In this document: one piece after another, positions 1 to 64,000 of the stretch
How the letters are laid out: each line of letters opens with the position of its first letter
Numbering within the stretch: the stretch's first letter is position 1
Source of the DNA: an uncultured Desulfobulbia bacterium
Lineage (GTDB): Bacteria > Desulfobacterota > Desulfobulbia > Desulfobulbales > SURF-16
NCBI GenBank assembly: GCA_964653055.1
Contig: CAZZCA010000002.1
Span: 2,822-66,821 of the forward strand
Length of the DNA stretch: 64,000 nucleotides
Direction of reading: 5' to 3'
Translations under genes and position numbers: made by a program
Notes under the pieces: model-generated
What the model was told of the DNA's origin: nothing
The model's input: only the letters and a program-made list of their open reading frames with translations
Database searches by the model: none

Positions 1-284
1 TTAGCGGCAAGATCGCTAAAACTGTATTTGAAGAGATGATGGCAACCGGCAATGACCCTGCCCGGATTGTCAAAGAGAAGAACCTGGTCCAGATGAGTGA
101 TGAGGGTGATCTGCTGGCCATTGTTCAGGGGATTATTGCCGCCAACCCTGGTCAGGCCGAGGATTTTCGCGGGGGCAAGACCAAGCTCATGGGCTATTTT
201 GTCGGTCAATTGATGAAAGAGACCAAGGGCAAGGCCAATCCTAAAATGGCCAATGAGCTTTTTTCCAAAGAATTATTGCAATAG
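1..284 (+). CDS. gatB: Asp/Glu-tRNA(Asn/Gln) amidotransferase subunit B, C-terminal fragment (5' end outside window)
   Basis: Frame is open from the window edge ([13 protein letters not shown]...). It carries the GatB/YqeY-type C-terminal tail [23 protein letters not shown]. Stop TAG at 282-284. Confidence 0.85.
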
Positions 285-365
285 TTTTTAGCGCTTGTGG
301 GTCATAAAGGCAAGGTCTCAGCTTAGAACTGCAGATCCCTGGACTGGTAGGTTTGTTAAGGTTCG

Positions 366-390
366 ATATTGTAAGGAATTATTGCAATAT
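366..390. promoter_or_regulatory. Imperfect inverted repeat ATATTGTAA-N7-TTGCAATAT (possible regulator/enhancer-binding site)
   Basis: 8 of 9 arm positions are complementary. It is centred ~85-95 bp upstream of the candidate -24/-12 element, in an AT-rich stretch. Confidence 0.3.
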
Positions 391-459
391 TGGGTTTATT
401 TGGACGATGTTCGTTTTTTAGACATTTGATGTGATTTTGTGCAGAATGTTTATCATAAT

Positions 460-475
460 TGGACATGGAATTGCT
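460..475 (+). promoter_or_regulatory. Candidate sigma54 -24/-12 promoter element
   Basis: TGGACATGGAATTGCT has GG and TTGCT at the exact consensus spacing of TGGCAC-N5-TTGCW. There are 4 mismatches in the -24 flank (consensus positions 4-7). It lies ~250 bp upstream of radC. Confidence 0.3.
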
Positions 476-724
476 TGGCGACATGGGAAATTTAGGGAGA
501 TAGGTTCGAGCCGTCTGCCAACAGAGGGGCTTGTTGCAAAATTATATTGCCGCCTTTGCCCTGGTTAGGCGTCAGGTTGCTGGTGAGTTTGAGCGAGGGG
601 TTTATCGAGGCACTTTGTACATGGTATGGATGTTTTGCGGGCTATGGGCCAGCGCTTATCAGTCGAGCCTGTTCGCTTCCCACCGCTGGATGAGTTGTCG
701 GATGAGTGAGAGGACAATGAGGTA

Positions 725-1453
725 ATGGTGTCCGGGAAAAATCAGCAAAAAAAGGGAGAAGGGCATAGGGAGCGGCTCCGTGATAAATTTCTGAAGCGGG
801 GTATAGGGGCCTTGAACGACGACGAGGTGCTGGAGCTGCTTCTTACTCTGGGAACCCCCCGGCGGGACTGTAAGGAGGCGGCCCGGGCTTTATTAAAGCG
901 TTTTGGCTCCCTTGCACAAGTTCTGGATGCGTCCCCTGATGCCCTGCAGGAAGTGCGCGGGGTTGGTCCCCATAACTCCTTTGCCATTGGTTTTATTCAG
1001 AGTGTTGCCCGCCGTTATCTTGATCAGCGCCTGCTTCAGCGAGATTATCTGCGCTCGTCCAGAGATGTTGCCGCTTTTCTTAATCACCAGATGCGCCATC
1101 TCCAGAAAGAGGTGTTCATGGTGCTCTTCCTCGATTCTTCTTTGGCTATTCTCGGGGCGGAGACGCTGTTTGAGGGGACTTTGGCCACCAATGTGGTTTA
1201 CCCCCGGGAATTGGTTAAAATGGCCATGGAGCGCCATGCTGCGGCCATTGTCATTGCCCATAATCACCCTTCCGGCAATCAGACCCCGTCAGCAGCAGAT
1301 CGGCAATTGACCAGTAAGCTTTTTTTGTCCTGCCAGCTCATGGATATCCGTCTTCTTGATCACCTTATTATTGGTCATGAGGATAAACCTTATAGCTTTG
1401 CTGATCACGGGCTTATGGCCGAGATCAAAGAACAATGTCGAAAGATCCTCTAA
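725..1453 (+). CDS. radC: RadC-family JAB/MPN domain protein (UPF0758)
   Basis: 242 aa with an N-terminal HhH-like region and the C-terminal JAMM signature AHNHPSGNQTPSAADRQLT. Confidence 0.9.
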   Translation: MVSGKNQQKKGEGHRERLRDKFLKRGIGALNDDEVLELLLTLGTPRRDCKEAARALLKRFGSLAQVLDASPDALQEVRGVGPHNSFAIGFIQSVARRYLDQRLLQRDYLRSSRDVAAFLNHQMRHLQKEVFMVLFLDSSLAILGAETLFEGTLATNVVYPRELVKMAMERHAAAIVIAHNHPSGNQTPSAADRQLTSKLFLSCQLMDIRLLDHLIIGHEDKPYSFADHGLMAEIKEQCRKIL

Positions 1454-2616
1454 GCCGGCCTGGCCAGCCTTCTTGTCTGGAAGCTGCTGCCTTTTATCTC
1501 CATATCCCCTACTGCCGGAGTAAATGCCATTATTGTTCGTTTAATTCCTTAGTTTTGGCTGGTCAGGACATTGCCGCCTATATCAGGGCCCTGGGGCGGC
1601 AGGCAGGAATGATGGCAGAACACCCTCTCGCCAGAGACCTTGTCTTTGAAACTCTGTTTGTCGGCGGCGGAACCCCTACAATTGTTCCGGCTTCTCTTCT
1701 TGCCGATTTATTGACTCGAATCAAAAATGATTTTTCTTTTACCGACCAGGTCGAGATTTCCATTGAGGCCAATCCCAATAGCCTTGACCTTGCTGACCTT
1801 GCCTTATTGCGTCGGGCCGGGGTAAATCGGCTCAGTATCGGGGTTCAGTCTTTTGATGATGATATTTTGCAGATCATTGGTCGTAGCCATACGGCCCATG
1901 AAGCCCGCAAGGCTGTTGCTCTGGCCCGGAAGGCTGGTTTTGCCAATATCAGCCTTGACCTGATATATGGACTGCCCGGACAGACGCCAGAGCTTTGGCG
2001 CCATAGCCTGCTTGCCGCCCTGGAGCTTGAGGTGGAGCATCTTTCTCTTTATCAATTAATGGTGGAGGAGAAAACGCCCCTTGCTCGTATGCTAAATCAG
2101 GGACATCTTGTTCTGCCGCAAGAGGATGCGGCCGTCGCCATGGACGAGATCAGTAGCGAGCTCCTGGCGGGTCATGGCTATGAGCGTTATGAAATTGCCA
2201 ATTATGCCAAGGCCGGATATCGCTGCCGTCATAATATGGTTTATTGGCAGAACAGGAATTATATAGGCCTGGGTGCCGGTGCAGTTTCCTGTGTGGGTGG
2301 TTTGCGTTTTAGCGGAATTAAATCACCGGATGATTTTATAATGGACCTTGTTGACAATAAACAGCCTGTTAGCCATGTAGAAGCCTTGTCTCGAGAGGCC
2401 AGGCTGCGGGAAACCATGATCATGGGCCTGCGGATGATTGATGGTTTGTCCATCTCTGAAATTGAAAGGAGGCTTGGTCTGAACCCTGCGGCGTATTACG
2501 GTGCTGAGCTTCAGCAATTAATTGAAAAGGGGTTGCTGGTTATGGATGAAGATCAGCTTCGGCTGACCCGTCAGGCTATGCCCCTGGCCAATCAGGTATT
2601 ATGTCAATTGGTTTAA
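1435..2616 (+). CDS. hemW: Radical SAM heme chaperone HemW (oxygen-independent coproporphyrinogen III oxidase-like)
   Basis: 393 aa with the radical SAM motif YLHIPYCRSKCHYCSF and a HemN-like C-terminal domain. Overlaps the radC 3' end by 19 nt. Confidence 0.9.
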   Translation: MSKDPLSRPGQPSCLEAAAFYLHIPYCRSKCHYCSFNSLVLAGQDIAAYIRALGRQAGMMAEHPLARDLVFETLFVGGGTPTIVPASLLADLLTRIKNDFSFTDQVEISIEANPNSLDLADLALLRRAGVNRLSIGVQSFDDDILQIIGRSHTAHEARKAVALARKAGFANISLDLIYGLPGQTPELWRHSLLAALELEVEHLSLYQLMVEEKTPLARMLNQGHLVLPQEDAAVAMDEISSELLAGHGYERYEIANYAKAGYRCRHNMVYWQNRNYIGLGAGAVSCVGGLRFSGIKSPDDFIMDLVDNKQPVSHVEALSREARLRETMIMGLRMIDGLSISEIERRLGLNPAAYYGAELQQLIEKGLLVMDEDQLRLTRQAMPLANQVLCQLV

Positions 2617-2621
2617 ATTAA

Positions 2622-5600
2622 TCAGATGGGGAGGATGTGGATTTCTTCCTTGGTTTGGTGGCCGCCCTGGAGAAGCAGACCCTGGCGACCATCAATGCTG
2701 ATCTGGTCGCCAAAACGGATGGTGTGGCCGTTGATCAGGCATTTTTCTTCATTTTCATAAACCTGGAGGGCCCGGCAGCCTACCAGACAGGTTTTTTCCA
2801 GGCGAATGGTCACCAGAGAGGCGTGGGAGGTCTGGCCGCCACGGGCGGTGAGGAGCCCATCGGCGGTGGAGATTTCCCGGATGTCTTCCGGTACGGTATC
2901 CTGCCTGATCAGGATCAGGGGGCTGTCTGGCGCTTTCCGGCGCAATTCCTTAATATTTTCCCTGTTGAAAACCGCCAGCCCGGACAGGGCACTGCCGCTT
3001 ACCCCGAGTCCTTTGCCCAGCAGGTTCTGGTCAACGGCCTCCTGGTCGGCAAAGACATTGAACCTTTCCTTTTTCTTAATGGTCATCATGTCCCTGGTCT
3101 GGAGGATATAAAGACCCGATTCTTCCGGGCTTTCAAAGGTAAATTCCAGCTCCTGCGGGTTCCATTGTTTTTTATAAACAAGGTCCCGGGCGATATCGAG
3201 TAATTTGCGATAAATGGCTGGAAATCGCCGTTCCAGGGTGTTGGCCACCGGTCGGCCGTCGATTTCGGCCTGTTCCACAGAAATGGCGTAGGTGCTTACC
3301 AGGCCGCTGACAATATCCTCGCCCTGGTCACCGGGAGCGTAATCGCCCCAGAGGGCCACCCTGCGCACTTTGCGGTAGGGATGGGCGGTGAAGACTACGC
3401 CGCTGCCGGAATTGCGGTTGAGGTTACCGTAAACCATGGCCTGGACAATTACCGCAGTGCCCCAGGAATCGGAGATATTCATCAGGTGGCGGAAGCCCTT
3501 GGTTTTTGCCGAATCCCAGGAGATCAGAACTATTTCCAGGGCACCGATGAGCTGCTGCCATGGATCTTCCGGAACCTTGATTCCAAGCTCTTCTATTTTG
3601 GTTTTATAGCTTAGGGCCAGCTCCTGCATCTGGGTCGGGGTAAATTCTTTTTTTACCTTAACACTGTGCCGTTCCTTGGCTTCGTTCATCAGGTTCTGGA
3701 AGATCTCCCGTTCGACCCCATGGCCCATGGCCCATGACTGGAGGAAGCGGCGGAAATTATCCCAGGCCAGATATTTCTGGCCGGAGCTTGCGGCAAAACC
3801 CCGGACAATTTCTTCGTTCAGCCCTACATTATGAATGGTGGCCATCATGCCCGGCATGGAAATAGAGGCTCCGCTGCGGACGGAAACAAGCAGAGGTTTA
3901 TGGGGGTCCTGGAAGAGGCGTCCGGTTTTTTTCTCCAGTACCTTTAACGATTGCAGGACCTGGTCCATAAACTCGTCCCGGGCTGCCCGGTACTGTTTTA
4001 CCACCGACCAGCAGCGGAAAATCTCGGTGGTGATGATGAAGCCTGGGGGTACTGGTTTCTGGTCTGCTGCCAGCTGGCTCAGGTTGAAGCCTTTATTGCC
4101 CAGGAGAATGATATTGCGGGCATGGGGGCTTTTTTGGCGCAGGTGGTGGATGACTTTTTCCGGATTATAGGTCATCAACAGGTCCAGCCGTTTCTGATCC
4201 AGGAGCTCTTTCTGCCGCTCCAGGGTCTGGTAGATTCTGGTAATGAAATTGTCGAGATGCTGCAGGCCGAAGGTCTGGGCGATGAGGTCCCGCATAAAGG
4301 TTTCGGAAAGACGGTGGATGGTCTCCTGCTGGTTTTCGTCCTCTTTTTCTTTTTCCTGCCAGAGATTCCGGTACCTGGCCAGCAGATTTTCCACACCGAT
4401 CTGGGGAATGATGATGGAGAGATTATTCTGGTGGACATTGGTGTAATAGGCGTAGATCAGGTCTTTTACCCCCTCTGACAGGCTGCGGAAAATGTCCAGG
4501 TATTGGGTATAGGAAAAGCGTTTGATCCCGAGGGAGTTGGAGAGCAGGGAAACCGAGGTTTCCAAACGGCGGCTGGTGATCCCGTCGATTTTCAGGGCCC
4601 GGAGATAGAGGCGCAGGCATTTGAGAATCCGGAGAAAGGTGGCCCGGGTAATCAGGGTCAGATTAATGGTGGAGGGCAGTTGCTCCAGAAAGATATTGGC
4701 CAGGCTCTCCAGGCGGAAGGAAAGCCCCAGGGCGTTAAATTTGCGCTCGTTATAGCAGCCGTAAACCGAAGGGATATCCACTGCAATATGACGTTTATAA
4801 TAGATGTCTTCTTTGGGCTCAAAGGTCTCCGAGCTTAAGATAATCTTCTTTAGTTTTTCCAGGTTGGTCAAGAGGGAGTTTAAGCATTGAACCGTGTCGC
4901 AGATCTCCAGATCGGCCAGTAATTGTTCCATTTCCGGAAAGCCGCCATTGGCAGCCTGCTCCAGTTGCAGGCGCAGTTCCTGGTAACCCAGGTTGTATTT
5001 CTGGTCCAGCAGCCGGTACATTTTAATCAGCAGCTGGAACCTTTTTATCTCCCGGGGATCAAGATCTTCCTGCCAAGAGAGAAAACGGTTAAGCCGGGAA
5101 TCGTCCCAGAGCAGCAGGTCTTCGCATTTGGTTATCTGGGGCTCCCGGAAGATGCGTCGGGCCAGACGATTAAGATCATTGACAAAAAGTCCATTTTCCG
5201 GGATCTGCTCCAGGATTTCCGGCGGCAGGTAGTCTTTAAGTAGGTTTTTATCCCGGCTATGCCAGAAACCGAGGATGGCCCTGATAAAATCGACAATCAG
5301 GTTGGAGCTCTCCACATGGCTCTGTTTTCGGAGGAAATGGATGAGCAGGTCTTTACGTTTGTGGATCTCGTCGATCTCAGTGGAAACATCCCTGAGCTGC
5401 CCTTCTGCTCCGATCTCATTGAAGAACACCGGCATCAGTTTGGCGAATTGTTTTACCAGGTTATAGACAGGTTCGATGGGATGGTTGAGCAGGCGACTGA
5501 TGTCACGCTGGAAAAGGTCCGTGTCTTTAACGCAGGTACCGGAAAGTTTCAGGTTGATGATCAGGGCGGAAAAAAGGGTGGCGCACCATTTGGGTTCCTG

Positions 5601-6869
5601 CATGATCAGGTTGAGCCAGACCCGGATATTAGCCAGATGGGATGGGTTGGTTATGGGCTGCCAGTCTTCATCTACCCCGGTAACATTGGCGTATTGGAAG
5701 CCGAATCGGACGGTTTCCCATAAAAATGTTTCCACCAGCCGGCTGCTGCCCCGGTTAAATACTTCAGCCCCCAAAACCTGGATACACTGGAGGGCGGTAT
5801 GGGGATAGCGGCTGATATTTTCCTTCAGCAGCTCCAGGGTGGTGAGGAGAAATGATTTAATCTCATCATAGGTCTGCTGGCGGATGAGCTGGACCAGGCT
5901 GCGGTTGATCTCCCGCAGGCTTTCTTCGTGGATGAGGTGGAGGCCGGGGGTACGCATGATCCGGAAGAGAAAGAGCAGTCGCCGGTTTTCGGCGAAACGG
6001 TCATTGTCCTCCGGGCCGGGCTGGCCCAGGGAAGCAAGTCGGGGTGGTATTTCCCGGTAGAGGCGGACAATATCGATATGGGCCGGCATGGCCAATAACC
6101 TGTCCAGTTCTTCCGGCTGGCCGGATAGCTCAATTTTCTGGAGAAAAGCCAGCTGACGGCTGATCTCTTCGTGGGAAATCGAGTTGAAGAGTTTGCCGGC
6201 ATCCCAGTCATTGCACATGTCCTGACATTGGGAAAGGAACCAGGGCAGGGGGTTTTCCTCTTTAAGCCAGTAGCGGTAATTAAGTTCAAGGACTTTCTGG
6301 AAAAGAAGGGTAAGCGGCATCAGGTTGACAGCAACACCCGTCTGCCGGCAGCGCTGGCTCAGGAGCTGGCTGATTTTTTTAATGGGGTGTTGACCCTGGG
6401 CAATGAGAAGTAGAAGGTCGTCATTTAACTGGTGAATTCTGGTAAAGAACTCGGTGAGGGCCTGGTCAAATTTATTCAGCTCAGGGCCGGCGGTTATGGT
6501 GAGGACCTGTTCGGCGTAGGCCAGGATTGATTCAGTGGCCAGGTTCAACAGGGTATCGTTTTTGCGGATGTCGGTGAGGGCAAGAAAGAAAAGTTCGTTG
6601 AAACACCTAAAGGATTCCGGCCCCTTGGGGCTGCGACAATAAAGTTCGGCATTACCCAGGGCAAAGGTACGGAGCCGTGGCAGAATCAGCTGCCAGTTGC
6701 GGTAGGGATGGTAAATTTCAGTAAGAATTTCTTCCAGAGAGGAATGAATCCCCCGGTAATTGACAACCTCGGCAAGAAGCAGGTTCATTGCCGGATCGAT
6801 TATTACCTGGTCAACAGCGGTCTCCTCCAGGTTGGCCTTAAGGGCGGCGGAATTAAACTTTTTGGTCAT
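2622..6869 (-). CDS. Large dikinase-like protein: uncharacterised ~900-aa N-terminal region + PPDK-type nucleotide-binding (ATP-grasp) domain + PEP-utilising-enzyme phospho-His swivel domain; no PEP/pyruvate TIM-barrel domain
   Basis: 1415 aa. Residues ~920-1265 carry PPDK N-terminal motifs: GNKGFNLSQL, PVPPGFIITTE, LLVSVRSGASISMPGMMATIHNVGLN, EDPWQQL, GTAVIVQAMVYGN, SGSGVVFT, GEDIVSG, LEFTFE..LYILQTRD. Residues ~1285-1415 are the swivel domain (ILIRQDTVPEDI, TARGGQTSHASLV; His codon at 2823-2825). The ORF stops 66 aa after the His. Confidence 0.8.
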   Translation of the reverse strand: MTKKFNSAALKANLEETAVDQVIIDPAMNLLLAEVVNYRGIHSSLEEILTEIYHPYRNWQLILPRLRTFALGNAELYCRSPKGPESFRCFNELFFLALTDIRKNDTLLNLATESILAYAEQVLTITAGPELNKFDQALTEFFTRIHQLNDDLLLLIAQGQHPIKKISQLLSQRCRQTGVAVNLMPLTLLFQKVLELNYRYWLKEENPLPWFLSQCQDMCNDWDAGKLFNSISHEEISRQLAFLQKIELSGQPEELDRLLAMPAHIDIVRLYREIPPRLASLGQPGPEDNDRFAENRRLLFLFRIMRTPGLHLIHEESLREINRSLVQLIRQQTYDEIKSFLLTTLELLKENISRYPHTALQCIQVLGAEVFNRGSSRLVETFLWETVRFGFQYANVTGVDEDWQPITNPSHLANIRVWLNLIMQEPKWCATLFSALIINLKLSGTCVKDTDLFQRDISRLLNHPIEPVYNLVKQFAKLMPVFFNEIGAEGQLRDVSTEIDEIHKRKDLLIHFLRKQSHVESSNLIVDFIRAILGFWHSRDKNLLKDYLPPEILEQIPENGLFVNDLNRLARRIFREPQITKCEDLLLWDDSRLNRFLSWQEDLDPREIKRFQLLIKMYRLLDQKYNLGYQELRLQLEQAANGGFPEMEQLLADLEICDTVQCLNSLLTNLEKLKKIILSSETFEPKEDIYYKRHIAVDIPSVYGCYNERKFNALGLSFRLESLANIFLEQLPSTINLTLITRATFLRILKCLRLYLRALKIDGITSRRLETSVSLLSNSLGIKRFSYTQYLDIFRSLSEGVKDLIYAYYTNVHQNNLSIIIPQIGVENLLARYRNLWQEKEKEDENQQETIHRLSETFMRDLIAQTFGLQHLDNFITRIYQTLERQKELLDQKRLDLLMTYNPEKVIHHLRQKSPHARNIILLGNKGFNLSQLAADQKPVPPGFIITTEIFRCWSVVKQYRAARDEFMDQVLQSLKVLEKKTGRLFQDPHKPLLVSVRSGASISMPGMMATIHNVGLNEEIVRGFAASSGQKYLAWDNFRRFLQSWAMGHGVEREIFQNLMNEAKERHSVKVKKEFTPTQMQELALSYKTKIEELGIKVPEDPWQQLIGALEIVLISWDSAKTKGFRHLMNISDSWGTAVIVQAMVYGNLNRNSGSGVVFTAHPYRKVRRVALWGDYAPGDQGEDIVSGLVSTYAISVEQAEIDGRPVANTLERRFPAIYRKLLDIARDLVYKKQWNPQELEFTFESPEESGLYILQTRDMMTIKKKERFNVFADQEAVDQNLLGKGLGVSGSALSGLAVFNRENIKELRRKAPDSPLILIRQDTVPEDIREISTADGLLTARGGQTSHASLVTIRLEKTCLVGCRALQVYENEEKCLINGHTIRFGDQISIDGRQGLLLQGGHQTKEEIHILPI

Positions 6870-6878
6870 CTAATACCT

Positions 6879-7886
6879 TTACAGGGCTTTTTCGTTTTCC
6901 ATATGGAGGATCAGGTCCAGCACCCGGTTGGAATAACCCCATTCATTGTCGTACCAGCTCATAATCTTGACCATATTGCCCTGGATAACCCTGGTGGACA
7001 TGGCATCTACCACCGAGGAGCAGGGATTGCCCTGGTAGTCGATGGAAACCAGGGGCTTGTCGGAAAAGCCAAGGTAGCGGTTGCTGGCTCCTTCCAGCTC
7101 CTGATTTACTTCGGAGACTGTGGTTTCCTGCTCCACCTCCATCACCGTATCAATTATTGAAACATTGGCGGTGGGAACCCGCACAGCCAGACCGTCGAAT
7201 TTACCCTTCAGTTCCGGAATAACCTTGGCAACGGCAGCAGCGGCCCCGGTACGGGTGGGGATCATTGACAGGGCAGCTGCCCGGGCCCGGCGCAGATCGC
7301 TATGGGGAAAATCAAGGATCCGCTGGTCATTGGTATAGGAATGGATAGTGGTCATCAGGCCCTTGCGCAGGCCAAAGCGGTTGAGAATGACCTTGGCCAC
7401 CGGCGCCAGGCAATTGGTGGTGCAGGAGGCGTTGGAAACAATGTGGTCCTTGCCGGGGTCGTATTCATGTTCATTAACCCCCATGACAATGGTTTTGACC
7501 TTGCCCTTGGCCGGGGCGGAAATAATAACCTTGGCCGCACCGCTGTCAAGATGGCCCTCGGCCTGTTCACTGCTGGTGAACAGCCCTGTAGCTTCGATAA
7601 TATACTCAGCTCCGGTCTCTGTCCAGGGGATGTCCCCGGGGGTCCGGTGGTTGGTTACCGGGATGAATTTGCCCGCCACCTTGATCCCGCCTGGCTCCGA
7701 ATCTACCTCTTGGGTCATGGTTCCCATGATGGAGTCGTATTTCAGGAGGTGGGCCAGGGTTTCGGTATTAGTCAGATCGTTGATGGCGACAACTTCAAGG
7801 TTCTGGAAAAGGGGGTCTTTGCCTATGGCCCGGAAGATACTTCTGCCGATACGACCAAAACCGTTGATGCCAATTGCGATTGTCAT
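6879..7886 (-). CDS. gap: Type I glyceraldehyde-3-phosphate dehydrogenase
   Basis: 335 aa with INGFGRIGR NAD-binding motif, active-site SNASCTTNCLAP, and WYDNEWGYS. Confidence 0.97.
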   Translation of the reverse strand: MTIAIGINGFGRIGRSIFRAIGKDPLFQNLEVVAINDLTNTETLAHLLKYDSIMGTMTQEVDSEPGGIKVAGKFIPVTNHRTPGDIPWTETGAEYIIEATGLFTSSEQAEGHLDSGAAKVIISAPAKGKVKTIVMGVNEHEYDPGKDHIVSNASCTTNCLAPVAKVILNRFGLRKGLMTTIHSYTNDQRILDFPHSDLRRARAAALSMIPTRTGAAAAVAKVIPELKGKFDGLAVRVPTANVSIIDTVMEVEQETTVSEVNQELEGASNRYLGFSDKPLVSIDYQGNPCSSVVDAMSTRVIQGNMVKIMSWYDNEWGYSNRVLDLILHMENEKAL

Positions 7887-8686
7887 GACTCCCTCCCCTC
7901 TTGTTGTTGGTTAAGCTGAAAGTTACGGGCTTCCCCATTGGCGGGATTAAGCTCCAGGGCTTTCTTATAGGTAGCGGCAGCCTCCTGCCACCACAGCCCT
8001 TCCTGGTAGCTTCTTGCGGCCTGGCAATAGCCTTCATCTCCCTTACCGGCGAAGATTTCGCTGAAGATGTCAGCCAGTGGTTCGGCCCATAATTCTGTGG
8101 CCATCTCTTCATGTTCCACCAGATAGCGCAGGAGGAGGCGGTTATTCTTTAACGATGGCAGGGTAATTCGCAGGAGATAATTGGCCCGGCCGAACATCAT
8201 GCCGATATCCTCAAGCTGGCTGGCGGCCTCTTTTAAGATCCGTTCCATTAAACGCTGACATTCAAAGCCGCAGTGGATGGTGGTTTCATCTGCCTCATGC
8301 TGCAGGCCCTGGGCCAGTGGCCCGTAATATTTATGAAGGTAGATATTTTCCTTCAGCTTCATTGCCTCGTGGAAGATGGAGCCGATGAGCCAGTCCAGGA
8401 GGTAGCCGTTGATTTCCGGCAGGGTTTCGCTTTGTTGCCAGAGCTGATGACAATGATCCTTGAGTAGCCAGAGGCTGCCTTTATTATTCTCGCTTCCCAC
8501 CAGCCGATCCAGATCCTGGTAGGAGATATGGCCGGAATGAAGATAGCGTTGATAGATGTCAAGAAACCCCTTCATGGTGTGGTGAAAACCACGGAAAAGG
8601 TTTTTGGTGAAATAGTCACGGCGGGCGCTGTACCAGCGATTCTGACCCTGACCTGGGTTATTGAGGATGGGCTCTATTTTCTGCAT
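7883..8686 (-). CDS. Hypothetical protein with C-terminal TPR-like segment
   Basis: 267-aa ORF. It overlaps the glgA-like stop by 13 nt and the gap start by 4 nt. Only the TPR-like tail (AATYKKALELNPANGEA) is recognisable. Confidence 0.6.
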   Translation of the reverse strand: MQKIEPILNNPGQGQNRWYSARRDYFTKNLFRGFHHTMKGFLDIYQRYLHSGHISYQDLDRLVGSENNKGSLWLLKDHCHQLWQQSETLPEINGYLLDWLIGSIFHEAMKLKENIYLHKYYGPLAQGLQHEADETTIHCGFECQRLMERILKEAASQLEDIGMMFGRANYLLRITLPSLKNNRLLLRYLVEHEEMATELWAEPLADIFSEIFAGKGDEGYCQAARSYQEGLWWQEAAATYKKALELNPANGEARNFQLNQQQEGRES

Positions 8687-10239
8687 AGGGTGATTGCTTC
8701 GCGGTAGAGCTGCAGGTATTTTCGAACCACCTGGTTCCAGGAATAATTTTCCCTGATATTAAGAACAGCCTTTCTCTGTATCTTAGCAAGAATTTCCGGG
8801 TTACGGCGGAAAATTTTCAGGGCATTTTTGATGGTCTCTTCCAGGGTGGTGTTATTGTGGGCACCGTAGCTGAAACCGGTTTGGCCATGGATTATTTTCA
8901 CCAGGCCTCCCACATGATGGACAATGGGAATATTGCCAAAGAGCTGGGCGATATAATCGGTAAGGCCACAGGGCTCGTACAGGGATGGCAGCAGGAAGAA
9001 ATCACCGGCAGCATAGATCTTGTTGGCAATGTCCCGGTCATATCCCTGGAGAACACAGAGCCGACCCTTGAATTTCTGGCAGAGCGAGGTTAGTTCAGCT
9101 TCAATCTCTCTGCTGCCGGTGCCGAGAATTACCACCTGGAATTTTTTATCTTCTGCCAGCAGCCTGGTCAGGGTTTTGATGAGGTCGGCAAAGCCTTTCT
9201 GGGCTGAAAAACGGCTGATCATGGAAAGCAGGGGCCAGTCCGGCTCCATGGCAAGTGAGCCGTGGACAGTGACCCCGGTCAGCTGGTCAAGGTGGTTAAT
9301 CAGGCTTTTTTTACAGATTTTTTTGCCGGCAAGGTCCATGGTTGCAGGGTTAAAGGGGGCGGCAAGGTTCAGTATTTTATGGTGCCTGGGGTTAAAATCC
9401 CCCGGGTTGATGCCGTTGGTGATACCCCTGATTTGCACCCCTTTTTCCCGAAGAAGATGACCCAGGCCACCGGTTAATTTATCGGCCTGGGTTTCCTGGA
9501 GCTCCCGGGCATAATTTTCGCTGACAGTATTGATGATGGCATAGGGGCCGGCGGCGAGAAAGGGGTTAAAAGAGCCGTGGAGAAGGTGTTGGTCGGTTAC
9601 GGCGGTTGGCAGGCCTGTAATGGCCCGGGCAAAGGGCAGATCGTCAATCTCCTGGTGATAACCAAGGCCGGCATTATGGACGGTGACCACCATCCCGGTA
9701 TTACGGAAAAAATGACGGAAACCTTCAAGTTCCCGGGCCATGGCCGGGATCAGGGCGGTATGGCCGTCGTGACAATGGATAATGGCTGGTGGCTCCCGGA
9801 GAATCATCATCAGGCAGAGTGCCGCCTTCTCCAGCAGAACATTCATGGCAAAATAATCGTAATGACCGTTGCCTTGCTGATGGAGAGGGTTGGCCTCTTC
9901 GTCTGCGGTGGAATAGGTGTAAACCGAGTTTTTTTCACGGTAGCGCCGGGTATCGATCAGGTAAATATGGAGATTTGCCCATTCCTGCTGCCAGACCTGG
10001 ATCTCTTCCCGTCGTTCTTCGCCAACATAGTCCATGTCCACGGTAAATTGCGGGCCCGGGCTAAAGCCCAGGTCTTTCGGGTTCATGAATCCATAGCAGG
10101 GCAGGCAGACCGAGACCTGGCAATGACGGCTTAATGCTTCTGCCAGCTGACGGCAGACGTCTTTGATGCCCCCGGCTCCGGCCAGGCCTTCATATTCCCT
10201 GGTAATCAGCCAGGCATGCTTGAGGGTTTTTTTGCTCAT
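8674..10239 (-). CDS. glgA: Glycogen/starch synthase-like glycosyltransferase (GT5 N-terminal + GT1 C-terminal), divergent
   Basis: N-terminal EYEGLAGAGGIKDV sits in the position of the KTGGL motif. C-terminal LLPSLYEPCGLTDYIAQLFGNIPIVHHVGGL resembles GlgA. Start chosen at the internal Met (MSKKTLKHAWLI); the longest ORF reaches 10284 and would overlap aroC. Confidence 0.8.
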   Translation of the reverse strand: MSKKTLKHAWLITREYEGLAGAGGIKDVCRQLAEALSRHCQVSVCLPCYGFMNPKDLGFSPGPQFTVDMDYVGEERREEIQVWQQEWANLHIYLIDTRRYREKNSVYTYSTADEEANPLHQQGNGHYDYFAMNVLLEKAALCLMMILREPPAIIHCHDGHTALIPAMARELEGFRHFFRNTGMVVTVHNAGLGYHQEIDDLPFARAITGLPTAVTDQHLLHGSFNPFLAAGPYAIINTVSENYARELQETQADKLTGGLGHLLREKGVQIRGITNGINPGDFNPRHHKILNLAAPFNPATMDLAGKKICKKSLINHLDQLTGVTVHGSLAMEPDWPLLSMISRFSAQKGFADLIKTLTRLLAEDKKFQVVILGTGSREIEAELTSLCQKFKGRLCVLQGYDRDIANKIYAAGDFFLLPSLYEPCGLTDYIAQLFGNIPIVHHVGGLVKIIHGQTGFSYGAHNNTTLEETIKNALKIFRRNPEILAKIQRKAVLNIRENYSWNQVVRKYLQLYREAITLCRK

Positions 10240-10244
10240 CAGGA

Positions 10245-11327
10245 TCAGTCGTCGGTCATTTCGGTTTCCGGCAGTAATTGACATGCCCGGTTCCGGAGGA
10301 GGTGGTCGGCCAGGGTCAGGCAGACCATGGCCTCACAAACCGGGATGATCCTGGGAATTGCCGAAATATCATGGCGGCCGCCTATCTTGATCTCCACTGG
10401 TTCATTGTCCATATTTACTGTCTGCTGGCTTTTGCCGATGGAGGGGATTGGTTTCACCGCCACCCGGCTGATAATTGGCTCACCATTGGAGATGCCGGCC
10501 AGGATCCCGCCGGCATGGTTAGAGGTGAAGCCGTCCGGGGTAATGGCATCGTTGTTTTCCGAGCCGGTCATGGAGGCTGCGGCAAAACCGGAACCGATCT
10601 CCACTGCCTTGACTGCCCCGATGGACATCAGGGCTCCGGCCAGATCGCCGTCCAGTTTATTAAAAACCGGCTCACCCAGTCCGGCCGGACAGCCGGCGGC
10701 CAGGATCTCGACAATTCCCCCCAGGGTATTACCTTCGTTCTTAACCTGGCTGATTTTCTCTTCCATGCGTTTGGCCGCCTCAGGGTCAGGGCAGCAGAGG
10801 CGATTATCCCGGATGGCGTTCAGGTCCAGGTTCTCAATAAAAATCCCCCCCAACGACAGGGTATAGGCCAGAACCTCGATATCGTGACTGGCCAGGATCT
10901 TCCGGGCCACGGCACCGGCTGCTACCCGGGCTGCGGTTTCCCGGGCCGAGGCCCGGCCTCCGCCGCGGTGGTCCCGGATCCCGTATTTGCAGAGATAGCT
11001 GAAATCCCCATGGCCGGGGCGGAAGATATCCTTTAAGTGGTTATATGACTTACTGTGGGCGTCTTTATTGAAGATCACAAGAGAAATGGGGGTCCCGGTG
11101 GTCATTCCTTCAAAAACACCGGAGAGGATCTCCACCTTGTCCGGTTCTTTGCGGGGAGTGGACGGGCCGCCGCCGCCCGGTTTACGGCGGTCAAGGTCCT
11201 GCTGGATATCTGCCGGGGCCAGGGGAATGCCTGCCGGGCAGCCGTCGATGGTGGCGCCGATGGCGGTTCCGTGTGATTCACCCCAGGTGGTTATGCGAAA
11301 AATCTGGCCAAAAGTATTTCCTGCCAT
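10245..11327 (-). CDS. aroC: Chorismate synthase
   Basis: 360 aa with MAGNTFGQIFRITTWGESHG, GRSSARETA-like motif (GGGRASARETAARVAAG), and GGRHD. Confidence 0.97.
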   Translation of the reverse strand: MAGNTFGQIFRITTWGESHGTAIGATIDGCPAGIPLAPADIQQDLDRRKPGGGGPSTPRKEPDKVEILSGVFEGMTTGTPISLVIFNKDAHSKSYNHLKDIFRPGHGDFSYLCKYGIRDHRGGGRASARETAARVAAGAVARKILASHDIEVLAYTLSLGGIFIENLDLNAIRDNRLCCPDPEAAKRMEEKISQVKNEGNTLGGIVEILAAGCPAGLGEPVFNKLDGDLAGALMSIGAVKAVEIGSGFAAASMTGSENNDAITPDGFTSNHAGGILAGISNGEPIISRVAVKPIPSIGKSQQTVNMDNEPVEIKIGGRHDISAIPRIIPVCEAMVCLTLADHLLRNRACQLLPETEMTDD

Positions 11328-11340
11328 TGTTCTACCTTTT

Positions 11341-11868
11341 TTATTGTAGTTGGTTTTGCCATGACCTGGTGATCTGGCTGACGATATCTTTTAAGTCTAT
11401 ATCGGTGTTTATCTGCAGGTCAGAGCCGGCCTCATAAAGAGGGGTTCTTTCTTTGAGAACTGTATTTACTTCCTGTAAAATATCATTACCGGTGAGTGAT
11501 GGACGCTGGCCGGCGGTTGCCAGGTCTTCTGCCAGTCGCTGGCAGATAACCTCGGTGCTGGCGGTGAGCCAGATGGTCAGGGCTGTCTGGCGGAGACCTG
11601 CCCAGGCATTTTCGTGGAGAATGGCGCCACCACCGGTGGCAATAACAATTTCTTGCGCCTGGCATAGTTCTGTTAGCAGGTTCTTTTCCTGCTTTCTGAA
11701 AAAATCCCAGCCCTGTTGTCCTACCATCTCACTGATGGAGCAATTATTGCGCTTTTCAATCTCCAGATCAGTATCAAGGAAACTGAAATTAAGCCTTTCT
11801 GCCAATAATCTGCCCACAGAAGTTTTTCCGGTGGCCCGGTAGCCGGTGAGAATAATTTTATTTTTCAT
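11341..11868 (-). CDS. aroK: Shikimate kinase
   Basis: Walker A GYRATGKTSVGRLLA; ATGGG motif. Start placed at MKNKIILTG; the longest ORF starts at 11907. Confidence 0.9.
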   Translation of the reverse strand: MKNKIILTGYRATGKTSVGRLLAERLNFSFLDTDLEIEKRNNCSISEMVGQQGWDFFRKQEKNLLTELCQAQEIVIATGGGAILHENAWAGLRQTALTIWLTASTEVICQRLAEDLATAGQRPSLTGNDILQEVNTVLKERTPLYEAGSDLQINTDIDLKDIVSQITRSWQNQLQ

Positions 11869-12046
11869 TATCCCATGATAAACGAAGTTGTTTTTTTTTG
11901 TCATCATTATATTTACCCTTTACCACCTGTATCTTTAGGGCTAATTTGTAGGCAGTTTTAATGCCTATTGGCTTACAAGCAGTTAATGGGCAATGATGTG
12001 ATAATTAACAGCCATCCTTGATGGTTTTCAGATTTGGGAGAATAAA

Positions 12047-12742
12047 ATGACAGAAAAAAAGATGGTAATTGCCCTGGCCACCCGTAATCAGGGTAAGGTT
12101 AGAGAGTTTGCCAAGCTTCTTGAGGGCTATCCTGTAGACCTGCGCAGCCTTGCCGATTTCGGCCCGGTGCCTGAGGTGGTGGAGGATGGAGAGACCTTTG
12201 ACGATAATGCCTATAAAAAGGCATCTTTTGTTGCCCGGGTGCTGGGGGTGCCGGCCATTGCCGATGATTCCGGTCTGGTGGTGGAGGCCCTGGGCGGGGA
12301 CCCTGGAGTTCATTCCGCCCGATATGCCGGTGAAAAGGCCACTGATAGAGATAATATAGATAAGCTTCTTCAGGAGATGGCAGACAAAACAGATCGTCGT
12401 GCTGCCTTTGAATGTGTAATTTCCATTGCGGTTCCAGCCGGCACCGCTCTTACCTATGAGGGGCGCTGTGAGGGTGAGATCACCCGGGAGATCCATGGTG
12501 ATGGTGGTTTTGGCTACGACCCGGTATTTCGCTGCCAGGGCTTTGACAAGACCTTTGCAGAAATCGAGATGGAGGACAAGAATCGAGTCAGCCACCGGGG
12601 GCGGGCCCTGGCCGAGGTGGTGGCCGAGTTTGACAAGGTGATGGTCTGGTTGAATCAGCGAATCACCGAGATGAAACCTCCCAAGCCGGATCACAGCCAA
12701 TTTGAACATAATGACTGGTCAGAACCGGATATGGTTAAATAA
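12047..12742 (+). CDS. rdgB: Non-canonical purine NTP pyrophosphatase (XTP/dITP diphosphatase, RdgB/HAM1 family) with ~30-aa C-terminal extension
   Basis: 231 aa with ATRNQGKVREF, DDSGLVVEALGGDPGVHSARY, GFGYDPVF, and SHRGRAL. Confidence 0.93.
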   Translation: MTEKKMVIALATRNQGKVREFAKLLEGYPVDLRSLADFGPVPEVVEDGETFDDNAYKKASFVARVLGVPAIADDSGLVVEALGGDPGVHSARYAGEKATDRDNIDKLLQEMADKTDRRAAFECVISIAVPAGTALTYEGRCEGEITREIHGDGGFGYDPVFRCQGFDKTFAEIEMEDKNRVSHRGRALAEVVAEFDKVMVWLNQRITEMKPPKPDHSQFEHNDWSEPDMVK

Positions 12743-12750
12743 TTTGATTT

Positions 12751-13095
12751 CTAATCAATGAAGCCGATCTGGTCGATGAGCTGGAGGATTATTTTTCTTT
12801 CTTTCAGATCAAGGCTGTCGATTTCAAAGCCGGTATCGTAGAAATCAGGATTTACCTCGTTACTGGACCAGAGGCTGGTCCCGCTAAAGATAAGCTGACG
12901 GGCCGGAATTAAATCGGCGGGCAGCAGCATTTTCAGCTGATAGGTTCGACCAGCCGGAATCTGTTTTCGGCTGACCAGTTTAAATCCCCGGGTGGTGATG
13001 TCAACCAGTCGCCCCAGGGGGATGTCCTGGTCAAGATCATATACCTCCAGGTAATAAAAGAGATGTCGCCGTTTGATAACCCTCTTCTTTTCCAT
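12751..13095 (-). CDS. PilZ domain protein (putative c-di-GMP receptor)
   Basis: 114 aa with an RxxxR-like RVIKRR near the N-terminus and DITTRG (a DxSxxG variant). Confidence 0.65.
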   Translation of the reverse strand: MEKKRVIKRRHLFYYLEVYDLDQDIPLGRLVDITTRGFKLVSRKQIPAGRTYQLKMLLPADLIPARQLIFSGTSLWSSNEVNPDFYDTGFEIDSLDLKERKIILQLIDQIGFID

Positions 13096-13212
13096 TGCCC
13101 CTTCTCCTTAACTGTAAATTGCCGAGTATTTTTCTGATATTTTTGGCATTTTTGACGGATTTGGCAAGAAAACTTTGTAAAGAGAAGGCAATATCCTGAA
13201 CTCAATGGCGAA

Positions 13213-13875
13213 TTATGGGACCATGCGCTTTAGAATTACCAGGGCTACTTCCTCGATGGACAGGGCTGATGAGTCGATGATAACGGCATCGGCTGCGGCC
13301 TTGAGGGGGGCCAGGCTGCGGGAGCTGTCGTTCTGGTCGCGCTGGATAATCTGGGCAAGGATTTCATCCAGATCTGCGTTCTGGCCCTGTTCGAGAAGCT
13401 GGCTGTAACGACGGCGGGCCCGTTCCTCTGGTGATGCGTCCAGGTAAAATTTATAGCGGGCCTCGGGGAAAACCACAGTGCCGGTATCCCGACCTTCGGC
13501 CACCACCTTGCCTTTGCGTCCCATCTCCTGCTGGAGGATGGTTAGTTTTTCCCGGACAATGGGCCGGGCAGAAACCGCAGAGGCCGCCATTCCCATATCC
13601 GCAGTTCGGATTGCCTGGCTGATGTCTTCGTTGTCCATGATCACCCGGGTATCACCGTTGCCGGCGGTGAGCTCCAGGTTCATGTCTTCGAGAATTTCCG
13701 CCAGACCCTGATCATCGGTGAACGAGACCCCCTTTTGTCTGGCCTTATAGCCAACGGCCCGGTACATGGCACCGGTATCAAGGTAGGTAAAGCCCAGGCG
13801 CCGGGCAATAAGGCGGCTTAAGGTGCTTTTGCCGCTGCCGGAAGGTCCGTCAATGGTGATTATTTCCATTTTCAT
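13213..13875 (-). CDS. cmk: Cytidylate kinase
   Basis: 220 aa with ITIDGPSGSGKSTLSRLIARRLGFTYLDTGAMYRA. Confidence 0.96.
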   Translation of the reverse strand: MKMEIITIDGPSGSGKSTLSRLIARRLGFTYLDTGAMYRAVGYKARQKGVSFTDDQGLAEILEDMNLELTAGNGDTRVIMDNEDISQAIRTADMGMAASAVSARPIVREKLTILQQEMGRKGKVVAEGRDTGTVVFPEARYKFYLDASPEERARRRYSQLLEQGQNADLDEILAQIIQRDQNDSSRSLAPLKAAADAVIIDSSALSIEEVALVILKRMVP

Positions 13876-14975
13876 CTGATTTCATCAAGGCTTGCGGCCA
13901 GGGCCTTGACCAGCCGCTGATTTTCTGCCGGGGTGCCCACGGTGATCCGGATATAGGACGGATAACCATAGGCGCCCATGGGTCGGATAATGACCCCTTT
14001 TAAGAGCATCTGTTCATAAAGTTTTTTGCAGTCAGCCTTGACATCAACCAGAAAGAAATTGGTCTGGGTGGTAAAACAGGAGCAATCAAGCTGGTTGATC
14101 TCTTCTTGGAGCCAGGTGATGCCGTCTCTGGTCATGGCCATGGTCTTCTGATAATGGTCTTCATCCTGGAGGGCCGCCAGGGCTCCGGCCTGGGCCGGTT
14201 CGTTGACATTGAAGGGCTGTCTGACCCGGTGCAGGTAGCTGCTGATCTCCTGGCGCATAATACCGAAACCCACCCTGAGTCCGGCCAGGCCGTATGCCTT
14301 GGAGAAGGTTCGCAGGCCAACCACCGCTGTTGAGCCGTGGAGATAGTTGCGGACATCTATCTTCAGCCCGTCATCGACAAAATCAACATAGGCTTCATCC
14401 AGCACCACAATAACTGTTTCCGGAATCTGGCCGAGAAAGGCGCGGAACTCAGCATCGGTGAAGACGGTGCCGGTGGGGTTATTGGGGTTATCAAGGAAGA
14501 TCAGCCTGGTTTTATCAGTGACCCGGCTGGCTATTTCGTTTAAGTCGTGTCCCATGTCTTTTAAGGGAATGACAATATTTACCCCGTCTCTGGCTTGGAC
14601 CATGGTCTGGTAAACGAGAAAAGAGGGATGGCTGGTTATTACCTCGTCTCCCGAGGTGATAAAGGCACCCACCAATAGCTCGATTACCTCGTTTGAGCCG
14701 TTACCAAAGACCAGTTCCTCCGGCTGGACCTGGAGGTGCTGGGCCAGGGCCTGGCTCAGATAATAACAGGAACCGTCCGGATAACGGTGGAGGTTGGCAA
14801 GGGATTCCTTGATGGCGTTCAGGGCCCTGGGGGATGGCCCCAGGGAGTTTTCATTGGATGCCATCTTGATGGAATCGCTGATTCCGTATTCCCGTTCAAG
14901 CTCCTTTAAGGGCTTGCCAGGGGGGTATGGGATCAGGGTCTCTATATTTTTATTGACGGAAAGTTTCATGGTCAA
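13872..14975 (-). CDS. hisC: Histidinol-phosphate aminotransferase
   Basis: 367 aa, class II aminotransferase pattern: [31 protein letters not shown]. 4-nt overlaps with both gatA and cmk. Confidence 0.93.
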
Positions 14976-16417
14976 GGCAGGTTGGGTTGTTTATCGGTGA
15001 TGCCTAATTGCCGTTCCAGGTTATAGGCGGTTTTCAAAAGCACTTCCTCGTTGAAATGGTCAGCCTGGAGCTGGAGGCCGATGGGCAGGCCCTGGCTGCT
15101 GAAACCGCAGGGGATACTCATGGCCGGGATCCCGGCCAGGTTGGCGGGGATGGTTAAAATGTCGGAAAGATAGACACTTAGCGGGTCATTGGCCTTCTCG
15201 CCGATCTTCCAGGCCGGGGTGGGTGCCACCGGGGAAACCAGGACGTCACAATTATGAAAGGCGTTTTTATAATCTTCGATGATCAGGGTTCGGACCTGGG
15301 AGGCCTTTTTGTAATAGGCATCGTAATAACCAGACGACAGGGCAAAGGTGCCGATGAGGATCCGGCGCTTGACTTCATCGCCAAAGCCCTGGGATCGGCT
15401 TTCCTGATATAGTTCAAGAAGGGAATCAGGGTCCGGGCTCCGGTAGCTGTAGCGGACACCGTCGTAACGGGCCAGGTTGGAGCTTGCTTCCGCCGGGGCA
15501 ATAACATAATAGGCGGCAACCCCGTAGTCGGTATGGGGCAGGGATACCTCTTGGATTTCAGCCCCGCCTTCTTTTAGGAGAGCAACGGCCTGGTTCACTG
15601 CCTGTTCCACCTCCGGGTCAAGACCGGCACCGAAATACTCTTTGGGGATACCCACCCGCAGACCCTGGATAGAGCTTTTCAAGCCTGCCCGGTAATCCGG
15701 AACGTCATGTTTGATGGAGGTTGAATCCCTGCTGTCGTAACCGGCGATGCCATTAAGCATAATGGCGCAGTCGGTGACATTGGTGGTGAGGGGGCCAACC
15801 TGGTCCAGAGATGAGGCGTAGGCGATGAGACCGAAGCGGGAGACCCGGCCGTAGGTGGGTTTAAGCCCCACCACTCCACAATGGGAGGCTGGCTGGCGAA
15901 TGGAGCCGCCGGTATCCGAACCCAGGGATGCCAGGCATTGACCTGCCGCCACCGACGCTGCCGAACCGCCGCTGGAACCACCACAGACATGGTTCTGGTT
16001 CCAGGGGTTTTTCGGAATGCCGTAGGGGCAGTTCTCATTGGCGGAGCCCATGGCGAATTCGTCCATGGTTACTTTACCCACCAGGACAGCGCCCTGTTCC
16101 TTGAGCCGGCTGATCACGGTGGCGTCATAGGGTGGGGTGAAATTTTCCAGGATTTTAGAGCCGGCTGTGGTTCGAAGCCCCTCGGTGCAGAGAACATCCT
16201 TAATCGATATTGGGATCCCGCAGAGATCCGCACCTTCTTCCCGGGCCAGGGCCTGGTCTGCTGCTTCGGCCTGGGCCAGGGCTTCATCGCGGTTAAGGGT
16301 GATATAGGCCCCGACACTGTCTGTTGCCGCGATCCGGTCAAAGACGGCGGTGGTTGCCTCCACCGCTGATATCTCTTTGTTGCGGAGGGATTTTTGTAAT
16401 TGGTTGATGGTGGTCAT
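14972..16417 (-). CDS. gatA: Asp/Glu-tRNA amidotransferase subunit A
   Basis: 481 aa with the amidase signature [14 protein letters not shown] and [13 protein letters not shown]. Confidence 0.97.
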
Positions 16418-16445
16418 ATTATTTCCGTAAAAACTTTAATTAAAC

Positions 16446-16730
16446 TTAGATTACCCGGGGAACGACAAAGGCCTCATCGTTGTGCTTGGCCGAATTGGCC
16501 AGGGCTTTTTCCCGGGGTAGTGATTCCTGAAGCTGGTCGGGGCGGAAGGCGTTTACCGAGTCAATGGCATGGCTGGTTGCCTTGATGCCGGTGGTGTCAA
16601 CCTCGTTTAATTTTTCTACATAGGCAAGGATCTGATCCAGCTGTTTCGCCATGGAAGATATCTCGTCGTCCTTGAGATTGAGCCTGGCCAGTCTGGCTAC
16701 ATTTTTTATTTCATCTTCGTTGATACGCAT
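16446..16730 (-). CDS. gatC: Asp/Glu-tRNA amidotransferase subunit C
   Basis: 94 aa (MRINEDEIKNVARLARLNL...), located directly upstream of gatA. Confidence 0.93.
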   Translation of the reverse strand: MRINEDEIKNVARLARLNLKDDEISSMAKQLDQILAYVEKLNEVDTTGIKATSHAIDSVNAFRPDQLQESLPREKALANSAKHNDEAFVVPRVI

Positions 16731-16803
16731 CGCAATAGTCCTGTGGGTATTTTCTTGCCGCTTATTATTGGAAATAGCGGCTTAATTGGTGGCTCAGGCC
16801 CTG

Positions 16804-17841
16804 TTATGGTCGAAGTACTTTGATAAAGGCGTCAACCACCGTGGGGTCGAACTGGATATTTTTCTGGCTGATCATCTCGTCAATGGCCTCATCATGGCTC
16901 ATATTGACCTTGTAGCTGCGCTTGGAGGTCATGGCGTCATAACTGTCGGCTACAGCGACAATTTTGGCCAGGATGTCAATTTCATCTCCGTGGAGACCGT
17001 CAGGATAGCCATTGCCGTCCAGCCGCTCGTGATGATGGCGGACAATAGTACCCTCTCTGCCGAGAAAGCTCAACGGCCGGATAATATTTTCTCCCACTGC
17101 CGGATGTTTCTTGACCAGATCCCATTCATCCCCTGAAAGGGGCCCCGGTTTCTGGATGCAGCTGACATCAATGATCAGTTTGCCGATATCATGGAGCTGG
17201 CAGGCCCGGGTGACAATTCCCAGCTCAAGCTGGGAGAGTTGCATGGCCTTGCAGATCTGGCGGGAATAGTCGGTCACCCGTCGGGTATGGCCGGCGGTGT
17301 ATGGGTCTTTTTCTTCCAGGGCGGTATTTAAGGTGATGATGGTGTTGACAGTGGAGACCTCCAGGTGGTGACTGTATTTCTCCAAGAGAATGTTTTTTTC
17401 CGCCAGCTCCCTGGTTTTATTTTTAACTTCCTGCTCAAGGTTCTCGGTGTATGATTTTTCCTTGCGGAGAAACATTTTTTTCTCCACTGCCCGGCGGATT
17501 TTCACCTCAAACAGGTCAATGTCGGTGATGGGCTTGGCAATGAAATCGTAGGCTCCCAGGTTGATGGCCTTGATGGCATACTCCATGGAACCGGCCCCGG
17601 TGAGAAAAAGGACCGGAATATCAAACCCCTGGTTATTGATCTCCTGCATGGTTTCAAAGCCGTCTATCCCCGGCATATTGATATCAAGGATGATGGTGTC
17701 GAAATCGTCGTTGATGACGGCAAGGGCCTCCTGGCCGCTGGCCACCCCGGTGATATCGTAGCCGAATAGTTCAAGAATCTTGGCCACGGCATCCCGTACC
17801 AGGTTGTCATCATCAGCAAGAAGAATTTTAGAGTTAGCCAT
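16804..17841 (-). CDS. Response regulator with HD-GYP phosphodiesterase output domain (RpfG family)
   Basis: N-terminal REC domain (ILLADDD...DTIILDINMPGIDGF). C-terminal HD-GYP domain (LHDIGK, HHERLDGNGYPDGL). Confidence 0.92.
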   Translation of the reverse strand: MANSKILLADDDNLVRDAVAKILELFGYDITGVASGQEALAVINDDFDTIILDINMPGIDGFETMQEINNQGFDIPVLFLTGAGSMEYAIKAINLGAYDFIAKPITDIDLFEVKIRRAVEKKMFLRKEKSYTENLEQEVKNKTRELAEKNILLEKYSHHLEVSTVNTIITLNTALEEKDPYTAGHTRRVTDYSRQICKAMQLSQLELGIVTRACQLHDIGKLIIDVSCIQKPGPLSGDEWDLVKKHPAVGENIIRPLSFLGREGTIVRHHHERLDGNGYPDGLHGDEIDILAKIVAVADSYDAMTSKRSYKVNMSHDEAIDEMISQKNIQFDPTVVDAFIKVLRP

Positions 17842-17931
17842 TATTTATTTTTTTGTAAAAACAATACCTTCCGTGAAAAGGATTTTTTTTGTCGGGTTGA
17901 TTAATCTTGGGACTCGGGTAAAAAAATTAAT

Positions 17932-18972
17932 TTACAGAGTCCAGTAATTTTTTGCAATTCTTTGTGCCTCATCCAGGGCCGGCAGCGGATTGTTGTTGTT
18001 GGTAAAGGCGGCCAGGTCATCTTTGCTGAGAATGGAAGAGCCGCAAAGTTCATTGATCACCGCCATTGCTCCGTCGGCAAGACCGGTGAGATCATAGCCC
18101 CCCTCCAGGGTTATGACCAGTCGTCCCTGGCATACCTCCGCTGCCACCTCCATGAGGGCCCTGGTCATATAGGCAAAACCCTTTTCCGTGACATTCATCC
18201 CGCCTAAAGGGTCAGCATAATAGGTGTCGAAGCCGGCAGAGACCAGGATCAGCTCCGGCTGGAATTGGCGGGTTATGGGGACGAGTAATTCGTTAAAGAT
18301 CCGGGCAAAGGCGTGGTCGCCCTGGCCACCGCTCAGAGGGACATTTACGGTATAGCCCTCTCCCTTGCCGCTGCCCACCTCACCTGCCCCGCCGCTTCCA
18401 GGATAATAGGGGTATTGGTGGCTGGAAAAATAAAGAACCTGCCTGCTGTCGTAGAAGGAATGCTGGCTGCCGTTTCCGTGATGCAGGTCCCAGTCAACAA
18501 TGAGAATTTTCTGTAATTTGAGCTCGTCCAGGGCATAGCGGGCTGCCACGGCTACATTGTTAAAAAGACAAAACCCCATGGCCCGTTCTTCTTCGGCATG
18601 GTGTCCCGGTGGGCGGACCAGGGCAAAGCCGTTGTCAGCCTCACCTGTCGTTACCATCCGGCAGCCTTCGATAACTGCGCCGGCAGCAAGGCAGGCTGCT
18701 TCAAATGACTGGGGGGAGGTGGCGGTATCCGGGTCCAGGGCATTAAAGGTCTGGCCGGCTGTTGCTGCTATCTGTTTATAAAGCCGGGAGGTGTGGTTGC
18801 GGGTCAGCTGGCGGTAGTCTGCTGCCGGCCAGGAGGCTGGCATTATGGTATTGGCCGGTTGCTCCTGGTCAAGGCGTTGATAGATTGCCCGGAGGCGGTC
18901 GGCTGATTCCACATGGTTAAAACCGGGGTCATGTTCCAGAAATAGATCGTTGCGAAAGATGGCGGTGGTCAT
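17932..18972 (-). CDS. Histone deacetylase-family (class II HDAC-like/acetylpolyamine-type) amidohydrolase
   Basis: 346 aa with RPPGHHA, FCLFNNVAVAA, DWDLHHGNG, and EGGY. Confidence 0.9.
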   Translation of the reverse strand: MTTAIFRNDLFLEHDPGFNHVESADRLRAIYQRLDQEQPANTIMPASWPAADYRQLTRNHTSRLYKQIAATAGQTFNALDPDTATSPQSFEAACLAAGAVIEGCRMVTTGEADNGFALVRPPGHHAEEERAMGFCLFNNVAVAARYALDELKLQKILIVDWDLHHGNGSQHSFYDSRQVLYFSSHQYPYYPGSGGAGEVGSGKGEGYTVNVPLSGGQGDHAFARIFNELLVPITRQFQPELILVSAGFDTYYADPLGGMNVTEKGFAYMTRALMEVAAEVCQGRLVITLEGGYDLTGLADGAMAVINELCGSSILSKDDLAAFTNNNNPLPALDEAQRIAKNYWTL

Positions 18973-19556
18973 GGGTGAATCCTTGTAATTTCTTTTTCGG
19001 TTATCAGGTATTGCAGGGGGATGTCATGGGCCATGGTGGGGACTTTGTTAACCACCTGGGTTTCATAGGCCAGGCCGATTCGCAGGGCCTGGGGGGCCTG
19101 GTTGGCCAGAAAACGGTCATAATAGCCGCCGCCATAGCCCAGGCGTCCGCCTTGACGGTCAAAGACGCTTCCCGGGATCAGGACAATATCCAGCTTGTCC
19201 GGGGCGATTGCAGAAAGTTTTTTAGAGTCCGGCTCCGGGATCTGGCAATACCCCGGAATAAGGTCATCATCCGGCCTGGTGATCAGGTAGGGAACGAGAC
19301 GGTGATCCCGGGTAAGGGTAAGGGGAGCTGCAGTCCGGATATTTTGTGTTCGGCATTGCTTGAAAAGGTCCATGGTTTCCACTTCGCTGCGGAAATTGAC
19401 ATAGAGCATGATGGTGGCGGCTTCTTTCGTTGCCGGAATCTGCCAGAGGTTCTGTAAGATAAGTTTGCTGGCTGTGGCCCTGGTGGTGGCTGGAAGCTTG
19501 TCCCTTTTGTTTAAAATCTGCTGACGCAGGGTATGTCTCGGGTCTTCTTTTGCCAT
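18969..19556 (-). CDS. 5-formyltetrahydrofolate cyclo-ligase
   Basis: 195 aa with the GGRLGYGGGYYDRFL signature. Confidence 0.92.
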   Translation of the reverse strand: MAKEDPRHTLRQQILNKRDKLPATTRATASKLILQNLWQIPATKEAATIMLYVNFRSEVETMDLFKQCRTQNIRTAAPLTLTRDHRLVPYLITRPDDDLIPGYCQIPEPDSKKLSAIAPDKLDIVLIPGSVFDRQGGRLGYGGGYYDRFLANQAPQALRIGLAYETQVVNKVPTMAHDIPLQYLITEKEITRIHP

Positions 19557-19557
19557 C

Positions 19558-20310
19558 TTATTTCTTGTTTTTTTGCTGGCTGAGCCAGATTATCTGCCGG
19601 CAAAATCCCCTGATGAATTTTACCTCCCGAGCCCGCAGCTGGAGACGATTGCCCAGGCTGCGCAGGTTATGCATCCAGTAATTATAGTCGTTTTCCTTTA
19701 AATAATCTATGGCCCGCAGGCTGGAGTCAAGCAAGCTATACATCTCTTCTCTTTCCTGGGAGTTGGCAAGTTTGGGGCCTGGGGTCGGCCCTTTTTCTAG
19801 TTCTTCCCGGGCCCTGGCTGTAATCTCCCAGCAGACGATGGCCACGGCCTGGGCCAGGTTGAGAGAGGCCATGTCAACGGTGGGAATGGTGGCCACCATA
19901 TTGCAAAGACTCAGGTCATCATTGGTCAGACCCCGATCTTCCGGGCCAAAAACCAGGGCAACTGGGTTATTGGTAAGCTGTGGGATGATTTCTCTGCTGG
20001 CCGTTTCCAGCCGGCGGATATTGTGGCGTTGCCGACCCTGGCGGGCGCTGGTTCCCAACACCCAGCCAAAGGGGGCCAGGGCCTCGGTGAGGGTGGGGTA
20101 GAGTTCGATATGGTCGATGAGGTGTCTGGCATGGTGGGTGGCCATCCTTTCCATTGGTTCCCGATCCGGCATCTGCCGGCGGATTACAATGATCTGCCTT
20201 ACCCCTAAATTGGCCCCAACCCGGGCTGCAGCCCCGACATTTTCCGGGTATTTCGGTTGCACCAGGACAATGGCGGTTTTGGCCAGGGGATTTTGCTCAG
20301 GACTCTTCAT
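19558..20310 (-). CDS. trmJ: TrmH/SpoU-family RNA 2'-O-methyltransferase (TrmJ-like)
   Basis: Motifs YPENVGAAARVGANLG, LVFGPEDRGLTNDDL, SLNLAQAVAIV. Start placed at MKSPEQN; the longest ORF reaches 20349. Confidence 0.85.
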   Translation of the reverse strand: MKSPEQNPLAKTAIVLVQPKYPENVGAAARVGANLGVRQIIVIRRQMPDREPMERMATHHARHLIDHIELYPTLTEALAPFGWVLGTSARQGRQRHNIRRLETASREIIPQLTNNPVALVFGPEDRGLTNDDLSLCNMVATIPTVDMASLNLAQAVAIVCWEITARAREELEKGPTPGPKLANSQEREEMYSLLDSSLRAIDYLKENDYNYWMHNLRSLGNRLQLRAREVKFIRGFCRQIIWLSQQKNKK

Positions 20311-22471
20311 GGAGAATAAAATTAATGCGCTGGCGCCGACGATCAACATGGATCAGCTCGACTGTTACCGGGTCGCCAAGGTGATAACTGTGACCACTGC
20401 CCAGGGCCAGCAGGATATGGTTTTTTTCATCCACATGGAATGAGTGGCCAGCCAGGTCTTCTATCATAATGGCGCCACTGATCAGTGAGTCGGTTAATTC
20501 AACGAAGATGGCAAAGGAGGTGATCCCGGAAATAACCCCGGTAAAGGTCTGACCGATGCGGTCAGCCATATACATGGCCTTGAGCCGGTTCATAACCTCC
20601 CGTTCGGCTTTCATGGAGACTCGTTCCCGAATTGACAGGTGCTCGGCCTTATCTGTCAGGGCGGAGTCTTTGGCGGTTTTTTTGTCCTGGCTCAGGATAT
20701 TCGCAAGCTGGCGGTGGACCATGAGGTCGGGATAGCGTCTGATGGGGGAGGTGAAATGGGAGTAATAGGAAGCTGCCAGGGCGAAATGGCCTGAATTGTC
20801 CGGGCTGTAGCGGGCCTGCTGCATCACCCGCAGGATCATATTGTTGATAATATAGGCCCTTTCCTCGCTTTGCCGGATCAGGTCCTGAAACCACTGACAG
20901 GAGCCGTTCGTCTGCTCAGAGTCCAGGCCCAGGGACTGGACAAAGGTTGTCAGCTCTTCCACCTTTAAGGCAGATGGGGTCTCATGGATACGAAAGATGG
21001 CGTCGAGATTGCTTTTGGCCAGGGTTTCAGCCACTGCCTCGTTGGCGGCAAGCATGAACTCCTCAATAATTTTATGGGCAATATTTCGTTCATGGAGGTT
21101 AACCGCCTGAACACGGTCGTGGTCAGGATCGATTTCAAGCCGGGCCTCGCCGAGCTCCAGGTTGATGCTTCCCCGTTTAACCCGGTTATGGTTTAATTGT
21201 TCGGCCAGGCAGGCCATGGGCTTAAGGTGGCCAAGAAGGTCATCTTCCCCGGCAGCCTTCTCCGGCCTGGTCAGAATCTCGCTTACCAGGTTATAGGTGA
21301 GCCGGCGTTTGCTGTTGATGATGGACCTGGCAAAGCTCATCTTCTGCCGGCGGCCCTTGCGGTCAAAGTCTAGAACAGCGGTGAAGGCGTAGCGGTCAAG
21401 GCCTTCTTTCAGGCTGCAGAGCTCATTGGAGAGCTCTTCCGGCAGCATGGGCAGAACCCTGGTGGGGAAATAGGTGCTGGTGCCTCGCAGGTATGCTTCC
21501 TGATCCAGGGCCGAGCCGGGTTTGACATAATGGCTGACATCAGCAATGGAAACATGGAGACGAAAACCCATTTTTGTTTTTTCGATGGCCACGGCATCGT
21601 CAAAGTCCCGGGCTGATTCGCTGTCAATGGTCAGATGGAAAATGTCCCGCAGGTCAAGGCGATCATCGTTGGGACGAACCCTGGGGTCGAGTCCGGTGGC
21701 CTGCTGGCGGCAGGCAGGGGGGAAATTCCGCCGCAGCTTATGGTTGTAAATGGTGATTTCGGTCTGGACCTGGACGGTGTCAGGGTCTCCCAGGACCTGG
21801 ATAATACGGCCCTGTTTGCGGTTTTCTTCAAGTTGGCAGATTACGCAGTCACCATCCTGGGCCCCAGTGGCCGTTTGGGGGTCAAGGGTGATGGTAAAGG
21901 GGAAATGCTCGTCTTCCGGGACAAGGGTTAATTGTTTGCCCCTGGCCTGGAGGATGCCGATAATCTCGTCGTTTCCCCGGCTGGTAATGGCAATGATCTC
22001 CCCTTCGCTCCGACCTCTTCCTCTTCCCTTGCCGATGATCAACAGAACCTGATCACCATGGATGGCGTCGGTAAGTTTTCGGGCTGGAATGAAGATATCA
22101 TCCTGCTGGCCACGGATCTGGTCAGGGGTGACAAAGCCGAAGCCCCGGGGGTTGACGCTCAGGCTGCCCTGAACAACAGATTTGCGGTTAATGGCGTATT
22201 GTTTGCCATGGCATTGAAGCAGGTTCTGTTCACAGAGCTGGTTAAGAAGTTTCTTGAGCTTCTTGGGCTCAAGACCAATAGCTGCTGCCTCCCGGATCTC
22301 TTTTAATCCTGCCGGTTCGGTAAATTGATGGACAGCCCTGAGAAGAGCGCTTAAATCTCCTTTTGCCAGCAGGTTTTCGGCCGGGGCTGAGCGCAGGGAA
22401 TTATTTTTGGTTCTTTTGCGGCGACTGCTGCGGGAGCCGGGTTCTTTTTTCTTCCATCTTTTCTTGCGCAC
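20297..22471 (-). CDS. rnr: Ribonuclease R
   Basis: 724 aa with cold-shock-like N-terminus (GFGFV), RNB domain (IDSESARDFDDA, YFPTRVLPMLPE, YSHFTSPIRRYPDL), and C-terminal S1 domain. Apparent GTG start. Confidence 0.94.
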   Translation of the reverse strand: MRKKRWKKKEPGSRSSRRKRTKNNSLRSAPAENLLAKGDLSALLRAVHQFTEPAGLKEIREAAAIGLEPKKLKKLLNQLCEQNLLQCHGKQYAINRKSVVQGSLSVNPRGFGFVTPDQIRGQQDDIFIPARKLTDAIHGDQVLLIIGKGRGRGRSEGEIIAITSRGNDEIIGILQARGKQLTLVPEDEHFPFTITLDPQTATGAQDGDCVICQLEENRKQGRIIQVLGDPDTVQVQTEITIYNHKLRRNFPPACRQQATGLDPRVRPNDDRLDLRDIFHLTIDSESARDFDDAVAIEKTKMGFRLHVSIADVSHYVKPGSALDQEAYLRGTSTYFPTRVLPMLPEELSNELCSLKEGLDRYAFTAVLDFDRKGRRQKMSFARSIINSKRRLTYNLVSEILTRPEKAAGEDDLLGHLKPMACLAEQLNHNRVKRGSINLELGEARLEIDPDHDRVQAVNLHERNIAHKIIEEFMLAANEAVAETLAKSNLDAIFRIHETPSALKVEELTTFVQSLGLDSEQTNGSCQWFQDLIRQSEERAYIINNMILRVMQQARYSPDNSGHFALAASYYSHFTSPIRRYPDLMVHRQLANILSQDKKTAKDSALTDKAEHLSIRERVSMKAEREVMNRLKAMYMADRIGQTFTGVISGITSFAIFVELTDSLISGAIMIEDLAGHSFHVDEKNHILLALGSGHSYHLGDPVTVELIHVDRRRQRINFILHEES

Positions 22472-22623
22472 GGTTGGTATCTATGGTTTTTTGTATTTGA
22501 TAGGGGGCTTTAGCCTCTAAATTAAGGTCTTTCAGGAGTTTTATTCCGTTGGGCCTGTTCTTTCAAGGTATTTGCTTGTCCCGGTAATTAATCCGGGATG
22601 ATTATTCGATTCAGGCGGGGTTA

Positions 22624-24726
22624 ATGCCGAGCTCTAATGTTTTTGACATAGGTGCCTATTGTCAGCGGATGGAAAGGTACCTTGGTGATCAGGACGGGGT
22701 GGCCCGGCTTTTTTGGCGGGCCCTTTCCTTCGGAGTTGATGCCCATCAGTATCAGATGCGTAAATCAGGGGAGGCCTATGTCAGTCATCCCTGCCTTGTT
22801 GCCCTTATTCTGGTGGAGGAGCTGGGTGTCACCGATCCGGCGACTCTGGCTGCCGCCATGCTCCATGATACCATTGAGGATGTGGAAGATGTGACCAGTG
22901 AGGTTATTTCTTCCATCTTCGGTAAGCATGTGGCCGCCATTGTGGACGGCTGCACCAAGATCAGCAATTTTGACGGTGATCGTCAGAGTTTTTCCAAAAT
23001 GGTTCATCGCAAGATCTTTGCCCAGGCCTCTTCCCGGGTGGAGATCCTGCTGGTTAAGCTGGCTGACCGGCTCCATAATCTCCGGACCATGGACGCCATG
23101 CCCCGTCATAAACGGCAGAAGATTGCTGACGAGACCCTGGCGGTTTATGCCCCCATGTCCGGGATCATGGGACTTTATGCCCTGAAACGGGAGCTTTATG
23201 ACCTGGCTTTGATCTATAAATTTCCTCGTCAGGGGCAGAAGGTCATGGGGGTGATCCGTAAGCTGGAGAAGCTGGAGCAGGCCCAGGTTATCTGTGATGA
23301 CCTGAAAGAATCCCTGATTCAGGCCGGGGTGGAGGCCGAGGTTCGTTTGAAGGCCAAGGGACTGTGGGCCTATTATGATCCCCTTAGCCGCATTCTTTCC
23401 CGGCAGCTGGAAAACCCTCTGGAGGTATTGGTGGTGGTGGATGGTGTTCATTCCTGCTATCAGGCCCTGGGGGTGATTAATCAGCTCTTTCCCCCCATCC
23501 CCCGGACCATCCGCGATTTTATTGCCAACCCCAAGGCCACCGGCTACCAGAGCCTGCATTCCAGGGCCAATATCCGGGGTCGTAATTATCTTTTCAAGAT
23601 CAGGACCAGTGAGATGATGGCTGATGCCCGTAACGGTATTGTCCGGGAATGGCTTACCCAGCGGACTGTGCCCGGCGGTTTCCCCCGGGAGATCCGGGAG
23701 ATGCTGGGGATTTTAGGACGGGACGACAGTTATCGTGATATCATCGCCGCCAGCGGCAAGAAAGAGATCTATACCTATACCCCCAAGGGTGATTGTTTTT
23801 CTCTGCCCCGGAACAGCACTGTCCTGGATTTTGCCTTTAAGGTCCATACCGAGGTTGGTCGCCGTTGTCTGGGGGCCAAGGTTGGTCAGCAACAGGTGGG
23901 GGTTGACCATGTTCTTGCCGATGGCGACCGGGTCAGGATAATTACCCGGGAGGAGCCGGTTCGTTTTGAGCCGGAGATCCATCAATTATGTCAGACAGCC
24001 CGGGCCCGTTCAGAATTATCCCGCAATTTCCGTTTTCGCCGTCAGCAATTGGCCCGGCGCATTGGCCGCTCATTGCTCGAGCAGGAATTAAAACGTTATG
24101 GCATGCCCTTAGAGCTCCTGGAAAAAGATGAGTTTGATCATATTCTCGAGTATTACGGGGCGGAAGACCTGCCGGCCCTCTATCTGGCCATTGGTCAGGG
24201 CCGTCAGCGCTTAAAAGAGCTGCTCTATGAGATTAAAAACGGTCTCTATGCCGATCGGCAGACCCTGCTGCCCCCCACCGGTGCCCTTAATCGGGTTTAT
24301 CTGGAGACCCTTGACCAGGCCTGTATCAAGCTTTCCCGGTGTTGCCGGCCGGCTCCCACGGAAAAGGGGCTCCTGGCCCTGATGGATGATCGCGGCCTTT
24401 CGGTGCACAGGAAGGAATGTTCCCGGCTTAAGGGGTTGAAGATGCAGCGGGAGGATGTTCTGGAGGTTCGCTGGCATTTGAAAAACACCAGGGTACGGAA
24501 ACGGCAGAACCTGCTGGTTCTGGATACCCCCCGGAATAGATTGTTTATGATGCTCAGTGTGGCACCCCTTGCCATGAAGATTGTCGATGTTGACGGGCTT
24601 TCCCGCCAGGCCAGTGCCGGTGCCTGGGATATTGCCTTTGAGGTGCAGACCCTGCAGGAATTGAAGTATGTACTTCAGCATTTTCAAAAGGGTAAGCTCG
24701 ACTATGAATTTGCTCTGGAGCAGTGA
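22624..24726 (+). CDS. Long RelA/SpoT homolog (HD hydrolase + synthetase-like + TGS + C-terminal regulatory region); synthetase motifs look degenerate
   Basis: Hydrolase motifs are present: KSGEAYVSHP, LHDTIEDV, LVKLADRLHNLRTM. The synthetase-like region keeps PKATGYQSLHS but has LFKIRT where EVQIRT is expected. TGS motif: IYTYTPKGDCFSLPRNSTVLDFAFKVH. Confidence 0.9.
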   Translation: MPSSNVFDIGAYCQRMERYLGDQDGVARLFWRALSFGVDAHQYQMRKSGEAYVSHPCLVALILVEELGVTDPATLAAAMLHDTIEDVEDVTSEVISSIFGKHVAAIVDGCTKISNFDGDRQSFSKMVHRKIFAQASSRVEILLVKLADRLHNLRTMDAMPRHKRQKIADETLAVYAPMSGIMGLYALKRELYDLALIYKFPRQGQKVMGVIRKLEKLEQAQVICDDLKESLIQAGVEAEVRLKAKGLWAYYDPLSRILSRQLENPLEVLVVVDGVHSCYQALGVINQLFPPIPRTIRDFIANPKATGYQSLHSRANIRGRNYLFKIRTSEMMADARNGIVREWLTQRTVPGGFPREIREMLGILGRDDSYRDIIAASGKKEIYTYTPKGDCFSLPRNSTVLDFAFKVHTEVGRRCLGAKVGQQQVGVDHVLADGDRVRIITREEPVRFEPEIHQLCQTARARSELSRNFRFRRQQLARRIGRSLLEQELKRYGMPLELLEKDEFDHILEYYGAEDLPALYLAIGQGRQRLKELLYEIKNGLYADRQTLLPPTGALNRVYLETLDQACIKLSRCCRPAPTEKGLLALMDDRGLSVHRKECSRLKGLKMQREDVLEVRWHLKNTRVRKRQNLLVLDTPRNRLFMMLSVAPLAMKIVDVDGLSRQASAGAWDIAFEVQTLQELKYVLQHFQKGKLDYEFALEQ

Positions 24727-27700
24727 CCCAGGAAAAAGAGGAGAATGTCCCGATTATGGTTGATTCTGTCATAAGGCAATTTGTCGGAGTTGACCTGTTT
24801 ATCGGCCGGGAGCAGGAGCTTGCCTCCCTCTGGCTTGCCCATCATAGAATCTCTGGCGGCCCTGCCGTAATGGTGCTGATTGCCGGCGAGTCAGGTGTGG
24901 GCAAGACCTGCCTGGTTGACAACCTGGGTCGGCAATTGGCTGAGAATGACCACCTCTTGATCAGGGGCAAATTTGATCAGTTTGACCTGGGAGTTCCTTA
25001 TAGCGGCTTTGTTCAGGCCCTTGATCAACTGGCCGTGCATCTGCTCAGCCTTGACCAGGATGACCGGCTTGCCTTTTGTCATCGTTTTGAGCGGGAGATG
25101 GCCGGCAACGGATTCCTGGTCACCGGCCTGGCTCCCCGCCTGGAAGAAATTGTCGGCCCCCAGCCGTCCCTGGCCAGTGTTGGTGAAAAGGAAGGCCGGA
25201 ATCGTTTTGAGCAGGCCCTGGAGTCTTTTTTCCGGGTTATTGCTACCCGGGAGCACCCTCTCACTCTTTTTCTTGATGATCTTCAATGGGTTGGTCAGGC
25301 TTCCCTTGGTCTGTTGCAGCGGCTGCTGACCCGTAACCAATATCTCTTAATCATCGGCGCCTGTCGCTCGGGGGAGGTGGGGGAGGACCATTGTCTCTCC
25401 GTTTTTCTCGATTCTTGCAATAAGCATGGTGACAGTGGCGGGGTGGGTACCCTGCCCAACCTGGTGACAGACCATCTTTCCTGCTTTTCCCGGGGCAATA
25501 TGGTTCTGGCAATTATTCTTGAACCATTTGATCTTGTCCAGGTAGGCAAGCTTGCCTCCAGTCTTTTGTATGGTCAGCAACTTCCCTCTTCTTTAAGCAG
25601 TTTATTGCAGGCAAAGACCGGTGGTAATCCTTTGCTCGTTAAGCAGGTTCTTGCCTCTCTCTGGCTTGAAGGGGTTATCTTTATTGACCAGGAAGGTGGT
25701 GAGTGGAAATGGAATCAGGAGGAGGTCGACAGGTTTTTTGCAGGTGATATAAACAAGCTGATTAATAGACAATTATCCCACTATAACGATGAAGAGCTCC
25801 ATCTCCTGGGATTTGCCGCCTGTCTTGGCTATCGATTTAATGCAGACCTTATGGCGCTGGTCAGTAATTTTGCCAGATCCCGTGTTCTTGATTTCTTCCA
25901 GCGCCTGACCGGGGACGGTTTGCTGGTGCATGAGAGAGGTGGTAACGGATTCTATCATTTTGCCCATGATCGTTTTCAGGGCGCGGCCTATTTGCTGGTC
26001 AAAGACGATGAGCGGGCCTCTCAGCACCTGGCCATTGCCCGGGGAGTGCAGCGTTATTGGGGTGATGTCCGGGACGAGGCCATATTCTTTCTCATGGTGG
26101 AGCAGTTTAATAAGGGTTCGTCTCTTCTTGTTGACACAAAAGCAAAATTTGAGCTGGCCAGGTTCAACCTGGAGGCTGGATACAAGGCTCGTAAGGGCAC
26201 GGATTATAATCGGGCCGAGCACTACTTCACCCTTGGTCTGGCCATCTTGCCGGATGATTGCTGGGAAAGTGATTATGGCTTAACCGTTAATCTGGCCCGG
26301 CAACAGGGGGAATGCCTTTTCCTCATAGGCGATTTGGCCGGCTCAGAAGCGGCTTTTCGGAAAATTCTCCAGCAATCCCTTGATATTCTCGATCGGGTTG
26401 CAGTTCATGAATATATGATTCTCATCCATGAGAGCAAGGATGACCCGGAAGAGGGATTGGCCTGGGGCTTCAGGGGTCTTGCCCTGCTTGGGGAAAAGGT
26501 AAGCTCTTCTGCTGTGGCCCTGCAAATATTAAGGGAGCTTGCCCTGGTGCGTTGGCGGCTGCGGGGTCAGCGATTGCAGCAGTTTGCCCGTTTGGCCCCC
26601 ATGGAGAATGATCGGATTAAGGCCAGGTTTAACCTGATGATGCGGATGATGCCGGTATCGTATTTTGTTGATATTAATGTTTCGGTTTTTCTTGCCCTCA
26701 GGATGACCAATCTGTCATTGGCTTATGGTCTTCATCCGGCAACCTCTTTTGCTCTGTTGACCTATGCGGTGGCGGAGGGTTCTTTTTTTGGGCGTTACCA
26801 GTTTGCCAGCCAGGTAGCAGATCAGGCCATGTTTCTTTCCAGGGAGGATGGTTCCGACTCTTTTACAACCAGAATTGGGCATCTTTATGGCACCTTTATC
26901 TGTCATTGGACCAAGCCTCTTCCCCTGGCAATAAGAGAGCTGGAGGGTGCAATTGATATTGCAGGGGTCAATGGTGATGTCTTTTATGGTCATTATGCCC
27001 TGTCGGCGCTGCTCCTTGATCAGCTAATGGCAGGTTACTCTCTGTCGTCAATTGAGGATCTGGCAAGACTTGCCAGCATTGAAGAACCTGATTTGTATTT
27101 TCATAATATATTACAGATTTCGTCCTTGGTTCCCGTTGTTTTGGCAATGCTGAGGGGGCAGGAGCCGGGGCAGGTTAATTTGCCGGCTGTGGAGGGACTG
27201 GGTCGAGTTGAAGAGGTGTTTGAGCAATTCAAGAAGACAAAGATAGATAGTTATTATCATTATTTCATCATCTTTAGGATGGTGTCTTTATATCTTGCTG
27301 CTGATTATCGGCAGGCTCGGTCTCTGGCTGTTGAAATTGAACATGAGGTTGGCAGTAAGCTGTTGGGGCAATTAGCAGTGCCTGTTCATAATTTTTTTTA
27401 TTCCCTGAGCCTTGCTGGTTGTTATCGGGAGGCGTGCCGGCTGGAAAAAATGAAGATAAGGGGGCAGATCTGGCTCAATCAGCGAAAGATGGGGCGTTGG
27501 GCTGAAAATAGTCCGGAAAATTTTCAGCCTTGTTATCTTCTGGTGGAGGCAGAGCGAGCCTGTTTGCGCCATGATGATGGCCGGGCTGAGGAGCTTTATC
27601 AAAAGGCAGCTGAGCTGGCGGAAGAAAACGGGTTTAATCATTATGCCGGGATTGCCTGGGAGCGCCTGGCCATGCTTTATCTTGTCGGCGGTGGCAATGA

Positions 27701-28886
27701 AGAGGGTGAGCAGGCCCTTGGTAAGGCCTGGCAGTTTTTTTCTGATTGGGGTGGTACGGCCAAGCTCAAGCAGATGGCAGCCCGCTACCAGTCCCTTGTC
27801 CCCATGTCTGTTTCTCTTGCCGACCAAAAGGTAATGGCAGAGGGCGACGGTCAGTATCAATTATTGGCGGATAATGTTCGGGATGCGATCTGGGCCATGG
27901 ATCTTAATTTTAATTTCACCTATATCAGTCCTTCGGTTACGCAGCAGCGCGGTTATTCGGTGGATGAGGCCATGGCCCTTGGCCTGGCCGGCACCCTTGC
28001 CCCGTCGTCCTATGAAAAGGTGGTGGCCCTTATTGCCGGGATCATGCCTCAGCTCCAGACTGGTCAGTTTTCCGGGTTTGGTCGATCCCTCGAGCTGGAG
28101 ATGACCCATAAGGATGGGTCTTGGGGCTGGTATGAAGTGAATATGGATGTGCTTAAGGATCGGCATAATAGGCCCATTGGTTTTTCCGGGGTCAGTCGGG
28201 ATATCGGTAAGCGTCGTGAGCTGATTAAGCGCATGGAGGGTTCGGAAAAACGCCTGCATCGTCTGGCTGGTCATCTTCAGCAGGGCCGGGAGAGAGAACG
28301 GGCCCGGATTGCCAGGGAGATGCATGACGAGCTGGGACAGGCCCTGACCGGCCTGCGCCTGGATATGATGGGACTTTATCGCCGTCAGCAGAGGATGGAG
28401 CAGGGAAGTGAAGAGGTCCGGCAGATGATTAAAACGGTTGAAGAGCTGTCGGCCTCGGTTCAGCGGATGTGCGGAGAGTTGCGGCCCAGCCTCCTGGACA
28501 ATCTCGGGTTGAAGGCGGCCATGGATCATCAGCTCAGGGAGTTTGCCCGTCGTCATCCGGACTGTGAGGTGCTCCAGGAAATTGATGAAACTGTTCTCGA
28601 TCCGGAGCGATCCATTACTGTTTATCGGATCTTGCAGGAAAGTCTTACCAATATTTTGCGCCATGCCGGGGCCAGCCGGGTGCTGGTAAGTTTTCGTCTG
28701 ATGGATGATGATCAGGTTAAACTGGAGGTGGCAGACAATGGCCGGGGAATTCCGGTGGAGAAGCTTGATGATGTCAGTTCTTACGGTATTGGCGGGATGC
28801 GGGAGCGGGCCCAGACCTGGAACGGGCGGCTGGAGATTGAAGGGGGAGATGGCACCTTGATCCGCCTGGTGATGCCAATGAGATAG
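24723..28886 (+). CDS. AAA16/STAND-type ATPase - TPR-like helical region - PAS - HisKA_3/HATPase_c sensor histidine kinase
   Basis: 1387 aa with Walker A GESGVGKT (24885-24908). PAS region begins around YQLLADNVRDAIWAMD. HisKA_3 H-box REMHDELGQ (His codon 28323-28325). HATPase N/G boxes: NILRHAGA, DNGRGI. Start is either GTG 24723 (GTGA overlap with the RSH stop) or ATG 24756 preceded by AGAGGAG. Confidence 0.88.
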   Translation: MTQEKEENVPIMVDSVIRQFVGVDLFIGREQELASLWLAHHRISGGPAVMVLIAGESGVGKTCLVDNLGRQLAENDHLLIRGKFDQFDLGVPYSGFVQALDQLAVHLLSLDQDDRLAFCHRFEREMAGNGFLVTGLAPRLEEIVGPQPSLASVGEKEGRNRFEQALESFFRVIATREHPLTLFLDDLQWVGQASLGLLQRLLTRNQYLLIIGACRSGEVGEDHCLSVFLDSCNKHGDSGGVGTLPNLVTDHLSCFSRGNMVLAIILEPFDLVQVGKLASSLLYGQQLPSSLSSLLQAKTGGNPLLVKQVLASLWLEGVIFIDQEGGEWKWNQEEVDRFFAGDINKLINRQLSHYNDEELHLLGFAACLGYRFNADLMALVSNFARSRVLDFFQRLTGDGLLVHERGGNGFYHFAHDRFQGAAYLLVKDDERASQHLAIARGVQRYWGDVRDEAIFFLMVEQFNKGSSLLVDTKAKFELARFNLEAGYKARKGTDYNRAEHYFTLGLAILPDDCWESDYGLTVNLARQQGECLFLIGDLAGSEAAFRKILQQSLDILDRVAVHEYMILIHESKDDPEEGLAWGFRGLALLGEKVSSSAVALQILRELALVRWRLRGQRLQQFARLAPMENDRIKARFNLMMRMMPVSYFVDINVSVFLALRMTNLSLAYGLHPATSFALLTYAVAEGSFFGRYQFASQVADQAMFLSREDGSDSFTTRIGHLYGTFICHWTKPLPLAIRELEGAIDIAGVNGDVFYGHYALSALLLDQLMAGYSLSSIEDLARLASIEEPDLYFHNILQISSLVPVVLAMLRGQEPGQVNLPAVEGLGRVEEVFEQFKKTKIDSYYHYFIIFRMVSLYLAADYRQARSLAVEIEHEVGSKLLGQLAVPVHNFFYSLSLAGCYREACRLEKMKIRGQIWLNQRKMGRWAENSPENFQPCYLLVEAERACLRHDDGRAEELYQKAAELAEENGFNHYAGIAWERLAMLYLVGGGNEEGEQALGKAWQFFSDWGGTAKLKQMAARYQSLVPMSVSLADQKVMAEGDGQYQLLADNVRDAIWAMDLNFNFTYISPSVTQQRGYSVDEAMALGLAGTLAPSSYEKVVALIAGIMPQLQTGQFSGFGRSLELEMTHKDGSWGWYEVNMDVLKDRHNRPIGFSGVSRDIGKRRELIKRMEGSEKRLHRLAGHLQQGRERERARIAREMHDELGQALTGLRLDMMGLYRRQQRMEQGSEEVRQMIKTVEELSASVQRMCGELRPSLLDNLGLKAAMDHQLREFARRHPDCEVLQEIDETVLDPERSITVYRILQESLTNILRHAGASRVLVSFRLMDDDQVKLEVADNGRGIPVEKLDDVSSYGIGGMRERAQTWNGRLEIEGGDGTLIRLVMPMR

Positions 28887-28905
28887 GTTTTTGTCCGGGC
28901 TCTGG

Positions 28906-29589
28906 TCAGGCCAGCTTGGCCTCGCCGTCAGCCAGATTCTGGAGGCCGTCATGGTCCAGGATAGTAATTTGCGGTCCTTCTGTTGTAATGAGGCCCTGGC
29001 CGGCAATTTTGCCAAGAATCCTGGACAGGGTTTCCGGGATGGTGCCCAGGAGGCTGGCCAATTGCCCCTTGGTGATTGGCAGTTTGAAGCTATCACCCTG
29101 GTGCTGCTGGTTTTCGATGAGGAGATAGGCTGCCAGTCGACCGGGAACCTCTTTCAGGGACAGAGCCTCGATCATATGGGTGAATTGACGAAGTCGCAGA
29201 GATAATGTGGCCAGCAGGTTCATGGCCAGGGAGGGATGATGGGCCAGTAATTCACTGAAATCCCGGCGGGGCAGGAAGAGGAGGAGGCTTTTTTGCAGGG
29301 CCATGGCGTTGGCAGGAAAGGGGATGCCGGCAAAAACCGCCACTTCGGCAAAGGGCTCCCCCGGCCCCAGGATGTGGAGGATTTGCTCTTTACCGTCCAG
29401 TGACATTTTAAAGACCTTTATCTGGCCGTTGAGGATGAGGTAAAAGCCCGCACCTTCATCGCCCTCATGAAAGATCATTTCGCCCCGCTTAAATGTTGAT
29501 TCCTTGGCGATGGCAGCTAAATTGTCCAGGTGCTCCGGGGATAGGCCTTTAAATAATTTAATCTGGCTCAGGTTGTAATCTGTTTTCAT
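28906..29589 (-). CDS. Crp/Fnr-family transcriptional regulator
   Basis: 227 aa with a cNMP-binding beta-barrel (FKRGEMIFHEGDEG) and C-terminal HTH (QLASLLGTIPETLSRIL). No N-terminal Cys cluster, so not a classical FNR. Confidence 0.9.
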   Translation of the reverse strand: MKTDYNLSQIKLFKGLSPEHLDNLAAIAKESTFKRGEMIFHEGDEGAGFYLILNGQIKVFKMSLDGKEQILHILGPGEPFAEVAVFAGIPFPANAMALQKSLLLFLPRRDFSELLAHHPSLAMNLLATLSLRLRQFTHMIEALSLKEVPGRLAAYLLIENQQHQGDSFKLPITKGQLASLLGTIPETLSRILGKIAGQGLITTEGPQITILDHDGLQNLADGEAKLA

Positions 29590-30299
29590 GGGTTCTCCTG
29601 ACAGATGGCCATGGCGTAATTATTGGCGATGAATCTTACGGCTGCCTGGTAATTGTGGTTTTTCTTTGAGTGGAAAGAAAAGACGGTTAATTTATCTATA
29701 TGGTAAAGCTCCAGTTCAAGGAAGCCCGGCATGGGGGTGATCATTTTCTTGAGAGCCTCCTTGGCGCACCAGAGCATGGTAAGTAATTGCTGGTTATCTT
29801 GCTGATCGTTCTGCCATGTGTTTAATTGGGCCAGTTCCTGGTCCTGGCAGAATTTCGCCTGTACCCGTTGGATTCTTTCTGAGACCGGCTCAATATCAAT
29901 GCCGCATGAATTGGTGCCGGCCATGGCCACTGCCAGCTCATGGCTATGGGAGATGGAGATATTGATTGTTTCCTGCGGCCTTAACTGGATGAATGGTTTG
30001 TCCTGGCTGTTTTGTTGAACTTCAAGTTCTGGTAAGGGGATGTCGTGGCATCTGGGCAGGGCTGAGGCCGCCTCTTTGGCGGCAATTCTTCCACCCAGCC
30101 ATTCTTTTTGTCGTTTGGCCAGCTTAAAGGATGAAAATTTCTCTTTTTCCGCCGGGGAAAGGTATTTATTTAATTGGCTTTGGGGCCCGTTGGCAGGGAT
30201 CTGGCCTTCCAGTTGGCCCAGGTCGACGGAGATCAGGCAAAACCCCCCATTTGCTGTGTCATTGGGGTCGGCAATCAGGCTGGTGATATTGGAAATCAT
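29586..30299 (-). CDS. 4'-phosphopantetheinyl transferase (Sfp-type)
   Basis: Motifs WLGGRIAAKEAA, ISISHSHELAVA, GIDIE, WCAKEALKK. Start placed at MISNITS; the longest ORF reaches 30347. Confidence 0.75.
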   Translation of the reverse strand: MISNITSLIADPNDTANGGFCLISVDLGQLEGQIPANGPQSQLNKYLSPAEKEKFSSFKLAKRQKEWLGGRIAAKEAASALPRCHDIPLPELEVQQNSQDKPFIQLRPQETINISISHSHELAVAMAGTNSCGIDIEPVSERIQRVQAKFCQDQELAQLNTWQNDQQDNQQLLTMLWCAKEALKKMITPMPGFLELELYHIDKLTVFSFHSKKNHNYQAAVRFIANNYAMAICQENP

Positions 30300-30427
30300 T
30301 ATCTTGGCACTCCGACAGCCGCAACCCTGGCCCCAGAAACTTGACAAGCCGACGGTAGTATTGTAGCCCTTTTTAGAATATTTATGAATAAAACCATACT
30401 GACCAAAGATTAGCCTAAGGATTTCTT

Positions 30428-31027
30428 ATGTCAACGCTTGACGCATTAATAATCGGGATTATTGTTGTTTTTCTGATCCGGGGGATCTGGGTGGGGTTCA
30501 TCCGACAGATGGCCTCTATTCTGGCCCTGGTTTTCGGCTTTATCGTGGCTGGTCGTTATTATGGCGAGTCGGCTCATCTGCTTACACCCTATATCAGTAA
30601 TAAGCAGGTGGGGTTTTTTATTGCCTATCTTTTGATCTTTCTGATTGTCTTCGGTGGCACGGTGGTTTGCGGGATGATTTTAAAAAAGGTTATGCATGTC
30701 TCGCTTCTTGGCTGGTTTGACCGGATCATTGGGGCTTTTTTCGGTATGGCCAAGGGTCTTGCCCTTTCCTGTCTGTTTTTCATGGGTCTTGGCATATTCA
30801 TATCGGCTGGCAGCCCGTTTTTTGCTGATTCATTTGCCTACCCCTACCTGGAACGAGGCTCATCCATTATCCTTACCCTGGTAAAAAATGATAATCTCCG
30901 TACTGAGCTCATGCCCCGGCGACCTGCTATCCCTGCCTTTATTACCAATACCCTTGAGCTGGGGAAAAAGGTGCTGCCAGGTAATGCCGATGCTGACCGG
31001 AAGCAGGACAATGCCGGAACACCCTGA
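30428..31027 (+). CDS. cvpA: CvpA-family membrane protein (colicin V production protein-like)
   Basis: 199 aa with four predicted TM helices and an N-terminus (LDALIIGIIVVFLIRGIWVGFIRQ) typical of CvpA. Confidence 0.8.
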   Translation: MSTLDALIIGIIVVFLIRGIWVGFIRQMASILALVFGFIVAGRYYGESAHLLTPYISNKQVGFFIAYLLIFLIVFGGTVVCGMILKKVMHVSLLGWFDRIIGAFFGMAKGLALSCLFFMGLGIFISAGSPFFADSFAYPYLERGSSIILTLVKNDNLRTELMPRRPAIPAFITNTLELGKKVLPGNADADRKQDNAGTP

Positions 31028-31779
31028 TGGCCAGCAAGCCCCGTCCCTCGTCTTATCGTCATCGTGATTATCGCCGGCAGATGGCGGCTGATGATCTGGT
31101 GGCCTCAGAGGTTCAGGTCCGGGAGACCGACCTCTTCATCCTGGCCCCCATTGATGTCGGTAAGCCGGCAACCCATCTGGTGATTCAATACCGTAATCAG
31201 CTGGAGGCATATATCGCCTCCCGGCCCTCCTTCTTATCTTCCCTGAGTCCCTTGCCCCTTGACCCTTTAGCCCCCCCTATTGTCAGAGAGATGCTGAAGG
31301 CTGCTCAGGCCTGTGCAGTAGGGCCCATGGCGGCAGTGGCCGGGGTTATGGCCCAGTCGGTGGGCCAGGGCCTGCAGGAGGAGACGGGTCGAGATGAGAT
31401 AATTGTGGAAAACGGGGGTGATATCTTTATGCAGCGCAGCCAGGACAGTGTGGCCTCCATCTTTGCCGGCACCTCTCCGCTGTCTAATAAGATCGGGATT
31501 CGGATTCCTGCGGCAATAATGCCTCTTGGTATCTGTACCTCTTCCGGGACGGTTGGTCATTCCCTGAGTCTGGGTCAGGCCGATTCGGTGACGGTGCTGG
31601 CGCGGTCAACAGCCCTTGCTGATGCGGCAGCAACCCGGCTTGGCAATGAGATCTGTCGCCAGGGTGATATTGACCTGGCCCTGGCCCATGCCCGTGAGAT
31701 TAGCGGCCTTATCGGGGTTGTTGTGGTTATGGGCGAGGGGCTGGGGGCCTGGGGTGAGATAGAGCTGGTGAAGCTCTAA
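31027..31779 (+). CDS. UPF0280/ApbE-like family protein (COG2122-like)
   Basis: 250 aa with N-terminal YRHRDYRRQ...VRETDLFI. ApbE-like core recognised by eye only. 1-nt TGATG overlap with cvpA. Confidence 0.5.
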   Translation: MASKPRPSSYRHRDYRRQMAADDLVASEVQVRETDLFILAPIDVGKPATHLVIQYRNQLEAYIASRPSFLSSLSPLPLDPLAPPIVREMLKAAQACAVGPMAAVAGVMAQSVGQGLQEETGRDEIIVENGGDIFMQRSQDSVASIFAGTSPLSNKIGIRIPAAIMPLGICTSSGTVGHSLSLGQADSVTVLARSTALADAAATRLGNEICRQGDIDLALAHAREISGLIGVVVVMGEGLGAWGEIELVKL

Positions 31780-32456
31780 GTCATTAATTCCTTAAAGAAA
31801 ATTATGGACGGGAAACGGGGTGAATAGGTCACCGGCCTGGTGCTGCTTGATTTGGCAACAAAGATCAGGTTCTGGATCCCGTAATCAGCGGCGCTTGCCA
31901 GCACATCTTCATTATCATCGGCCAGCATGGACGATTTGCGGCAGAAGGGATAGATCTCTTTCAGCCTGGGCCAGAAGGCCGGGTCTTCTTTAGGCAGGCC
32001 AATCTCCTCTGAGCTGATGATCTGGTCAAAATGGCCTTCGATTTCGGTTTTGGCCATCTTGATCGCTAAGGTTTTCGGGTGGGCATTGGTTACCAGGTAG
32101 ATTCTCTTGCCGTTTTCCCGACAATAATCGAGGAACTCGATTACATAGGGATGAACCTGGATGAGGTGGTTCATTTTTTCCTTCATGGAGGCCAGGTTAA
32201 GGCCAAGTTGCTCTGACCAATAATTAATATCGGTCCAGTCCATGGTTTTTTCCCGGGACTTATACATGGCCAGCAGTTTCTCGTGGGCCTCCCAGAAATT
32301 GATCTTATTTTCCCGGGCATATACCTCCGGCACATGCTCTTCCCAGAAATAATCGTCAAAATGCTTGTCAAGCAGGGTTCCGTCCATGTCCAGCATGACG
32401 ATGTCAATGTCGGGCCAGATCAGCTTTGGTTCAATTTTTTCAAGTTTCATAATCAT
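31776..32456 (-). CDS. yrfG: HAD-superfamily GMP/IMP nucleotidase (YrfG-like)
   Basis: DIVMLDMDGTLLDKHFDDYFWEEHVPE, NYWSEQLGL, VTNAHPKTLAIKM, GLPKEDPAFW. These are close to the E. coli YrfG pattern. Confidence 0.75.
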   Translation of the reverse strand: MIMKLEKIEPKLIWPDIDIVMLDMDGTLLDKHFDDYFWEEHVPEVYARENKINFWEAHEKLLAMYKSREKTMDWTDINYWSEQLGLNLASMKEKMNHLIQVHPYVIEFLDYCRENGKRIYLVTNAHPKTLAIKMAKTEIEGHFDQIISSEEIGLPKEDPAFWPRLKEIYPFCRKSSMLADDNEDVLASAADYGIQNLIFVAKSSSTRPVTYSPRFPSIIFFKELMT

Positions 32457-33166
32457 TGGTTGTTGAGAATCTGTTCAATGGTTTTATGGTTAATTTCCCG
32501 CGTCATTAAATGGTCCAAATACGGTCTGACCAGGGGCTCTTCCGCCGGCAGCAACAGAAAGCCGGGTAAGGGCTCGGCCCGGCCCAGCCTGGCCATGGCC
32601 GGTGGGATTATTTCATCATTGATCAGTTTTTTTATCCTGCGGTATTTGCTGGCTGCCAGCAGGGCCAGCAGGACATCCTGCATATTGCCCCAGAACTCCC
32701 CCTGGCCAAGATGCTCGATGATCTGGAGGGTGACGGTATTGATGGCCACTAATTCGTCTGGCTGGCTGGCACTGCCATTTTTAAGGCATGGTTCGGTTGA
32801 GGCAAAACAGCGGCAATTGAAGGGTCGGACCTGGTATAGGGGGCAGGTGTTATCGGTTAGCAGGGGACAGGAATTATCTTGTCTGGCCGCATCTGGCGGG
32901 GGCTCGATATTGTTCAGGCACATACGAGCCAGGGCGTTGGTGGTGAGGTGTTCCTGGGTTCCTTCGGTTCGATTCATTAATTTTGTGGCCAGCCATTCTT
33001 CCTGGTTGTTGACCAGGACAAAGTCCAGGATTAGCTCCCCTTCCATGGCAGTAATGGTAACATTGTCTGTACAGCAGGCAGCGCAGCCCTTGCTGCAGGC
33101 ATAGTCCTGCCCGGCCAACCATTTTTCATAGTTCTGGTATATTTCCTGTAAAACCTTATCCTTCAC
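32453..33166 (-). CDS. YkgJ-family (CxxCxxCC) putative Fe-S/zinc-binding protein
   Basis: 237 aa with the Cys cluster CSKGCAACC plus later CPLL..CPLY..CRC. Apparent GTG start preceded by GGAG. Confidence 0.5.
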   Translation of the reverse strand: MKDKVLQEIYQNYEKWLAGQDYACSKGCAACCTDNVTITAMEGELILDFVLVNNQEEWLATKLMNRTEGTQEHLTTNALARMCLNNIEPPPDAARQDNSCPLLTDNTCPLYQVRPFNCRCFASTEPCLKNGSASQPDELVAINTVTLQIIEHLGQGEFWGNMQDVLLALLAASKYRRIKKLINDEIIPPAMARLGRAEPLPGFLLLPAEEPLVRPYLDHLMTREINHKTIEQILNNQ

Positions 33167-33177
33167 ACGTCACTCCA

Positions 33178-33360
33178 TTATTGTAGCTTAGCTTTGCAGG
33201 TGATAACGCCATGCCTCAGCAGCCTCTTGTTCCTTGTCTGGCTTTCGCTTTCATGGCTGATGGTCGGAAACTCAGGGTTAAAGCCTTCAGGCATCCAGTC
33301 CATCAAACAGCCATGCCGGCTCAGGCCATCCAGCGGCGCGGCAGGATATCGACCTGTCAT
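33178..33360 (-). CDS. Small hypothetical protein (60 aa from ATG; 69 aa from GTG at 33387)
   Basis: The ORF exactly fills the gap between the DUF1232 gene and ykgJ. Purine-rich AAGGACAGGGGGGGG precedes the ATG. No recognisable motif. Confidence 0.3.
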   Translation of the reverse strand: MTGRYPAAPLDGLSRHGCLMDWMPEGFNPEFPTISHESESQTRNKRLLRHGVITCKAKLQ

Positions 33361-33383
33361 CACCCCCCCCTGTCCTTCGCTCC

Positions 33384-33623
33384 TCACTTCTTCCGTTGCT
33401 TCTCTTCTGGTTTAGGCATCAGGCGCAGGGCCAGGGCAATGATGGCTGATGCCACGGTTACATCGTCAAGAAGACCCAGAACCGGAATAGTGTCAGTGAT
33501 CAGGTCCATGGGCATTATCAGGTAGAGGAGCCCTAAGACCAGGAGAAACTTAATATAGATGGGCGTCTGCCGGTCCCAGAGTAATTTCCAGTAGAGGGCC
33601 AGCCGCCGGAGAAAATTAACCAT
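33384..33623 (-). CDS. DUF1232 (YkvA-like) small membrane protein
   Basis: 79 aa with the motif LIMPMDLITDTIPVLGLLDDVTV. Confidence 0.8.
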   Translation of the reverse strand: MVNFLRRLALYWKLLWDRQTPIYIKFLLVLGLLYLIMPMDLITDTIPVLGLLDDVTVASAIIALALRLMPKPEEKQRKK

Positions 33624-33625
33624 GA

Positions 33626-34546
33626 TCAGGTTTCCACAGCCCCGATTAAATCCCTGGCCGCGGTGATCTGGTTTTGCTGAAGATAGCTGGTGAGGTCTGC
33701 CACCATTTTGCCGCTGATGGCCGGGTCAACCAGGTTGGCGGTGCCGATCTGGACGGCTGAGGCGCCGGCAAGCATAAACTCAACCACATCTTCCACCGAT
33801 CTGATTCCGCCGATGCCGATGACCGGAATTGAAACGGCTGCTGCCACCTGGTAAACCATCCGGAGGGCAACTGGTTTAATTGCCGGTCCAGACAGACCCC
33901 CCACAACATTGGCCAGGCGAGGACGCCGGCTTCGGGGGTCAATGGCCATTCCCAGAAGAGTGTTGATCAGAGAGATGACATCAGCTCCACCCGCCTCTGC
34001 TGCCTTTGCCATCACTGTGATATCGGTAACATTGGGGGAGAGTTTGACAATTATCGGTTTAGTGGTTTTTTTCCTGACAGCCTCGGATACTTCTTTTACC
34101 ATTTTAGGGTCACTGCCAAAGGCCACCCCTCCCTTTTTGACGTTGGGGCAGGATATATTTATTTCAATGGCAGCAATTTCAGTATCGTTCAATCTGGCGG
34201 CCAGACTGGCGTAGTCAGCGATGGAGTCGCCAAGGATATTGACAATCACCGGGCATTTATAATTGGTAAAAAGGGGGATTTTTTCCTGAAGAAAATGGTC
34301 AATCCCCTTGTTCTCCAGGCCAATGGCGTTGAGCATGCCGCAGGCGGTTTCTACAATTCGAGGCGGTGGATTTCCCGGGCGTGGTTTTAGGGAGATCCCC
34401 TTGACAACTATGGCCCCCAGGGTGTCAAGATTAACAAAGGGTTGAAACTCTTCCCCATAGCCAAAGGTGCCGGAGGCAGTGATAATCGGGTTGGCTAAAG
34501 AGAGCTTGGGGCCAAGTGATACCTGTAGGTCTGGTTTTTCTACCAT
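33626..34546 (-). CDS. pyrD: Dihydroorotate dehydrogenase (type 1B) catalytic subunit
   Basis: 306 aa with NPIITASGTFGYG, NISCPNVKKGG, GLSGPAIKP, and IGIGGI. Confidence 0.96.
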   Translation of the reverse strand: MVEKPDLQVSLGPKLSLANPIITASGTFGYGEEFQPFVNLDTLGAIVVKGISLKPRPGNPPPRIVETACGMLNAIGLENKGIDHFLQEKIPLFTNYKCPVIVNILGDSIADYASLAARLNDTEIAAIEINISCPNVKKGGVAFGSDPKMVKEVSEAVRKKTTKPIIVKLSPNVTDITVMAKAAEAGGADVISLINTLLGMAIDPRSRRPRLANVVGGLSGPAIKPVALRMVYQVAAAVSIPVIGIGGIRSVEDVVEFMLAGASAVQIGTANLVDPAISGKMVADLTSYLQQNQITAARDLIGAVET

Positions 34547-35322
34547 AATGACTCAGCGTTGAAGACGGGACCATCGCTGCAGACGTGATGGTAGCCCTGG
34601 TTTAAGCCTTTTTTCGGGACAATGCAACCCAGGCAGGCGCCGATGCCGCAGGCCATTTCTTTTTCCATGGAGACCTGGCAGTCCCAGCCTTTGTCCTGGC
34701 AGACCCTGGCCACTGCCCGCATCATTGGCTCGGGCCCACAGCTGTAAACCATGGTGGCTGGGCTATCAGCAAGGGGTGTCAGTAATTCGGTGACCAGGCC
34801 GTGGTGGCCCATGGAGCCGTCGTCAGTGGCCACCTGTACAGGTACGCCGCCGGTTTCTGCCAGTTCATCAATGGCCACCAGTTCATTTTTGCTGCGGGCA
34901 CCGATGGTAATAATTAATTCAGTATTTTGCTTCAACCTGTCTGCCAGCAAAAGAAGAGGGGCGGTGCCCATGCCTCCCCCCACCAGGATATGGCGCTCCT
35001 TGTCTGCCAGGTTGAAGCCCTGGCCCAGTGGCCCTAAGATGTCAACGGTGTCTCCGGTGGCTGCTCCAGCCATGAGGGCGGTTCCCCGACCCACTACCCG
35101 GTAGAGAATGACGAGATTGTCGCTCTCGATCTGGTGAATAGAAAAGGGGCGTCGCAGCAAAGGGTCATCATTAATCCGGCCTGGTCGCAGCATGATGAAT
35201 TGGCCGGGCCTGGCCAGCGCGCAGATGGCCGGGGCTTTAATGGCCATTCGGTAAATCTCCGGTGCCACCTTTTTATTTTCGCTGACAGGACAATGGTCAA
35301 GCTGGCAGGGCAGGAGGCTCAT
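34540..35322 (-). CDS. pyrK: Dihydroorotate dehydrogenase electron-transfer subunit
   Basis: 260 aa with FAD/NAD domain (RRPFSI, GGGMGTAPL) and a C-terminal 2Fe-2S Cys cluster (CGIGACLGC). Confidence 0.94.
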   Translation of the reverse strand: MSLLPCQLDHCPVSENKKVAPEIYRMAIKAPAICALARPGQFIMLRPGRINDDPLLRRPFSIHQIESDNLVILYRVVGRGTALMAGAATGDTVDILGPLGQGFNLADKERHILVGGGMGTAPLLLLADRLKQNTELIITIGARSKNELVAIDELAETGGVPVQVATDDGSMGHHGLVTELLTPLADSPATMVYSCGPEPMMRAVARVCQDKGWDCQVSMEKEMACGIGACLGCIVPKKGLNQGYHHVCSDGPVFNAESLW

Positions 35323-36218
35323 CCCTTATCTCCGTTTCTGGCTCCAAGCAGGAGCTGATGTAGGCGTTCAAGGTCTTCTGGCGAGGAATACTCAATGATC
35401 ATTTTGCCCCGCTGGCCATTTTGGATAATTTTGCTCTTTGCCTGGAGGTGTTGTTCGAGATCCCGGGATAATGTCTGGCAGTATGACGGGGGCAGCATAT
35501 TGGGCCTTGTTGCTTTGCCTGTGGAGCTGGCCGGGGTTTTTAGTTTTTTCGCCAGTTGTTCGGCCTGCCGGACTGAGAGCTCGCGCTGGATAATTTCGTC
35601 GCGCAGGTCTTTCATTGCCTGGGGGTCTTGCAGGCTGAGCAATACCCGGGCATGCCCCATGCTCAGGTCGCCGGTTTCCAGGTCTTTTTTGGCATAATCC
35701 GGTAATTGGAGAAGGCGCAGCATATTGGCTATGGTTGACCGCTGCTTGCCAACCTTATGGGCCACCTCCTCCTGGGTGAGACCAAATTCTTTGATCAGGC
35801 CGGCATAGGCAGTCCCTTCTTCCATGGGGTTGAGGTTGCGTCGCTGAATATTTTCGATAAGGGCAAGCTCCAGTCTGTCCTCGGGCTCGGCCTGGCGGAT
35901 AACAACGGGGACCTGGTTACAGCCGGCCAGCTTTGCTGCCCGCAGTCGTCTTTCTCCGGCGATCAGCTCAAAGCCACCTGAATCAAGGCCCCGAACAATC
36001 AGGGGCTGAAGGATGCCCTTTTCCCGGATGGACGCGGCCAGCTCTTCCAGGCCTTCATTGTCCATGGTCTTGCGGGGCTGGTAAGGGTTGGGGCGAATTG
36101 ACTCTGGGGAGCACCATTGAAATTCCCGGGAGGAGGAATCGCCCTTTTGTTCATCGAGATCCAGGCTGTCTGGCAGCAGGGATTCCAGCCCTCTGCCCAG
36201 GCGGATATTGTCTTTCAT
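35319..36218 (-). CDS. parB: Chromosome partitioning protein ParB
   Basis: Motifs GRGLESLL, NPYQPRK, GILQPLIVR, ELIAGERRLRAAKLAG, and an HTH. Start at MKDNIRLGRG gives an ATGA overlap with the parA stop; the longest ORF reaches 36329. Confidence 0.95.
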   Translation of the reverse strand: MKDNIRLGRGLESLLPDSLDLDEQKGDSSSREFQWCSPESIRPNPYQPRKTMDNEGLEELAASIREKGILQPLIVRGLDSGGFELIAGERRLRAAKLAGCNQVPVVIRQAEPEDRLELALIENIQRRNLNPMEEGTAYAGLIKEFGLTQEEVAHKVGKQRSTIANMLRLLQLPDYAKKDLETGDLSMGHARVLLSLQDPQAMKDLRDEIIQRELSVRQAEQLAKKLKTPASSTGKATRPNMLPPSYCQTLSRDLEQHLQAKSKIIQNGQRGKMIIEYSSPEDLERLHQLLLGARNGDKG

Positions 36219-37000
36219 GATGCGGCCTTTTCCTGTTTTTTGATAAATTCCCGGGCAAGGTTGAGATAACCCAGGGCTCCGCTGGAGTTTTTGTCGTACT
36301 CGATCACCGGCTTGCCATGGCTGGGACATTCGCTGAGACGGACATTTCGTGGAATAACCGTCTCGTAGACCTTGTTTTTGAAATGGTTCTTTACTTCCCT
36401 GGCAACCTGGTGGGTCAGCTTGTTGCGGCGGTCAAACATGGTAAGGAGCAGCCCTTCGATTTGAAGCTTATTGTTATAGGAATTTTTGATCAGGCGGATG
36501 GTTCGAATTAGCTGGCTCAGGCCCTCCAGGGCAAAATATTCGCATTGGAGGGGAATGATTATGGAGTCAGCTGCGGTCAGGGCATTTAGGGTGAGTAGGC
36601 CCAGAGATGGCGGGCAATCGATAAAGATATAATCGTATGAGTCTTTCAGGGGGGCTATCATCCTGCTCAGATATCGCTCCCGCTCCTGGGCGGACATCAG
36701 CTCCACCTCAACCCCGATAAGATCCACATGGGTTGGCAATACCGACAGCCCGGCTAATGCCGGTGATTCTCTGATGGTTTGGACGGTTTTGCCGTGATCA
36801 AGGTAGCAATGGTACAGGTGGCGGTCTTTGTCCTTGACCATTACCCCCAGACCGGAAGATGTGTTTCCCTGGGGGTCTGAGTCTACCACCAGAACTTTGT
36901 GGCCAAGTTTGGCCAGGGATGCGGCCAGGTTGATGGCTGTGGTGGTCTTGCCCACCCCGCCTTTCTGGTTGGCCAGGGCGATTGTTTTTGCCTTATTCAT
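36215..37000 (-). CDS. parA: Chromosome partitioning ATPase ParA/Soj
   Basis: 261 aa with the deviant Walker A NQKGGVGKTTT, plus VVDSDPQGN and IDCPPSLG. Confidence 0.96.
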   Translation of the reverse strand: MNKAKTIALANQKGGVGKTTTAINLAASLAKLGHKVLVVDSDPQGNTSSGLGVMVKDKDRHLYHCYLDHGKTVQTIRESPALAGLSVLPTHVDLIGVEVELMSAQERERYLSRMIAPLKDSYDYIFIDCPPSLGLLTLNALTAADSIIIPLQCEYFALEGLSQLIRTIRLIKNSYNNKLQIEGLLLTMFDRRNKLTHQVAREVKNHFKNKVYETVIPRNVRLSECPSHGKPVIEYDKNSSGALGYLNLAREFIKKQEKAAS

Positions 37001-37064
37001 ATCAAAGATAGCTCTATGTATTTACGGAATGTTTGATTTTTCTCAATCTATAATGAATTGCACA

Positions 37065-37100
37065 GGGAGACAATAGCTTTGTCTGCCCATTTGGTTTTTT
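37065..37100 (+). terminator. Terminator-like hairpin with T-run (plus-strand orientation)
   Basis: GGGAGACAA-tagct-TTGTCTgCCC forms a 6-bp perfect stem plus 3 GC pairs across a 1-nt bulge. It is followed by ATTTGGTTTTTT. There is no plus-strand gene upstream. Confidence 0.3.
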
Positions 37101-37128
37101 GATGGGCCGTCTATTGGTTCGGGGAGAG

Positions 37129-37144
37129 TGTTTCACGTGGAACA
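37129..37144. promoter_or_regulatory. parS: parS centromere-like site
   Basis: Plus strand reads TGTTTCACGTGGAACA. Its reverse complement is TGTTCCACGTGAAACA, identical to the canonical 16-bp parS. It lies 129-144 bp upstream of the parA start. Confidence 0.88.
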
Positions 37145-37191
37145 ATTGGAAAAAAGGTAAGGATTTCAGCACGTTGCCTGAGAGACTGTGT

Positions 37192-38322
37192 TTATTGGCA
37201 GGTTGCCAGGGCAATGACCAGTTCAGTGGTGCGAACCATATTGCTCAGACTGATTTTTTCGGTACAGGAATGAACCTGTTCCATGCCGATGCCGATAATG
37301 GCAGTGGGCAGGCCGAGGTTGTTGAGGATGTTGGCATCACTGCCGCCACCGGCCCGGCCCATGCTTAGGTTGCGCTGGAGCAGGCTGGCGGCCTTTTGAG
37401 CCTGTTGGCATACCGGATCTTCTTGCGAGAGCTGCATCAGGGGGTATTGGGGGCTGCTTTGAAATGAGACAGCCGGGTGGCCGCCAATGGTGCAGCGGGG
37501 GTCGTGCCAGGAATTGACGGTCTGCTGGAAGATGGTTTCAAAATAATGCTCCAGCTCCCGGAGTCGTACCTGGCTATGACTGCGAATTTCCCCTGCCACC
37601 AGAACATGATCCGGAATGATATTGGTTGCCCCACCCCCCTTGATGGAGCCGATATTGGCGGTGGATTCAGGGTCAACCTGTCCCAAGGGGAGCTTGCTAA
37701 TGGCCTGGGCTGCCAGCTTGATAGCATTGATCCCCTCATCGGGGTGGAGCCCGGCGTGGGCTGCCCGCCCTCTTATTTCGGCCCTGATCTCCACTGCTGC
37801 CGGCGCACCAATGATCAGGTTGTCGATTCCGGTTGCGTCCAGGGCGTAGCCATAGGCTGATTCAATAAGGGTTTGGTCCAGGTGCTTAGCTCCCAGCAGG
37901 CCGATTTCCTCACAGGTGGTAAACAGCAGCTCCAGAGGGCGATGGTTGAGTTTCTGCCCGGACATAACGGCAACGGCTTCCAGGAGAATGGCTATACCGG
38001 CCTTGTCGTCGCCCCCCAGGACGGTATCTCCTGCGCTGGTGAAATAATCATCTTGCCGCTGGACCTTAACCCCGATACAGGGATCAATTACGTCAAGATG
38101 GCAATTGAAGAGGATGGGCTGGCCTTTGCCTGCCAGGGAAAAAAGGATATTGCCGGTATCAGAGCCGGTAAGGCTTGCGGAACTGTCTTCAGCAAGCCGG
38201 CATGGGCTCAGCCCAGGAATAAGTCGTTTGAGGTGTCGGGCCAGTTTTCCTTCTCCCCGGGAAGGGCTGTCGATTTCACAGAGGGTGCTGAAGGTCTGGG
38301 CCAGTCGTTCCGGATTAATCAT
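37192..38322 (-). CDS. M20/M25/M40-family metallopeptidase (peptidase T-like)
   Basis: 376 aa with HLDVID, GGDDKAGIAILLEA, and EEIGLLGAK motifs. Confidence 0.8.
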   Translation of the reverse strand: MINPERLAQTFSTLCEIDSPSRGEGKLARHLKRLIPGLSPCRLAEDSSASLTGSDTGNILFSLAGKGQPILFNCHLDVIDPCIGVKVQRQDDYFTSAGDTVLGGDDKAGIAILLEAVAVMSGQKLNHRPLELLFTTCEEIGLLGAKHLDQTLIESAYGYALDATGIDNLIIGAPAAVEIRAEIRGRAAHAGLHPDEGINAIKLAAQAISKLPLGQVDPESTANIGSIKGGGATNIIPDHVLVAGEIRSHSQVRLRELEHYFETIFQQTVNSWHDPRCTIGGHPAVSFQSSPQYPLMQLSQEDPVCQQAQKAASLLQRNLSMGRAGGGSDANILNNLGLPTAIIGIGMEQVHSCTEKISLSNMVRTTELVIALATCQ

Positions 38323-38355
38323 TTGTTGTGGGAGGGTTTAGCCTGCTTCAACAAA

Positions 38356-38787
38356 TCAGGCGACATCGCTTACCGGCTGGGTAAGGGATACCTCCATGGC
38401 CCGCACCGGACATGCTGTAACGCATAGACCGCAGCCCGTACATTTTTCCGGGTTGAAGAGAACAGCCATGTCGGGCCGATTGATATAAAGGGCTCCGGTT
38501 CGACAGATACCGGTACAGGCACCGCATTGGAAGCATTGGTTCTCGTCCCGATGGATGATGGTGGCTAAAGATTTAACCTTGATGCCGAAACCTTTGAGAA
38601 AATCAAGAGCCTTGCCTACATTTTCCTTGTGACCCACCAGCTCGATAACCATCAGACCTTCGTTCTGGGGCAGGATGGTGGCCTTGAGAATATTGAATTC
38701 TACCTCGTAATGCTTGACGATTTTGCAGATAATAGGCTGGTCGCTGGTTTCTTTGGGAAAGCGCAGCACATAGATGCGTGTATACAT
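38356..38787 (-). CDS. NIL domain + 2x[4Fe-4S] ferredoxin domain protein
   Basis: 143 aa. N-terminal NIL-like fold (PIICKIVKHYEVEFNILKATI). C-terminal CFQCGACTGIC and CTGCGLCVTACP clusters. Confidence 0.8.
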   Translation of the reverse strand: MYTRIYVLRFPKETSDQPIICKIVKHYEVEFNILKATILPQNEGLMVIELVGHKENVGKALDFLKGFGIKVKSLATIIHRDENQCFQCGACTGICRTGALYINRPDMAVLFNPEKCTGCGLCVTACPVRAMEVSLTQPVSDVA

Positions 38788-38913
38788 AAATTTTTCAGGG
38801 CAATTATTCAGCCGGAGCTGAAAATATTTATCTGGATTTTACTATTAATAATTTGAACAGGATTAAAACATTACCACCTTTGTCCCTGCTGTCAAGTGTG
38901 TTATAGAGGGGGA

Positions 38914-39300
38914 ATGGATCAGGTAAGTGATGAAGAGCTTATTAAGACCATTGCCGAATTTGTCGAGGCTGGTCATGTGGAGAATATCATGGCCATGTTC
39001 CGTCAGGACTCTACCTCTTTTCGTTTTTGCGGGGAGCTCCTTAAGGATGAAAGGTTCATGGTGCGGATGGGGGTGGTTCTTCTCTTTGAACAACTGGCCA
39101 TGGAGGATTCTAATCAGGTGGCCCTGGCCCTACCCAGCTTAAAGCCCTTACTTGCCCATGAAGAGGCCTATGTGCGGGGTGAGGCGGTGACTGTTCTTAC
39201 CATTATTGATACGCCGGAGGTGAAGGAACTTCTTACCCCCCTTCTTGCGGACCCTGAGGCTCAGATTAGAGAAATAGTCAGGGATTATCTGGCTCTTTAG
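38914..39300 (+). CDS. HEAT-repeat protein
   Basis: 128 aa from the ATG preceded by GAGGGGGA. HEAT-like repeats (VRMGVVLLFEQL, YVRGEAVTVLTII, IREIVRDYL). Confidence 0.6.
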   Translation: MDQVSDEELIKTIAEFVEAGHVENIMAMFRQDSTSFRFCGELLKDERFMVRMGVVLLFEQLAMEDSNQVALALPSLKPLLAHEEAYVRGEAVTVLTIIDTPEVKELLTPLLADPEAQIREIVRDYLAL

Positions 39301-40241
39301 TTTTTATCCATGGACAGGAAAATGCCTTCCAGCAGACCATGGTCGCTGACGGTTATGGATTTGTTGCCGGATATCTGGAGAAAGGACTGAATTACCAGGG
39401 CCCCGGCCAGCAGGATACGACCTCTGCCATCCTCCAGACATGGCAGGTTGTTTCTTTTTTCAGCATCCATTGCTGCCAGTTTGGCGATAATGGCGGAAAT
39501 TGTCTTGAGGTGCAGGCGACAGCCGTGGACAATTTCTTCCCTATAGGTTTGCAGTTTAAGGGCCAGGGCTGCAAGACTGGTTGCGGTGCCGCCGGAACCA
39601 ATGAGCATGGGTATTTTAGATTGGTGGGCAAAGGCCTGGTTTAAGGTCTTGTGTAAAAAATGGCGACAGGCCCTGACATTGTCAGTACCAGCCTGGTTGC
39701 CCGGGAAGAATTTTTCAGTTAAGTTCACTGCTCCCAGAGCCAGGCTTATGGGGGGAGAGGGACCGGTGGCGATATACTCGGTGCTTCCGCCGCCAACATC
39801 AAGTACCCCGAATGGCCGGATAATTGGCGTTAGCCCCCTGATGGTGGCCAACAGGGTAAGTTCAGCCTCCTGCTGACCGTTGATGATCTCCAGGGTGGTT
39901 TTGAGGATGTCCTGGCATAAGATGCTGATATCTTCATTGTTTGCTGCCTGGCGTAGGGCCTGGGTCCCGCAGATTTTAATTGCTGCTGGCTGATATGGTT
40001 TAAGTTGGCGCTGAAACTCTTCCAGGGCAGCCCTTGCCCTACTGCAGGCTTTGGCTGAGATCATGCCGTTTTTGTTCAGGTTGCCAGTCAGGCGGACGGT
40101 GATCAGGCCTTTATGGAGAACTTCAATTTTATTATGATGCTGGCGACCGATGAGAAGACGAAAGGAGTTGCTGCCAAGGTCCATGGCTGCCCGGACAGAG
40201 TTGTTGGATTTATTTGCTGTCGGCTTGTCAGGAGTGGTCAT
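39297..40241 (-). CDS. Ppx/GppA-family phosphatase
   Basis: 314 aa with ASKHA-fold motifs AAMDLGSNSFRLLI, DVGGGSTE, and GSGGTATSLA. Confidence 0.88.
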   Translation of the reverse strand: MTTPDKPTANKSNNSVRAAMDLGSNSFRLLIGRQHHNKIEVLHKGLITVRLTGNLNKNGMISAKACSRARAALEEFQRQLKPYQPAAIKICGTQALRQAANNEDISILCQDILKTTLEIINGQQEAELTLLATIRGLTPIIRPFGVLDVGGGSTEYIATGPSPPISLALGAVNLTEKFFPGNQAGTDNVRACRHFLHKTLNQAFAHQSKIPMLIGSGGTATSLAALALKLQTYREEIVHGCRLHLKTISAIIAKLAAMDAEKRNNLPCLEDGRGRILLAGALVIQSFLQISGNKSITVSDHGLLEGIFLSMDKN

Positions 40242-40264
40242 CTTTTGAACCAGGGAAAAGGCTT

Positions 40265-40858
40265 ATGTTGAATATTAATCCGGATAACCCCCAGCCCCGC
40301 TTAATCAGCCAGGCGGTGGAGGCCTTGCGCCGGGGAGCTATTATCGCTTATCCCACTGATACCCTTTATGGTATTGGCTGTGATATATTTAACCAGAAGG
40401 CGGTTAAGCGTATCTTTCAGATTAAACGGCGAGCCAAAAATAAACCGTTTAGTTTCATGTGTGCTGATCTGAAAGATGTGAGCCGTTATTGCTATCTTTC
40501 CAATATGGCCTATCGGCTGATGAAAAAAAGCCTCCCCGGCCCATATACCTTTGTCCTGCCGGCGATGAAACTGGTCCCCAAGATTATGATGACCAAGCAG
40601 AAGACTGTTGGCCTCAGGGTTCCGGATAATAATATCTGTCGACACCTGGTAGCGGAGCTGGGTAACCCCATTTTGACCACCAGTGCCATGCAGGAAGATT
40701 TCCTCAGTGAGGCGTATCAGGTTGAAGATTCTTTTGGTAACCAGCTTGATCAGGTTATTGATGGCGGCCCGGTTATCCCGGACCTGTCAACTGTGGTTGA
40801 TCTCACCGGCGATGCCCCCCAGGTCTTGCGTGAGGGGAAGGGACAGGTCTATTTTTAG
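40265..40858 (+). CDS. tsaC: L-threonylcarbamoyladenylate synthase (TsaC/YrdC family)
   Basis: Motifs IIAYPTDTLYGIGCD, KRIFQIKRRAKNKPFS, LPGPYTFVL, GLRVPDN, STVVD. Start placed at MLNINPD; the longest ORF starts at 40214. Confidence 0.9.
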   Translation: MLNINPDNPQPRLISQAVEALRRGAIIAYPTDTLYGIGCDIFNQKAVKRIFQIKRRAKNKPFSFMCADLKDVSRYCYLSNMAYRLMKKSLPGPYTFVLPAMKLVPKIMMTKQKTVGLRVPDNNICRHLVAELGNPILTTSAMQEDFLSEAYQVEDSFGNQLDQVIDGGPVIPDLSTVVDLTGDAPQVLREGKGQVYF

Positions 40859-41136
40859 CCCTTGACCAGAGGTTCCTTAATGGCCTTACTCATGGTGAAA
40901 TGAACGGTCTTGCGAACCGGGATATGCATCATTTTGCCGGTTCGGGGGTTCTTGGTGGAGCGGGCCTTTCGCTCTCGAACACTGAAACTGCCCAGTCCGC
41001 GAATCTCCACCCGTTTGCCCTCTTCCAGGGCTTCACTGATGGTGTCGAGAACAATATCAACGGCGTGATCAATGTCTTTTTTAAGGAAACCGTCCATCTG
41101 GGCGGCAATGGTATCGATAAGGTCTTTTTTGAGCAT
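40855..41136 (-). CDS. ihfB: Integration host factor beta-like (HU/IHF family) DNA-binding protein
   Basis: 93 aa with EIRGLGSFSVRERKARSTKNPRTG. Lies downstream of rpsA, as in the E. coli rpsA-ihfB arrangement. Confidence 0.88.
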   Translation of the reverse strand: MLKKDLIDTIAAQMDGFLKKDIDHAVDIVLDTISEALEEGKRVEIRGLGSFSVRERKARSTKNPRTGKMMHIPVRKTVHFTMSKAIKEPLVKG

Positions 41137-41161
41137 TATTTTTCCTGATTGAGCTATGTTT

Positions 41162-42091
41162 TTACTGGGCTATTGGCCATTGATAGAATAAAAGCGGTCG
41201 CAGAACTGGAATGACTGTCTGCAGGCTATTTGCCATGGCATCTGTTTTAATTAAGCTTAACAGGGAAAAATCTTCTTTCCCCGGATAGTACAGGTTGGGC
41301 TCAGTGGCTCTGATTCCACCTAAGCTGGCGGCCAATGCTACTGCATCATAAAAATTGCCAAGTTCATCGATCAGACCCAGGTCCCTGGCCTGTTCTCCGG
41401 AAAAGATCCGGCCGTCAGCCAGTTTACTCACCGTGTTTCTATCTAAATGCCGTTGGCTGGCAATATCGCGGATGAATTGCTGATGGACATTGTCGATCAG
41501 GTTCTGGAGAAGCTCACGTTCTTCTGCGCTCATGCTGCGGCTGGCAGAACCAATGTCTTTTAATTCGCCGCTTTTGACAACTTCATTTTTATAACCGATT
41601 TTTTCAAAGATTTCCTTAAGATTAGGAAATTTAAGGATAACACCCATGCTGCCGGTGACCGTGCCCGGGTTAGCTATGATTTTCTCTGCCCCAAGAGCGG
41701 CATAATAACCACCTGAAGCGGCAACCGAGCCCATGGAGGCGATGACGGGTTTGTTTTTATTGCAGCGTTTGATCTCGCGGAATAGTTCCTGGGAGGCACC
41801 AACGGCACCGCCGGGGCTGTCAATCCGGACAATTATGGCCTTGACCCGATCGTCCTGAGTCAGGGCGACCAGGTGGGCCATATTTTCTTCAGGGGCGGTA
41901 ATTATTCCCTTCAGGTCAACGACCCCGATGATATTGTCCTTGGCAAGGAGATGCTGGTCAGCTGTGTTGTTGAAAATGCTGCCCAAAAAAAAGGTTATTC
42001 CCGCCATGAAAAGAAGACCCAGGGCTCCCAGGATGAAAAATCCTGTGAGCACCGGGTGCCTTTGGTGGAATAACCTTTTATTGGTGGTCAT
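41162..42091 (-). CDS. sppA: Signal peptide peptidase SppA (36K type)
   Basis: 309 aa with an N-terminal TM helix, plus RIDSPGG, ASGGYY, and GSMGV motifs. Confidence 0.9.
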   Translation of the reverse strand: MTTNKRLFHQRHPVLTGFFILGALGLLFMAGITFFLGSIFNNTADQHLLAKDNIIGVVDLKGIITAPEENMAHLVALTQDDRVKAIIVRIDSPGGAVGASQELFREIKRCNKNKPVIASMGSVAASGGYYAALGAEKIIANPGTVTGSMGVILKFPNLKEIFEKIGYKNEVVKSGELKDIGSASRSMSAEERELLQNLIDNVHQQFIRDIASQRHLDRNTVSKLADGRIFSGEQARDLGLIDELGNFYDAVALAASLGGIRATEPNLYYPGKEDFSLLSLIKTDAMANSLQTVIPVLRPLLFYQWPIAQ

Positions 42092-42108
42092 TGGAATTGA
42101 TCAGCTTA

Positions 42109-43827
42109 TCAGTCAGATTCCTGGTCGTCCAGTTTGTTTTTCAGTAAATCGCCAAGGGTGGATGGGCCGCTGTCTTCCTGCTGGGCCAGGTCCGCCATGG
42201 TGCCATTGCTGCTGTCATCGGTAAGAGCTTTGATGGACAGACCGATTTTCCGATCTTTGGGTGATACTGAGATAACCTGAGTCTCGATGGTATCGCCTAC
42301 ATTATACATACCCACCGGGCTACCAACTTTCTCTTTGCTGATTTCAGAGACATGAACCAGGCCTTCAATTCCGTCTTCTACCTCAACAAAGATGCCAAAA
42401 TCAGTAACATTGGTGATTTTGCCGTCGACCTTGCTTCCAACAGGATAGGTGGTAACTGCTTCCTGCCATGGGTCAGGGGTAAGCTGCTTGATGCCAAGGG
42501 AGAATCTTTCATTTTCCCGATCAATCTTAAGCACAACTGCCTGAATGGTCTGGCCTTTGCTGTATTTCTCGGAAGGATGCTTGATCCGTTCGGTCCAGGA
42601 GAGGTCAGAGACATGGATAAGACCGTCAATTCCTTCTTCAATACCGATGAAGATACCGAAGTCAGTGATGTTTTTAACCTGACCTTCGATAATGGAGCCT
42701 GGGGGATAATTGTCAATAACCAGGTCCCAGGGGTTGGGCTGAAGCTGTTTCATGCCCAGGGAAATCCGTTTGGCGCTGACATCGATATTAAGAACTACGA
42801 TCTCGATATTGTCGCCAACCGATACAAGCTTGGAGGGGTGCTTGGTCTTTTTCGACCAGGACATCTCGGAAACATGAACAAGTCCCTCGACTCCCTCTTC
42901 CAGCTCAACGAATACACCGTAATCGGTGATGCTGACAACCTTGCCGTTGGTTTTGGAGCTTACCGGATAGGTTTCTTCAACAGTTGACCAGGGATCTTCC
43001 TTAAGCTGTTTAACACCCAGGGATACTTTGTCGGTATCCTTGTCATATTTGAGAACCTTGACCTCAATCTCTTCTCCCACCTTGAACAGCTTGGAGGGAT
43101 GGGAAACCCGGCCCCAGGAGAGGTCGGTGATATGGCAGAGCCCGTCGAGGCCGCCAAGGTCAACAAATACACCGTAATCAGTGATATTGGTGATGCTGCC
43201 TTTAAGAATTGCATTTTCGGTGAGGGTGTCACGCATCTGTTCCCGTAATTTATTCCGGGCTTCTTCAAGAATGGCCCGCCGGGAAACAACGACATTGTTC
43301 CTCTTTTTATTATATTTGAGAATCTTGAAGTCAAAGCTTTCGCCCAAGAGACTGTCAAGGTCCTTAACTGGTCGTAGGTCGATCTGGGAGTATGGCAGGA
43401 AGGCGGGGACACCGATATCAACCGAGAGTCCGCCCTTAACCCGGCTGTCAATGCGGCCGGTAATGGTATTATCATCTTCCTGGATTTTGGCGATGTCTTC
43501 CCAGACCTTGATGGCAATGGCTTTTTCATAAGAAAGTTTAAGCCCGCCCTCTGCTTCCCGTTTTTCGACAAATACATCGTAAGTATTGCCTACTTCAACC
43601 GGGGTGTCTTCTTCGCTGGTGAATTCGTTTAAAGCAATTTCGCATTCCGATTTGTCGCCAATATCGAAAAGGGCGAATGAGCTGGAAAGACCGATTACGG
43701 TTCCTTCCACGACTTCACCGACTGTGGCTATGCGTAATTGTTCCTCATTGAACAGATCAGCAAAGCTCATTTCATCTTCAACGGCCCCAATGCCGTCAGG
43801 TTGTGTTGTTGTTTCGTTGTTACCCAT
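42109..43827 (-). CDS. rpsA: 30S ribosomal protein S1
   Basis: 572 aa with six S1 repeats (recurrent G.V..ITDFG.FV....GL.H.SE patterns). AGGAGG Shine-Dalgarno upstream. Confidence 0.97.
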   Translation of the reverse strand: MGNNETTTQPDGIGAVEDEMSFADLFNEEQLRIATVGEVVEGTVIGLSSSFALFDIGDKSECEIALNEFTSEEDTPVEVGNTYDVFVEKREAEGGLKLSYEKAIAIKVWEDIAKIQEDDNTITGRIDSRVKGGLSVDIGVPAFLPYSQIDLRPVKDLDSLLGESFDFKILKYNKKRNNVVVSRRAILEEARNKLREQMRDTLTENAILKGSITNITDYGVFVDLGGLDGLCHITDLSWGRVSHPSKLFKVGEEIEVKVLKYDKDTDKVSLGVKQLKEDPWSTVEETYPVSSKTNGKVVSITDYGVFVELEEGVEGLVHVSEMSWSKKTKHPSKLVSVGDNIEIVVLNIDVSAKRISLGMKQLQPNPWDLVIDNYPPGSIIEGQVKNITDFGIFIGIEEGIDGLIHVSDLSWTERIKHPSEKYSKGQTIQAVVLKIDRENERFSLGIKQLTPDPWQEAVTTYPVGSKVDGKITNVTDFGIFVEVEDGIEGLVHVSEISKEKVGSPVGMYNVGDTIETQVISVSPKDRKIGLSIKALTDDSSNGTMADLAQQEDSGPSTLGDLLKNKLDDQESD

Positions 43828-43945
43828 TGGACAATTCCTCCTGCCTCTATATTAAAAAAAACATTTTATACCAGAGCCATATGGCAAAAACAACAATATA
43901 TATCGAAATTAGCGTAAAAAAATGACCTTAAGGCTGATTATGCCA

Positions 43946-44383
43946 TTATTTTTCCTGACTTTGGAAATAATCATCCATGATTTTGCCATGATCAAAAACA
44001 AGGGGGGGGAGCTTATCTTGGGGGAAAATGGCTGCTTCGCTGGCGTCATCAGCCCCCATGGGGGCACCGCTGGCAGTGGCGGTGAAGACGGTGGTTACCG
44101 TGTGAAAACGGGGGTCCCGTCCCGGCTCTGAATAGCTGTGGAGCTGACCGGTTAATTTTACCTGAAGCCCCGTCTCCTCAAGGGCTTCCCGGCAGGCGGC
44201 CTCTTCCAGGCTTTCGCCGTAATCGACAAAGCCGCCGGGCAGGGCCCAGCCATGGGGAGGATTTTTTCGTTTGATCAGGACGATTCCCTCTTCCAGCTCG
44301 ATAATGATATCAACCGTGACCAGGGGATTCCGCCATGTTTTGATGGTGTTGCCGCAATGGGGACAGTTTTGCTGATCGCTCAT
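43946..44383 (-). CDS. NUDIX hydrolase with N-terminal zinc-ribbon
   Basis: 145 aa with CPHCGN and the Nudix box [24 protein letters not shown]. Confidence 0.88.
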
Positions 44384-44415
44384 TTTATCACCGCTTGGGA
44401 TTTGTCCGGGCTTGA

Positions 44416-45015
44416 TTATTCAGCAGGTTCCTGGGGCAGGCAAAGTCTGCGGATGCAGTGCCAGCTTTTTACTGTGGGCAGGTTATGCCGCCCCTGGTTC
44501 CATGGTTGTTTGAAGACAATGGGGGAAAGACCTTCTTCTGCAAGCCGGATGCAGGTGCTGGCCCGGTCGTCGATGAAGTGCCTTAGGCCGGCCTGGCGGA
44601 TATGATGGCCTTTATTGTCGTGTTCACCGGTGGCGATCAGGGTCATCTCTTGGCAGATCTCCTCTCCCAGCATAACCTCCAGCCATTGCTGGATGGGTTC
44701 TCTGGTCGGTCGGGCAGTGATGAAGGTCAGGGGGGCGGCAGTGGCCAGTTCCGAGAGGACCTCCACTGCATGGGTCATGGGTTTTAGTCGGCAGGTTAGG
44801 GGTTCAGTCAGGATCTGCTGAAAAATTTCATCAACAATGCTCTGATCCAGGTCAAGGCAATCTTCTACCTGAAAGGCGGTGATCTCTTCCGGCCTGACAG
44901 TCAGGCCATGGTCTTCTCGGGCCAGCCGGATGAAGGCCTCCATAGTGTCAGCCACCACGCAGTCGATATCAAAGCCTATTAGCCCGGGTTCAATTTTTAT
45001 CATTTCTCTTTTCAT
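44416..45015 (-). CDS. HAD-superfamily hydrolase (NT5C/5'-nucleotidase-like)
   Basis: 199 aa with HAD motif [10 protein letters not shown], motif II FITAR, and motif IV FIDDR. Confidence 0.6.
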
Positions 45016-45127
45016 TAATATTTTCTAACTACACCCTCAATTATTTTAGTTTAATCTCTGGCAATGATCAGGGCAAGAGCGCAATGCGTTCATCTTCTTA
45101 TTTAAGTAGGTCTGTTTGCGGCTTTTC

Positions 45128-45156
45128 TTGACAAATATGACCAAGAGGGTCATAGT
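45128..45156 (+). promoter_or_regulatory. Sigma70-like promoter (TTGACA-17 nt-CATAGT) with embedded perfect palindromic operator TATGACC-N5-GGTCATA
   Basis: -35 TTGACA at 45128-45133 and -10 CATAGT at 45151-45156. The inverted repeat at 45136-45154 occupies the spacer and overlaps the -10. It lies ~100 bp upstream of the fabK-like ATG. Confidence 0.5.
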
Positions 45157-45254
45157 CGCTTCATATTTTAATGTTAAATTTGCGTAATTGGTTGAAGTAG
45201 GGCTGTTGCGATGAGATTATCAAATACTGCACTTAATTTATATAAGGTCAAAAG

Positions 45255-46229
45255 ATGAAACTTCCTCCTTTAAAAATAGGCCGATTTACCGCCCCGATTC
45301 CCCTTGTCCAGGGCGGAATGTCGATTCGGGTATCAACTTCGGCCCTTGTGGCCCCGGTGGCTGAATGTGGCGGGATCGGTACCATTGGCGGGTCGGCAAT
45401 TCCAAAGGAAGAACTGAAGGCAGACATCCGTCGGGCCAAGAGCCTTACGGATGGCATTGTGGCGGTTAATATCATGTACGCCATGAAAAATTTCAATAAT
45501 ACAGTGATGGCCTCCATCGAGGCCGGAGTTGATATGATTGTCACCGGTGCTGGTTTTTCCCGGGACATCTTTAAAATCGGCCGCGAGACCAATACCCCCA
45601 TTGTCTCCATAGTTTCGTCACCGGCCTTTGCCCGCCTTGCTGAAAAGATGGGTGCTGCCGCCATTATTGTCGAGGCCAAGGAGGCCGGTGGTCACCTGGG
45701 AACCGATATCGCTCTGCGCGACCTGTTCCCGGAGATTAGAAAGGTGGTGAAGAAGGTACCCCTGATAGCTGCCGGCGGCATTACCAACGGCTATGAGATG
45801 GGCGAGATGATGGATAAATACGGGGCGGATGGGGTGCAGATAGCCACTCGTTTTGTCATGACCAAAGAATGCTCGGTTGATGATAATTTTAAAGAGGCCA
45901 TGCGTAAGGCCACGGCAGAAGACGTGGTTCTTACCTCTTCACCGGTGGGGATGCCCGGTCGGGCTATTAAGACCCCTTTTATCCAGAAGCTTGCCGCCGG
46001 CGATCTTGAGGCGGTGAAGAAATGTAAGTATAAATGCCTTAAGAAATGTGACCATCATTATTGTATCAGCGAACGACTGATGCAGGCCCGGGACGGTAAT
46101 CTGGAAGAGGGACTCTTCTTTACCGGGGAGAATGTTTATAAAATGAACGATATCCTGACGGTACAGGAGGTTTTTGATCAATTCACCTCCCAGGCGGAAT
46201 CAGTTTACCGGGAAGGTAGCCGCGGATAA
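45255..46229 (+). CDS. NMO/FabK-family FMN oxidoreductase (nitronate monooxygenase / enoyl-ACP reductase II-like)
   Basis: 324 aa with PLVQGGMS, ECGGIGTIG, EAKEAGGHLG, and AAGGI motifs. Confidence 0.85.
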   Translation: MKLPPLKIGRFTAPIPLVQGGMSIRVSTSALVAPVAECGGIGTIGGSAIPKEELKADIRRAKSLTDGIVAVNIMYAMKNFNNTVMASIEAGVDMIVTGAGFSRDIFKIGRETNTPIVSIVSSPAFARLAEKMGAAAIIVEAKEAGGHLGTDIALRDLFPEIRKVVKKVPLIAAGGITNGYEMGEMMDKYGADGVQIATRFVMTKECSVDDNFKEAMRKATAEDVVLTSSPVGMPGRAIKTPFIQKLAAGDLEAVKKCKYKCLKKCDHHYCISERLMQARDGNLEEGLFFTGENVYKMNDILTVQEVFDQFTSQAESVYREGSRG

Positions 46230-47569
46230 TGGCACAGGCAGAAAAGGTTGTCAGCGGCCCGGAGGATGTAGATCCTCTCGTTGTCGCCCATGGCGATCAT
46301 CACATCTCCCGAGGTGATATTAATCGGGACGCAATCAAGGTTTTAAGCCGTCTGCAGGATGCAGGCTTTGAGGCTTATCTGGTGGGCGGCGGAGTTCGGG
46401 ATCTCTATCTCGGCAAGAAGCCCAAGGACTTTGATATTTCAACTAATGCCCGGCCCGGGCAATTGCGGAAGCTTTTTCGTAATAGCCGGACCATTGGCCG
46501 CCGTTTTCGCCTGGTTCAGGTTTTCTTCGGGGCCAATCATATCCTGGAGGTTTCCACCTTTCGTTGTCGGAGTGAGTTCGATATTAAGGATAAGCAGGAG
46601 GTTTTACCCTCCAATAATACCTTTGGCTCCCTGGCTGACGATGCCTGTCGTCGTGATCTTACCATTAATGGTCTATTCTATGATATCAGTGACCAGACCA
46701 TAATTGATTATACCGGTGGGGTAGCGGATCTTGATGCCGGGGTAGTGCGGATAATTGGTGATCCGGAAGTACGGATAACCAGGGATCCGGTACGGATGAT
46801 GCGGGCTATTCGCCATGCTGCCCGGAGCGGATTCACCATTGGCCCTGTTACCTGGCAGGCAATTCTCAATCATATTGATAAGATCCATATCTGTCCGGTC
46901 TCCCGGATTCGGGATGAGTTGCTCAAGGATCTGCGGGGGGGGGCTTGCAGTGTCTGGCTGCCCCTGGCGGTGGAGAGCGGTCTTTTTGCCGAACTTTTCC
47001 CTTTTTATCGTTCTTTGCTGGCGGCTGACAAGAAGCTGGTGACGGAACTCGCTGCTCTTCTGGCGGTTAGTGATCGACTTCAGGGTGATGGCGGTCAGAT
47101 GGCGGAGTCGGTTCTCCTTGGCCTGATTCTTATTCCCTGGGCAATGGCAAATTATCCGGTACTTGCCGGCAGTGATGGAGAATTTGGTGATCTTTTTGCC
47201 CTTTCCCGCCAGATTCGTCAGGATCTGGACCAGCATCTGCAGCATCTTAATTTGAAGAGGCTTATTCGGGAGGAGATTGCCGGAATGCTCTCTCGCCTGC
47301 CCCTCTTTGCCTGTCATGCCCGGAAGGGTTGGCCTCGCTGGTTGCAGAAGAAAAGTTATTTTAAGGATAGTTCCCGTTTTTATCTGATGTATTGTGAGAG
47401 TAAAGAGGGTAAACCGGTTGCGGATCTGAGGCCGGTTGCACCTCCGGCTACCAGTGGGGGGGGTAAGAAGCCTGGCGGCAGGGGCCGGCGGAATAAGGGC
47501 CGGCGTCAGCTTGCGTCCTTTGCCTCTGATTCCCAGAAAGGCGGGGTCTTTGGTTTCAGACGTCACTGA
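46229..47569 (+). CDS. pcnB: Poly(A) polymerase I
   Basis: 446 aa with YLVGGGVRDLYLGKKPKDFDISTNA, FRNSRTIGRRFRLVQVFF, EVSTFR, and a basic C-terminal tail. Confidence 0.9.
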   Translation: MAQAEKVVSGPEDVDPLVVAHGDHHISRGDINRDAIKVLSRLQDAGFEAYLVGGGVRDLYLGKKPKDFDISTNARPGQLRKLFRNSRTIGRRFRLVQVFFGANHILEVSTFRCRSEFDIKDKQEVLPSNNTFGSLADDACRRDLTINGLFYDISDQTIIDYTGGVADLDAGVVRIIGDPEVRITRDPVRMMRAIRHAARSGFTIGPVTWQAILNHIDKIHICPVSRIRDELLKDLRGGACSVWLPLAVESGLFAELFPFYRSLLAADKKLVTELAALLAVSDRLQGDGGQMAESVLLGLILIPWAMANYPVLAGSDGEFGDLFALSRQIRQDLDQHLQHLNLKRLIREEIAGMLSRLPLFACHARKGWPRWLQKKSYFKDSSRFYLMYCESKEGKPVADLRPVAPPATSGGGKKPGGRGRRNKGRRQLASFASDSQKGGVFGFRRH

Positions 47570-47578
47570 TATTTTTCC

Positions 47579-48499
47579 ATGGTAGATCATCAGCAAATAG
47601 CAAAGTGGCGGGCCATGTCCTGTCAGGAGCTCATGGGCCTTGCCCTTGCCCGGAAACTTGCCTCTCGGGGCCGGTCTTTCTCTCTTTGCTCCATTATCAA
47701 TGCTCGCTCTGGGAAATGCAGTGAGGATTGTCGTTATTGTACCCAGTCGGCCCATTTCAGTACTGATACTCCGGTTTATCCCCTGTTGAGCAGTGAGGAG
47801 ATTGTCAGTGCTGCGGCCCAGGCTAAGGTAGACGGAGCTAGTCGATTCTCTCTGGTTACCAGTGGTCGTGGCCCGGCCCCTGACGACCTGCCTCGTCTTT
47901 GCGGGATTATTGCCCGGATCAAAGAGAAGGTGGGGATAAAGGTTTGCGGTTCATTCGGCATAATTAATGAGGACAATCTTTCATTATTGGCCCAGGCAGG
48001 TCTCAGTCGTTATCATCACAACCTGGAGACCTCGGCGGAGTTTTTCCCCCAAGTTACCACCACCCATGGTTTTACTGATCGCCAGAAAACCATAAGGGCA
48101 GCCCAGGCTGCAGGCCTTGAGGTCTGTGCCGGTGGAATCATCGGTCTTGGTGAAAGTGAGGCTGATCGGGTATCCCTGGCCTGTTCACTGGCGGATCTTG
48201 GCATCACTTCGGTACCTCTTAATATTTTGATTCCCTTGCCCGGAACCCCCCTGGCTGATTTTCAGCCCTTGCCGGTTGTTGATATCCTGCGGACCATTGC
48301 CCTATTTCGTCTGATTTTGCCAACAGCCGCCCTTCGGCTGGCAGCTGGTCGCGAGAGTGGCCTGGCTGATTTTTTAAGTACCGCCTTTATGGCTGGTGCT
48401 GACGGGATGATGATTGGCGGCTATCTTACCCAGCGGGGACGAAGTCCGGAGGCTGATCGTCATTTTGTTGAGGAGATCCGCACTCTATGGATAGGTTGA
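47579..48499 (+). CDS. bioB: Biotin synthase
   Basis: 306 aa with radical SAM CSEDCRYCTQS and downstream YHHNLETS. Confidence 0.95.
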   Translation: MVDHQQIAKWRAMSCQELMGLALARKLASRGRSFSLCSIINARSGKCSEDCRYCTQSAHFSTDTPVYPLLSSEEIVSAAAQAKVDGASRFSLVTSGRGPAPDDLPRLCGIIARIKEKVGIKVCGSFGIINEDNLSLLAQAGLSRYHHNLETSAEFFPQVTTTHGFTDRQKTIRAAQAAGLEVCAGGIIGLGESEADRVSLACSLADLGITSVPLNILIPLPGTPLADFQPLPVVDILRTIALFRLILPTAALRLAAGRESGLADFLSTAFMAGADGMMIGGYLTQRGRSPEADRHFVEEIRTLWIG

Positions 48500-49650
48500 A
48501 TTGGCTGATTAAACAGGAGAGCTCGGGTCTACTCCGGAAATTAATGCCCCTGACCCGGCATGGTTCAGATGGTGTTCGGGCAGATGACGGCAGAATGCTC
48601 CATGATTTTTCATCCAACGATTATCTGGCCCTTTCTAATCACCCCCTGGTTATTGCCGGTGCCCGGAAGGCTTTGGAACAGGGGGGAGCCGGTGCCGGTG
48701 CTGCCCGCCTGATGAGCGGGGACCTGGCCATTCATCATCAACTTGAAGAGGAGCTGGCGGCCTTGAAGGAACAGGAGGCCGCTTTGCTTTTTGGCAGTGG
48801 TTTTCTCGCCAATTGCGGGATCATACCTGCCCTGGTTGGTCGCAATGATGTTATTTTCTCCGATCGTCTTAATCATGCCAGTATCTATGATGGTTGCCGG
48901 CTGGCATCTTCCCGCCTGATTCGGTTTCGTCATAATGACCTTGGTCACCTGGAAGATTTATTGAAGAGCCAGCGGGGCGAGAATGAGGCCCTGATCGTGG
49001 TGGAATCGCTTTATTCCATGGACGGTGATCGCTGTCCCCTGCCGGAGCTGGTGCGGCTTAAGGAAAAATATAATTGCCTGCTGATGGTTGATGAGGCTCA
49101 TGCCACCGGCCTTTTTGGCTCCCAGGGGGGAGGTTTACTCCAGGAGAGGGGACTGGCAGCAGAGGTGGATCTGGCGGTTGGCACTCTGGGTAAGGCCCTG
49201 GGCAGTTATGGAGCCTATGTGGCAGCTGATCGGCAGATGGTGGATTATCTCCTTAACCGGGCCCGCTCCTTTATCTATTCCACTGCCTTGCCGCCGGCGG
49301 TGGCCGGGGCCTCCCTGGCAGCGGTCAGGCTGGTGGTAAGTGAACCTTCTCTGCGAACAGAGCTTTTCAATCGGGTTAATTTTTTTAAAGAGAAATTAAT
49401 TACCGGTGGTTTGAAGGACCTGGGTGATAGTCAGATTATTCCGGTTAAGGTGGGTGACAGTGCCAAGGCCCTGGCCCTGGCCAAGGCCCTTGGTGATCAG
49501 GGTTTTTACTTAACTGCTGTTCGACCGCCCACGGTGCCGGAGGGTACGGCCCGGCTCCGCATTTCCATTACTCTCCATCATAGCCTTGAGGTGCTGGCCC
49601 AGGCTGCTGCTGTTTTGCTTAAGGAATTATCGAGGATTAGGACCCTTTGA
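48487..49650 (+). CDS. bioF: 8-amino-7-oxononanoate synthase
   Basis: 387 aa with NDYLALSNHP, VDEAHATG, and PLP-Lys context GTLGKALG. 13-nt overlap with bioB. Confidence 0.94.
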   Translation: MDRLNWLIKQESSGLLRKLMPLTRHGSDGVRADDGRMLHDFSSNDYLALSNHPLVIAGARKALEQGGAGAGAARLMSGDLAIHHQLEEELAALKEQEAALLFGSGFLANCGIIPALVGRNDVIFSDRLNHASIYDGCRLASSRLIRFRHNDLGHLEDLLKSQRGENEALIVVESLYSMDGDRCPLPELVRLKEKYNCLLMVDEAHATGLFGSQGGGLLQERGLAAEVDLAVGTLGKALGSYGAYVAADRQMVDYLLNRARSFIYSTALPPAVAGASLAAVRLVVSEPSLRTELFNRVNFFKEKLITGGLKDLGDSQIIPVKVGDSAKALALAKALGDQGFYLTAVRPPTVPEGTARLRISITLHHSLEVLAQAAAVLLKELSRIRTL

Positions 49651-49686
49651 TTTGGCGAAGGAATTTTTTTCTGGCGGGTTCCACCG

Positions 49687-51963
49687 CTATTCATCATCCT
49701 CTTTTTTCAGATAGGTGCAATTTTTCTGGGGACAACGGAGATGGGGGCCGATCTTCTTGGTTTCCTTGGCCACCAGGAAAGGAGATTCACACAGAGGGCA
49801 GGCTTGGTTGACTGGCTTGTCCCACAGGGCATATTTACAATCAGGGAACTGGTTACAGGAATAAAAGACCTTGCCTCTTTTTGACACCTTCTTGACAATT
49901 TCACCGGGACAATTCTCTTCCGGGCATTTGATCCCGGTGCTTTCGGCCATGATGTTTTTGCATTCCGGATAACCGGAGCAGGCGAGGAAGCGGCCAAAGC
50001 GTCCATGTTTATAGACCATGGCCTTGCCGCATTTATCGCAGACCTTGTCAGAGGTCTCTGGTTCTTTCTTGGCAGTGGGGATGATTTTGCCGTCTTTATC
50101 CCGGGTGAAGTCCTGGGTATTGGTGCAATCGGGATAATTGGCACAGGCGAGAAACTCCCCCATCTTTCCCCATTTGATCTGCATTTCACCATCACATTTC
50201 GGGCAGCTGATGTCGGTGGGGATGGCGCTACGCTTAACGGAGCGCATTTCTTCCTTGGCCGAGGCCAGGGTCTGCTGAAACGGGTCATAGAAATCAGATA
50301 GAAGTTTCTGCCAATTACTTTCGCCCTCCTCCACCTGATCCAGTTTTTGTTCCATGGAGGCGGTGAAATCAACATTCATAATGGCCGGGAAATGGCCCAC
50401 CAGGAGTTCGTTGATTAATATGCCCAGATCAGTGGGGAAGAATTTGCGTTCCTGGAGCTGGACATACTCCTTGTCCTGGATGGTGGAAAGAATGGCGGCA
50501 TAGGTACTGGGTCGGCCCACCCCATTTTCCTCCAGGGCCTTGACCAGAGATGCTTCGGTGTAGCGGGCTGGTGGCTGGGTAAAATGCTGTTTGGGCTCTA
50601 TTTTAGTCAGGATGAGAGCTGCTCCTTCCTGGATATCGGGCAGCAGCGGGTCTTTGCCGTTTTTCTTTTGCTGGGAGGATGAGTCCTGATAAAGATTCAT
50701 AAACCCGTCAAAACGAAGAATGGAGCCGGTGGCCCGGAGTTCATAAGCCTCAGAGGCCTGGATGAGAATGGTGGTCTGGTCATAAACGGCGGGGGTCATC
50801 TGGCTTGCGATAAACCGTTTCCAGATCAAGGTGTACAGGGACAACATGTCTTTTTCCAGGAGGCCAGCCATTTTTTCCGGGGTGTGCTGAGCGTCTGTAG
50901 GGCGGATGGCCTCATGGGCGTCCTGGGCAGCTTTTTTGGTTTTAAAGCGACGGGCTTTGGCAGGCAGGTAAGACGTGTCATAATTATTGCTGATATGGGT
51001 CCGTGCCTGATCAATGGCCTCATCACTGATTCTGGGAGAATCAGTTCGCATATAGGTGATCAGGCCGGTGGGGCCGTCGGAGCCCAGTTCTATCCCTTCA
51101 TACAGACGTTGGGCCAGCATCATGGTTTTCTTGGCGGAGAACCGGAGTTTGCGGTTGGCCTCAATCTGCAGGGAGCTGGTGATAAAGGGAGGTGCGGGAT
51201 GCCGTTTTTTGGCTTTTTTACGGATCTCCTTTACTTGATAACTGGTTTGATTTAAGTCGTTTATGATTTTGTCGGCGCTGGCCTGATCTGGGATCCGGTT
51301 TTTGTTTTTATCAATTTTTTTGCCATTGATCTTGTCCAGCTGGGCCTGAAATGGGGGCAATGTGTCTGGTTGCAGTTCGGTGGTGACGGACCAGTATTCA
51401 ACAGGGACAAAGGCCTGGACTTCCTCTTCCCGGTCACAGACCATGCGTACCGCCACGGATTGGACTCTGCCAGCACTAAGGCCCCGGCGAACTTTATCCC
51501 AGAGCAGGGGTGAGATTTTATACCCAACCAGACGATCGAGAATGCGGCGGGCCTGCTGGGCCTCGAATTTATGGTAATCTATTTCAGTGGCGTTATTGAT
51601 CGCCTCGAGGATTGCCTTTTTGGTGAGTTCGTGGAAAAGGACTCGGTGGATAGGCTTTTTGGTTGACTTCAGAGCCTCGGCAATATGCCAGGCGATGGCT
51701 TCACCCTCACGGTCGGGATCAGGGGCCAGCAGGATGGAGTCGACTTTTTTGGCGGCGCTGCGCAGCTCGGTAAGGATTTTGCCCTTGCCCCGGATAGTAA
51801 CATATTGGGGGAGAAAGCCGTTTTCAACATCCACCCCCAGATTTTTAACCGGCAGATCACGGACATGACCAACCGAGGCTTTGACGGTGAAGTCTTTGCC
51901 AAGATACCTTTGCAGGGTTCTCGCTTTAGCCGGGGACTCAACAATTATGAGGGATTTTGTCAT
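49687..51963 (-). CDS. topA: DNA topoisomerase I
   Basis: 758 aa with a TOPRIM N-terminus (LIIVESPAKA), active-site region ITYMRTDS, and C-terminal C4 zinc ribbons. Confidence 0.97.
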   Translation of the reverse strand: MTKSLIIVESPAKARTLQRYLGKDFTVKASVGHVRDLPVKNLGVDVENGFLPQYVTIRGKGKILTELRSAAKKVDSILLAPDPDREGEAIAWHIAEALKSTKKPIHRVLFHELTKKAILEAINNATEIDYHKFEAQQARRILDRLVGYKISPLLWDKVRRGLSAGRVQSVAVRMVCDREEEVQAFVPVEYWSVTTELQPDTLPPFQAQLDKINGKKIDKNKNRIPDQASADKIINDLNQTSYQVKEIRKKAKKRHPAPPFITSSLQIEANRKLRFSAKKTMMLAQRLYEGIELGSDGPTGLITYMRTDSPRISDEAIDQARTHISNNYDTSYLPAKARRFKTKKAAQDAHEAIRPTDAQHTPEKMAGLLEKDMLSLYTLIWKRFIASQMTPAVYDQTTILIQASEAYELRATGSILRFDGFMNLYQDSSSQQKKNGKDPLLPDIQEGAALILTKIEPKQHFTQPPARYTEASLVKALEENGVGRPSTYAAILSTIQDKEYVQLQERKFFPTDLGILINELLVGHFPAIMNVDFTASMEQKLDQVEEGESNWQKLLSDFYDPFQQTLASAKEEMRSVKRSAIPTDISCPKCDGEMQIKWGKMGEFLACANYPDCTNTQDFTRDKDGKIIPTAKKEPETSDKVCDKCGKAMVYKHGRFGRFLACSGYPECKNIMAESTGIKCPEENCPGEIVKKVSKRGKVFYSCNQFPDCKYALWDKPVNQACPLCESPFLVAKETKKIGPHLRCPQKNCTYLKKEDDE

Positions 51964-51969
51964 TATTCT

Positions 51970-53070
51970 TTATTTTAGTTGGTATTGGCTGCCGGGCAGC
52001 GAAATAATAAGGTTTTTCAGCTCAAGGGTCAGCAGGTTCTGTTGAATGCTATCGGCTTTCAGGCCGCTTTTTTCCATGAGGTTGTTAATATTCTGGGGGT
52101 AGACCTCAAGACAGTCGATCAGGGTCTGTTCCTCCTGGTTCAATTCTGTTTTAGGTGGTTTTGGTTCATCCTGTTCATTTCTCTGCCAGTTGGCCATGGG
52201 GGCCAGCTCTTCTAATATGTCATCCACAGTGTGCACCAGTTTGGCGCCACTTTTCAAAAGGTCGTGGGTTCCTTCGCTTTTAAAGGAATCAACTCGTCCT
52301 GGTATGGCAAAGACTTCTCGTCCCTGCTCCAGAGCAAGGTGGGCAGTAATCAGGGAGCCAGACTTCTTGGCAGCCTCCACAACCAGCAGGCCAAGGGAGA
52401 GACCGCTGATTATCCTGTTGCGAGCCGGAAAGCGAAAAGGTTCCGGCTGGGTGCCAAAGGGGTATTCACTGATAACGGCGCCCTCTTTTGTTATCTGGTG
52501 ATATAATTTATTGTTTTGGCGCGGGTAGATAATATCCAGCCCGCAGCCAAGCACTGCAATGGTTGGTCCCCCGGCCTGGAGTGCTCCTCTATGGGCGGCG
52601 GTATCAATGCCAAGAGCCATTCCGCTGGTTATGGTTAACCCCTGGCGGCTGAGCTGCTTGGCCATGCTGGTGGCTATCCGCTGACCATATGTTGTTGACG
52701 CCCGGGCCCCGACAATTCCCAGGCATTTATTGTTTAGCAGGTCGAGGTTACCCTTTATATAAAGGAAGGGTGGTGGCTCGTGAATATGCTGCAGCAGTTC
52801 GGGGTATTCCCGGCACCTGCGGCTGATGATTCGTATCCCGGTTTTATCGGCCAGTTTAAGTTCGGCCTCTGCCTGCGCCTGCAATTTGTTCTGTTTGATG
52901 CCAGCAATGATCTTTGCTGATATTCCCGGCACCATTTGCCGAATCTTTGTCTCTGAGGCGGCAAAAATTTTTTCAGGATTGTCAAAGGCAGCCTGCAGTT
53001 TATGCCAGGTTCTGATGCCGAGACCCGGGATAAGGTAAAGAGCCAGCCAGTCTGTTAATTCCCTGCTCAT
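51970..53070 (-). CDS. dprA: DNA processing protein DprA
   Basis: Motifs GIVGARASTTYG, SGMALGIDTAAHRGAL, VLGCGLDIIYP. Start placed at MSRELTDWL; the longest ORF reaches 53145. Ends 6 nt upstream of the topA start. Confidence 0.92.
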   Translation of the reverse strand: MSRELTDWLALYLIPGLGIRTWHKLQAAFDNPEKIFAASETKIRQMVPGISAKIIAGIKQNKLQAQAEAELKLADKTGIRIISRRCREYPELLQHIHEPPPFLYIKGNLDLLNNKCLGIVGARASTTYGQRIATSMAKQLSRQGLTITSGMALGIDTAAHRGALQAGGPTIAVLGCGLDIIYPRQNNKLYHQITKEGAVISEYPFGTQPEPFRFPARNRIISGLSLGLLVVEAAKKSGSLITAHLALEQGREVFAIPGRVDSFKSEGTHDLLKSGAKLVHTVDDILEELAPMANWQRNEQDEPKPPKTELNQEEQTLIDCLEVYPQNINNLMEKSGLKADSIQQNLLTLELKNLIISLPGSQYQLK

Positions 53071-53198
53071 TGCGGATCCATGCTGAAAAAGAGGGGTAGC
53101 CAAGATTAATCGTCTGAAAATGGAGATAACTACAGCATTGGCCAAGATAGTGTCAACCTGTTTTTTGCTTGGGGCTGATTTCCCCGGGTCAGAATGGG

Positions 53199-54608
53199 TT
53201 AATCGTCAGCAAAGCTCGCCAGGTGTTTTTTCCGGGAGGGATGCTTTAATTTTTTGAGGGCCCGGGCCTCAATTTGTCGAATTCTCTCCCGGGTAACGGA
53301 AAAATTTCGCCCTACCTCTTCCAGGGTGAGATCTTTGGCCGTATCAATTCCGAAACGCATCCGTAAAACAGACTCTTCTCGGGGGTTCAGGGACTGGAGG
53401 ACCTGGTTGAGGTTCTGGCGGAGGCTGTTTTTTTCTGCCACTTCCGGGGGTGACGGGTAATAATCATCTTCAATAAAACCGGCTAAAGTGCTGTCTTCAT
53501 CATTGCCCACCGGGCTGTCCAGGGAAACAGGCTCCTGGGAGACTGACATGATGTTTTTGATTTTTTTCACATCAACATCAAGCTCATGGGCCAGCTCTTC
53601 TGCGCTGGGATTGCGTCCGGTTTCCCGGTGCAGGTCTTTGCTTTTTTTAATGATTTTATTGACGGTGTCCACCATATGAACAGGTATTCTGATGGTGCGG
53701 CTCTGGTCGGCCAGAGCCCGGTTGATGGCTTGCCGGATCCACCAGGTTGCATAGGTACTGAATTTGAAGCCACGGCGGTATTCAAATTTTTCCACCGCTC
53801 GCATCAGCCCGATATTTCCTTCCTGGATCAGGTCAAGAAGCTGCAGGCCCCGACTATTGTATTTTTTGGCCACACTTACCACCAGCCGCAGGTTGGACCG
53901 GGAAAGTTCTTTCTGGGCTTCCTGGCTGATTTCCCGGCCAACGGCAATTCGTTTGACCATCTTGTTGATACTGCTGTGATCAATGCCATGCTCTTTTTCC
54001 AGATTGGTCAGCATGATGTCCATTTGGCTGGTGCTGTCAGGGTCCTGTTGTCGGCGTTTGGTTACGGCGTCAAATTGTCGGGATATTCCGGTGAGTTCCC
54101 GCAGGATTATCTGGATTATGTTCTGCTGGATTCGCTCTTTCCGGAAGAGAGCAGTGATGGCATGGTTGCAGCGTTCGATGCGAACCAGAAGTTTGACGGC
54201 CTTGTCCTGGGAGATTAATTTATTCATGTCCCGGCGCAGGGCGGTCCGTTCCCGATCGATTCGCTGAGCTTCCCGCAGGAGCAGATTAAACTCGATGGTT
54301 TTGGCGGCACATTCTTTTTGATCGTCATTGTTCAGGCCCCGGATAATTTCTGAGATCTTTCGGTCAGCCTGTTGTTTGAGGATGAGCAGGGTGCAGGGCA
54401 GGGTAAAGAGAGAGTCCTGGATCTGGCGCTGGCCCTGTTCAATTTGTTTGGCAATGGCAATTTCTTCTTCACTGCTTAAAAGGGGAATGGAGCCTATTTC
54501 CTGGAGATAGGCCTTGACCGGATCAATTTCAGAGAGGACAAGGTGCTTTGTGCTCTTGCCTTTGCTGCCGGCAGTGCGGGTCAGTTTATGTTTACGTTTA
54601 CCGGTCAT
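53199..54608 (-). CDS. rpoD: RNA polymerase sigma factor RpoD
   Basis: Regions 2-4 are present: NLRLVVSVAKKY, DLIQEGNIGLMRAVEKFEYRRGFKFSTYATWWIRQA, TLEEVGRNFSVTRERIRQIE. Start placed at MTGKRKHK, overlapping the dnaG 3' end by 11 nt. Confidence 0.95.
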   Translation of the reverse strand: MTGKRKHKLTRTAGSKGKSTKHLVLSEIDPVKAYLQEIGSIPLLSSEEEIAIAKQIEQGQRQIQDSLFTLPCTLLILKQQADRKISEIIRGLNNDDQKECAAKTIEFNLLLREAQRIDRERTALRRDMNKLISQDKAVKLLVRIERCNHAITALFRKERIQQNIIQIILRELTGISRQFDAVTKRRQQDPDSTSQMDIMLTNLEKEHGIDHSSINKMVKRIAVGREISQEAQKELSRSNLRLVVSVAKKYNSRGLQLLDLIQEGNIGLMRAVEKFEYRRGFKFSTYATWWIRQAINRALADQSRTIRIPVHMVDTVNKIIKKSKDLHRETGRNPSAEELAHELDVDVKKIKNIMSVSQEPVSLDSPVGNDEDSTLAGFIEDDYYPSPPEVAEKNSLRQNLNQVLQSLNPREESVLRMRFGIDTAKDLTLEEVGRNFSVTRERIRQIEARALKKLKHPSRKKHLASFADD

Positions 54609-56361
54609 GGTGGCCACGCTGGTCAATTTCCGCCTTCTGGGACAGGAGGGTGAGGAGGAGGGAATCGTCACCCTGTTGCTGGGCCTCGTTGATCCGGGCG
54701 AGGAGTCTGGCTTTTTGTTTCTTGATGATCTTTTGTTTGAGCCAGTTGCCCATTTCCCGGGTCATGGTGTCCTTGCTGTCTTCGGCATAGTGTGGAACAC
54801 TTACCAGTAGCCCGGCGATAAGGGTTCGGTATGGTTCCTCCAGGTTGGCAAGAAGTGAGTCCGGGCTGAGAAGGGGATCGGTTCGGGCAATTGTTTCGAG
54901 CTGAAGAATAAGCTTACTGCCTGGTGTTGGGTCGAACACTTCCGCTATGCCGGCCCGGATAAAATCGTCGAGGGTGTCAGGGTAGGCCAGGATGAACTCG
55001 AGAAATTGCCGGTGTTGTACCGATAGAACAGGAAGCTTGGTTGGAGCGGCCTTGGGCTTGCTTGGTTTAGAAGGTGGTTTCTTGAAGTACCCTTGCAGGT
55101 CTGTTGCCGGGATCCCGAGTTTCTCGCTGAAATGAGAGACAAAAAGGGTCTGTTGCAGCTGGTTATTGTCCAGGGCCTTGATTACGGGTTCAAGTTCTTT
55201 GACAATCCTGTTTTTGCCTTGAAGGTCAAGGCCGTGTTTGCTGGCCAGATGGGTGAAGACAAATTCCGGCAGGGAGACGGCATTGGCAATTCTTTTTTCA
55301 AGGGCCCTGCTCCCATTTTCCCGGATGAAGCTGTCCGGATCCTGGTCTGGCGGCAGGGTGACAACCCGACCGTTTAATTGTTCGTTGAGAAAGAGGGTCA
55401 CCGAACGCATGGCCGCCTTGATCCCTGCCTCATCACCGTCAAAGAGCATCACTACTTCCGGGGTGTAGCGTTTTAGCAGGCGGATATGGTGCTGGCTCAG
55501 GGCCGTTCCTAAGGGGGCCACCACATGATCCAGACCATGGTCTGCCAGGGTGAGCATATCAAAATTGCCCTCAACCACCAGGCAATTACCGGCCTTTTGA
55601 ATGGCCTTCTTGTTATGGAAAAGGCCGAAAAGCAGCCGACTTTTATCAAAGACCTGGGTTTCCGGGGTGTTGAGGTATTTGGGCTGGCCATCACCGACAA
55701 TACGACCGCCAAAACCGGTTATCTGCCCGCTCATGGAGAATATGGGGCAGACGATCCGTTTGCGGAATCGGTCATAGCAGCGGTTGTCTTTGGCCACCAG
55801 CAGGCCTGCATCCATGCCAGCCTGCCTATCTGCCGGGTTCCGGCTAAGTTTCCGGCTGAGGAAGTCCCAGCTGTCCGGGGCAAATCCCAGTTGATAATGT
55901 TTAATGATTTTTTCTGATATTCCCCGGTTTTCCAGGTATTGTCTGGCCTCGCCCGCCGCCGGGTTTTTGCATAGAAATTCATGGAAAAGCTCGGCTGCCT
56001 GCCCATTGGCCTGGAGGGTTACCTCTCTTTTCCGGGCCCTTTGCTCTTCTGCTGGTGACAATTTACCCTCCTGGAGGGTAATGCCATAGCGTTGGGCTAA
56101 TTCCTGTAGGGCCTCGGGGAAGGTGAGGTTGTGGTACTTCATAATGAAAGAGAAGACATCTCCGCTTTCCTTGCAGCCGAAACAATGATAGTATTGTCGT
56201 GTTTGATTAACGGAAAAAGAGGGGGTCTTTTCGGAATGGAAGGGACACAGGCCTTTGTAGCCACCGCCGTGTTTCTGCAGGGTTACATGTTCACCGATTA
56301 TCTCAATAATGTCGGCGGCATCTTTAACTAATTGGGCGGAATTATTGTCAAAGGTGGTCAT
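54598..56361 (-). CDS. dnaG: DNA primase
   Basis: 587 aa with zinc ribbon CPFHSEKTPSFSV..YHCFGC and TOPRIM motifs (EGNFD, DGDEAG). Confidence 0.96.
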   Translation of the reverse strand: MTTFDNNSAQLVKDAADIIEIIGEHVTLQKHGGGYKGLCPFHSEKTPSFSVNQTRQYYHCFGCKESGDVFSFIMKYHNLTFPEALQELAQRYGITLQEGKLSPAEEQRARKREVTLQANGQAAELFHEFLCKNPAAGEARQYLENRGISEKIIKHYQLGFAPDSWDFLSRKLSRNPADRQAGMDAGLLVAKDNRCYDRFRKRIVCPIFSMSGQITGFGGRIVGDGQPKYLNTPETQVFDKSRLLFGLFHNKKAIQKAGNCLVVEGNFDMLTLADHGLDHVVAPLGTALSQHHIRLLKRYTPEVVMLFDGDEAGIKAAMRSVTLFLNEQLNGRVVTLPPDQDPDSFIRENGSRALEKRIANAVSLPEFVFTHLASKHGLDLQGKNRIVKELEPVIKALDNNQLQQTLFVSHFSEKLGIPATDLQGYFKKPPSKPSKPKAAPTKLPVLSVQHRQFLEFILAYPDTLDDFIRAGIAEVFDPTPGSKLILQLETIARTDPLLSPDSLLANLEEPYRTLIAGLLVSVPHYAEDSKDTMTREMGNWLKQKIIKKQKARLLARINEAQQQGDDSLLLTLLSQKAEIDQRGHHDR

Positions 56362-56466
56362 GAATAAGCAACCTGGCGTTTAATAGCCTAAAATTTAAAG
56401 ATGAATTTTACTCTTTCCTTTATTGGGGTAGAAGTCAAGCAAAAAGCAGGGGTAGGATAGGTTGGC

Positions 56467-57177
56467 ATGGAAGATTTCACGAAATTTCTTGATTTTGAAA
56501 TCAAAAAAGAATTGGCAGACCGGTATTTTGGTTTTCGTAAGCTCATTGAAGAGGACAAAATGGCTCTGGCCCGCAATATCCGCCATTCCAGCCAGACAGT
56601 GGGCAACAGGATTGTTCTTAATCTTACCAGGCTTTATATTCTTCTTCGGGATGATGAGTTGATCCGTCTTTTTCTCCAATTAGCCGGGCTGGGGGAAAGG
56701 TTTTTCTTCGATCCTTATATCCTTACCTCTCCCACGATCAGAGCCCGGGTTTTTGATGGAGTTCGCACCCGGGGGCTCACTGCCGCCGGTCGTTTTAAGA
56801 ATATGTTGGCCGACACCTATGAGGCCCTTGAGTCTGATGTAGCTGAATATAGGTCGAAGCTGGCTGCTCTGGTTGATAGTCAGGAGGTTATCGAGGAAGA
56901 GATTAAAATTTTTTACCGCAAAAATGATATAGGCGCTATCATGGGCTTTTTGCGGGCCATGGACAGTGGTGCCGGCAGTAGCAGTGGTATTGAGGGTGGT
57001 TTAGTTTCCGGCTATGCCGAAAGCATGGAGAAAAAGATGCGGGTTATGCCACCGCCGGCGGTGGAGGATGACTTGCCAATTCTGCCTCCCTTGACTCCTC
57101 TGTCCCAGATAAAGAAAGAACTGAAAAAACTGGCGGAAGTGGCTTTTGATCAGCAAAAGGGAGACAGGTTCTTATAA
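56467..57177 (+). CDS. Hypothetical protein
   Basis: 236-aa ORF with coding-like composition and no motif recognised. Its TAA stop directly abuts the ATG of the next gene. Confidence 0.55.
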   Translation: MEDFTKFLDFEIKKELADRYFGFRKLIEEDKMALARNIRHSSQTVGNRIVLNLTRLYILLRDDELIRLFLQLAGLGERFFFDPYILTSPTIRARVFDGVRTRGLTAAGRFKNMLADTYEALESDVAEYRSKLAALVDSQEVIEEEIKIFYRKNDIGAIMGFLRAMDSGAGSSSGIEGGLVSGYAESMEKKMRVMPPPAVEDDLPILPPLTPLSQIKKELKKLAEVAFDQQKGDRFL

Positions 57178-58116
57178 ATGGAAGCAAATTTTTCCACCAT
57201 CTATTTTGCCTTAATCGCTATTATTGCCGGCCTGACCATGCTGGTCGTCGGAGGCGAGCTCTTGGTAGCAGGGGCTGTTCGTCTGGCCCGGCGCCTGGGA
57301 ATGAGCTCTCTGGTTATTGGTCTTACTGTGGTTGCCTTCGGCACCTCTACTCCGGAGCTCTTTGTCAGCCTGTCAGCCAATCTGCAGAATCAGCCGGATA
57401 TTATGGTGGGTAATGTGGTGGGCAGTAATATCGCCAATGTCGGTCTGATCCTTGGCTGTTGCGCCCTTGTCCGCCCCCTGGGCGCGTCTTTTACTTTTAT
57501 CGCCAATGAGCTTGCCTGGGTACTGGCGGCAAGTCTGGCCCTGGTTGCTTTTGTCTGGCTCGGTTTTTTTGGTCGTGGGGCTGGTCTCTTATTTGTCGTG
57601 GCACTCATCCTTTTTACTTTTGTCTCTGTCCGTAGCGGGAGGTCTGCCGGGAACGGGGAAGAGAAAGAAGGGGGATCCAACCTGACGGCCTTATGTTATT
57701 GCCTGGCTGGTTTTGTTTTTCTTGCCTATGGCTCCAATGTTTTTATCAAGGGTGCGGTGGACATGGCCCTGTATTTTAAGGTGTCAAGTCTGGTAATCGG
57801 ATTGACCATGGCAGCGGTGGGGACTTCGTTGCCGGAGCTTGCGGCCTCTATTTCTGCCGGTCGGCGTGGTGAGTCCGGGTTATTGCTGGGAAATATAGTT
57901 GGCAGTAATCTGTTTAATCTGCTCATGGTTCTCGGGGTGGCCGGCCTGGTTAAGCCCTTTGCCCTGCAGTCGGTTCTGTTGGTCAGGGATCTGCCGGTGA
58001 TGATATTATTCTCGGTGGTTCTGGCCTCTTTGCTGTATTTTCGGGGTAAGATTCAGCGTTGGCATGGCCTGATGTTACTTGCTACCTACGGTGGTTATAT
58101 TTTTCTGCTTAAATGA
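57178..58116 (+). CDS. CaCA-family calcium/sodium antiporter (YrbG-like)
   Basis: 312 aa, polytopic, with two alpha-repeat motifs (GTSTPELFVS and GTSLPELAAS; GNVVGSNIAN and GNIVGSNLFN). Confidence 0.9.
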   Translation: MEANFSTIYFALIAIIAGLTMLVVGGELLVAGAVRLARRLGMSSLVIGLTVVAFGTSTPELFVSLSANLQNQPDIMVGNVVGSNIANVGLILGCCALVRPLGASFTFIANELAWVLAASLALVAFVWLGFFGRGAGLLFVVALILFTFVSVRSGRSAGNGEEKEGGSNLTALCYCLAGFVFLAYGSNVFIKGAVDMALYFKVSSLVIGLTMAAVGTSLPELAASISAGRRGESGLLLGNIVGSNLFNLLMVLGVAGLVKPFALQSVLLVRDLPVMILFSVVLASLLYFRGKIQRWHGLMLLATYGGYIFLLK

Positions 58117-58150
58117 GGTCTTTGATCAAATTAAGGATTGATGGGGAATA

Positions 58151-60232
58151 ATGGAAAATAAATATAATGAAAAAGAGGCAGCAGCCTATATTGAACGTTA
58201 TCCTGAGCAGCCGCCGGAGCTGGCCCTCAGGGTTTATACCTCCCGGCTTATCGGCCGGGAAGAGGACCTGGTTCTCCATGGTGGCGGTAACACTTCGGTA
58301 AAATGCCAGGTTGAGGATATCTTAGGAGAGGCGCGGCCGGTTATTTTTGTCAAGGGCAGTGGCTGGGATCTTGGTGAAATTGAGCCGGAAGGACACCCCG
58401 GTCTGGAGCTTGCCTGGCTCCGTAAGCTGCGGGCCCTGGACAGCCTCAGTGATGAGGAGATGGTTAATCAATTCCGTACCCATCTCCTGGATTCCTCTTC
58501 TCCCAACCCTTCCATTGAAACCCTGGTCCATACCTTTCTTCCCCATGCCTTTATTGACCATACCCATGCCGATGCCATTGTCACCCTGACCAATATTGAT
58601 AATTGCCAGCAGATAATCCAGGAGGCCCTGGGGCCGAAGGTGGGGATTCTGCCTTTTATCATGCCCGGCTTTCCCCTGGCCCTGGCGGTGATTGATCTTT
58701 ATGAGAAGAACCCGGATATGGAATGCCTGATCCTGCGTAATCACGGGATCTTTACCTTTGGGGATGACGCCCGAACCTCCTATGAGCGGATGATCCATTA
58801 TGTCAGTCTGGCCGAAGAGTATATTGACCGGGCAAACAGCAAATACCAGCCGCTCTTTGTCAGCCCGAAGGAACAGGTTGATCCGGCCGGGCTTATGCCA
58901 TTATTGCGTGGTCAGTACGGATCACAGGGGCCGGATATCTTTTTTCAGCTCCACCTGCGCCAGAACGAAGAAGTCCTGGCGGCTTTGGCCCGGGAGGATG
59001 CCCGTCAGCTTTTCAGCTCCGGGGTTTTAACCCCGGACCATGTTATCCGGACCAAAAATTATCCGCTTTTTCTCGATCTTGCCGGGGTAGGAGAGGATGA
59101 TCTGCCAGGGTTTATTGCTGATGAGTTTAAGGCCTATGGTCAGCGTTATGGTCAGTATTTTGCAGACCAGGTAGCGGCTCGGAACCTTGAGCTGGTCAAG
59201 CTTGACCCACTGCCCCGGGTGATTCTGGTGCCGGGGCTCGGGGTTATCACTGCCGGTGGCAGCCCGGGGGCTGCTTCTGCGGTTGCTGATATTGCCGAGC
59301 ATACCATTCGGACCAAGGTTCGCGGTCTGGCAATTGCCCCCTATGCTGAACTGAGGGAATCATTCATCTTTGATATGGAGTATTGGAGCCTTGAACAGGC
59401 AAAACTTGGTGGCAGGCCTGCTAAGGCCCTGGCCGGCCGGGTGGCCCTTGTCACCGGTGGCGGTGGAGCCATTGCCTGTGGAATCGGTCGACAGCTGCTG
59501 GCAGCCGGAGCCCGGGTTTTTCTAACCGATATTGACGAGACCCGTCTTGATCAGGTCCGGCAGCAGCTGGTTGATGAATTTAATGAGGCCATGGTTTCGA
59601 GCCTGGTGATGGATGTCTGTGATCCTGATTCGGTACGCCTCGGGCTGGATAGTCTGGTTGTCCAGGCTGGTGGCCTTGATATTCTGGTTCCTAATGCCGG
59701 GGTTGCCCATGTTGCCCGGCTGGAGGATCTTGCCGACGAGAGTATGCGTAAGGTGATTGATGTTAATCTCATGGGGGTTTTTCAGGTGATCAAGGCGGCG
59801 ATTCCTATTTTTCGGGCCCAGGGCTTTGGTGGTCAGATAATAATTAACAGCTCCAAGAATGTTTTTGCCCCGGGTGCTGCCTTTGGTGCTTACAGCGCGT
59901 CCAAGGCCGGCGCCCACCAATTGGGTAAGGTTGCGGCCATGGAGCTTGCGGAAATTGATGTGCGGGTAAATATGATTAATCCGGACGCCATTTTTAATGA
60001 CCAGGATGTTTCTTCCGGCCTGTGGGATGTTATTGGTCCGGATCGGATGAAGTCCCGTAATCTTGATCCGGCAGGTCTTAAGGAATATTATCGTCAGCGT
60101 AATCTGCTCAAGGCAGAAGTGCTGGCAGATCATGTTGGTCATGGGGTGGTCTTTTTTGCCAGCGGCCTGACCCCCACCACCGGTGCGACTTTGCCGGTTG
60201 ATGGCGGGGTGGCTGCTGCTTTCCCCCGGTAA
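58151..60232 (+). CDS. Bifunctional class II aldolase/adducin-domain + short-chain dehydrogenase/reductase protein
   Basis: 693 aa. N-terminal aldolase-like region (HGGGNTSVK, HTHADAIV). C-terminal SDR (VTGGGGAIACGIG, NAGV, YSASKAG). Confidence 0.88.
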   Translation: MENKYNEKEAAAYIERYPEQPPELALRVYTSRLIGREEDLVLHGGGNTSVKCQVEDILGEARPVIFVKGSGWDLGEIEPEGHPGLELAWLRKLRALDSLSDEEMVNQFRTHLLDSSSPNPSIETLVHTFLPHAFIDHTHADAIVTLTNIDNCQQIIQEALGPKVGILPFIMPGFPLALAVIDLYEKNPDMECLILRNHGIFTFGDDARTSYERMIHYVSLAEEYIDRANSKYQPLFVSPKEQVDPAGLMPLLRGQYGSQGPDIFFQLHLRQNEEVLAALAREDARQLFSSGVLTPDHVIRTKNYPLFLDLAGVGEDDLPGFIADEFKAYGQRYGQYFADQVAARNLELVKLDPLPRVILVPGLGVITAGGSPGAASAVADIAEHTIRTKVRGLAIAPYAELRESFIFDMEYWSLEQAKLGGRPAKALAGRVALVTGGGGAIACGIGRQLLAAGARVFLTDIDETRLDQVRQQLVDEFNEAMVSSLVMDVCDPDSVRLGLDSLVVQAGGLDILVPNAGVAHVARLEDLADESMRKVIDVNLMGVFQVIKAAIPIFRAQGFGGQIIINSSKNVFAPGAAFGAYSASKAGAHQLGKVAAMELAEIDVRVNMINPDAIFNDQDVSSGLWDVIGPDRMKSRNLDPAGLKEYYRQRNLLKAEVLADHVGHGVVFFASGLTPTTGATLPVDGGVAAAFPR

Positions 60233-60282
60233 TTGGCGTATTTGATTTTGGATGAATTAATCAGTTCAGGAGTAAGGATATA

Positions 60283-60894
60283 ATGGCAGAGATTAAAAGT
60301 ACCATGGATATGGTTATGGAGCGGGCGGCCCGAATGGAGGCGACCTCTTCGGATGTGAAAACAGGCGGTGGTGAGACGGAACGGCTGGGGATGCGGGCTG
60401 CTGCCGCTTTTCTTCGCCAGGAGCAGGATCTTGCCTCAGCCCTTGGTCAATGTGCGTCGGTGGATCAGACGCTTTTCCGCGGGGGGGCGGCCCAAGCCCT
60501 TTTGCGTAATATCGTCCTGCCCCGGGATAAAGACGATAAGGCTGATATTGAAAGGGCGATGCAGGGTCTTTTGGACCTTGGCCAGGATGGACAGCTGGAT
60601 GACCTGACCGCCATTGTCGGTGAGATTAAGACCATTGTTGACCGGTTTCTTGACCACCGTGATCAGCTTCGCCAGCAGCTGGAAGATCAGTTTGCCCAGC
60701 AGATGGCTATGATGGGCGGGGCCGGTGCCGAGGGAATGGCCGGCGCCGGTGCTGCTGCCGGTCTTCCTCCGGATCGGCATCCTAAATTTGCTGAAGAATG
60801 GATCAAGCTGAAGGATCAGCTTAACGAACAATACAATCAGGCTATGGCTCAGCATAAGACACTGGTGGAGCATCGGCTGGCTAATCCGGCCTGA
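60283..60894 (+). CDS. Hypothetical protein with Gly/Ala/Met-rich internal segment
   Basis: 203-aa ORF with the low-complexity run MMGGAGAEGMAGAGAAAG. No motif recognised. Confidence 0.5.
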   Translation: MAEIKSTMDMVMERAARMEATSSDVKTGGGETERLGMRAAAAFLRQEQDLASALGQCASVDQTLFRGGAAQALLRNIVLPRDKDDKADIERAMQGLLDLGQDGQLDDLTAIVGEIKTIVDRFLDHRDQLRQQLEDQFAQQMAMMGGAGAEGMAGAGAAAGLPPDRHPKFAEEWIKLKDQLNEQYNQAMAQHKTLVEHRLANPA

Positions 60895-61157
60895 TGACTT
60901 CCATAAATTTACAGCTCTGCCTTGATGATGAGGAAGGGGGATCCTGGCCTCTGATTGCGGGTCTGTTGCAGCAATGGTGTCAACGGCACAGTATCGGTGG
61001 ATATGATCCTTCTTTGCCGGACCCTGCTGTTGCCTGCTGGCTATTGAGCCTGACCACCAGCCAGAATGATATTCTGTCATTGACCAATGATCTTTATGCC
61101 CTCCTTTATGATCAGGGGGTTAACTTGGAGATAGATTTTGCCGACCAAGGAGAATAA
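60894..61157 (+). CDS. Small acidic hypothetical protein
   Basis: 87-aa ORF with a 1-nt overlap with the previous stop. Its 3' end overlaps the TTG start of the M24 peptidase gene. Confidence 0.4.
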   Translation: MTSINLQLCLDDEEGGSWPLIAGLLQQWCQRHSIGGYDPSLPDPAVACWLLSLTTSQNDILSLTNDLYALLYDQGVNLEIDFADQGE

Positions 61158-62241
61158 CCTGGCCCTTGAACGCTTGCGCAGGTCCATGTCCCGCCGCAAC
61201 CTGGACGCCATTTTGGTCAGCCAGCCGGAAAACCGTCGTTATGTCAGTGGTTTTTCAGCGGTTGATTCGTCCATTGCCGAGTCTTCCGGGGTTTTGCTCA
61301 TTCCGCGCCGGGGTCAGCCCTTTCTTCTTACTGATTCCCGTTTTGAGCTCCATGCCCGGGCTGAGGCAGCTGGCTTTGAGGTTCTTCTTTACCCTAAGGG
61401 GTTGCTGGCCCTGCTTGGGAAAATATTGCCCGATCTCCAGATCCGGCATCTTGGGTTTGAAAGTGAGTATAGCCTTCATGCTGTGGTTAAGCGGATGGAA
61501 GAGCTTCTGGCTCCAGTTGAACTGGTCCCCCTGGTGGGGCTGGTGGAGAAGATGCGGGACCAGAAAGAAGAGGAAGAACTTGGGGCCATTGAGCGGTCGG
61601 TTCAGCTTAATGAGCAGGTTTTTGCCGAGGTTTATCAGGATCTGGCTCCTGGTCAGACCGAGGTTGAGGTGGCTCTTAAAATTGAATCAGCCATGCGCAT
61701 GGCTGGGGCGGAGCGTCCGTCTTTTGATACCATTGTTGCTGCCGGGCCCAATGGTGCCATGCCCCATGCGGTTCCATCCTCCCGGCCCATCAGGGAGGGT
61801 GAGCCAGTGGTAATTGATATGGGCCTGGTTCTTGATGGTTATTGTTCTGATATGACCAGAACGGTGGTTCTGGGCAGGGTTGATTCCCGGACCAGAGAAC
61901 GTTTCCGTCTGGTGCGACGATCCCAGCTGGCAGGTTTGGCCATGGTCAGGGCCGGAGTAAAAGCCCGGGATGTTGATCTGGCGGCCCGTCAGGTTCTGGA
62001 AGAAGGTGGTCTGGCTGATTATTTTACCCATGGCCTTGGGCATGGGGTGGGTCTGGCTGTTCATGAAGCGCCGTCCCTTAATCGGCGCAGTAGGCGCAAA
62101 TTGAAAACAGGTCAGGTGGTAACGGTGGAGCCGGGAATTTATATTCCCCATTGGGGCGGCATCCGCCTGGAAAATATGGTGGTTGTCGGCAAGGACGGTT
62201 GCCGCGAGCTTAATCGTGATACCACCTTTCTGGATCTTTAG
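61138..62241 (+). CDS. pepP: M24B-family Xaa-Pro aminopeptidase
   Basis: 367 aa with DSRF, DMGLVLDGYCSDMTRT, HGLGHGVGLAVHE, VEPGIY, and GIRLEN. Apparent TTG start preceded by GGAG. Confidence 0.88.
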   Translation: MPTKENNLALERLRRSMSRRNLDAILVSQPENRRYVSGFSAVDSSIAESSGVLLIPRRGQPFLLTDSRFELHARAEAAGFEVLLYPKGLLALLGKILPDLQIRHLGFESEYSLHAVVKRMEELLAPVELVPLVGLVEKMRDQKEEEELGAIERSVQLNEQVFAEVYQDLAPGQTEVEVALKIESAMRMAGAERPSFDTIVAAGPNGAMPHAVPSSRPIREGEPVVIDMGLVLDGYCSDMTRTVVLGRVDSRTRERFRLVRRSQLAGLAMVRAGVKARDVDLAARQVLEEGGLADYFTHGLGHGVGLAVHEAPSLNRRSRRKLKTGQVVTVEPGIYIPHWGGIRLENMVVVGKDGCRELNRDTTFLDL

Positions 62242-62254
62242 TGGTTTTCTCGGC

Positions 62255-62533
62255 ATGATTGCCAGATCTGCCTTTATTGCCACGGTGATCAGTCGGCTTA
62301 AGCAATTACCGGTTAATCATCATATTGACCTGCGCCCCTATAAACGGGATCGTTCGGTGTTGATCGTCAAGGAAAGTGAAGAGATGTTTCTGGTGGTGGA
62401 AGAGGGTTTTATCAGTCGTCGTTTTCAGGTCCCGGCGGCCAAGTTGCGTAAGACCTTGAAAACTCTTCTTAAAAGAGAGTTTCCCCGTAGCCGCCAGATC
62501 AGGCTTTATCAGATGGGCCTGTATGAGAATTAA
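62255..62533 (+). CDS. Small basic hypothetical protein
   Basis: 92 aa from the ATG at 62255; the longest ORF (from 62183) overlaps pepP. No motif recognised. Confidence 0.4.
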   Translation: MIARSAFIATVISRLKQLPVNHHIDLRPYKRDRSVLIVKESEEMFLVVEEGFISRRFQVPAAKLRKTLKTLLKREFPRSRQIRLYQMGLYEN

Positions 62534-62556
62534 AATTTAATAATTGAAATAAATTA

Positions 62557-63588
62557 ATGAGGAGTGAGATGAAGATTACAGGAATTGTACTGGCAGCATT
62601 TATGTTTTTTGGGATCAAGGTCGGCTTTGCCGGTGACCAGGAGCTGGACCAGGGGCTTTATGCCAGAATTGTCACCAGCCGGGGTGAAATTATCTGTCGG
62701 TTGGAGATGGATAAAACACCCCTGACTGTGGCTAATTTTGCCGGTTTGGCTGAAGGAAGCAAAGACTCCAATAAGGGCAAGGGGGTTCGTTTTTATGATG
62801 GCCTGGTTTTTCACCGGGTTATCCCTAATTTCATGATCCAGGGCGGCTGCCCGCAAGGGACCGGTACTGGTGAACCTGGATATCGTTTCCCTGACGAGAT
62901 CGTTGCCAGCCTGAAGCATGATGGCCCCGGGGTTCTGTCCATGGCCAATGCCGGACCCGGCACCAATGGCAGCCAGTTCTTTATTACCCATAAGGCCACC
63001 CCCTGGCTTGATGGCAAGCATACGGTTTTTGGCCGGGTGGTTGTGGGCCAGCAGGTGGTTGATGCGGTTCGTAAGGGTGATGAGATCACCAGGGTGGAGA
63101 TCCTCCGAATCGGTGCAGCGGCAAAGTCCTTTAAGAGCGATCAGCAGGCTTTTGATCAATTATTGTCTGGAATTAAGGCAAAAAAACAGGCTGAATCCCA
63201 GACCCGGCAGAAACGGCAGCAGGTTGAGGTAGACAAGAGATGGCCAGGGGCCGTTACCACAGAATCAGGCCTGATGTATGTGGTGACAAAAAAAGGTGAC
63301 GGCGCCGGGACCCCGGCCCGTGGAGCCATGGTTTCTGCCCATTATACCGGTAAGCTTCTTAATGGTCGCAAATTTGACAGTTCTCTTGATCGGGGTAAGC
63401 CCTTTCGTTTTTCAGTGGGACAGGGCCGGGTGATTGCCGGTTGGGATGAGGCCTTTCTTGCCATGGAAAAAGGGGAGAAGAGAACTTTGATCATCCCGGC
63501 AAACCTGGCCTATGGTTCCCGGGGGGCTGGCGGGGTTATTCCACCAGGCGCCACCCTGGTTTTTGATGTTGAGCTTCTTGATTTTTAG
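62557..63588 (+). CDS. Secreted dual-family peptidyl-prolyl isomerase: cyclophilin domain + FKBP domain
   Basis: Signal-peptide-like N-terminus ([20 protein letters not shown]). Cyclophilin motifs [33 protein letters not shown]. Basic linker, then FKBP motifs [30 protein letters not shown]. Confidence 0.9.
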
Positions 63589-64000
63589 GCTGGCAGCATT
63601 CTGTACAGGGGGCAGTCCGTGCAGTGGGGAGAGGTCTTTTTGCAGAAGTCTTTCCCCAGACAGACTAAAAGAGCGTGGAACTCGTTGAATAAGCTGCTGT
63701 CAGCGGCAAGGCGATCCATGAACAGGTCCTGGATCTCCTGATAATCGGCATCATCGTTGATCAGGTCATGGCGGAGCAGGATCCGGTGGGTGTAAGCGTC
63801 CACCACAAAGATTGGTTTGTGGGCGGCGTAGAGAAGAATGGAGTCTGCTGTTTCCGGGCCAATGCCTTTTACCGACAGTAGTTTTTCCCGCAGGGTCCAG
63901 AGGTCCTGGTCGAGAAAATCATTGATTCCCCTCCCCTCTTCTGCTTCGTTTCTGAGCATGGCCAGCAGGTTCTTTAAGCGTTTTGCCTTGAGATTATAAT
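63585..64000 (-). CDS. Endonuclease III-related HhH-GPD protein, C-terminal part (5' end outside window)
   Basis: Frame stays open to the window edge (..[15 protein letters not shown]..). HhH motif [20 protein letters not shown]-terminal Cys cluster [13 protein letters not shown]. Confidence 0.8.

Follow-up and report, generated by a model that had tools for sequence, protein, structure and literature searches.

The locus examined here raises the question of what a dikinase does when the PEP/pyruvate TIM barrel of pyruvate, phosphate dikinase (PPDK) is missing and a very long N-terminal region precedes the domains that are left. In the window, the whole stretch of 64,000 nucleotides analyzed from an uncultured Desulfobulbia bacterium, the gene in question (here called BIG) occupies 2622..6869 on the (-) strand, and we confirmed that it encodes, from an ATG start to a stop codon at 2622-2624, the 1415-aa protein described in the initial annotation, a TIM-less PPDK-derived phosphotransfer protein. 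The frame did not arise by chance, as its N-terminal region is common to 1148 homologs with 62-100% identity (90% clustering). BIG belongs, as a full-length and strongly conserved protein, to the PEP-utilizing/dikinase superfamily.

The C-terminal part of BIG comprises a PPDK-type ATP-grasp nucleotide-binding domain (residues 906-1265; 3075..4154, (-) strand), identified by Pfam PPDK_N, TIGR01828 and PDB alignment to 1kbl/9pzl, followed by a linker and the phospho-His swivel domain (residues 1266-1415; 2625..3074, (-) strand), identified by Pfam PEP-utilizers and PDB alignment. The Pfam matches span residues 965-1201 (PPDK_N, E 1e-23) and 1317-1397 (PEP-utilizers, E 5e-14), and in a phmmer search of the PDB residues 916-1260 and 1282-1408 aligned with residues 14-338 and 390-514 of the C. 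symbiosum PPDK (E 1.6e-77), in agreement with the earlier assignment of residues ~920-1415 to the first two PPDK modules. Residues K926, R998, E1240, E1242, Q1257, and R1259 of BIG correspond to PPDK residues K22, R92, D321, E323, Q335, and R337, and the ATP-grasp catalytic residues are kept in 54-56 of 56 diverse family sequences. The GGQTSHAS motif holds the triad T1347-S1348-H1349, with the His1349 codon at 2823-2825 as previously located, and H1349 is found in 55 of the 56. Judged by their residues, both domains are catalytically intact, and the first two partial reactions are probably the same as those of PPDK (ATP + Pi + His -> AMP + PPi + His~P).

BIG ends 66 aa beyond the catalytic His (1415 - 1349), the end of a convergent radical-SAM ORF resembling HemW, at 2616, is 5 nt from the BIG stop, and no Pfam match to PEP-utilizers_C was obtained anywhere in the 1415 residues or in nearby ORFs, all of which upholds the initial description. 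That description had also allowed that orthologs might carry the TIM barrel and that this copy was a truncation. Truncation is excluded by the family, which comprises 568 clusters at 50% identity and has matches in 386 GTDB species: the distance from the His to the C-terminus is 39-77 aa in 56/56 diverse full-length members and exactly 66 aa in 117/120 close members, the PEP/pyruvate TIM barrel is absent from these 56 diverse and 117 close proteins, and no PEP-utilizers_C genes were found near BIG at the loci examined. The TIM-less form is a conserved family.

Family members are named "pyruvate, phosphate dikinase" or "phosphoenolpyruvate synthase" in databases, implying a true PEP-forming PPDK or PEP synthase whose TIM barrel has been swapped for a non-homologous domain, and the operon does contain other gluconeogenic functions (GAPDH and, in Desulfobulbia, a glgA-like gene). 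We consider such an enzyme very improbable, as the names derive from the shared N-terminal modules only and the scores of BIG are far under the equivalog cutoffs (361 bits against 843 for the PPDK model TIGR01828, over model positions 12-335, and 57 against 598 for the PEPS model). Moreover, the conserved neighbor of BIG is GAPDH, as opposed to enolase, pyruvate kinase, or other pyruvate-metabolism enzymes.

The N-terminal 905 residues matched no Pfam or NCBIfam family even at E<=10, nor did any Pfam family match the N-terminal region of 21 family members, and sequence and profile searches gave no match to the PDB. The AF2 model of this region (m01f1bdd63eb4; pLDDT 91.3, pTM 0.88) is an all-alpha body with a single beta-hairpin, bearing out the mostly helical character ascribed to these ~900 residues, and the conserved core modeled alone had a pLDDT of 91.4. 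Foldseek searches of the PDB with these two high-confidence models found no relative: the whole domain retrieved just generic solenoids (such as karyopherins and HEAT proteins) at TM <=0.16, and the best match for the core had E=1.1. The region thus holds no motif recognized by Pfam or NCBIfam, in line with the initial description, and belongs to no characterized family detectable with Pfam, NCBIfam, PDB sequence and profile, or Foldseek searches. Across the family, the all-alpha domain has ~850-1020 residues and, at the N-terminal end, is present in place of the TIM barrel.

Based on the AF2 model and the conservation profile, the domain begins with a variable helical arm (residues 1-390; 5700..6869, (-) strand) that is shorter in variants P0206 and P0269 and has a mean majority-residue frequency of 0.32 over residues 61-390, together with a small conserved motif (A9, L10, N13, E51, H54-P55, and N58). 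Core A follows (residues 391-560; 5190..5699, (-) strand), delimited by invariant residues in 56 sequences and pLDDT >90, with the motifs NPxHLxNIR (H411), DTDLFQRD (D449, D451), and FNEIGAEGxLRDVST (E489, R493), then D500 and LIHFLRKQxHVES (H511, R514, K515, H518); these motif residues are invariant across 56 sequences with identity as low as ~30%. A variable helical insert (residues 561-680; 4830..5189, (-) strand), in which K624-Y625 is invariant, separates core A from core B (residues 681-725; 4695..4829, (-) strand), and long helices (residues 726-905; 4155..4694, (-) strand) with conserved R860 and D873 link the domain to the ATP-grasp domain. Core B contains the only beta-hairpin of the N-domain (strands 686-693 and 700-707) and the motif ExIYxKRHIAxxIPSxYGxYxExKF (K692, R693, H694, S701, Y703, Y706), and is the most conserved stretch of BIG (mean majority-residue frequency 0.70). 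H411, D449, R493, D500, R514, K515, H518, K692, and H694 are invariant in 56/56 sequences, and conservation in the core (391-560 and 681-725) equals or exceeds that of the two catalytic domains. In make-up, the invariant core residues resemble the PEP/pyruvate site of PPDK, which uses Arg/Lys for anions, Asp/Glu for Mg2+, and His as acid/base. Core A is the putative second active site. These observations support the original proposal of a TIM-less dikinase whose new N-terminal module would bind the acceptor or have a regulatory role.

Directly upstream lies a type I GAPDH gene (6879..7886, (-) strand; Pfam Gp_dh_N/C) that scores 416 bits on TIGR01534, over the 367 cutoff; 9 nt (AGGTATTAG) separate its TAA stop from the BIG ATG. 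GAPDH had been mentioned in passing; its status as a partner across phyla is a new finding. A GAPDH gene lies within 1 kb of BIG at 97/168 loci, being upstream on the same strand at 47, upstream and divergent at 24, and downstream at 26 as GAPDH*, our term for a dedicated divergent GAPDH paralog that is often the BIG neighbor. The adjacency occurs in at least six bacterial phyla, among them Thermodesulfobacteriota, Nitrospirota, Bacteroidota, and Actinomycetota, and was seen in 9/10 informative look-ups in distant lineages; a reverse look-up from GAPDH* leads back to BIG. GAPDH is also the sole specific neighbor family that Desulfobulbia and other clades have in common, the other shared cluster consisting of generic signaling proteins (GGDEF and response-regulator types) with no fixed position. 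Thermodesulfobacterium and Caldimicrobium have a GAPDH-BIG-GAPDH* operon with abutting or overlapping ORFs; further orders are BIG-GAPDH*-GAPDH-PGK-TIM and, in a Thermoleophilia MAG, GAPDH*|BIG-GAPDH-PGK/TIM-iPGM. GAPDH is therefore a genomic partner of BIG conserved across phyla.

The partner itself differs among clades. In Desulfobulbia and the Bacteroidales clade it is an ordinary type I GAPDH above the TIGR01534 cutoff (57% identity to a housekeeping GAPDH), whereas GAPDH* scores 337 and 284 bits, under the cutoff of 367, and retains the SNASCTT Cys, the catalytic His, and the phosphate-site Arg/Thr residues.

The remaining upstream neighbors are of narrower distribution. A 267-aa protein with weak TPR signals in profile matches (7883..8686, (-) strand) lies between GAPDH and a glgA-like gene, and as it is present in 22/80 Desulfobulbia loci it is lineage-specific context only. 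The glgA-like gene itself, two genes upstream of BIG, encodes a 536-aa GT5 glycogen/starch-synthase-like protein (8674..10284, (-) strand) that is below every NCBIfam GlgA cutoff. Its position in the window and at most Desulfobulbia loci would suit a dikinase that acts on glucan (glycogen) as GWD/PWD do in plants, and glycogen/maltodextrins had been suggested initially as candidate acceptors. That suggestion fared poorly, and we find a glucan dikinase hardly credible: the gene is operon context largely confined to Desulfobulbia (53 of 80 loci in one count; 45 Desulfobulbia loci versus 2/88 elsewhere in another), profile searches of BIG and 21 family members detected no carbohydrate-binding module, and the domain order of BIG is unlike that of GWD, whose nucleotide domain stands at the C-terminus, after the His domain.

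Our tentative preference, held with rather less than even confidence, is that BIG exchanges phosphoryl groups, via its His, between ATP(+Pi)/AMP(+PPi) and 3-phosphoglycerate/1,3-bisphosphoglycerate. The ATP-grasp domain would phosphorylate His1349 from ATP as in PPDK, probably with Pi and with release of AMP and PPi; the swivel domain, on its single linker, would bring the phosphoryl group to a presumed pocket formed by conserved basic and acidic residues of the new domain, where 3-phosphoglycerate + E-His~P <-> 1,3-bisphosphoglycerate + E-His may take place. Together with GAPDH or GAPDH*, BIG would form a PGK-independent, AMP/PPi-linked route between 3-phosphoglycerate and glyceraldehyde-3-phosphate, reversible as PPDK is, with possible channeling of the labile acyl phosphate. 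Such chemistry would follow the classical scheme in which a carboxylate kinase works with a phosphorylating aldehyde dehydrogenase (PGK/GAPDH, aspartokinase/ASA dehydrogenase), and succinyl-CoA synthetase is a precedent for transfer from phospho-His to a carboxylate. Taking standard free energies from textbooks (ATP->AMP+PPi, -45.6 kJ/mol; 1,3-BPG hydrolysis, -49.4 kJ/mol), we calculated about +4 kJ/mol, near equilibrium, for 3-PG + ATP + Pi -> 1,3-BPG + AMP + PPi, compared to +16 kJ/mol for the matching PPDK reaction by the same estimate. All host lineages named in the records are anaerobes or sulfate reducers, among which PPi/AMP-linked energy metabolism is common.

Several points count against 3-phosphoglycerate as the acceptor. 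We know of no bacterial precedent for a bypass of a near-equilibrium step, and as PGK genes lie beside BIG in at least two genomes, BIG is no replacement for PGK. A helical domain of ~900 residues is unusually big for a small-metabolite site and looks more like a protein-interaction scaffold. Furthermore, one BIG clade has no GAPDH next to the gene and carries a hemerythrin domain at the N-terminus of the protein, which suggests a signaling role.

The main rival, which we judge possible though somewhat unlikely, is that BIG is a regulatory kinase of GAPDH resembling VadK. Its ATP-grasp and His module would autophosphorylate, the helical N-domain would serve as a scaffold that binds a tetramer of GAPDH or GAPDH*, perhaps along with a metabolite, and phosphate transfer to GAPDH, or modulated binding, would tune flux through lower glycolysis/gluconeogenesis. 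The C-terminal half of BIG reaches 292 bits on NF004531. This model bears the name "pyruvate, phosphate dikinase", but its length of 534 aa excludes a TIM barrel, and we take it to represent the VadK-type family. The hemerythrin sensor fused in some members is consistent with regulation, and the abutting or overlapping BIG and GAPDH* reading frames suggest that the two proteins form a stoichiometric complex. Solenoids such as those retrieved by Foldseek are typical protein binders, but matches at this TM carry no meaning. VadK (Rv1127c) is a precedent for a PPDK without TIM barrel that regulates enzymes (PMC13400623), but it works without an extra domain. In addition, the highest conservation of BIG is in invariant charged/His residues of the N-domain core, a pattern more typical of a catalytic site than of a docking surface, and a dedicated, catalytically intact GAPDH paralog is easier to explain as one half of a metabolic pair than as the target of a regulator.

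It is also feasible, but distinctly unlikely, that BIG is a dikinase acting on some different small molecule from lower glycolysis or a connected pathway, such as glycerate, glyceraldehyde-3-P/DHAP, or a further carboxylate that GAPDH* reduces, or that it transfers a pyrophosphoryl group; GAPDH adjacency would then reflect pathway context with no shared intermediate. The invariant polar core suits many anionic ligands, the low TIGR01534 scores of GAPDH* mean that its substrate may have changed, and the superfamily has repeatedly gained acceptor domains, for rifampicin in RPH (PMC4844700), for hydroxyphenylethanones (PMC12167813), and in prodiginine ligases. Conversely, the ordinary type I GAPDH partner in Desulfobulbia and in the Bacteroidales clade points to G3P/1,3-BPG chemistry. 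The GAPDH link, seen across many phyla of anaerobic bacteria, points to an undescribed site of phosphate transfer or control within lower glycolysis/gluconeogenesis.

Compared with known systems, BIG shares its ATP-grasp and swivel domains, ATP/Mg residues, and T-S-H triad with PPDK (EC 2.7.9.1; C. symbiosum, PDB 1KBL/1DIK), but ends ~66 aa past the His with no PEP/pyruvate TIM barrel, has a 905-aa all-alpha domain ahead of the ATP-grasp domain, carries its swivel domain C-terminally on one linker rather than on two, and has GAPDH as genomic partner. [quoted passage not shown] Like BIG, it is a PPDK derivative that has lost the TIM barrel but still has the ATP-grasp domain and catalytic His, and it is linked to central-metabolic enzymes (for BIG, by genes); it differs in its length (~490 aa, without the conserved ~900-aa extra domain of the BIG family), taxa, and partner pathway (methylcitrate cycle versus GAPDH), and the NF004531 score of BIG is under the 456 cutoff. 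RPH has a similar three-part logic, with an ATP-grasp domain, a dedicated acceptor domain (a role proposed for that of BIG), and a C-terminal His swivel domain shuttling between both (PMC4844700), but in RPH the RIF-binding domain, which has no relation to the new domain, sits between the ATP-grasp domain and the His domain, and BIG scores 24 bits on the RPH model NF041857 (cutoff 999). Under the preferred 3-phosphoglycerate reading the functional analog would be PGK, which likewise pairs with GAPDH in genomes and acts on the proposed 3-PG/1,3-BPG pair; the two have no sequence or fold relation, and transfer by BIG would be two-step via phospho-His, with AMP(+PPi) in place of ADP.

The large gene at 2622-6869 on the minus strand is a genuine open reading frame of 1415 codons, and the initial annotation's statements about its sequence were confirmed throughout by ORF, Pfam, phmmer and coordinate checks. 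Its product, here called BIG, matches PPDK_N at residues 965-1201 and PEP-utilizers (PF00391) at residues 1317-1397, while a Pfam search of the whole protein gave no match to PEP-utilizers_C (PF02896), the PEP/pyruvate TIM barrel. Residues 916-1260 and 1282-1408 align to residues 14-338 and 390-514 of the Clostridium symbiosum pyruvate phosphate dikinase (PPDK) (phmmer against PDB sequences, E 1.6e-77). The GGQTSHAS motif is present, with the codon for His1349 at 2823-2825; the C-terminus lies 66 residues past this histidine, and there is a 5-nt gap between the stop codon (2622-2624) and the convergent HemW-like radical-SAM ORF (1435-2616). In the PDB alignment K926, R998, E1240, E1242, Q1257 and R1259 of BIG are the equivalents of PPDK K22, R92, D321, E323, Q335 and R337. 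Because these ATP/Mg residues and the T-S-H triad are conserved, being kept in 53-56 of 56 family sequences and the six ATP/Mg residues in 54-56, the ATP-grasp/His module of BIG is very likely active, as far as its sequence can indicate.

A query consisting of the N-terminal 905 residues alone matched 1148 proteins at 90% clustering. The best 120 of these are 62-100% identical, nearly all 1404-1458 aa long with PF01326 and PF00391 as their only domains, and the three shorter entries among them are fragments. When 1.84 billion cluster representatives were searched exhaustively with HMMER, 568 clusters passed E<=1e-3 and 195 passed E<=1e-30; the full-length members among them are 1335-1540 aa long, with identities down to ~30%. 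It had been suggested that orthologues be checked for a C-terminal TIM barrel: none of 56 diverse full-length members carries one, all of them stopping 39-77 residues past the catalytic His, and 117 of the 120 close homologues stop exactly 66 residues past it. A gene for PEP-utilizers_C was absent from every BIG neighbourhood read. Given the uniform short C-terminus of the family and the absence of such a gene from the neighbourhoods read, we reject a truncation or a split gene. That BIG is a non-homologous PEP-forming enzyme we consider improbable.

By source name, the family occurs in Desulfobulbia, Desulfobacteria (Desulfotignum), Thermodesulfobacteria (Thermodesulfobacterium, Caldimicrobium), Nitrospirota (Thermodesulfovibrio), Bacteroidales, Tenuifilaceae, Cloacimonadota, Delongbacteria, Fermentibacteria, Myxococcota and Thermoleophilia, all of them anaerobic or from anaerobic habitats. 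Databases name its members "pyruvate, phosphate dikinase", "phosphoenolpyruvate synthase" or "PEP/pyruvate-binding domain-containing protein", and annotation-based metabolic models that count them as PPDK or PEP synthase are probably wrong. Within the dikinase superfamily these proteins make up a branch that is widely distributed, uncharacterised and wrongly annotated. We propose it as a new family, defined by the core motifs DTDLFQRD, FNEIGAEGxLR, HFLRKQxHVE and KRHIAxxIPSxYG, followed by PPDK_N and PEP-utilizers and an end <80 aa past the His, and secondly by an adjacent GAPDH gene; BIG and its surroundings in the window have both traits.

The N-terminal region, of ~905 residues and all-alpha, had no meaningful match in Pfam at E<=10, whether searched whole or as two halves, no NCBIfam match, and no Pfam family in BIG or in 20 relatives searched individually. 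A profile search of PDB sequences gave no match (best E 0.28), and in Foldseek searches against the PDB a 910-aa model of the region found generic solenoids only (TM <=0.16) and a 401-aa model of its core gave a best E of 1.1. The possibility raised earlier, that the first 900 residues belong to a characterised family, thus found no support in Pfam, NCBIfam, PDB sequences or Foldseek against the PDB. The conservation profile is uneven: residues 61-390 and 561-680 are variable (majority-residue frequency 0.32-0.37), whereas the core equals or exceeds the catalytic modules, with 0.60 at residues 391-560 and 0.70 at 681-725 against 0.56 in the ATP-grasp and 0.53 in the His domain. Invariant in 56/56 members are H411, D449, R493, D500, R514, K515, H518, K624, Y625, K692, H694 and S701, together with P480, G490, L673 and G704; D451, E489, R505, D507, H511, R693, Y703 and Y706 are nearly so. 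The conserved residues fall in four motifs: DTDLFQRD, FNEIGAEGxLRDVST, LIHFLRKQxHVES and IYxKRHIAxxIPSxYGxY. Two shorter members, P0206 (1231 aa) and P0269 (1172 aa), have lost ~150-240 residues of the variable N-terminal arm and yet keep the core, PPDK_N and PEP-utilizers, which marks out the core as what is indispensable in the domain.

We infer from the pattern of conservation that the core is a putative second active or ligand-binding site, in which cationic residues would bind phosphate or carboxylate, acidic residues Mg2+, and histidines would serve as acid/base. The domain as modeled is a confidently predicted fold with a clear candidate active site and with no PDB relative in Foldseek; we take it to be a new-fold domain that is probably catalytic. 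The initial interpretation, of a dikinase with a new acceptor-binding or regulatory module at its N-terminus, is supported and sharpened by these results.

In the window BIG is the last gene of a tightly packed co-directional run on the minus strand, comprising aroK (11341-11907), aroC (10245-11327), a GT5 glgA-like gene of 536 aa (8674-10284), a weakly TPR-like gene of 267 aa (7883-8686), a type I GAPDH gene (6879-7886) directly upstream, and BIG itself, with 9 nt between the GAPDH stop and the BIG ATG. Between 2300 and 12200 no promoter signal exceeded that of shuffled sequence, and the terminator-like excess in this interval falls within coding sequence. Of 80 Desulfobulbia loci (GTDB species), 64 have GAPDH upstream, 53 have the glgA-like gene and 46 have aroC. 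That BIG is a glycogen dikinase, a reading drawn from the glgA-like neighbour, is highly improbable, as that neighbour is confined to Desulfobulbia; the glgA-like and TPR neighbours were likewise ruled out as functional partners, being lineage-specific.

Several genes of the window merit a separate remark. The GT5 glycogen-synthase-like protein scores below all NCBIfam GlgA cutoffs (best 273.9 vs 328) and, on this sequence evidence, may be a non-standard GlgA; its gene shares 40 nt with aroC and 13 nt with the TPR-like gene downstream. The 267-aa protein, encoded between the glgA-like gene and gap, has sub-threshold TPR matches only and no NCBIfam family, and it occurs in only 22 of the 80 Desulfobulbia loci. 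At 24723-28886 (+) a 1387-aa ORF with an N-terminal AAA_16 ATPase followed by PAS, HisKA_3 and HATPase_c is a putative, unusual STAND-like sensor histidine kinase, just downstream of a 700-aa RelA/SpoT-family gene (22624-24726). The ORF at 58151-60232 (+) encodes 693 aa in which a class II aldolase domain is fused to a short-chain dehydrogenase domain.

Since a gene order shared inside a single class may just have been inherited, distant clades were sampled beyond Desulfobulbia, with 80 metagenomic loci gathered by a core-domain profile of distant members, to give an overall set of 168 loci. A GAPDH gene lies <=1 kb from BIG in 97 of the 168, and contig ends cut many of the remaining loci. Canonical GAPDH is upstream on the same strand in 47 of these and upstream and divergent in 24, and in 26 a divergent GAPDH paralogue, which we call GAPDH*, is downstream on the same strand. 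GAPDH adjoins BIG divergently in a Bacteroidales MAG, and it also adjoins BIG in Desulfotignum, a 257-kb contig, Thermodesulfovibrio and two further clades. Thermodesulfobacterium geofontis and Caldimicrobium have GAPDH-BIG-GAPDH* with abutting or overlapping ORFs; a 3.3-Mb genome has BIG-GAPDH*-GAPDH-PGK-TIM-SecG; and a Thermoleophilia MAG has whiA, a divergent GAPDH*, then BIG-GAPDH-PGK/TIM-iPGM-SecG. The sole informative locus without an adjacent GAPDH belongs to a variant, P0313 (1540 aa, L087:10001-14623), whose extra ~140-residue N-terminal extension is a hemerythrin domain.

In all-against-all clustering of neighbour proteins, GAPDH was the only specific family common to Desulfobulbia and other clades. 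The one other shared cluster, of 75 proteins, is of generic signalling type (GGDEF, histidine-kinase, response-regulator) with no fixed position, and its examined representative looks GGDEF-like. LepA, RelA/SpoT, Fur and PurA were rejected as partners, reflecting local Bacteroidales synteny only. As the association recurs in three arrangements, with two GAPDH subfamilies and across six or more phyla, a functional coupling of BIG and GAPDH is far more likely than chance or inheritance, and this cross-phylum genomic partnership is new here. As a separate observation on placement, in Thermodesulfobacteria and one other genome the GAPDH/BIG block comes immediately after rpoN-hpf-(ptsN)-rapZ and the gene of a small GNAT acetyltransferase (L169:3750-6984, L172:651-3879, L083:4214-9917), and in the Thermoleophilia MAG (L171) it follows rapZ-yvcK-whiA. 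A PTS role drawn from the first of these links was set aside, the link being put down to gap commonly lying behind rapZ/whiA.

GAPDH* is a divergent type I GAPDH of 381-417 aa. It carries several insertions, of which the largest lie close to residue 60, at about residues 100-130 and close to the C-terminus. Its TIGR01534 scores of 337 and 284 bits fall short of the cutoff of 367, but the cysteine of SNASCTT, the catalytic His and the residues of the phosphate site are all retained. Databases label it an ordinary type I GAPDH, and some of the genomes that encode it encode canonical GAPDH as well. GAPDH* is encoded right next to BIG in many lineages, with examples at L083:14342-15589, L088:14233-15480, L169:12158-13405, L170:12106-13332, L171:6649-7893, L173:4989-6242 and L174:8638-9876.

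Carboxylate kinases classically work in pairs with phosphorylating aldehyde dehydrogenases (PGK/GAPDH, aspartokinase/ASA-DH, glutamate kinase/GPR), and succinyl-CoA synthetase provides a precedent for transfer from a phosphohistidine to a carboxylate. As the BIG-GAPDH pairing fits this logic, our tentative first choice for the acceptor/donor pair of BIG is 3-phosphoglycerate (3-PG) and 1,3-bisphosphoglycerate (1,3-BPG). By homology, His1349 would be phosphorylated from the beta-phosphate of ATP; Pi would probably be used and PPi released, because the nucleotide domain of BIG resembles PPDK much more closely than PEP synthase; and the C-terminal swivel domain would deliver the phosphate to the core of the N-terminal domain, the only conserved candidate site. 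Textbook values of standard free energy lead, by our calculation, to ~ +4 kJ/mol for 3-PG + ATP + Pi -> 1,3-BPG + AMP + PPi, nearer equilibrium than the PPDK reaction (~ +16 kJ/mol), so that BIG could drive the conversion forwards or backwards. Run one way, it would provide a PPi/AMP-linked gain of ATP to fermenters and sulfate reducers, in which AMP and PPi are generated; run the other way, it would add a gluconeogenic pull in autotrophs such as Thermodesulfobacterium. It is possible, if somewhat doubtful, that the family is an unrecognised central-carbon enzyme, an AMP/PPi-linked "3-phosphoglycerate, phosphate dikinase" with a second active site in a new-fold domain, which together with GAPDH or its dedicated paralogue forms an alternative to the universal GAPDH+PGK couple in anaerobes (sulfate reducers, Cloacimonadota, anaerobic Bacteroidales, Thermoleophilia and others). 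Full-text literature searches found no description of the family or of any 3-phosphoglycerate dikinase, and returned instead work on related enzymes, including VadK and rifampin phosphotransferase (RPH).

Three points argue against the 3-phosphoglycerate proposal. PGK coexists with BIG in the genome with BIG-GAPDH*-GAPDH-PGK and in the Thermoleophilia MAG; the N-terminal domain is very large for a small ligand; and the hemerythrin-fused clade suggests signalling. P0165, and probably P0161, carry an extra N-terminal extension like that of P0313, and the fusion suggests an O2, redox or iron input in this clade. The main rival, which we regard as a serious possibility short of probable, is that BIG is a regulatory kinase resembling VadK (Rv1127c), its helical N-terminal domain acting as a GAPDH-binding scaffold. 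VadK, a TIM-less PPDK of M. tuberculosis, autophosphorylates its own His, binds methylcitrate-cycle enzymes and tunes their flux (PMC13400623). A dikinase for another small-molecule acceptor is an unlikely reading.

The finding is a large, strongly conserved phosphotransfer protein, catalytically intact by sequence, whose gene lies within or beside the gap(-pgk-tpi) operon, is often accompanied by that of a separate GAPDH paralogue, and occurs in anaerobes of six or more phyla. To our knowledge, the steps from glyceraldehyde-3-phosphate to 3-phosphoglycerate are held to be among the most invariant in bacterial metabolism. If BIG is a metabolic enzyme, it would add a new AMP/PPi-coupled reaction to lower glycolysis/gluconeogenesis, and for sulfate reducers, syntrophs and the anaerobes of digesters or the rumen, energy-yield calculations and metabolic reconstructions would change. 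Should it be regulatory, VadK would have a second, independent counterpart among PPDKs turned into control kinases of a central pathway. The family could prove categorically new in function, and cultured hosts exist in Thermodesulfobacterium geofontis and Caldimicrobium thiodismutans.

Among known dikinases, the plant enzymes GWD/PWD have N-terminal CBM45/CBM20 and a His domain ahead of a C-terminal nucleotide-binding domain; in BIG the order is reversed, with ATP-grasp before the His domain by Pfam, and no CBM family was found by Pfam in the N-terminal region of BIG or 20 relatives. To PEP synthase (TIGR01418 / NF005057) BIG scores 50-57 bits vs cutoffs of 598-740 and has no TIM barrel. NF004531 / PRK05878 (~490-534 aa), which we take to be the VadK-type TIM-less PPDK family, consists of ATP-grasp and His domains only and gives 292 bits vs a cutoff of 456; loss of the barrel is common to VadK and BIG, which differs in its conserved 905-aa domain ahead of the ATP-grasp. 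The sequence features of BIG are compatible with ATP/Mg-dependent autophosphorylation of the swivel His. RPH (NF041857; 24 bits vs a cutoff of 999, over a short ATP-grasp stretch only) is like BIG in that its acceptor domain stands apart and its swivel domain is C-terminal on one linker (PMC4844700), whereas its RIF-binding domain lies between the ATP-grasp and His domains, an arrangement absent from BIG. BIG fits the defining architecture of neither VadK nor RPH. With PPDK (TIGR01828) it shares the ATP-grasp residues and the G-G-x-T-S-H swivel motif, but, like the other diverse members (56/56), it is without the C-terminal TIM barrel, and it scores 361 bits vs an equivalog cutoff of 843. BIG works partly like PPDK, yet on account of the barrel and the curated score it is not a member of that family.

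Follow-up and report, generated by a model that had tools for sequence, protein, structure and literature searches.

The window analysed here, a stretch of 64,000 nucleotides from an uncultured Desulfobulbia bacterium, contains a conserved Desulfobulbales operon of the order aroK-aroC-GT5-orf267-gap-dikinase. For its large dikinase-like gene, an uncharacterised function in the metabolism of three-carbon sugar phosphates is more likely than the phosphorylation of glycogen. We are fairly confident that the encoded protein is coupled to glyceraldehyde-3-phosphate dehydrogenase (GAPDH) and is not directed at glucan.

Gene organization of the operon

Six open reading frames form a packed run on the minus strand, as given in the preliminary description of this DNA. 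The run begins with a shikimate kinase gene of the aroK/aroL type (11341..11907; Pfam SKI, 2e-42), whose product matches the NCBIfam shikimate kinase models with scores below their cutoffs. It continues with aroC for chorismate synthase (10245..11327; Pfam 1e-139, NF003793 above its cutoff), a divergent GT5 glycosyltransferase gene resembling glycogen and starch synthases (8674..10239; Pfam Glyco_transf_5 and Glycos_transf_1) and orf267, which encodes a small protein of helices only, with a TPR-like pair at its C-terminus (7883..8686; weak Pfam TPR matches and an AF2 model). The last two genes are gap for a type I GAPDH (6879..7886; TIGR01534, 416.1 against a cutoff of 367.2) and the dikinase-like gene for a protein of 1415 amino acids (2622..6869; PPDK_N and PEP-utilizers only in Pfam).

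The reported junctions were read again from the sequence and agree. The GT5 stop and the orf267 start overlap by 13 nt (ATGCAGAAAATAG), the orf267 stop and the gap start share 4 nt of the ATGA type, preceded by GAGGGGAGGGAG, and 9 nt separate the gap stop from the dikinase start, with aroK-aroC lying upstream of GT5 on the same strand. The longest GT5 reading frame (8674-10284) would start at 10284 and overlap aroC by 40 nt. A second ATG at 10239 agrees with the N-termini of homologues, including that of the Desulfocapsa locus L071, and is 5 nt past the aroC stop; this ATG is probably the true start. The co-transcription assumed in the preliminary description is plausible. No terminator-like hairpin was found at any junction of the run, and promoter-like matches were at chance level (10 found, 9.2 expected). 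Such overlaps are ordinary in bacterial operons, so the packing by itself is unremarkable. The feature above chance is the conservation of gene order, and the full order recurs in about 15 Desulfobulbales loci.

Catalytic half of the dikinase-like protein

Judged from its sequence, the 1415-residue protein carries a pyruvate, phosphate dikinase (PPDK)-type ATP-grasp and phospho-histidine half with intact catalytic residues. The domain order is an N-terminal domain of ~900 residues, then the ATP-grasp, then the phospho-histidine swivel domain. Pfam recognizes PPDK_N at residues 965-1201 and PEP-utilizers at 1317-1397 and nothing else, leaving two thirds of the gene length without a model. Residues 913-1413 align to PPDK residues 5-513 (E 1e-98). 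The ATP-grasp domain (residues about 913-1260; 3090..4133, minus strand) was delimited by alignment to residues 14-338 of Clostridium symbiosum PPDK, and in this alignment (1KBL/9PZL) the protein keeps K926 of GxKG, R998 of SVRSGA, R1040/1041 of RRF, E1240/E1242 of ExEFT and Q1257/R1259 of LQTR. The swivel domain (residues about 1281-1404; 2658..3029, minus strand) was placed by the Pfam PEP-utilizers match and by alignment to the PPDK His domain. It contains the catalytic His1349 within RGGQTSHA, with its codon at 2823-2825 by a translation check, and T1347 is also conserved. His1349 is invariant in alignments A1 and A3, and no alignment has it in fewer than 90% of its sequences.

The C-terminal 500 residues thus correspond end to end to the ATP-grasp, linker and swivel of PPDK (EC 2.7.9.1; 1KBL), including the TSH motif and the nucleotide-site residues, so that a three-site swivelling mechanism would be expected. 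The protein differs from PPDK in its additional ~900-residue all-alpha domain, in having GAPDH as its partner gene and in lacking the PEP/pyruvate TIM barrel. Pfam gave no match to this barrel (PEP-utilizers_C, PF02896), the protein stops at the equivalent of PPDK residue ~513, and no separate TIM-barrel gene was found near the dikinase in the neighbourhoods examined. Its score against TIGR01828 (pyruvate, phosphate dikinase) is 361.3 bits, below the equivalog cutoff of 843.45. The C-terminal half matches NF004531, an NCBIfam model for a 534-position short PPDK-type protein, at 7.6e-87. The score of 292 is under the cutoff of 456 and there are 900 extra N-terminal residues, which places the protein outside this VadK-type family.

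The superfamily also includes rifampin phosphotransferase, PEP synthase, phenylphosphate synthase and PigC/RedH, which combine the same ATP-grasp and swivel-His module with different acceptor domains and match the dikinase-like protein weakly in NCBIfam. These acceptor domains show no sequence relationship to the N-terminal domain here, and none of the enzymes is linked to GAPDH. Substrate switching by acceptor-domain replacement thus has precedent in this superfamily (PMC4844700).

More than 1000 full-length homologues were found, and the architecture occurs in hundreds of species of Desulfobulbales, Thermodesulfobacterium, Geobacteraceae, Clostridia and Bacteroidales. The dikinase is 61-72% identical across Desulfobulbales and remains recognisable across phyla. 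Databases label the family PPDK, PEPS (PEP synthase) or 'ppdk2', and one subgroup bears an N-terminal hemerythrin sensor domain. Our search found no literature on the GAPDH-linked family.

N-terminal domain

The uncharacterised N-terminal domain (about 905 residues; 4155..6869, minus strand) is confidently predicted by AF2 to be all alpha-helical. The model (pLDDT 86.2, pTM 0.78) consists of helices and a single beta-hairpin at residues 686-707. Conserved motifs include DTDLFQRD, FNEIGAEGxLRDVST, HFLRKQxHVESxN and KRHIAxxIPSxYG. About 50 residues are invariant, many of them charged, with short motifs shared across phyla, and the invariant charged residues are still present at 27% identity. The whole 900-residue part is conserved nearly to the level of the catalytic half. 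A Foldseek search of the PDB with the model returned only generic solenoids (TM 0.1-0.2), and profile-based searching with residues 1-905 gave no match among PDB sequences or in Pfam at E<=10.

GAPDH as the conserved genomic partner

The Desulfobulbales count covered 67 loci whose sequence extends 1.3 kb or more upstream of the dikinase. In 40 of them gap precedes the dikinase on the same strand at a distance below 400 bp, in another 15 it is 0.7-6 kb upstream, and the remaining 12 have no GAPDH nearby. Outside Desulfobulbales, GAPDH is the immediate neighbour of the dikinase in 67 of 87 loci; where there was room on both sides, it adjoins the dikinase in 50 of 59 and is not nearby in 9. Five arrangements occur among these loci: GAPDH is downstream of the dikinase on the same strand in 34, convergent with it in 13, present on both sides in 10, divergent in 9 and upstream on the same strand only in 1. 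Adjacency is seen in Clostridia, Bacteroidota and Geobacteraceae. Among recurrent neighbours GAPDH comes first, followed by pgk, tpi and secG, and several loci have the order gap-dikinase-gap-pgk-tpi-secG or tpiA-secG as a divergent neighbour. In the cultured Thermodesulfobacterium geofontis the dikinase stands between two gap genes, 2 nt after the first and overlapping the second by 4 nt, and this module comes after rpoN-hpf-rapZ, a context that in proteobacteria houses the PTS-Ntr phosphorelay genes. The preliminary description had proposed conservation of the glgA-orf267-gap-dikinase neighbourhood as a check: the gap-dikinase pair holds across phyla, whereas glgA and orf267 do not accompany it beyond Desulfobulbales.

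The partners are bona fide type I GAPDHs or a long GAPDH paralogue. The gap product of the window passes the TIGR01534 equivalog cutoff and has the catalytic Cys in SCTT(N), the His in TIHSYT and an NDL motif, the Asp of which is usually a sign of NAD specificity. The long paralogue keeps the catalytic Cys and His and conserved Thr/Arg positions, which we take to be the phosphate-site residues of GAPDH structures, and is without the Asp of the NDL motif. The partner GAPDHs belong to very different subfamilies, with 30-55% identity and large insertions. GAPDH is more likely the functional partner of the dikinase-like protein than the glucan synthase is.

GT5, orf267 and the glucan-dikinase idea

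The GT5 protein scores 273.9 bits against TIGR02095 (GlgA), below the cutoff of 328.45. Its Pfam domains match at 1e-32 and 1e-12, among PDB entries it comes nearest to Arabidopsis SS4 (2.7e-29) and E. coli GlgA (2.5e-23), and its YEPCGLT aligns with FEPCGLT of SS4, so that the catalytic EPCGL region is present. The lysine of the N-terminal K-x-G-G-L motif is a feature of GT5 ADP-glucose glycogen/starch synthases; here the motif is GAGGIKDV, with Gly at the Lys position. The orf267 product has 122 homologues, all hypothetical proteins, no NCBIfam match and only weak TPR matches in Pfam; its AF2 model has a pLDDT of 91 and a best Foldseek PDB match of E 0.26. Outside Desulfobulbales it occurs only in related lineages, and it is associated with GAPDH in its own right, adjoining gap without the dikinase in loci L168 and L169 and lying divergent from gap-pgk-tpi in L170.

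The preliminary description had speculated that the dikinase is a bacterial glucan-phosphorylating enzyme working with the adjacent GT5 glucan synthase. The tight packing and synteny of GT5, orf267, gap and dikinase in many Desulfobulbales would suit this, as would L071, where GT5 is directly upstream of the dikinase with no intervening gap gene, and the common superfamily with the glucan, water dikinases (GWD). The GWD/PWD enzymes of plants and algae likewise are large, are built of several domains with a region for substrate recognition at the N-terminus, and have PPDK_N nucleotide and phospho-His domains; the catalytic His is shared. GWD carries modules of the CBM45 or CBM20 type and has its His domain ahead of the C-terminal nucleotide domain. 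The dikinase here has the opposite, PPDK-like order of ATP-grasp then His, and neither a CBM nor a beta-sandwich occurs anywhere in it. The preliminary description had seen no carbohydrate-binding module by eye, which is borne out by structure prediction (pLDDT 86) and Pfam at E<=10 on residues 1-905: no CBM20/CBM45-like module is present, because these residues are almost purely alpha-helical with no beta-sandwich. The neighbourhoods argue in the same direction. GT5, orf267 and aroKC accompany the dikinase only in Desulfobulbales, none of the 87 loci of other phyla has GT5 or another recurrent glycogen gene near it, and the family as a whole has no glucan-gene link. Within Desulfobulbales, some loci (L168 and L169) keep the aroK-aroC-GT5-orf267-gap block without a dikinase directly downstream of gap, so GT5 tracks gap rather than the dikinase. 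Syntenic GT5 copies share only 31-41% identity against the 61-72% of the dikinase in the same loci, and thus GT5 evolves far faster. A glycogen dikinase is therefore very improbable, and the idea can be set aside. The preliminary description also offered a weaker alternative, in which the protein has a glycolytic intermediate pool as its target or is co-regulated with it, and this one fits the GAPDH linkage.

Possible function at the GAPDH node

We propose that the protein is a triose-level dikinase feeding GAPDH. The ATP-grasp domain would use ATP, probably with Pi to give AMP and PPi as in PPDK, and phosphorylate His1349, for which the machinery appears intact. The phosphorylated domain would swing to the all-alpha N-terminal domain, a putative TIM-barrel replacement with invariant Arg, Lys, His, Asp and Glu residues. 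There the phosphate acceptor would be a small anionic compound of the GAPDH node, most likely 3-phosphoglycerate (3-PG), which would become 1,3-bisphosphoglycerate (1,3-BPG). That His~P is passed to 3-PG in this way is a tentative proposal, with the substrate read from the gene neighbourhood only. Such a reaction would run parallel to that of phosphoglycerate kinase (PGK) and form AMP; it may be linked to PPi and reversible, and the labile acyl phosphate would be handed to the adjacent GAPDH. The shared chemistry would be expected to involve true GAPDH substrates, because the partner is a bona fide type I GAPDH or a paralogue with catalytic and presumed phosphate-site residues. Transfer from His~P to an acyl phosphate is known in succinyl-CoA synthetase and ATP-citrate lyase. 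Textbook standard free energies place 1,3-BPG + AMP + PPi = 3-PG + ATP + Pi close to equilibrium, and therefore either direction is feasible. A functional analogy may be drawn with PGK/GAPDH, ProB/ProA, ArgB/ArgC and Ask/Asd, in which a kinase making an acyl phosphate is paired with, and often encoded beside, a GAPDH- or ASADH-type reductase; in some lineages the dikinase is inserted in gap-pgk-tpi operons. Unlike PGK, with which it has no sequence or fold kinship, it would form AMP and not ADP. It is not simply a PGK replacement, because pgk shares the operon in several lineages. The fullest form of the proposal is more doubtful: an AMP-forming 3-PG dikinase, perhaps PPi-linked and reversible, in complex with GAPDH, an unrecognised enzyme of lower glycolysis/gluconeogenesis in anaerobes with an undescribed 900-residue all-alpha fold as its catalytic domain.

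The main rival to the 3-PG reaction is a regulatory kinase or scaffold like VadK (Rv1127c) of Mycobacterium tuberculosis, a truncated PPDK that has lost the TIM barrel, autophosphorylates on His with ATP/Mg and turns over no PEP/pyruvate, acts as a regulator and interacts with methylcitrate-cycle enzymes (bioRxiv 10.1101/2025.10.30.685616). The dikinase here is likewise a PPDK derivative without the barrel and has the residues for His autophosphorylation; VadK differs in being about 490 aa long with no extra domain, actinobacterial and methylcitrate-linked. In such a role the helical domain would dock GAPDH, and possibly other glycolytic enzymes, and the protein would phosphorylate GAPDH or allosterically control flux, for example by O2/redox. 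We regard this as unlikely, although the NF004531 match, the resemblance of the N-terminal fold to alpha-solenoid scaffolds only, the hemerythrin fusion and the presumed phosphorelay context of the T. geofontis module all favour it, and adjacency to GAPDH would suit a protein target no less than it would a metabolite in common. The roughly 50 invariant residues resemble a site of catalysis or ligand binding more than a docking surface, conservation extends over all 900 N-terminal residues, and the GAPDH subfamilies are so diverse that one conserved interface is harder to fit. In a possible hybrid of the two, GAPDH would be bound by the N-terminal domain, and 3-PG in the active site of the bound GAPDH would receive the phosphate from His~P.

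Some observations bear on the 3-PG enzyme from the other side. Alpha-solenoid-like folds are commoner in protein-binding scaffolds than in small-molecule active sites, the hemerythrin-bearing subgroup and the regulator role of VadK both favour regulation, and the loci without a nearby GAPDH (12 of 67 and 9 of 59) count against it.

The phosphate may also go to another small molecule. The N-terminal domain could be a non-homologous TIM-barrel substitute that converts pyruvate to PEP and is co-regulated with a gluconeogenic GAPDH, or the acceptor could be glycerate, glyceraldehyde or dihydroxyacetone. The nucleotide half is much nearer to PPDK than to any other dikinase, the database labels speak for this reading, and the long GAPDH without the NDL Asp hints at an NADP(H)-linked anabolic enzyme, as is GapB of B. 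subtilis. A gene for a PpsR-like kinase/pyrophosphorylase, identified by its N-terminal sequence only, is two genes upstream in locus L102. However, exchanging a working TIM barrel for an unrelated 900-residue domain to perform the same reaction is unparsimonious, enolase, pyruvate kinase, PFOR and other genes of the PEP/pyruvate node do not recur near the dikinase, and the neighbourhood gives no support to the hydroxyl acceptors glycerate and glyceraldehyde. Such a substrate seems unlikely to us.

Implications

Textbooks treat GAPDH and PGK as fixed elements of central metabolism, and in most sampled loci the dikinase is immediately beside GAPDH, in several with genes that overlap or sit a few nucleotides apart. 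With the family entered in databases under PPDK or PEP synthase, the metabolism reconstructed for sulfate reducers, relatives of cable bacteria and anaerobes of gut or digester is probably distorted. If the 3-PG dikinase is real, Desulfobulbales (including cable-bacteria relatives), Thermodesulfobacteria, Geobacteraceae, Clostridia and Bacteroidales would have an alternative enzyme for a core carbon step, with consequences for the ATP/AMP/PPi economy of these anaerobes. Any of the outcomes, whether a dikinase parallel to PGK, a PPi/AMP-recycling step or a regulator of GAPDH, would add something new to the biology of a central node of metabolism.

Organization of the minus-strand gene run

Six ORFs follow one another on the minus strand (window 2622-11907): aroK (11341-11907), aroC (10245-11327), a GT5 glycosyltransferase gene (8674-10284 as the longest ORF), orf267 (7883-8686), gap (6879-7886), and the dikinase-like gene (2622-6869, 1415 aa). 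Direct reading of the ORFs and junctions confirmed the packed operon of the preliminary description. The end of GT5 overlaps orf267 by 13 nt, orf267 runs into gap through a 4-nt ATGA overlap preceded by a GGAGG-rich stretch, and the dikinase start follows the gap stop after 9 nt. For GT5, translation probably begins at the second ATG (10239), which matches the N-termini of homologues better than the longest-ORF start does. This ATG lies 5 nt past the aroC stop, whereas the longest-ORF start would overlap aroC by 40 nt. A promoter and terminator scan found no terminator-like sites at the junctions of the run, and promoter-like matches occurred at chance level; an 11/12 match within gap (7549-7522) was indistinguishable from chance. 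Such close packing is typical operon structure and is not remarkable by itself.

A hemW-like radical-SAM gene (1435-2616, plus strand) converges with the dikinase gene (stop at 2622-2624, minus strand), their ends being 5 nt apart. This spacing (window 2614-2624) leaves no room for an intergenic terminator, so the transcripts must overlap or end inside the opposite gene. Genes for a response regulator-HD protein, a histone-deacetylase-like protein, and 5-FTHF cyclo-ligase (16804-19556) lie 7-10 kb upstream of the dikinase gene. In L058, a homologous locus from another genome, the same three genes (7080-9862) are directly upstream of the dikinase, indicating that the aroK-to-gap block and the genes up to the cyclo-ligase gene are missing or relocated in that lineage. 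Elsewhere in the window, an unusual giant sensor kinase of 1387 aa (24723-28886, plus strand) joins an AAA_16 ATPase of the STAND type, at its N-terminus, to PAS, HisKA_3, and HATPase_c domains, and its gene adjoins a RelA/SpoT-family gene (22624-24726). A 693-aa fusion of a class II aldolase domain with a short-chain dehydrogenase (58151-60232, plus strand) has the architecture of rhamnulose-1-phosphate aldolase/alcohol dehydrogenase.

Domain architecture and distribution of the dikinase family

Residues 913-1413 of the dikinase align with residues 5-513 of pyruvate phosphate dikinase (PPDK), with an E value of about 1e-98. The aligned part covers the ATP-grasp and phospho-histidine swivel domains; residues of the nucleotide site are conserved in it, as is the TSH motif with His1349. 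Judged from its sequence, the apparatus by which PPDK phosphorylates this histidine from ATP is intact. T1347, the regulatory threonine of that motif, is also kept in the family. The C-terminus falls where the TIM barrel for PEP/pyruvate would start in PPDK, and the protein scores far under the cutoffs of PPDK, PEP synthase (PEPS), and VadK-type models. A split PPDK, with the TIM barrel encoded by a separate nearby gene, was considered, and no such recurrent neighbour was found.

The first ~905 residues gave nothing credible in Pfam at E<=10, and neither did a profile of this N-terminal domain against all PDB sequences. Its AF2 model, built from a 61-sequence alignment (pLDDT 86, pTM 0.78), is almost purely alpha-helical with a lone beta-hairpin, and Foldseek against the PDB returned generic solenoids only (TM 0.1-0.2). 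With Pfam blank and the model all-alpha, there is no CBM20/CBM45-like module in this region; looking for one was the structural check suggested in the preliminary description. A PEPC-like or terpene-synthase-like fold, prompted by the size of the domain and the Asp-rich DTDLFQRD, had no Foldseek support. Among 47 representatives with identity down to 27%, the invariant residues (H411, D449, R493, D500, R514, K515, H518, K624, K692, H694, R860, and D873) cluster into short motifs, suggesting a site at which an anionic ligand is bound or converted. In a domain-fusion search the dikinase core always occurred with PPDK_N and PEP-utilizers domains, the only other fusion being an N-terminal hemerythrin. 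This extra HHE cation-binding domain of about 145 aa defines a subgroup (representatives P0286 and P0280) and suggests that O2, redox, or iron sensing is coupled to the enzyme in some anaerobes.

Full-length homologues of the two-part architecture number >1000 at 90% clustering, the N-terminal domain alone is matched by 560 clusters at 50% identity, and 435 species genomes in GTDB carry the architecture. The sources include Desulfobulbales, Desulfurivibrionaceae, Thiovibrio, Electrothrix, Thermodesulfobacterium geofontis OPF15, Geobacteraceae, Clostridia/Lutisporaceae, and Bacteroidales/Lentimicrobiaceae. Database labels are PPDK, PEP synthase, 'ppdk2', or 'PEP/pyruvate-binding domain-containing protein'. 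Literature searches on Desulfobulbaceae PPDK or glycogen, phosphoglycerate dikinase, PPDK-like/GAPDH operons, PPi-dependent PGK, and the accessions found no paper on the family. The sole relevant find was VadK (Rv1127c), a truncated PPDK of Mycobacterium tuberculosis which has lost the TIM barrel and kept His autophosphorylation (bioRxiv 10.1101/2025.10.30.685616). The dikinase gene belongs to a family that derives from PPDK, is widespread and unannotated, has a novel domain of 900 residues, and is tied genomically to GAPDH.

GAPDH is the constant genomic partner

The gap gene of the window encodes a bona fide type I GAPDH (TIGR01534 score 416 vs cutoff 367); both catalytic residues, Cys and His, are present. 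Within Desulfobulbales the order aroK-aroC-GT5-(orf267)-gap-dikinase recurs commonly, and gap is directly upstream of the dikinase in 40 of the 67 loci with enough upstream DNA, 0.7-6 kb upstream in 15, and absent in 12. Outside Desulfobulbales we inspected 87 loci, which came from scanning metagenomes with a profile of distant members and from look-ups in Clostridia, Bacteroidota, and Geobacteraceae; both sets are raw loci, with lineages not de-replicated. None of these 87 has GT5, orf267, aroC, or aroK near the dikinase. Conservation of the glgA-orf267-gap-dikinase neighbourhood was the main check suggested in the preliminary description, and beyond Desulfobulbales only its gap-dikinase link persists. 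GAPDH is the immediate neighbour in 67/87 raw, non-de-replicated loci, and in 50/59 of those with room on both sides. It lies downstream on the same strand (34 loci) or convergent (13), on both sides (10), upstream and divergent (9), or upstream on the same strand only (1). The arrangement comes close to a fusion in T. geofontis, where 2 nt separate gap from the dikinase (WP_013910164.1), which in turn overlaps a second, following gap gene by 4 nt. Some loci read gap-dikinase-gap-pgk-tpi-secG, and in others tpiA-secG is the divergent neighbour. In one lineage (L134 4986-5879; L135 3187-3969) tpiA is divergent upstream of the dikinase, with secG next in L134 and no GAPDH within the flanks of either locus. 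One Bacteroidota-like locus (L102 3346-4164) has, two genes upstream of the dikinase, a gene whose product (N-terminus IFIVSDGTGRTA) resembles PpsR, the PEP synthase/PPDK regulatory kinase-pyrophosphorylase.

The usual downstream partner outside Desulfobulbales is a long GAPDH paralogue of 415-440 aa with several insertions, which may also be convergent (L081 12314-13567; L086 12098-13420; L125 10269-11540; T. geofontis L171 12158-13405). It scores under the TIGR01534 cutoff. The catalytic Cys and His are retained, as are conserved Thr/Arg positions that we take to correspond to the phosphate site of GAPDH structures. In place of the NDL motif, whose Asp is usually a sign of NAD specificity, the paralogue has GRE and may be NADP(H)-linked. 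It appears to represent an undescribed GAPDH subfamily.

Starch-synthase domains and the EPCGL region are present in the GT5 protein, which scores 274 vs a TIGR02095 cutoff of 328 and is closest among solved structures to Arabidopsis SS4 and E. coli GlgA (E 1e-29 to 1e-23). The KxGGL lysine is replaced, the motif reading GAGGIKDV. By these features it is a divergent starch-synthase type that may use another donor and acceptor than classical GlgA does. Syntenic GT5 proteins across Desulfobulbales (window 8674-10239 vs L002-L080) share only 31-41% identity, while their neighbours are much more conserved (gap about 72%, dikinase 61-72%), pointing to a fast-evolving glycosyltransferase. The orf267 protein received no family assignment. 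Its confident AF2 model (pLDDT 91) is all-helical with a TPR-like C-terminus; a fold search of the PDB gave no significant match (best E 0.26) and confined the TPR-like resemblance to the last ~100 residues. Its family has a conserved GSIFHEAMKLKENIY motif, and hhalign showed orf267 to be unrelated to the dikinase N-terminal domain (probability 0.2%). In loci L168 and L169 a carbonic anhydrase gene comes after the aroK-aroC-GT5-orf267-gap block and the position directly downstream of gap has no dikinase gene, and a distant 320-aa orf267 homologue (L170 3303-4265) is divergent from a gap-pgk-tpi operon. Since the GT5-orf267-gap block occurs without the dikinase directly downstream and an orf267 homologue sits beside gap-pgk-tpi, GAPDH is the hub: the dikinase is tied to it across phyla, and GT5 and orf267 only in and around Desulfobulbales. 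The orf267 family is itself GAPDH-associated, and orf267 may be a GAPDH-binding or regulatory protein.

Proposed function

The main idea of the preliminary description, raised as a hypothesis, was a glucan-phosphorylating dikinase. Fold, domain order, and neighbourhood all contradict that reading, and we consider it extremely improbable. Its weaker suggestion, a link to a glycolytic intermediate pool, agrees with the genomic tie to GAPDH; the dikinase is probably GAPDH-coupled and not glucan-directed. The His~P domain would swivel to the N-terminal domain, which would stand in for the TIM barrel as the second site. Because the partner is a true GAPDH or a paralogue whose catalytic residues are unchanged, and the gene occurs inside gap-pgk-tpi operons, the chemistry that the two proteins share is expected to involve substrates of GAPDH. 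Most simply, the reaction would be 3-PG + ATP (+Pi) = 1,3-BPG + AMP + Pi (or PPi), running parallel to PGK but forming AMP. This would follow a common pattern, in which a kinase that makes an acyl phosphate is paired with a reductase, and transfer from His~P to an acyl phosphate is established in succinyl-CoA synthetase and ATP-citrate lyase. Textbook free energies place the PPi-linked version close to equilibrium, so it could either power gluconeogenesis or regenerate ATP from AMP and PPi. The presence of pgk in several dikinase operons argues against a simple PGK replacement. We put forward this specific conversion of 3-PG to 1,3-BPG tentatively.

The dikinase could instead serve GAPDH as a regulatory kinase of the VadK type or as a scaffold. 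VadK sets a precedent, the N-terminal fold is solenoid-like, and one subgroup is fused to hemerythrin; however, the invariant motifs look like an active site and the partner GAPDHs are diverse, and we find such a role rather unlikely. In T. geofontis (L171 3750-7998), gap-dikinase-gap directly follows lptB-rpoN-hpf-rapZ and an acetyltransferase gene, a position which in proteobacteria hosts the PTS-Ntr phosphorelay genes ptsN and npr. This placement, at a single locus, is suggestive of regulation. Phosphorylation of another small molecule, including pyruvate to PEP via the non-homologous domain, also seems unlikely, as genes of the PEP/pyruvate node are absent from the neighbourhood. The GAPDH-linked family suggests that a core step of carbon metabolism has an activity or a point of control not yet described, and its function is directly testable with recombinant protein from a cultured organism.
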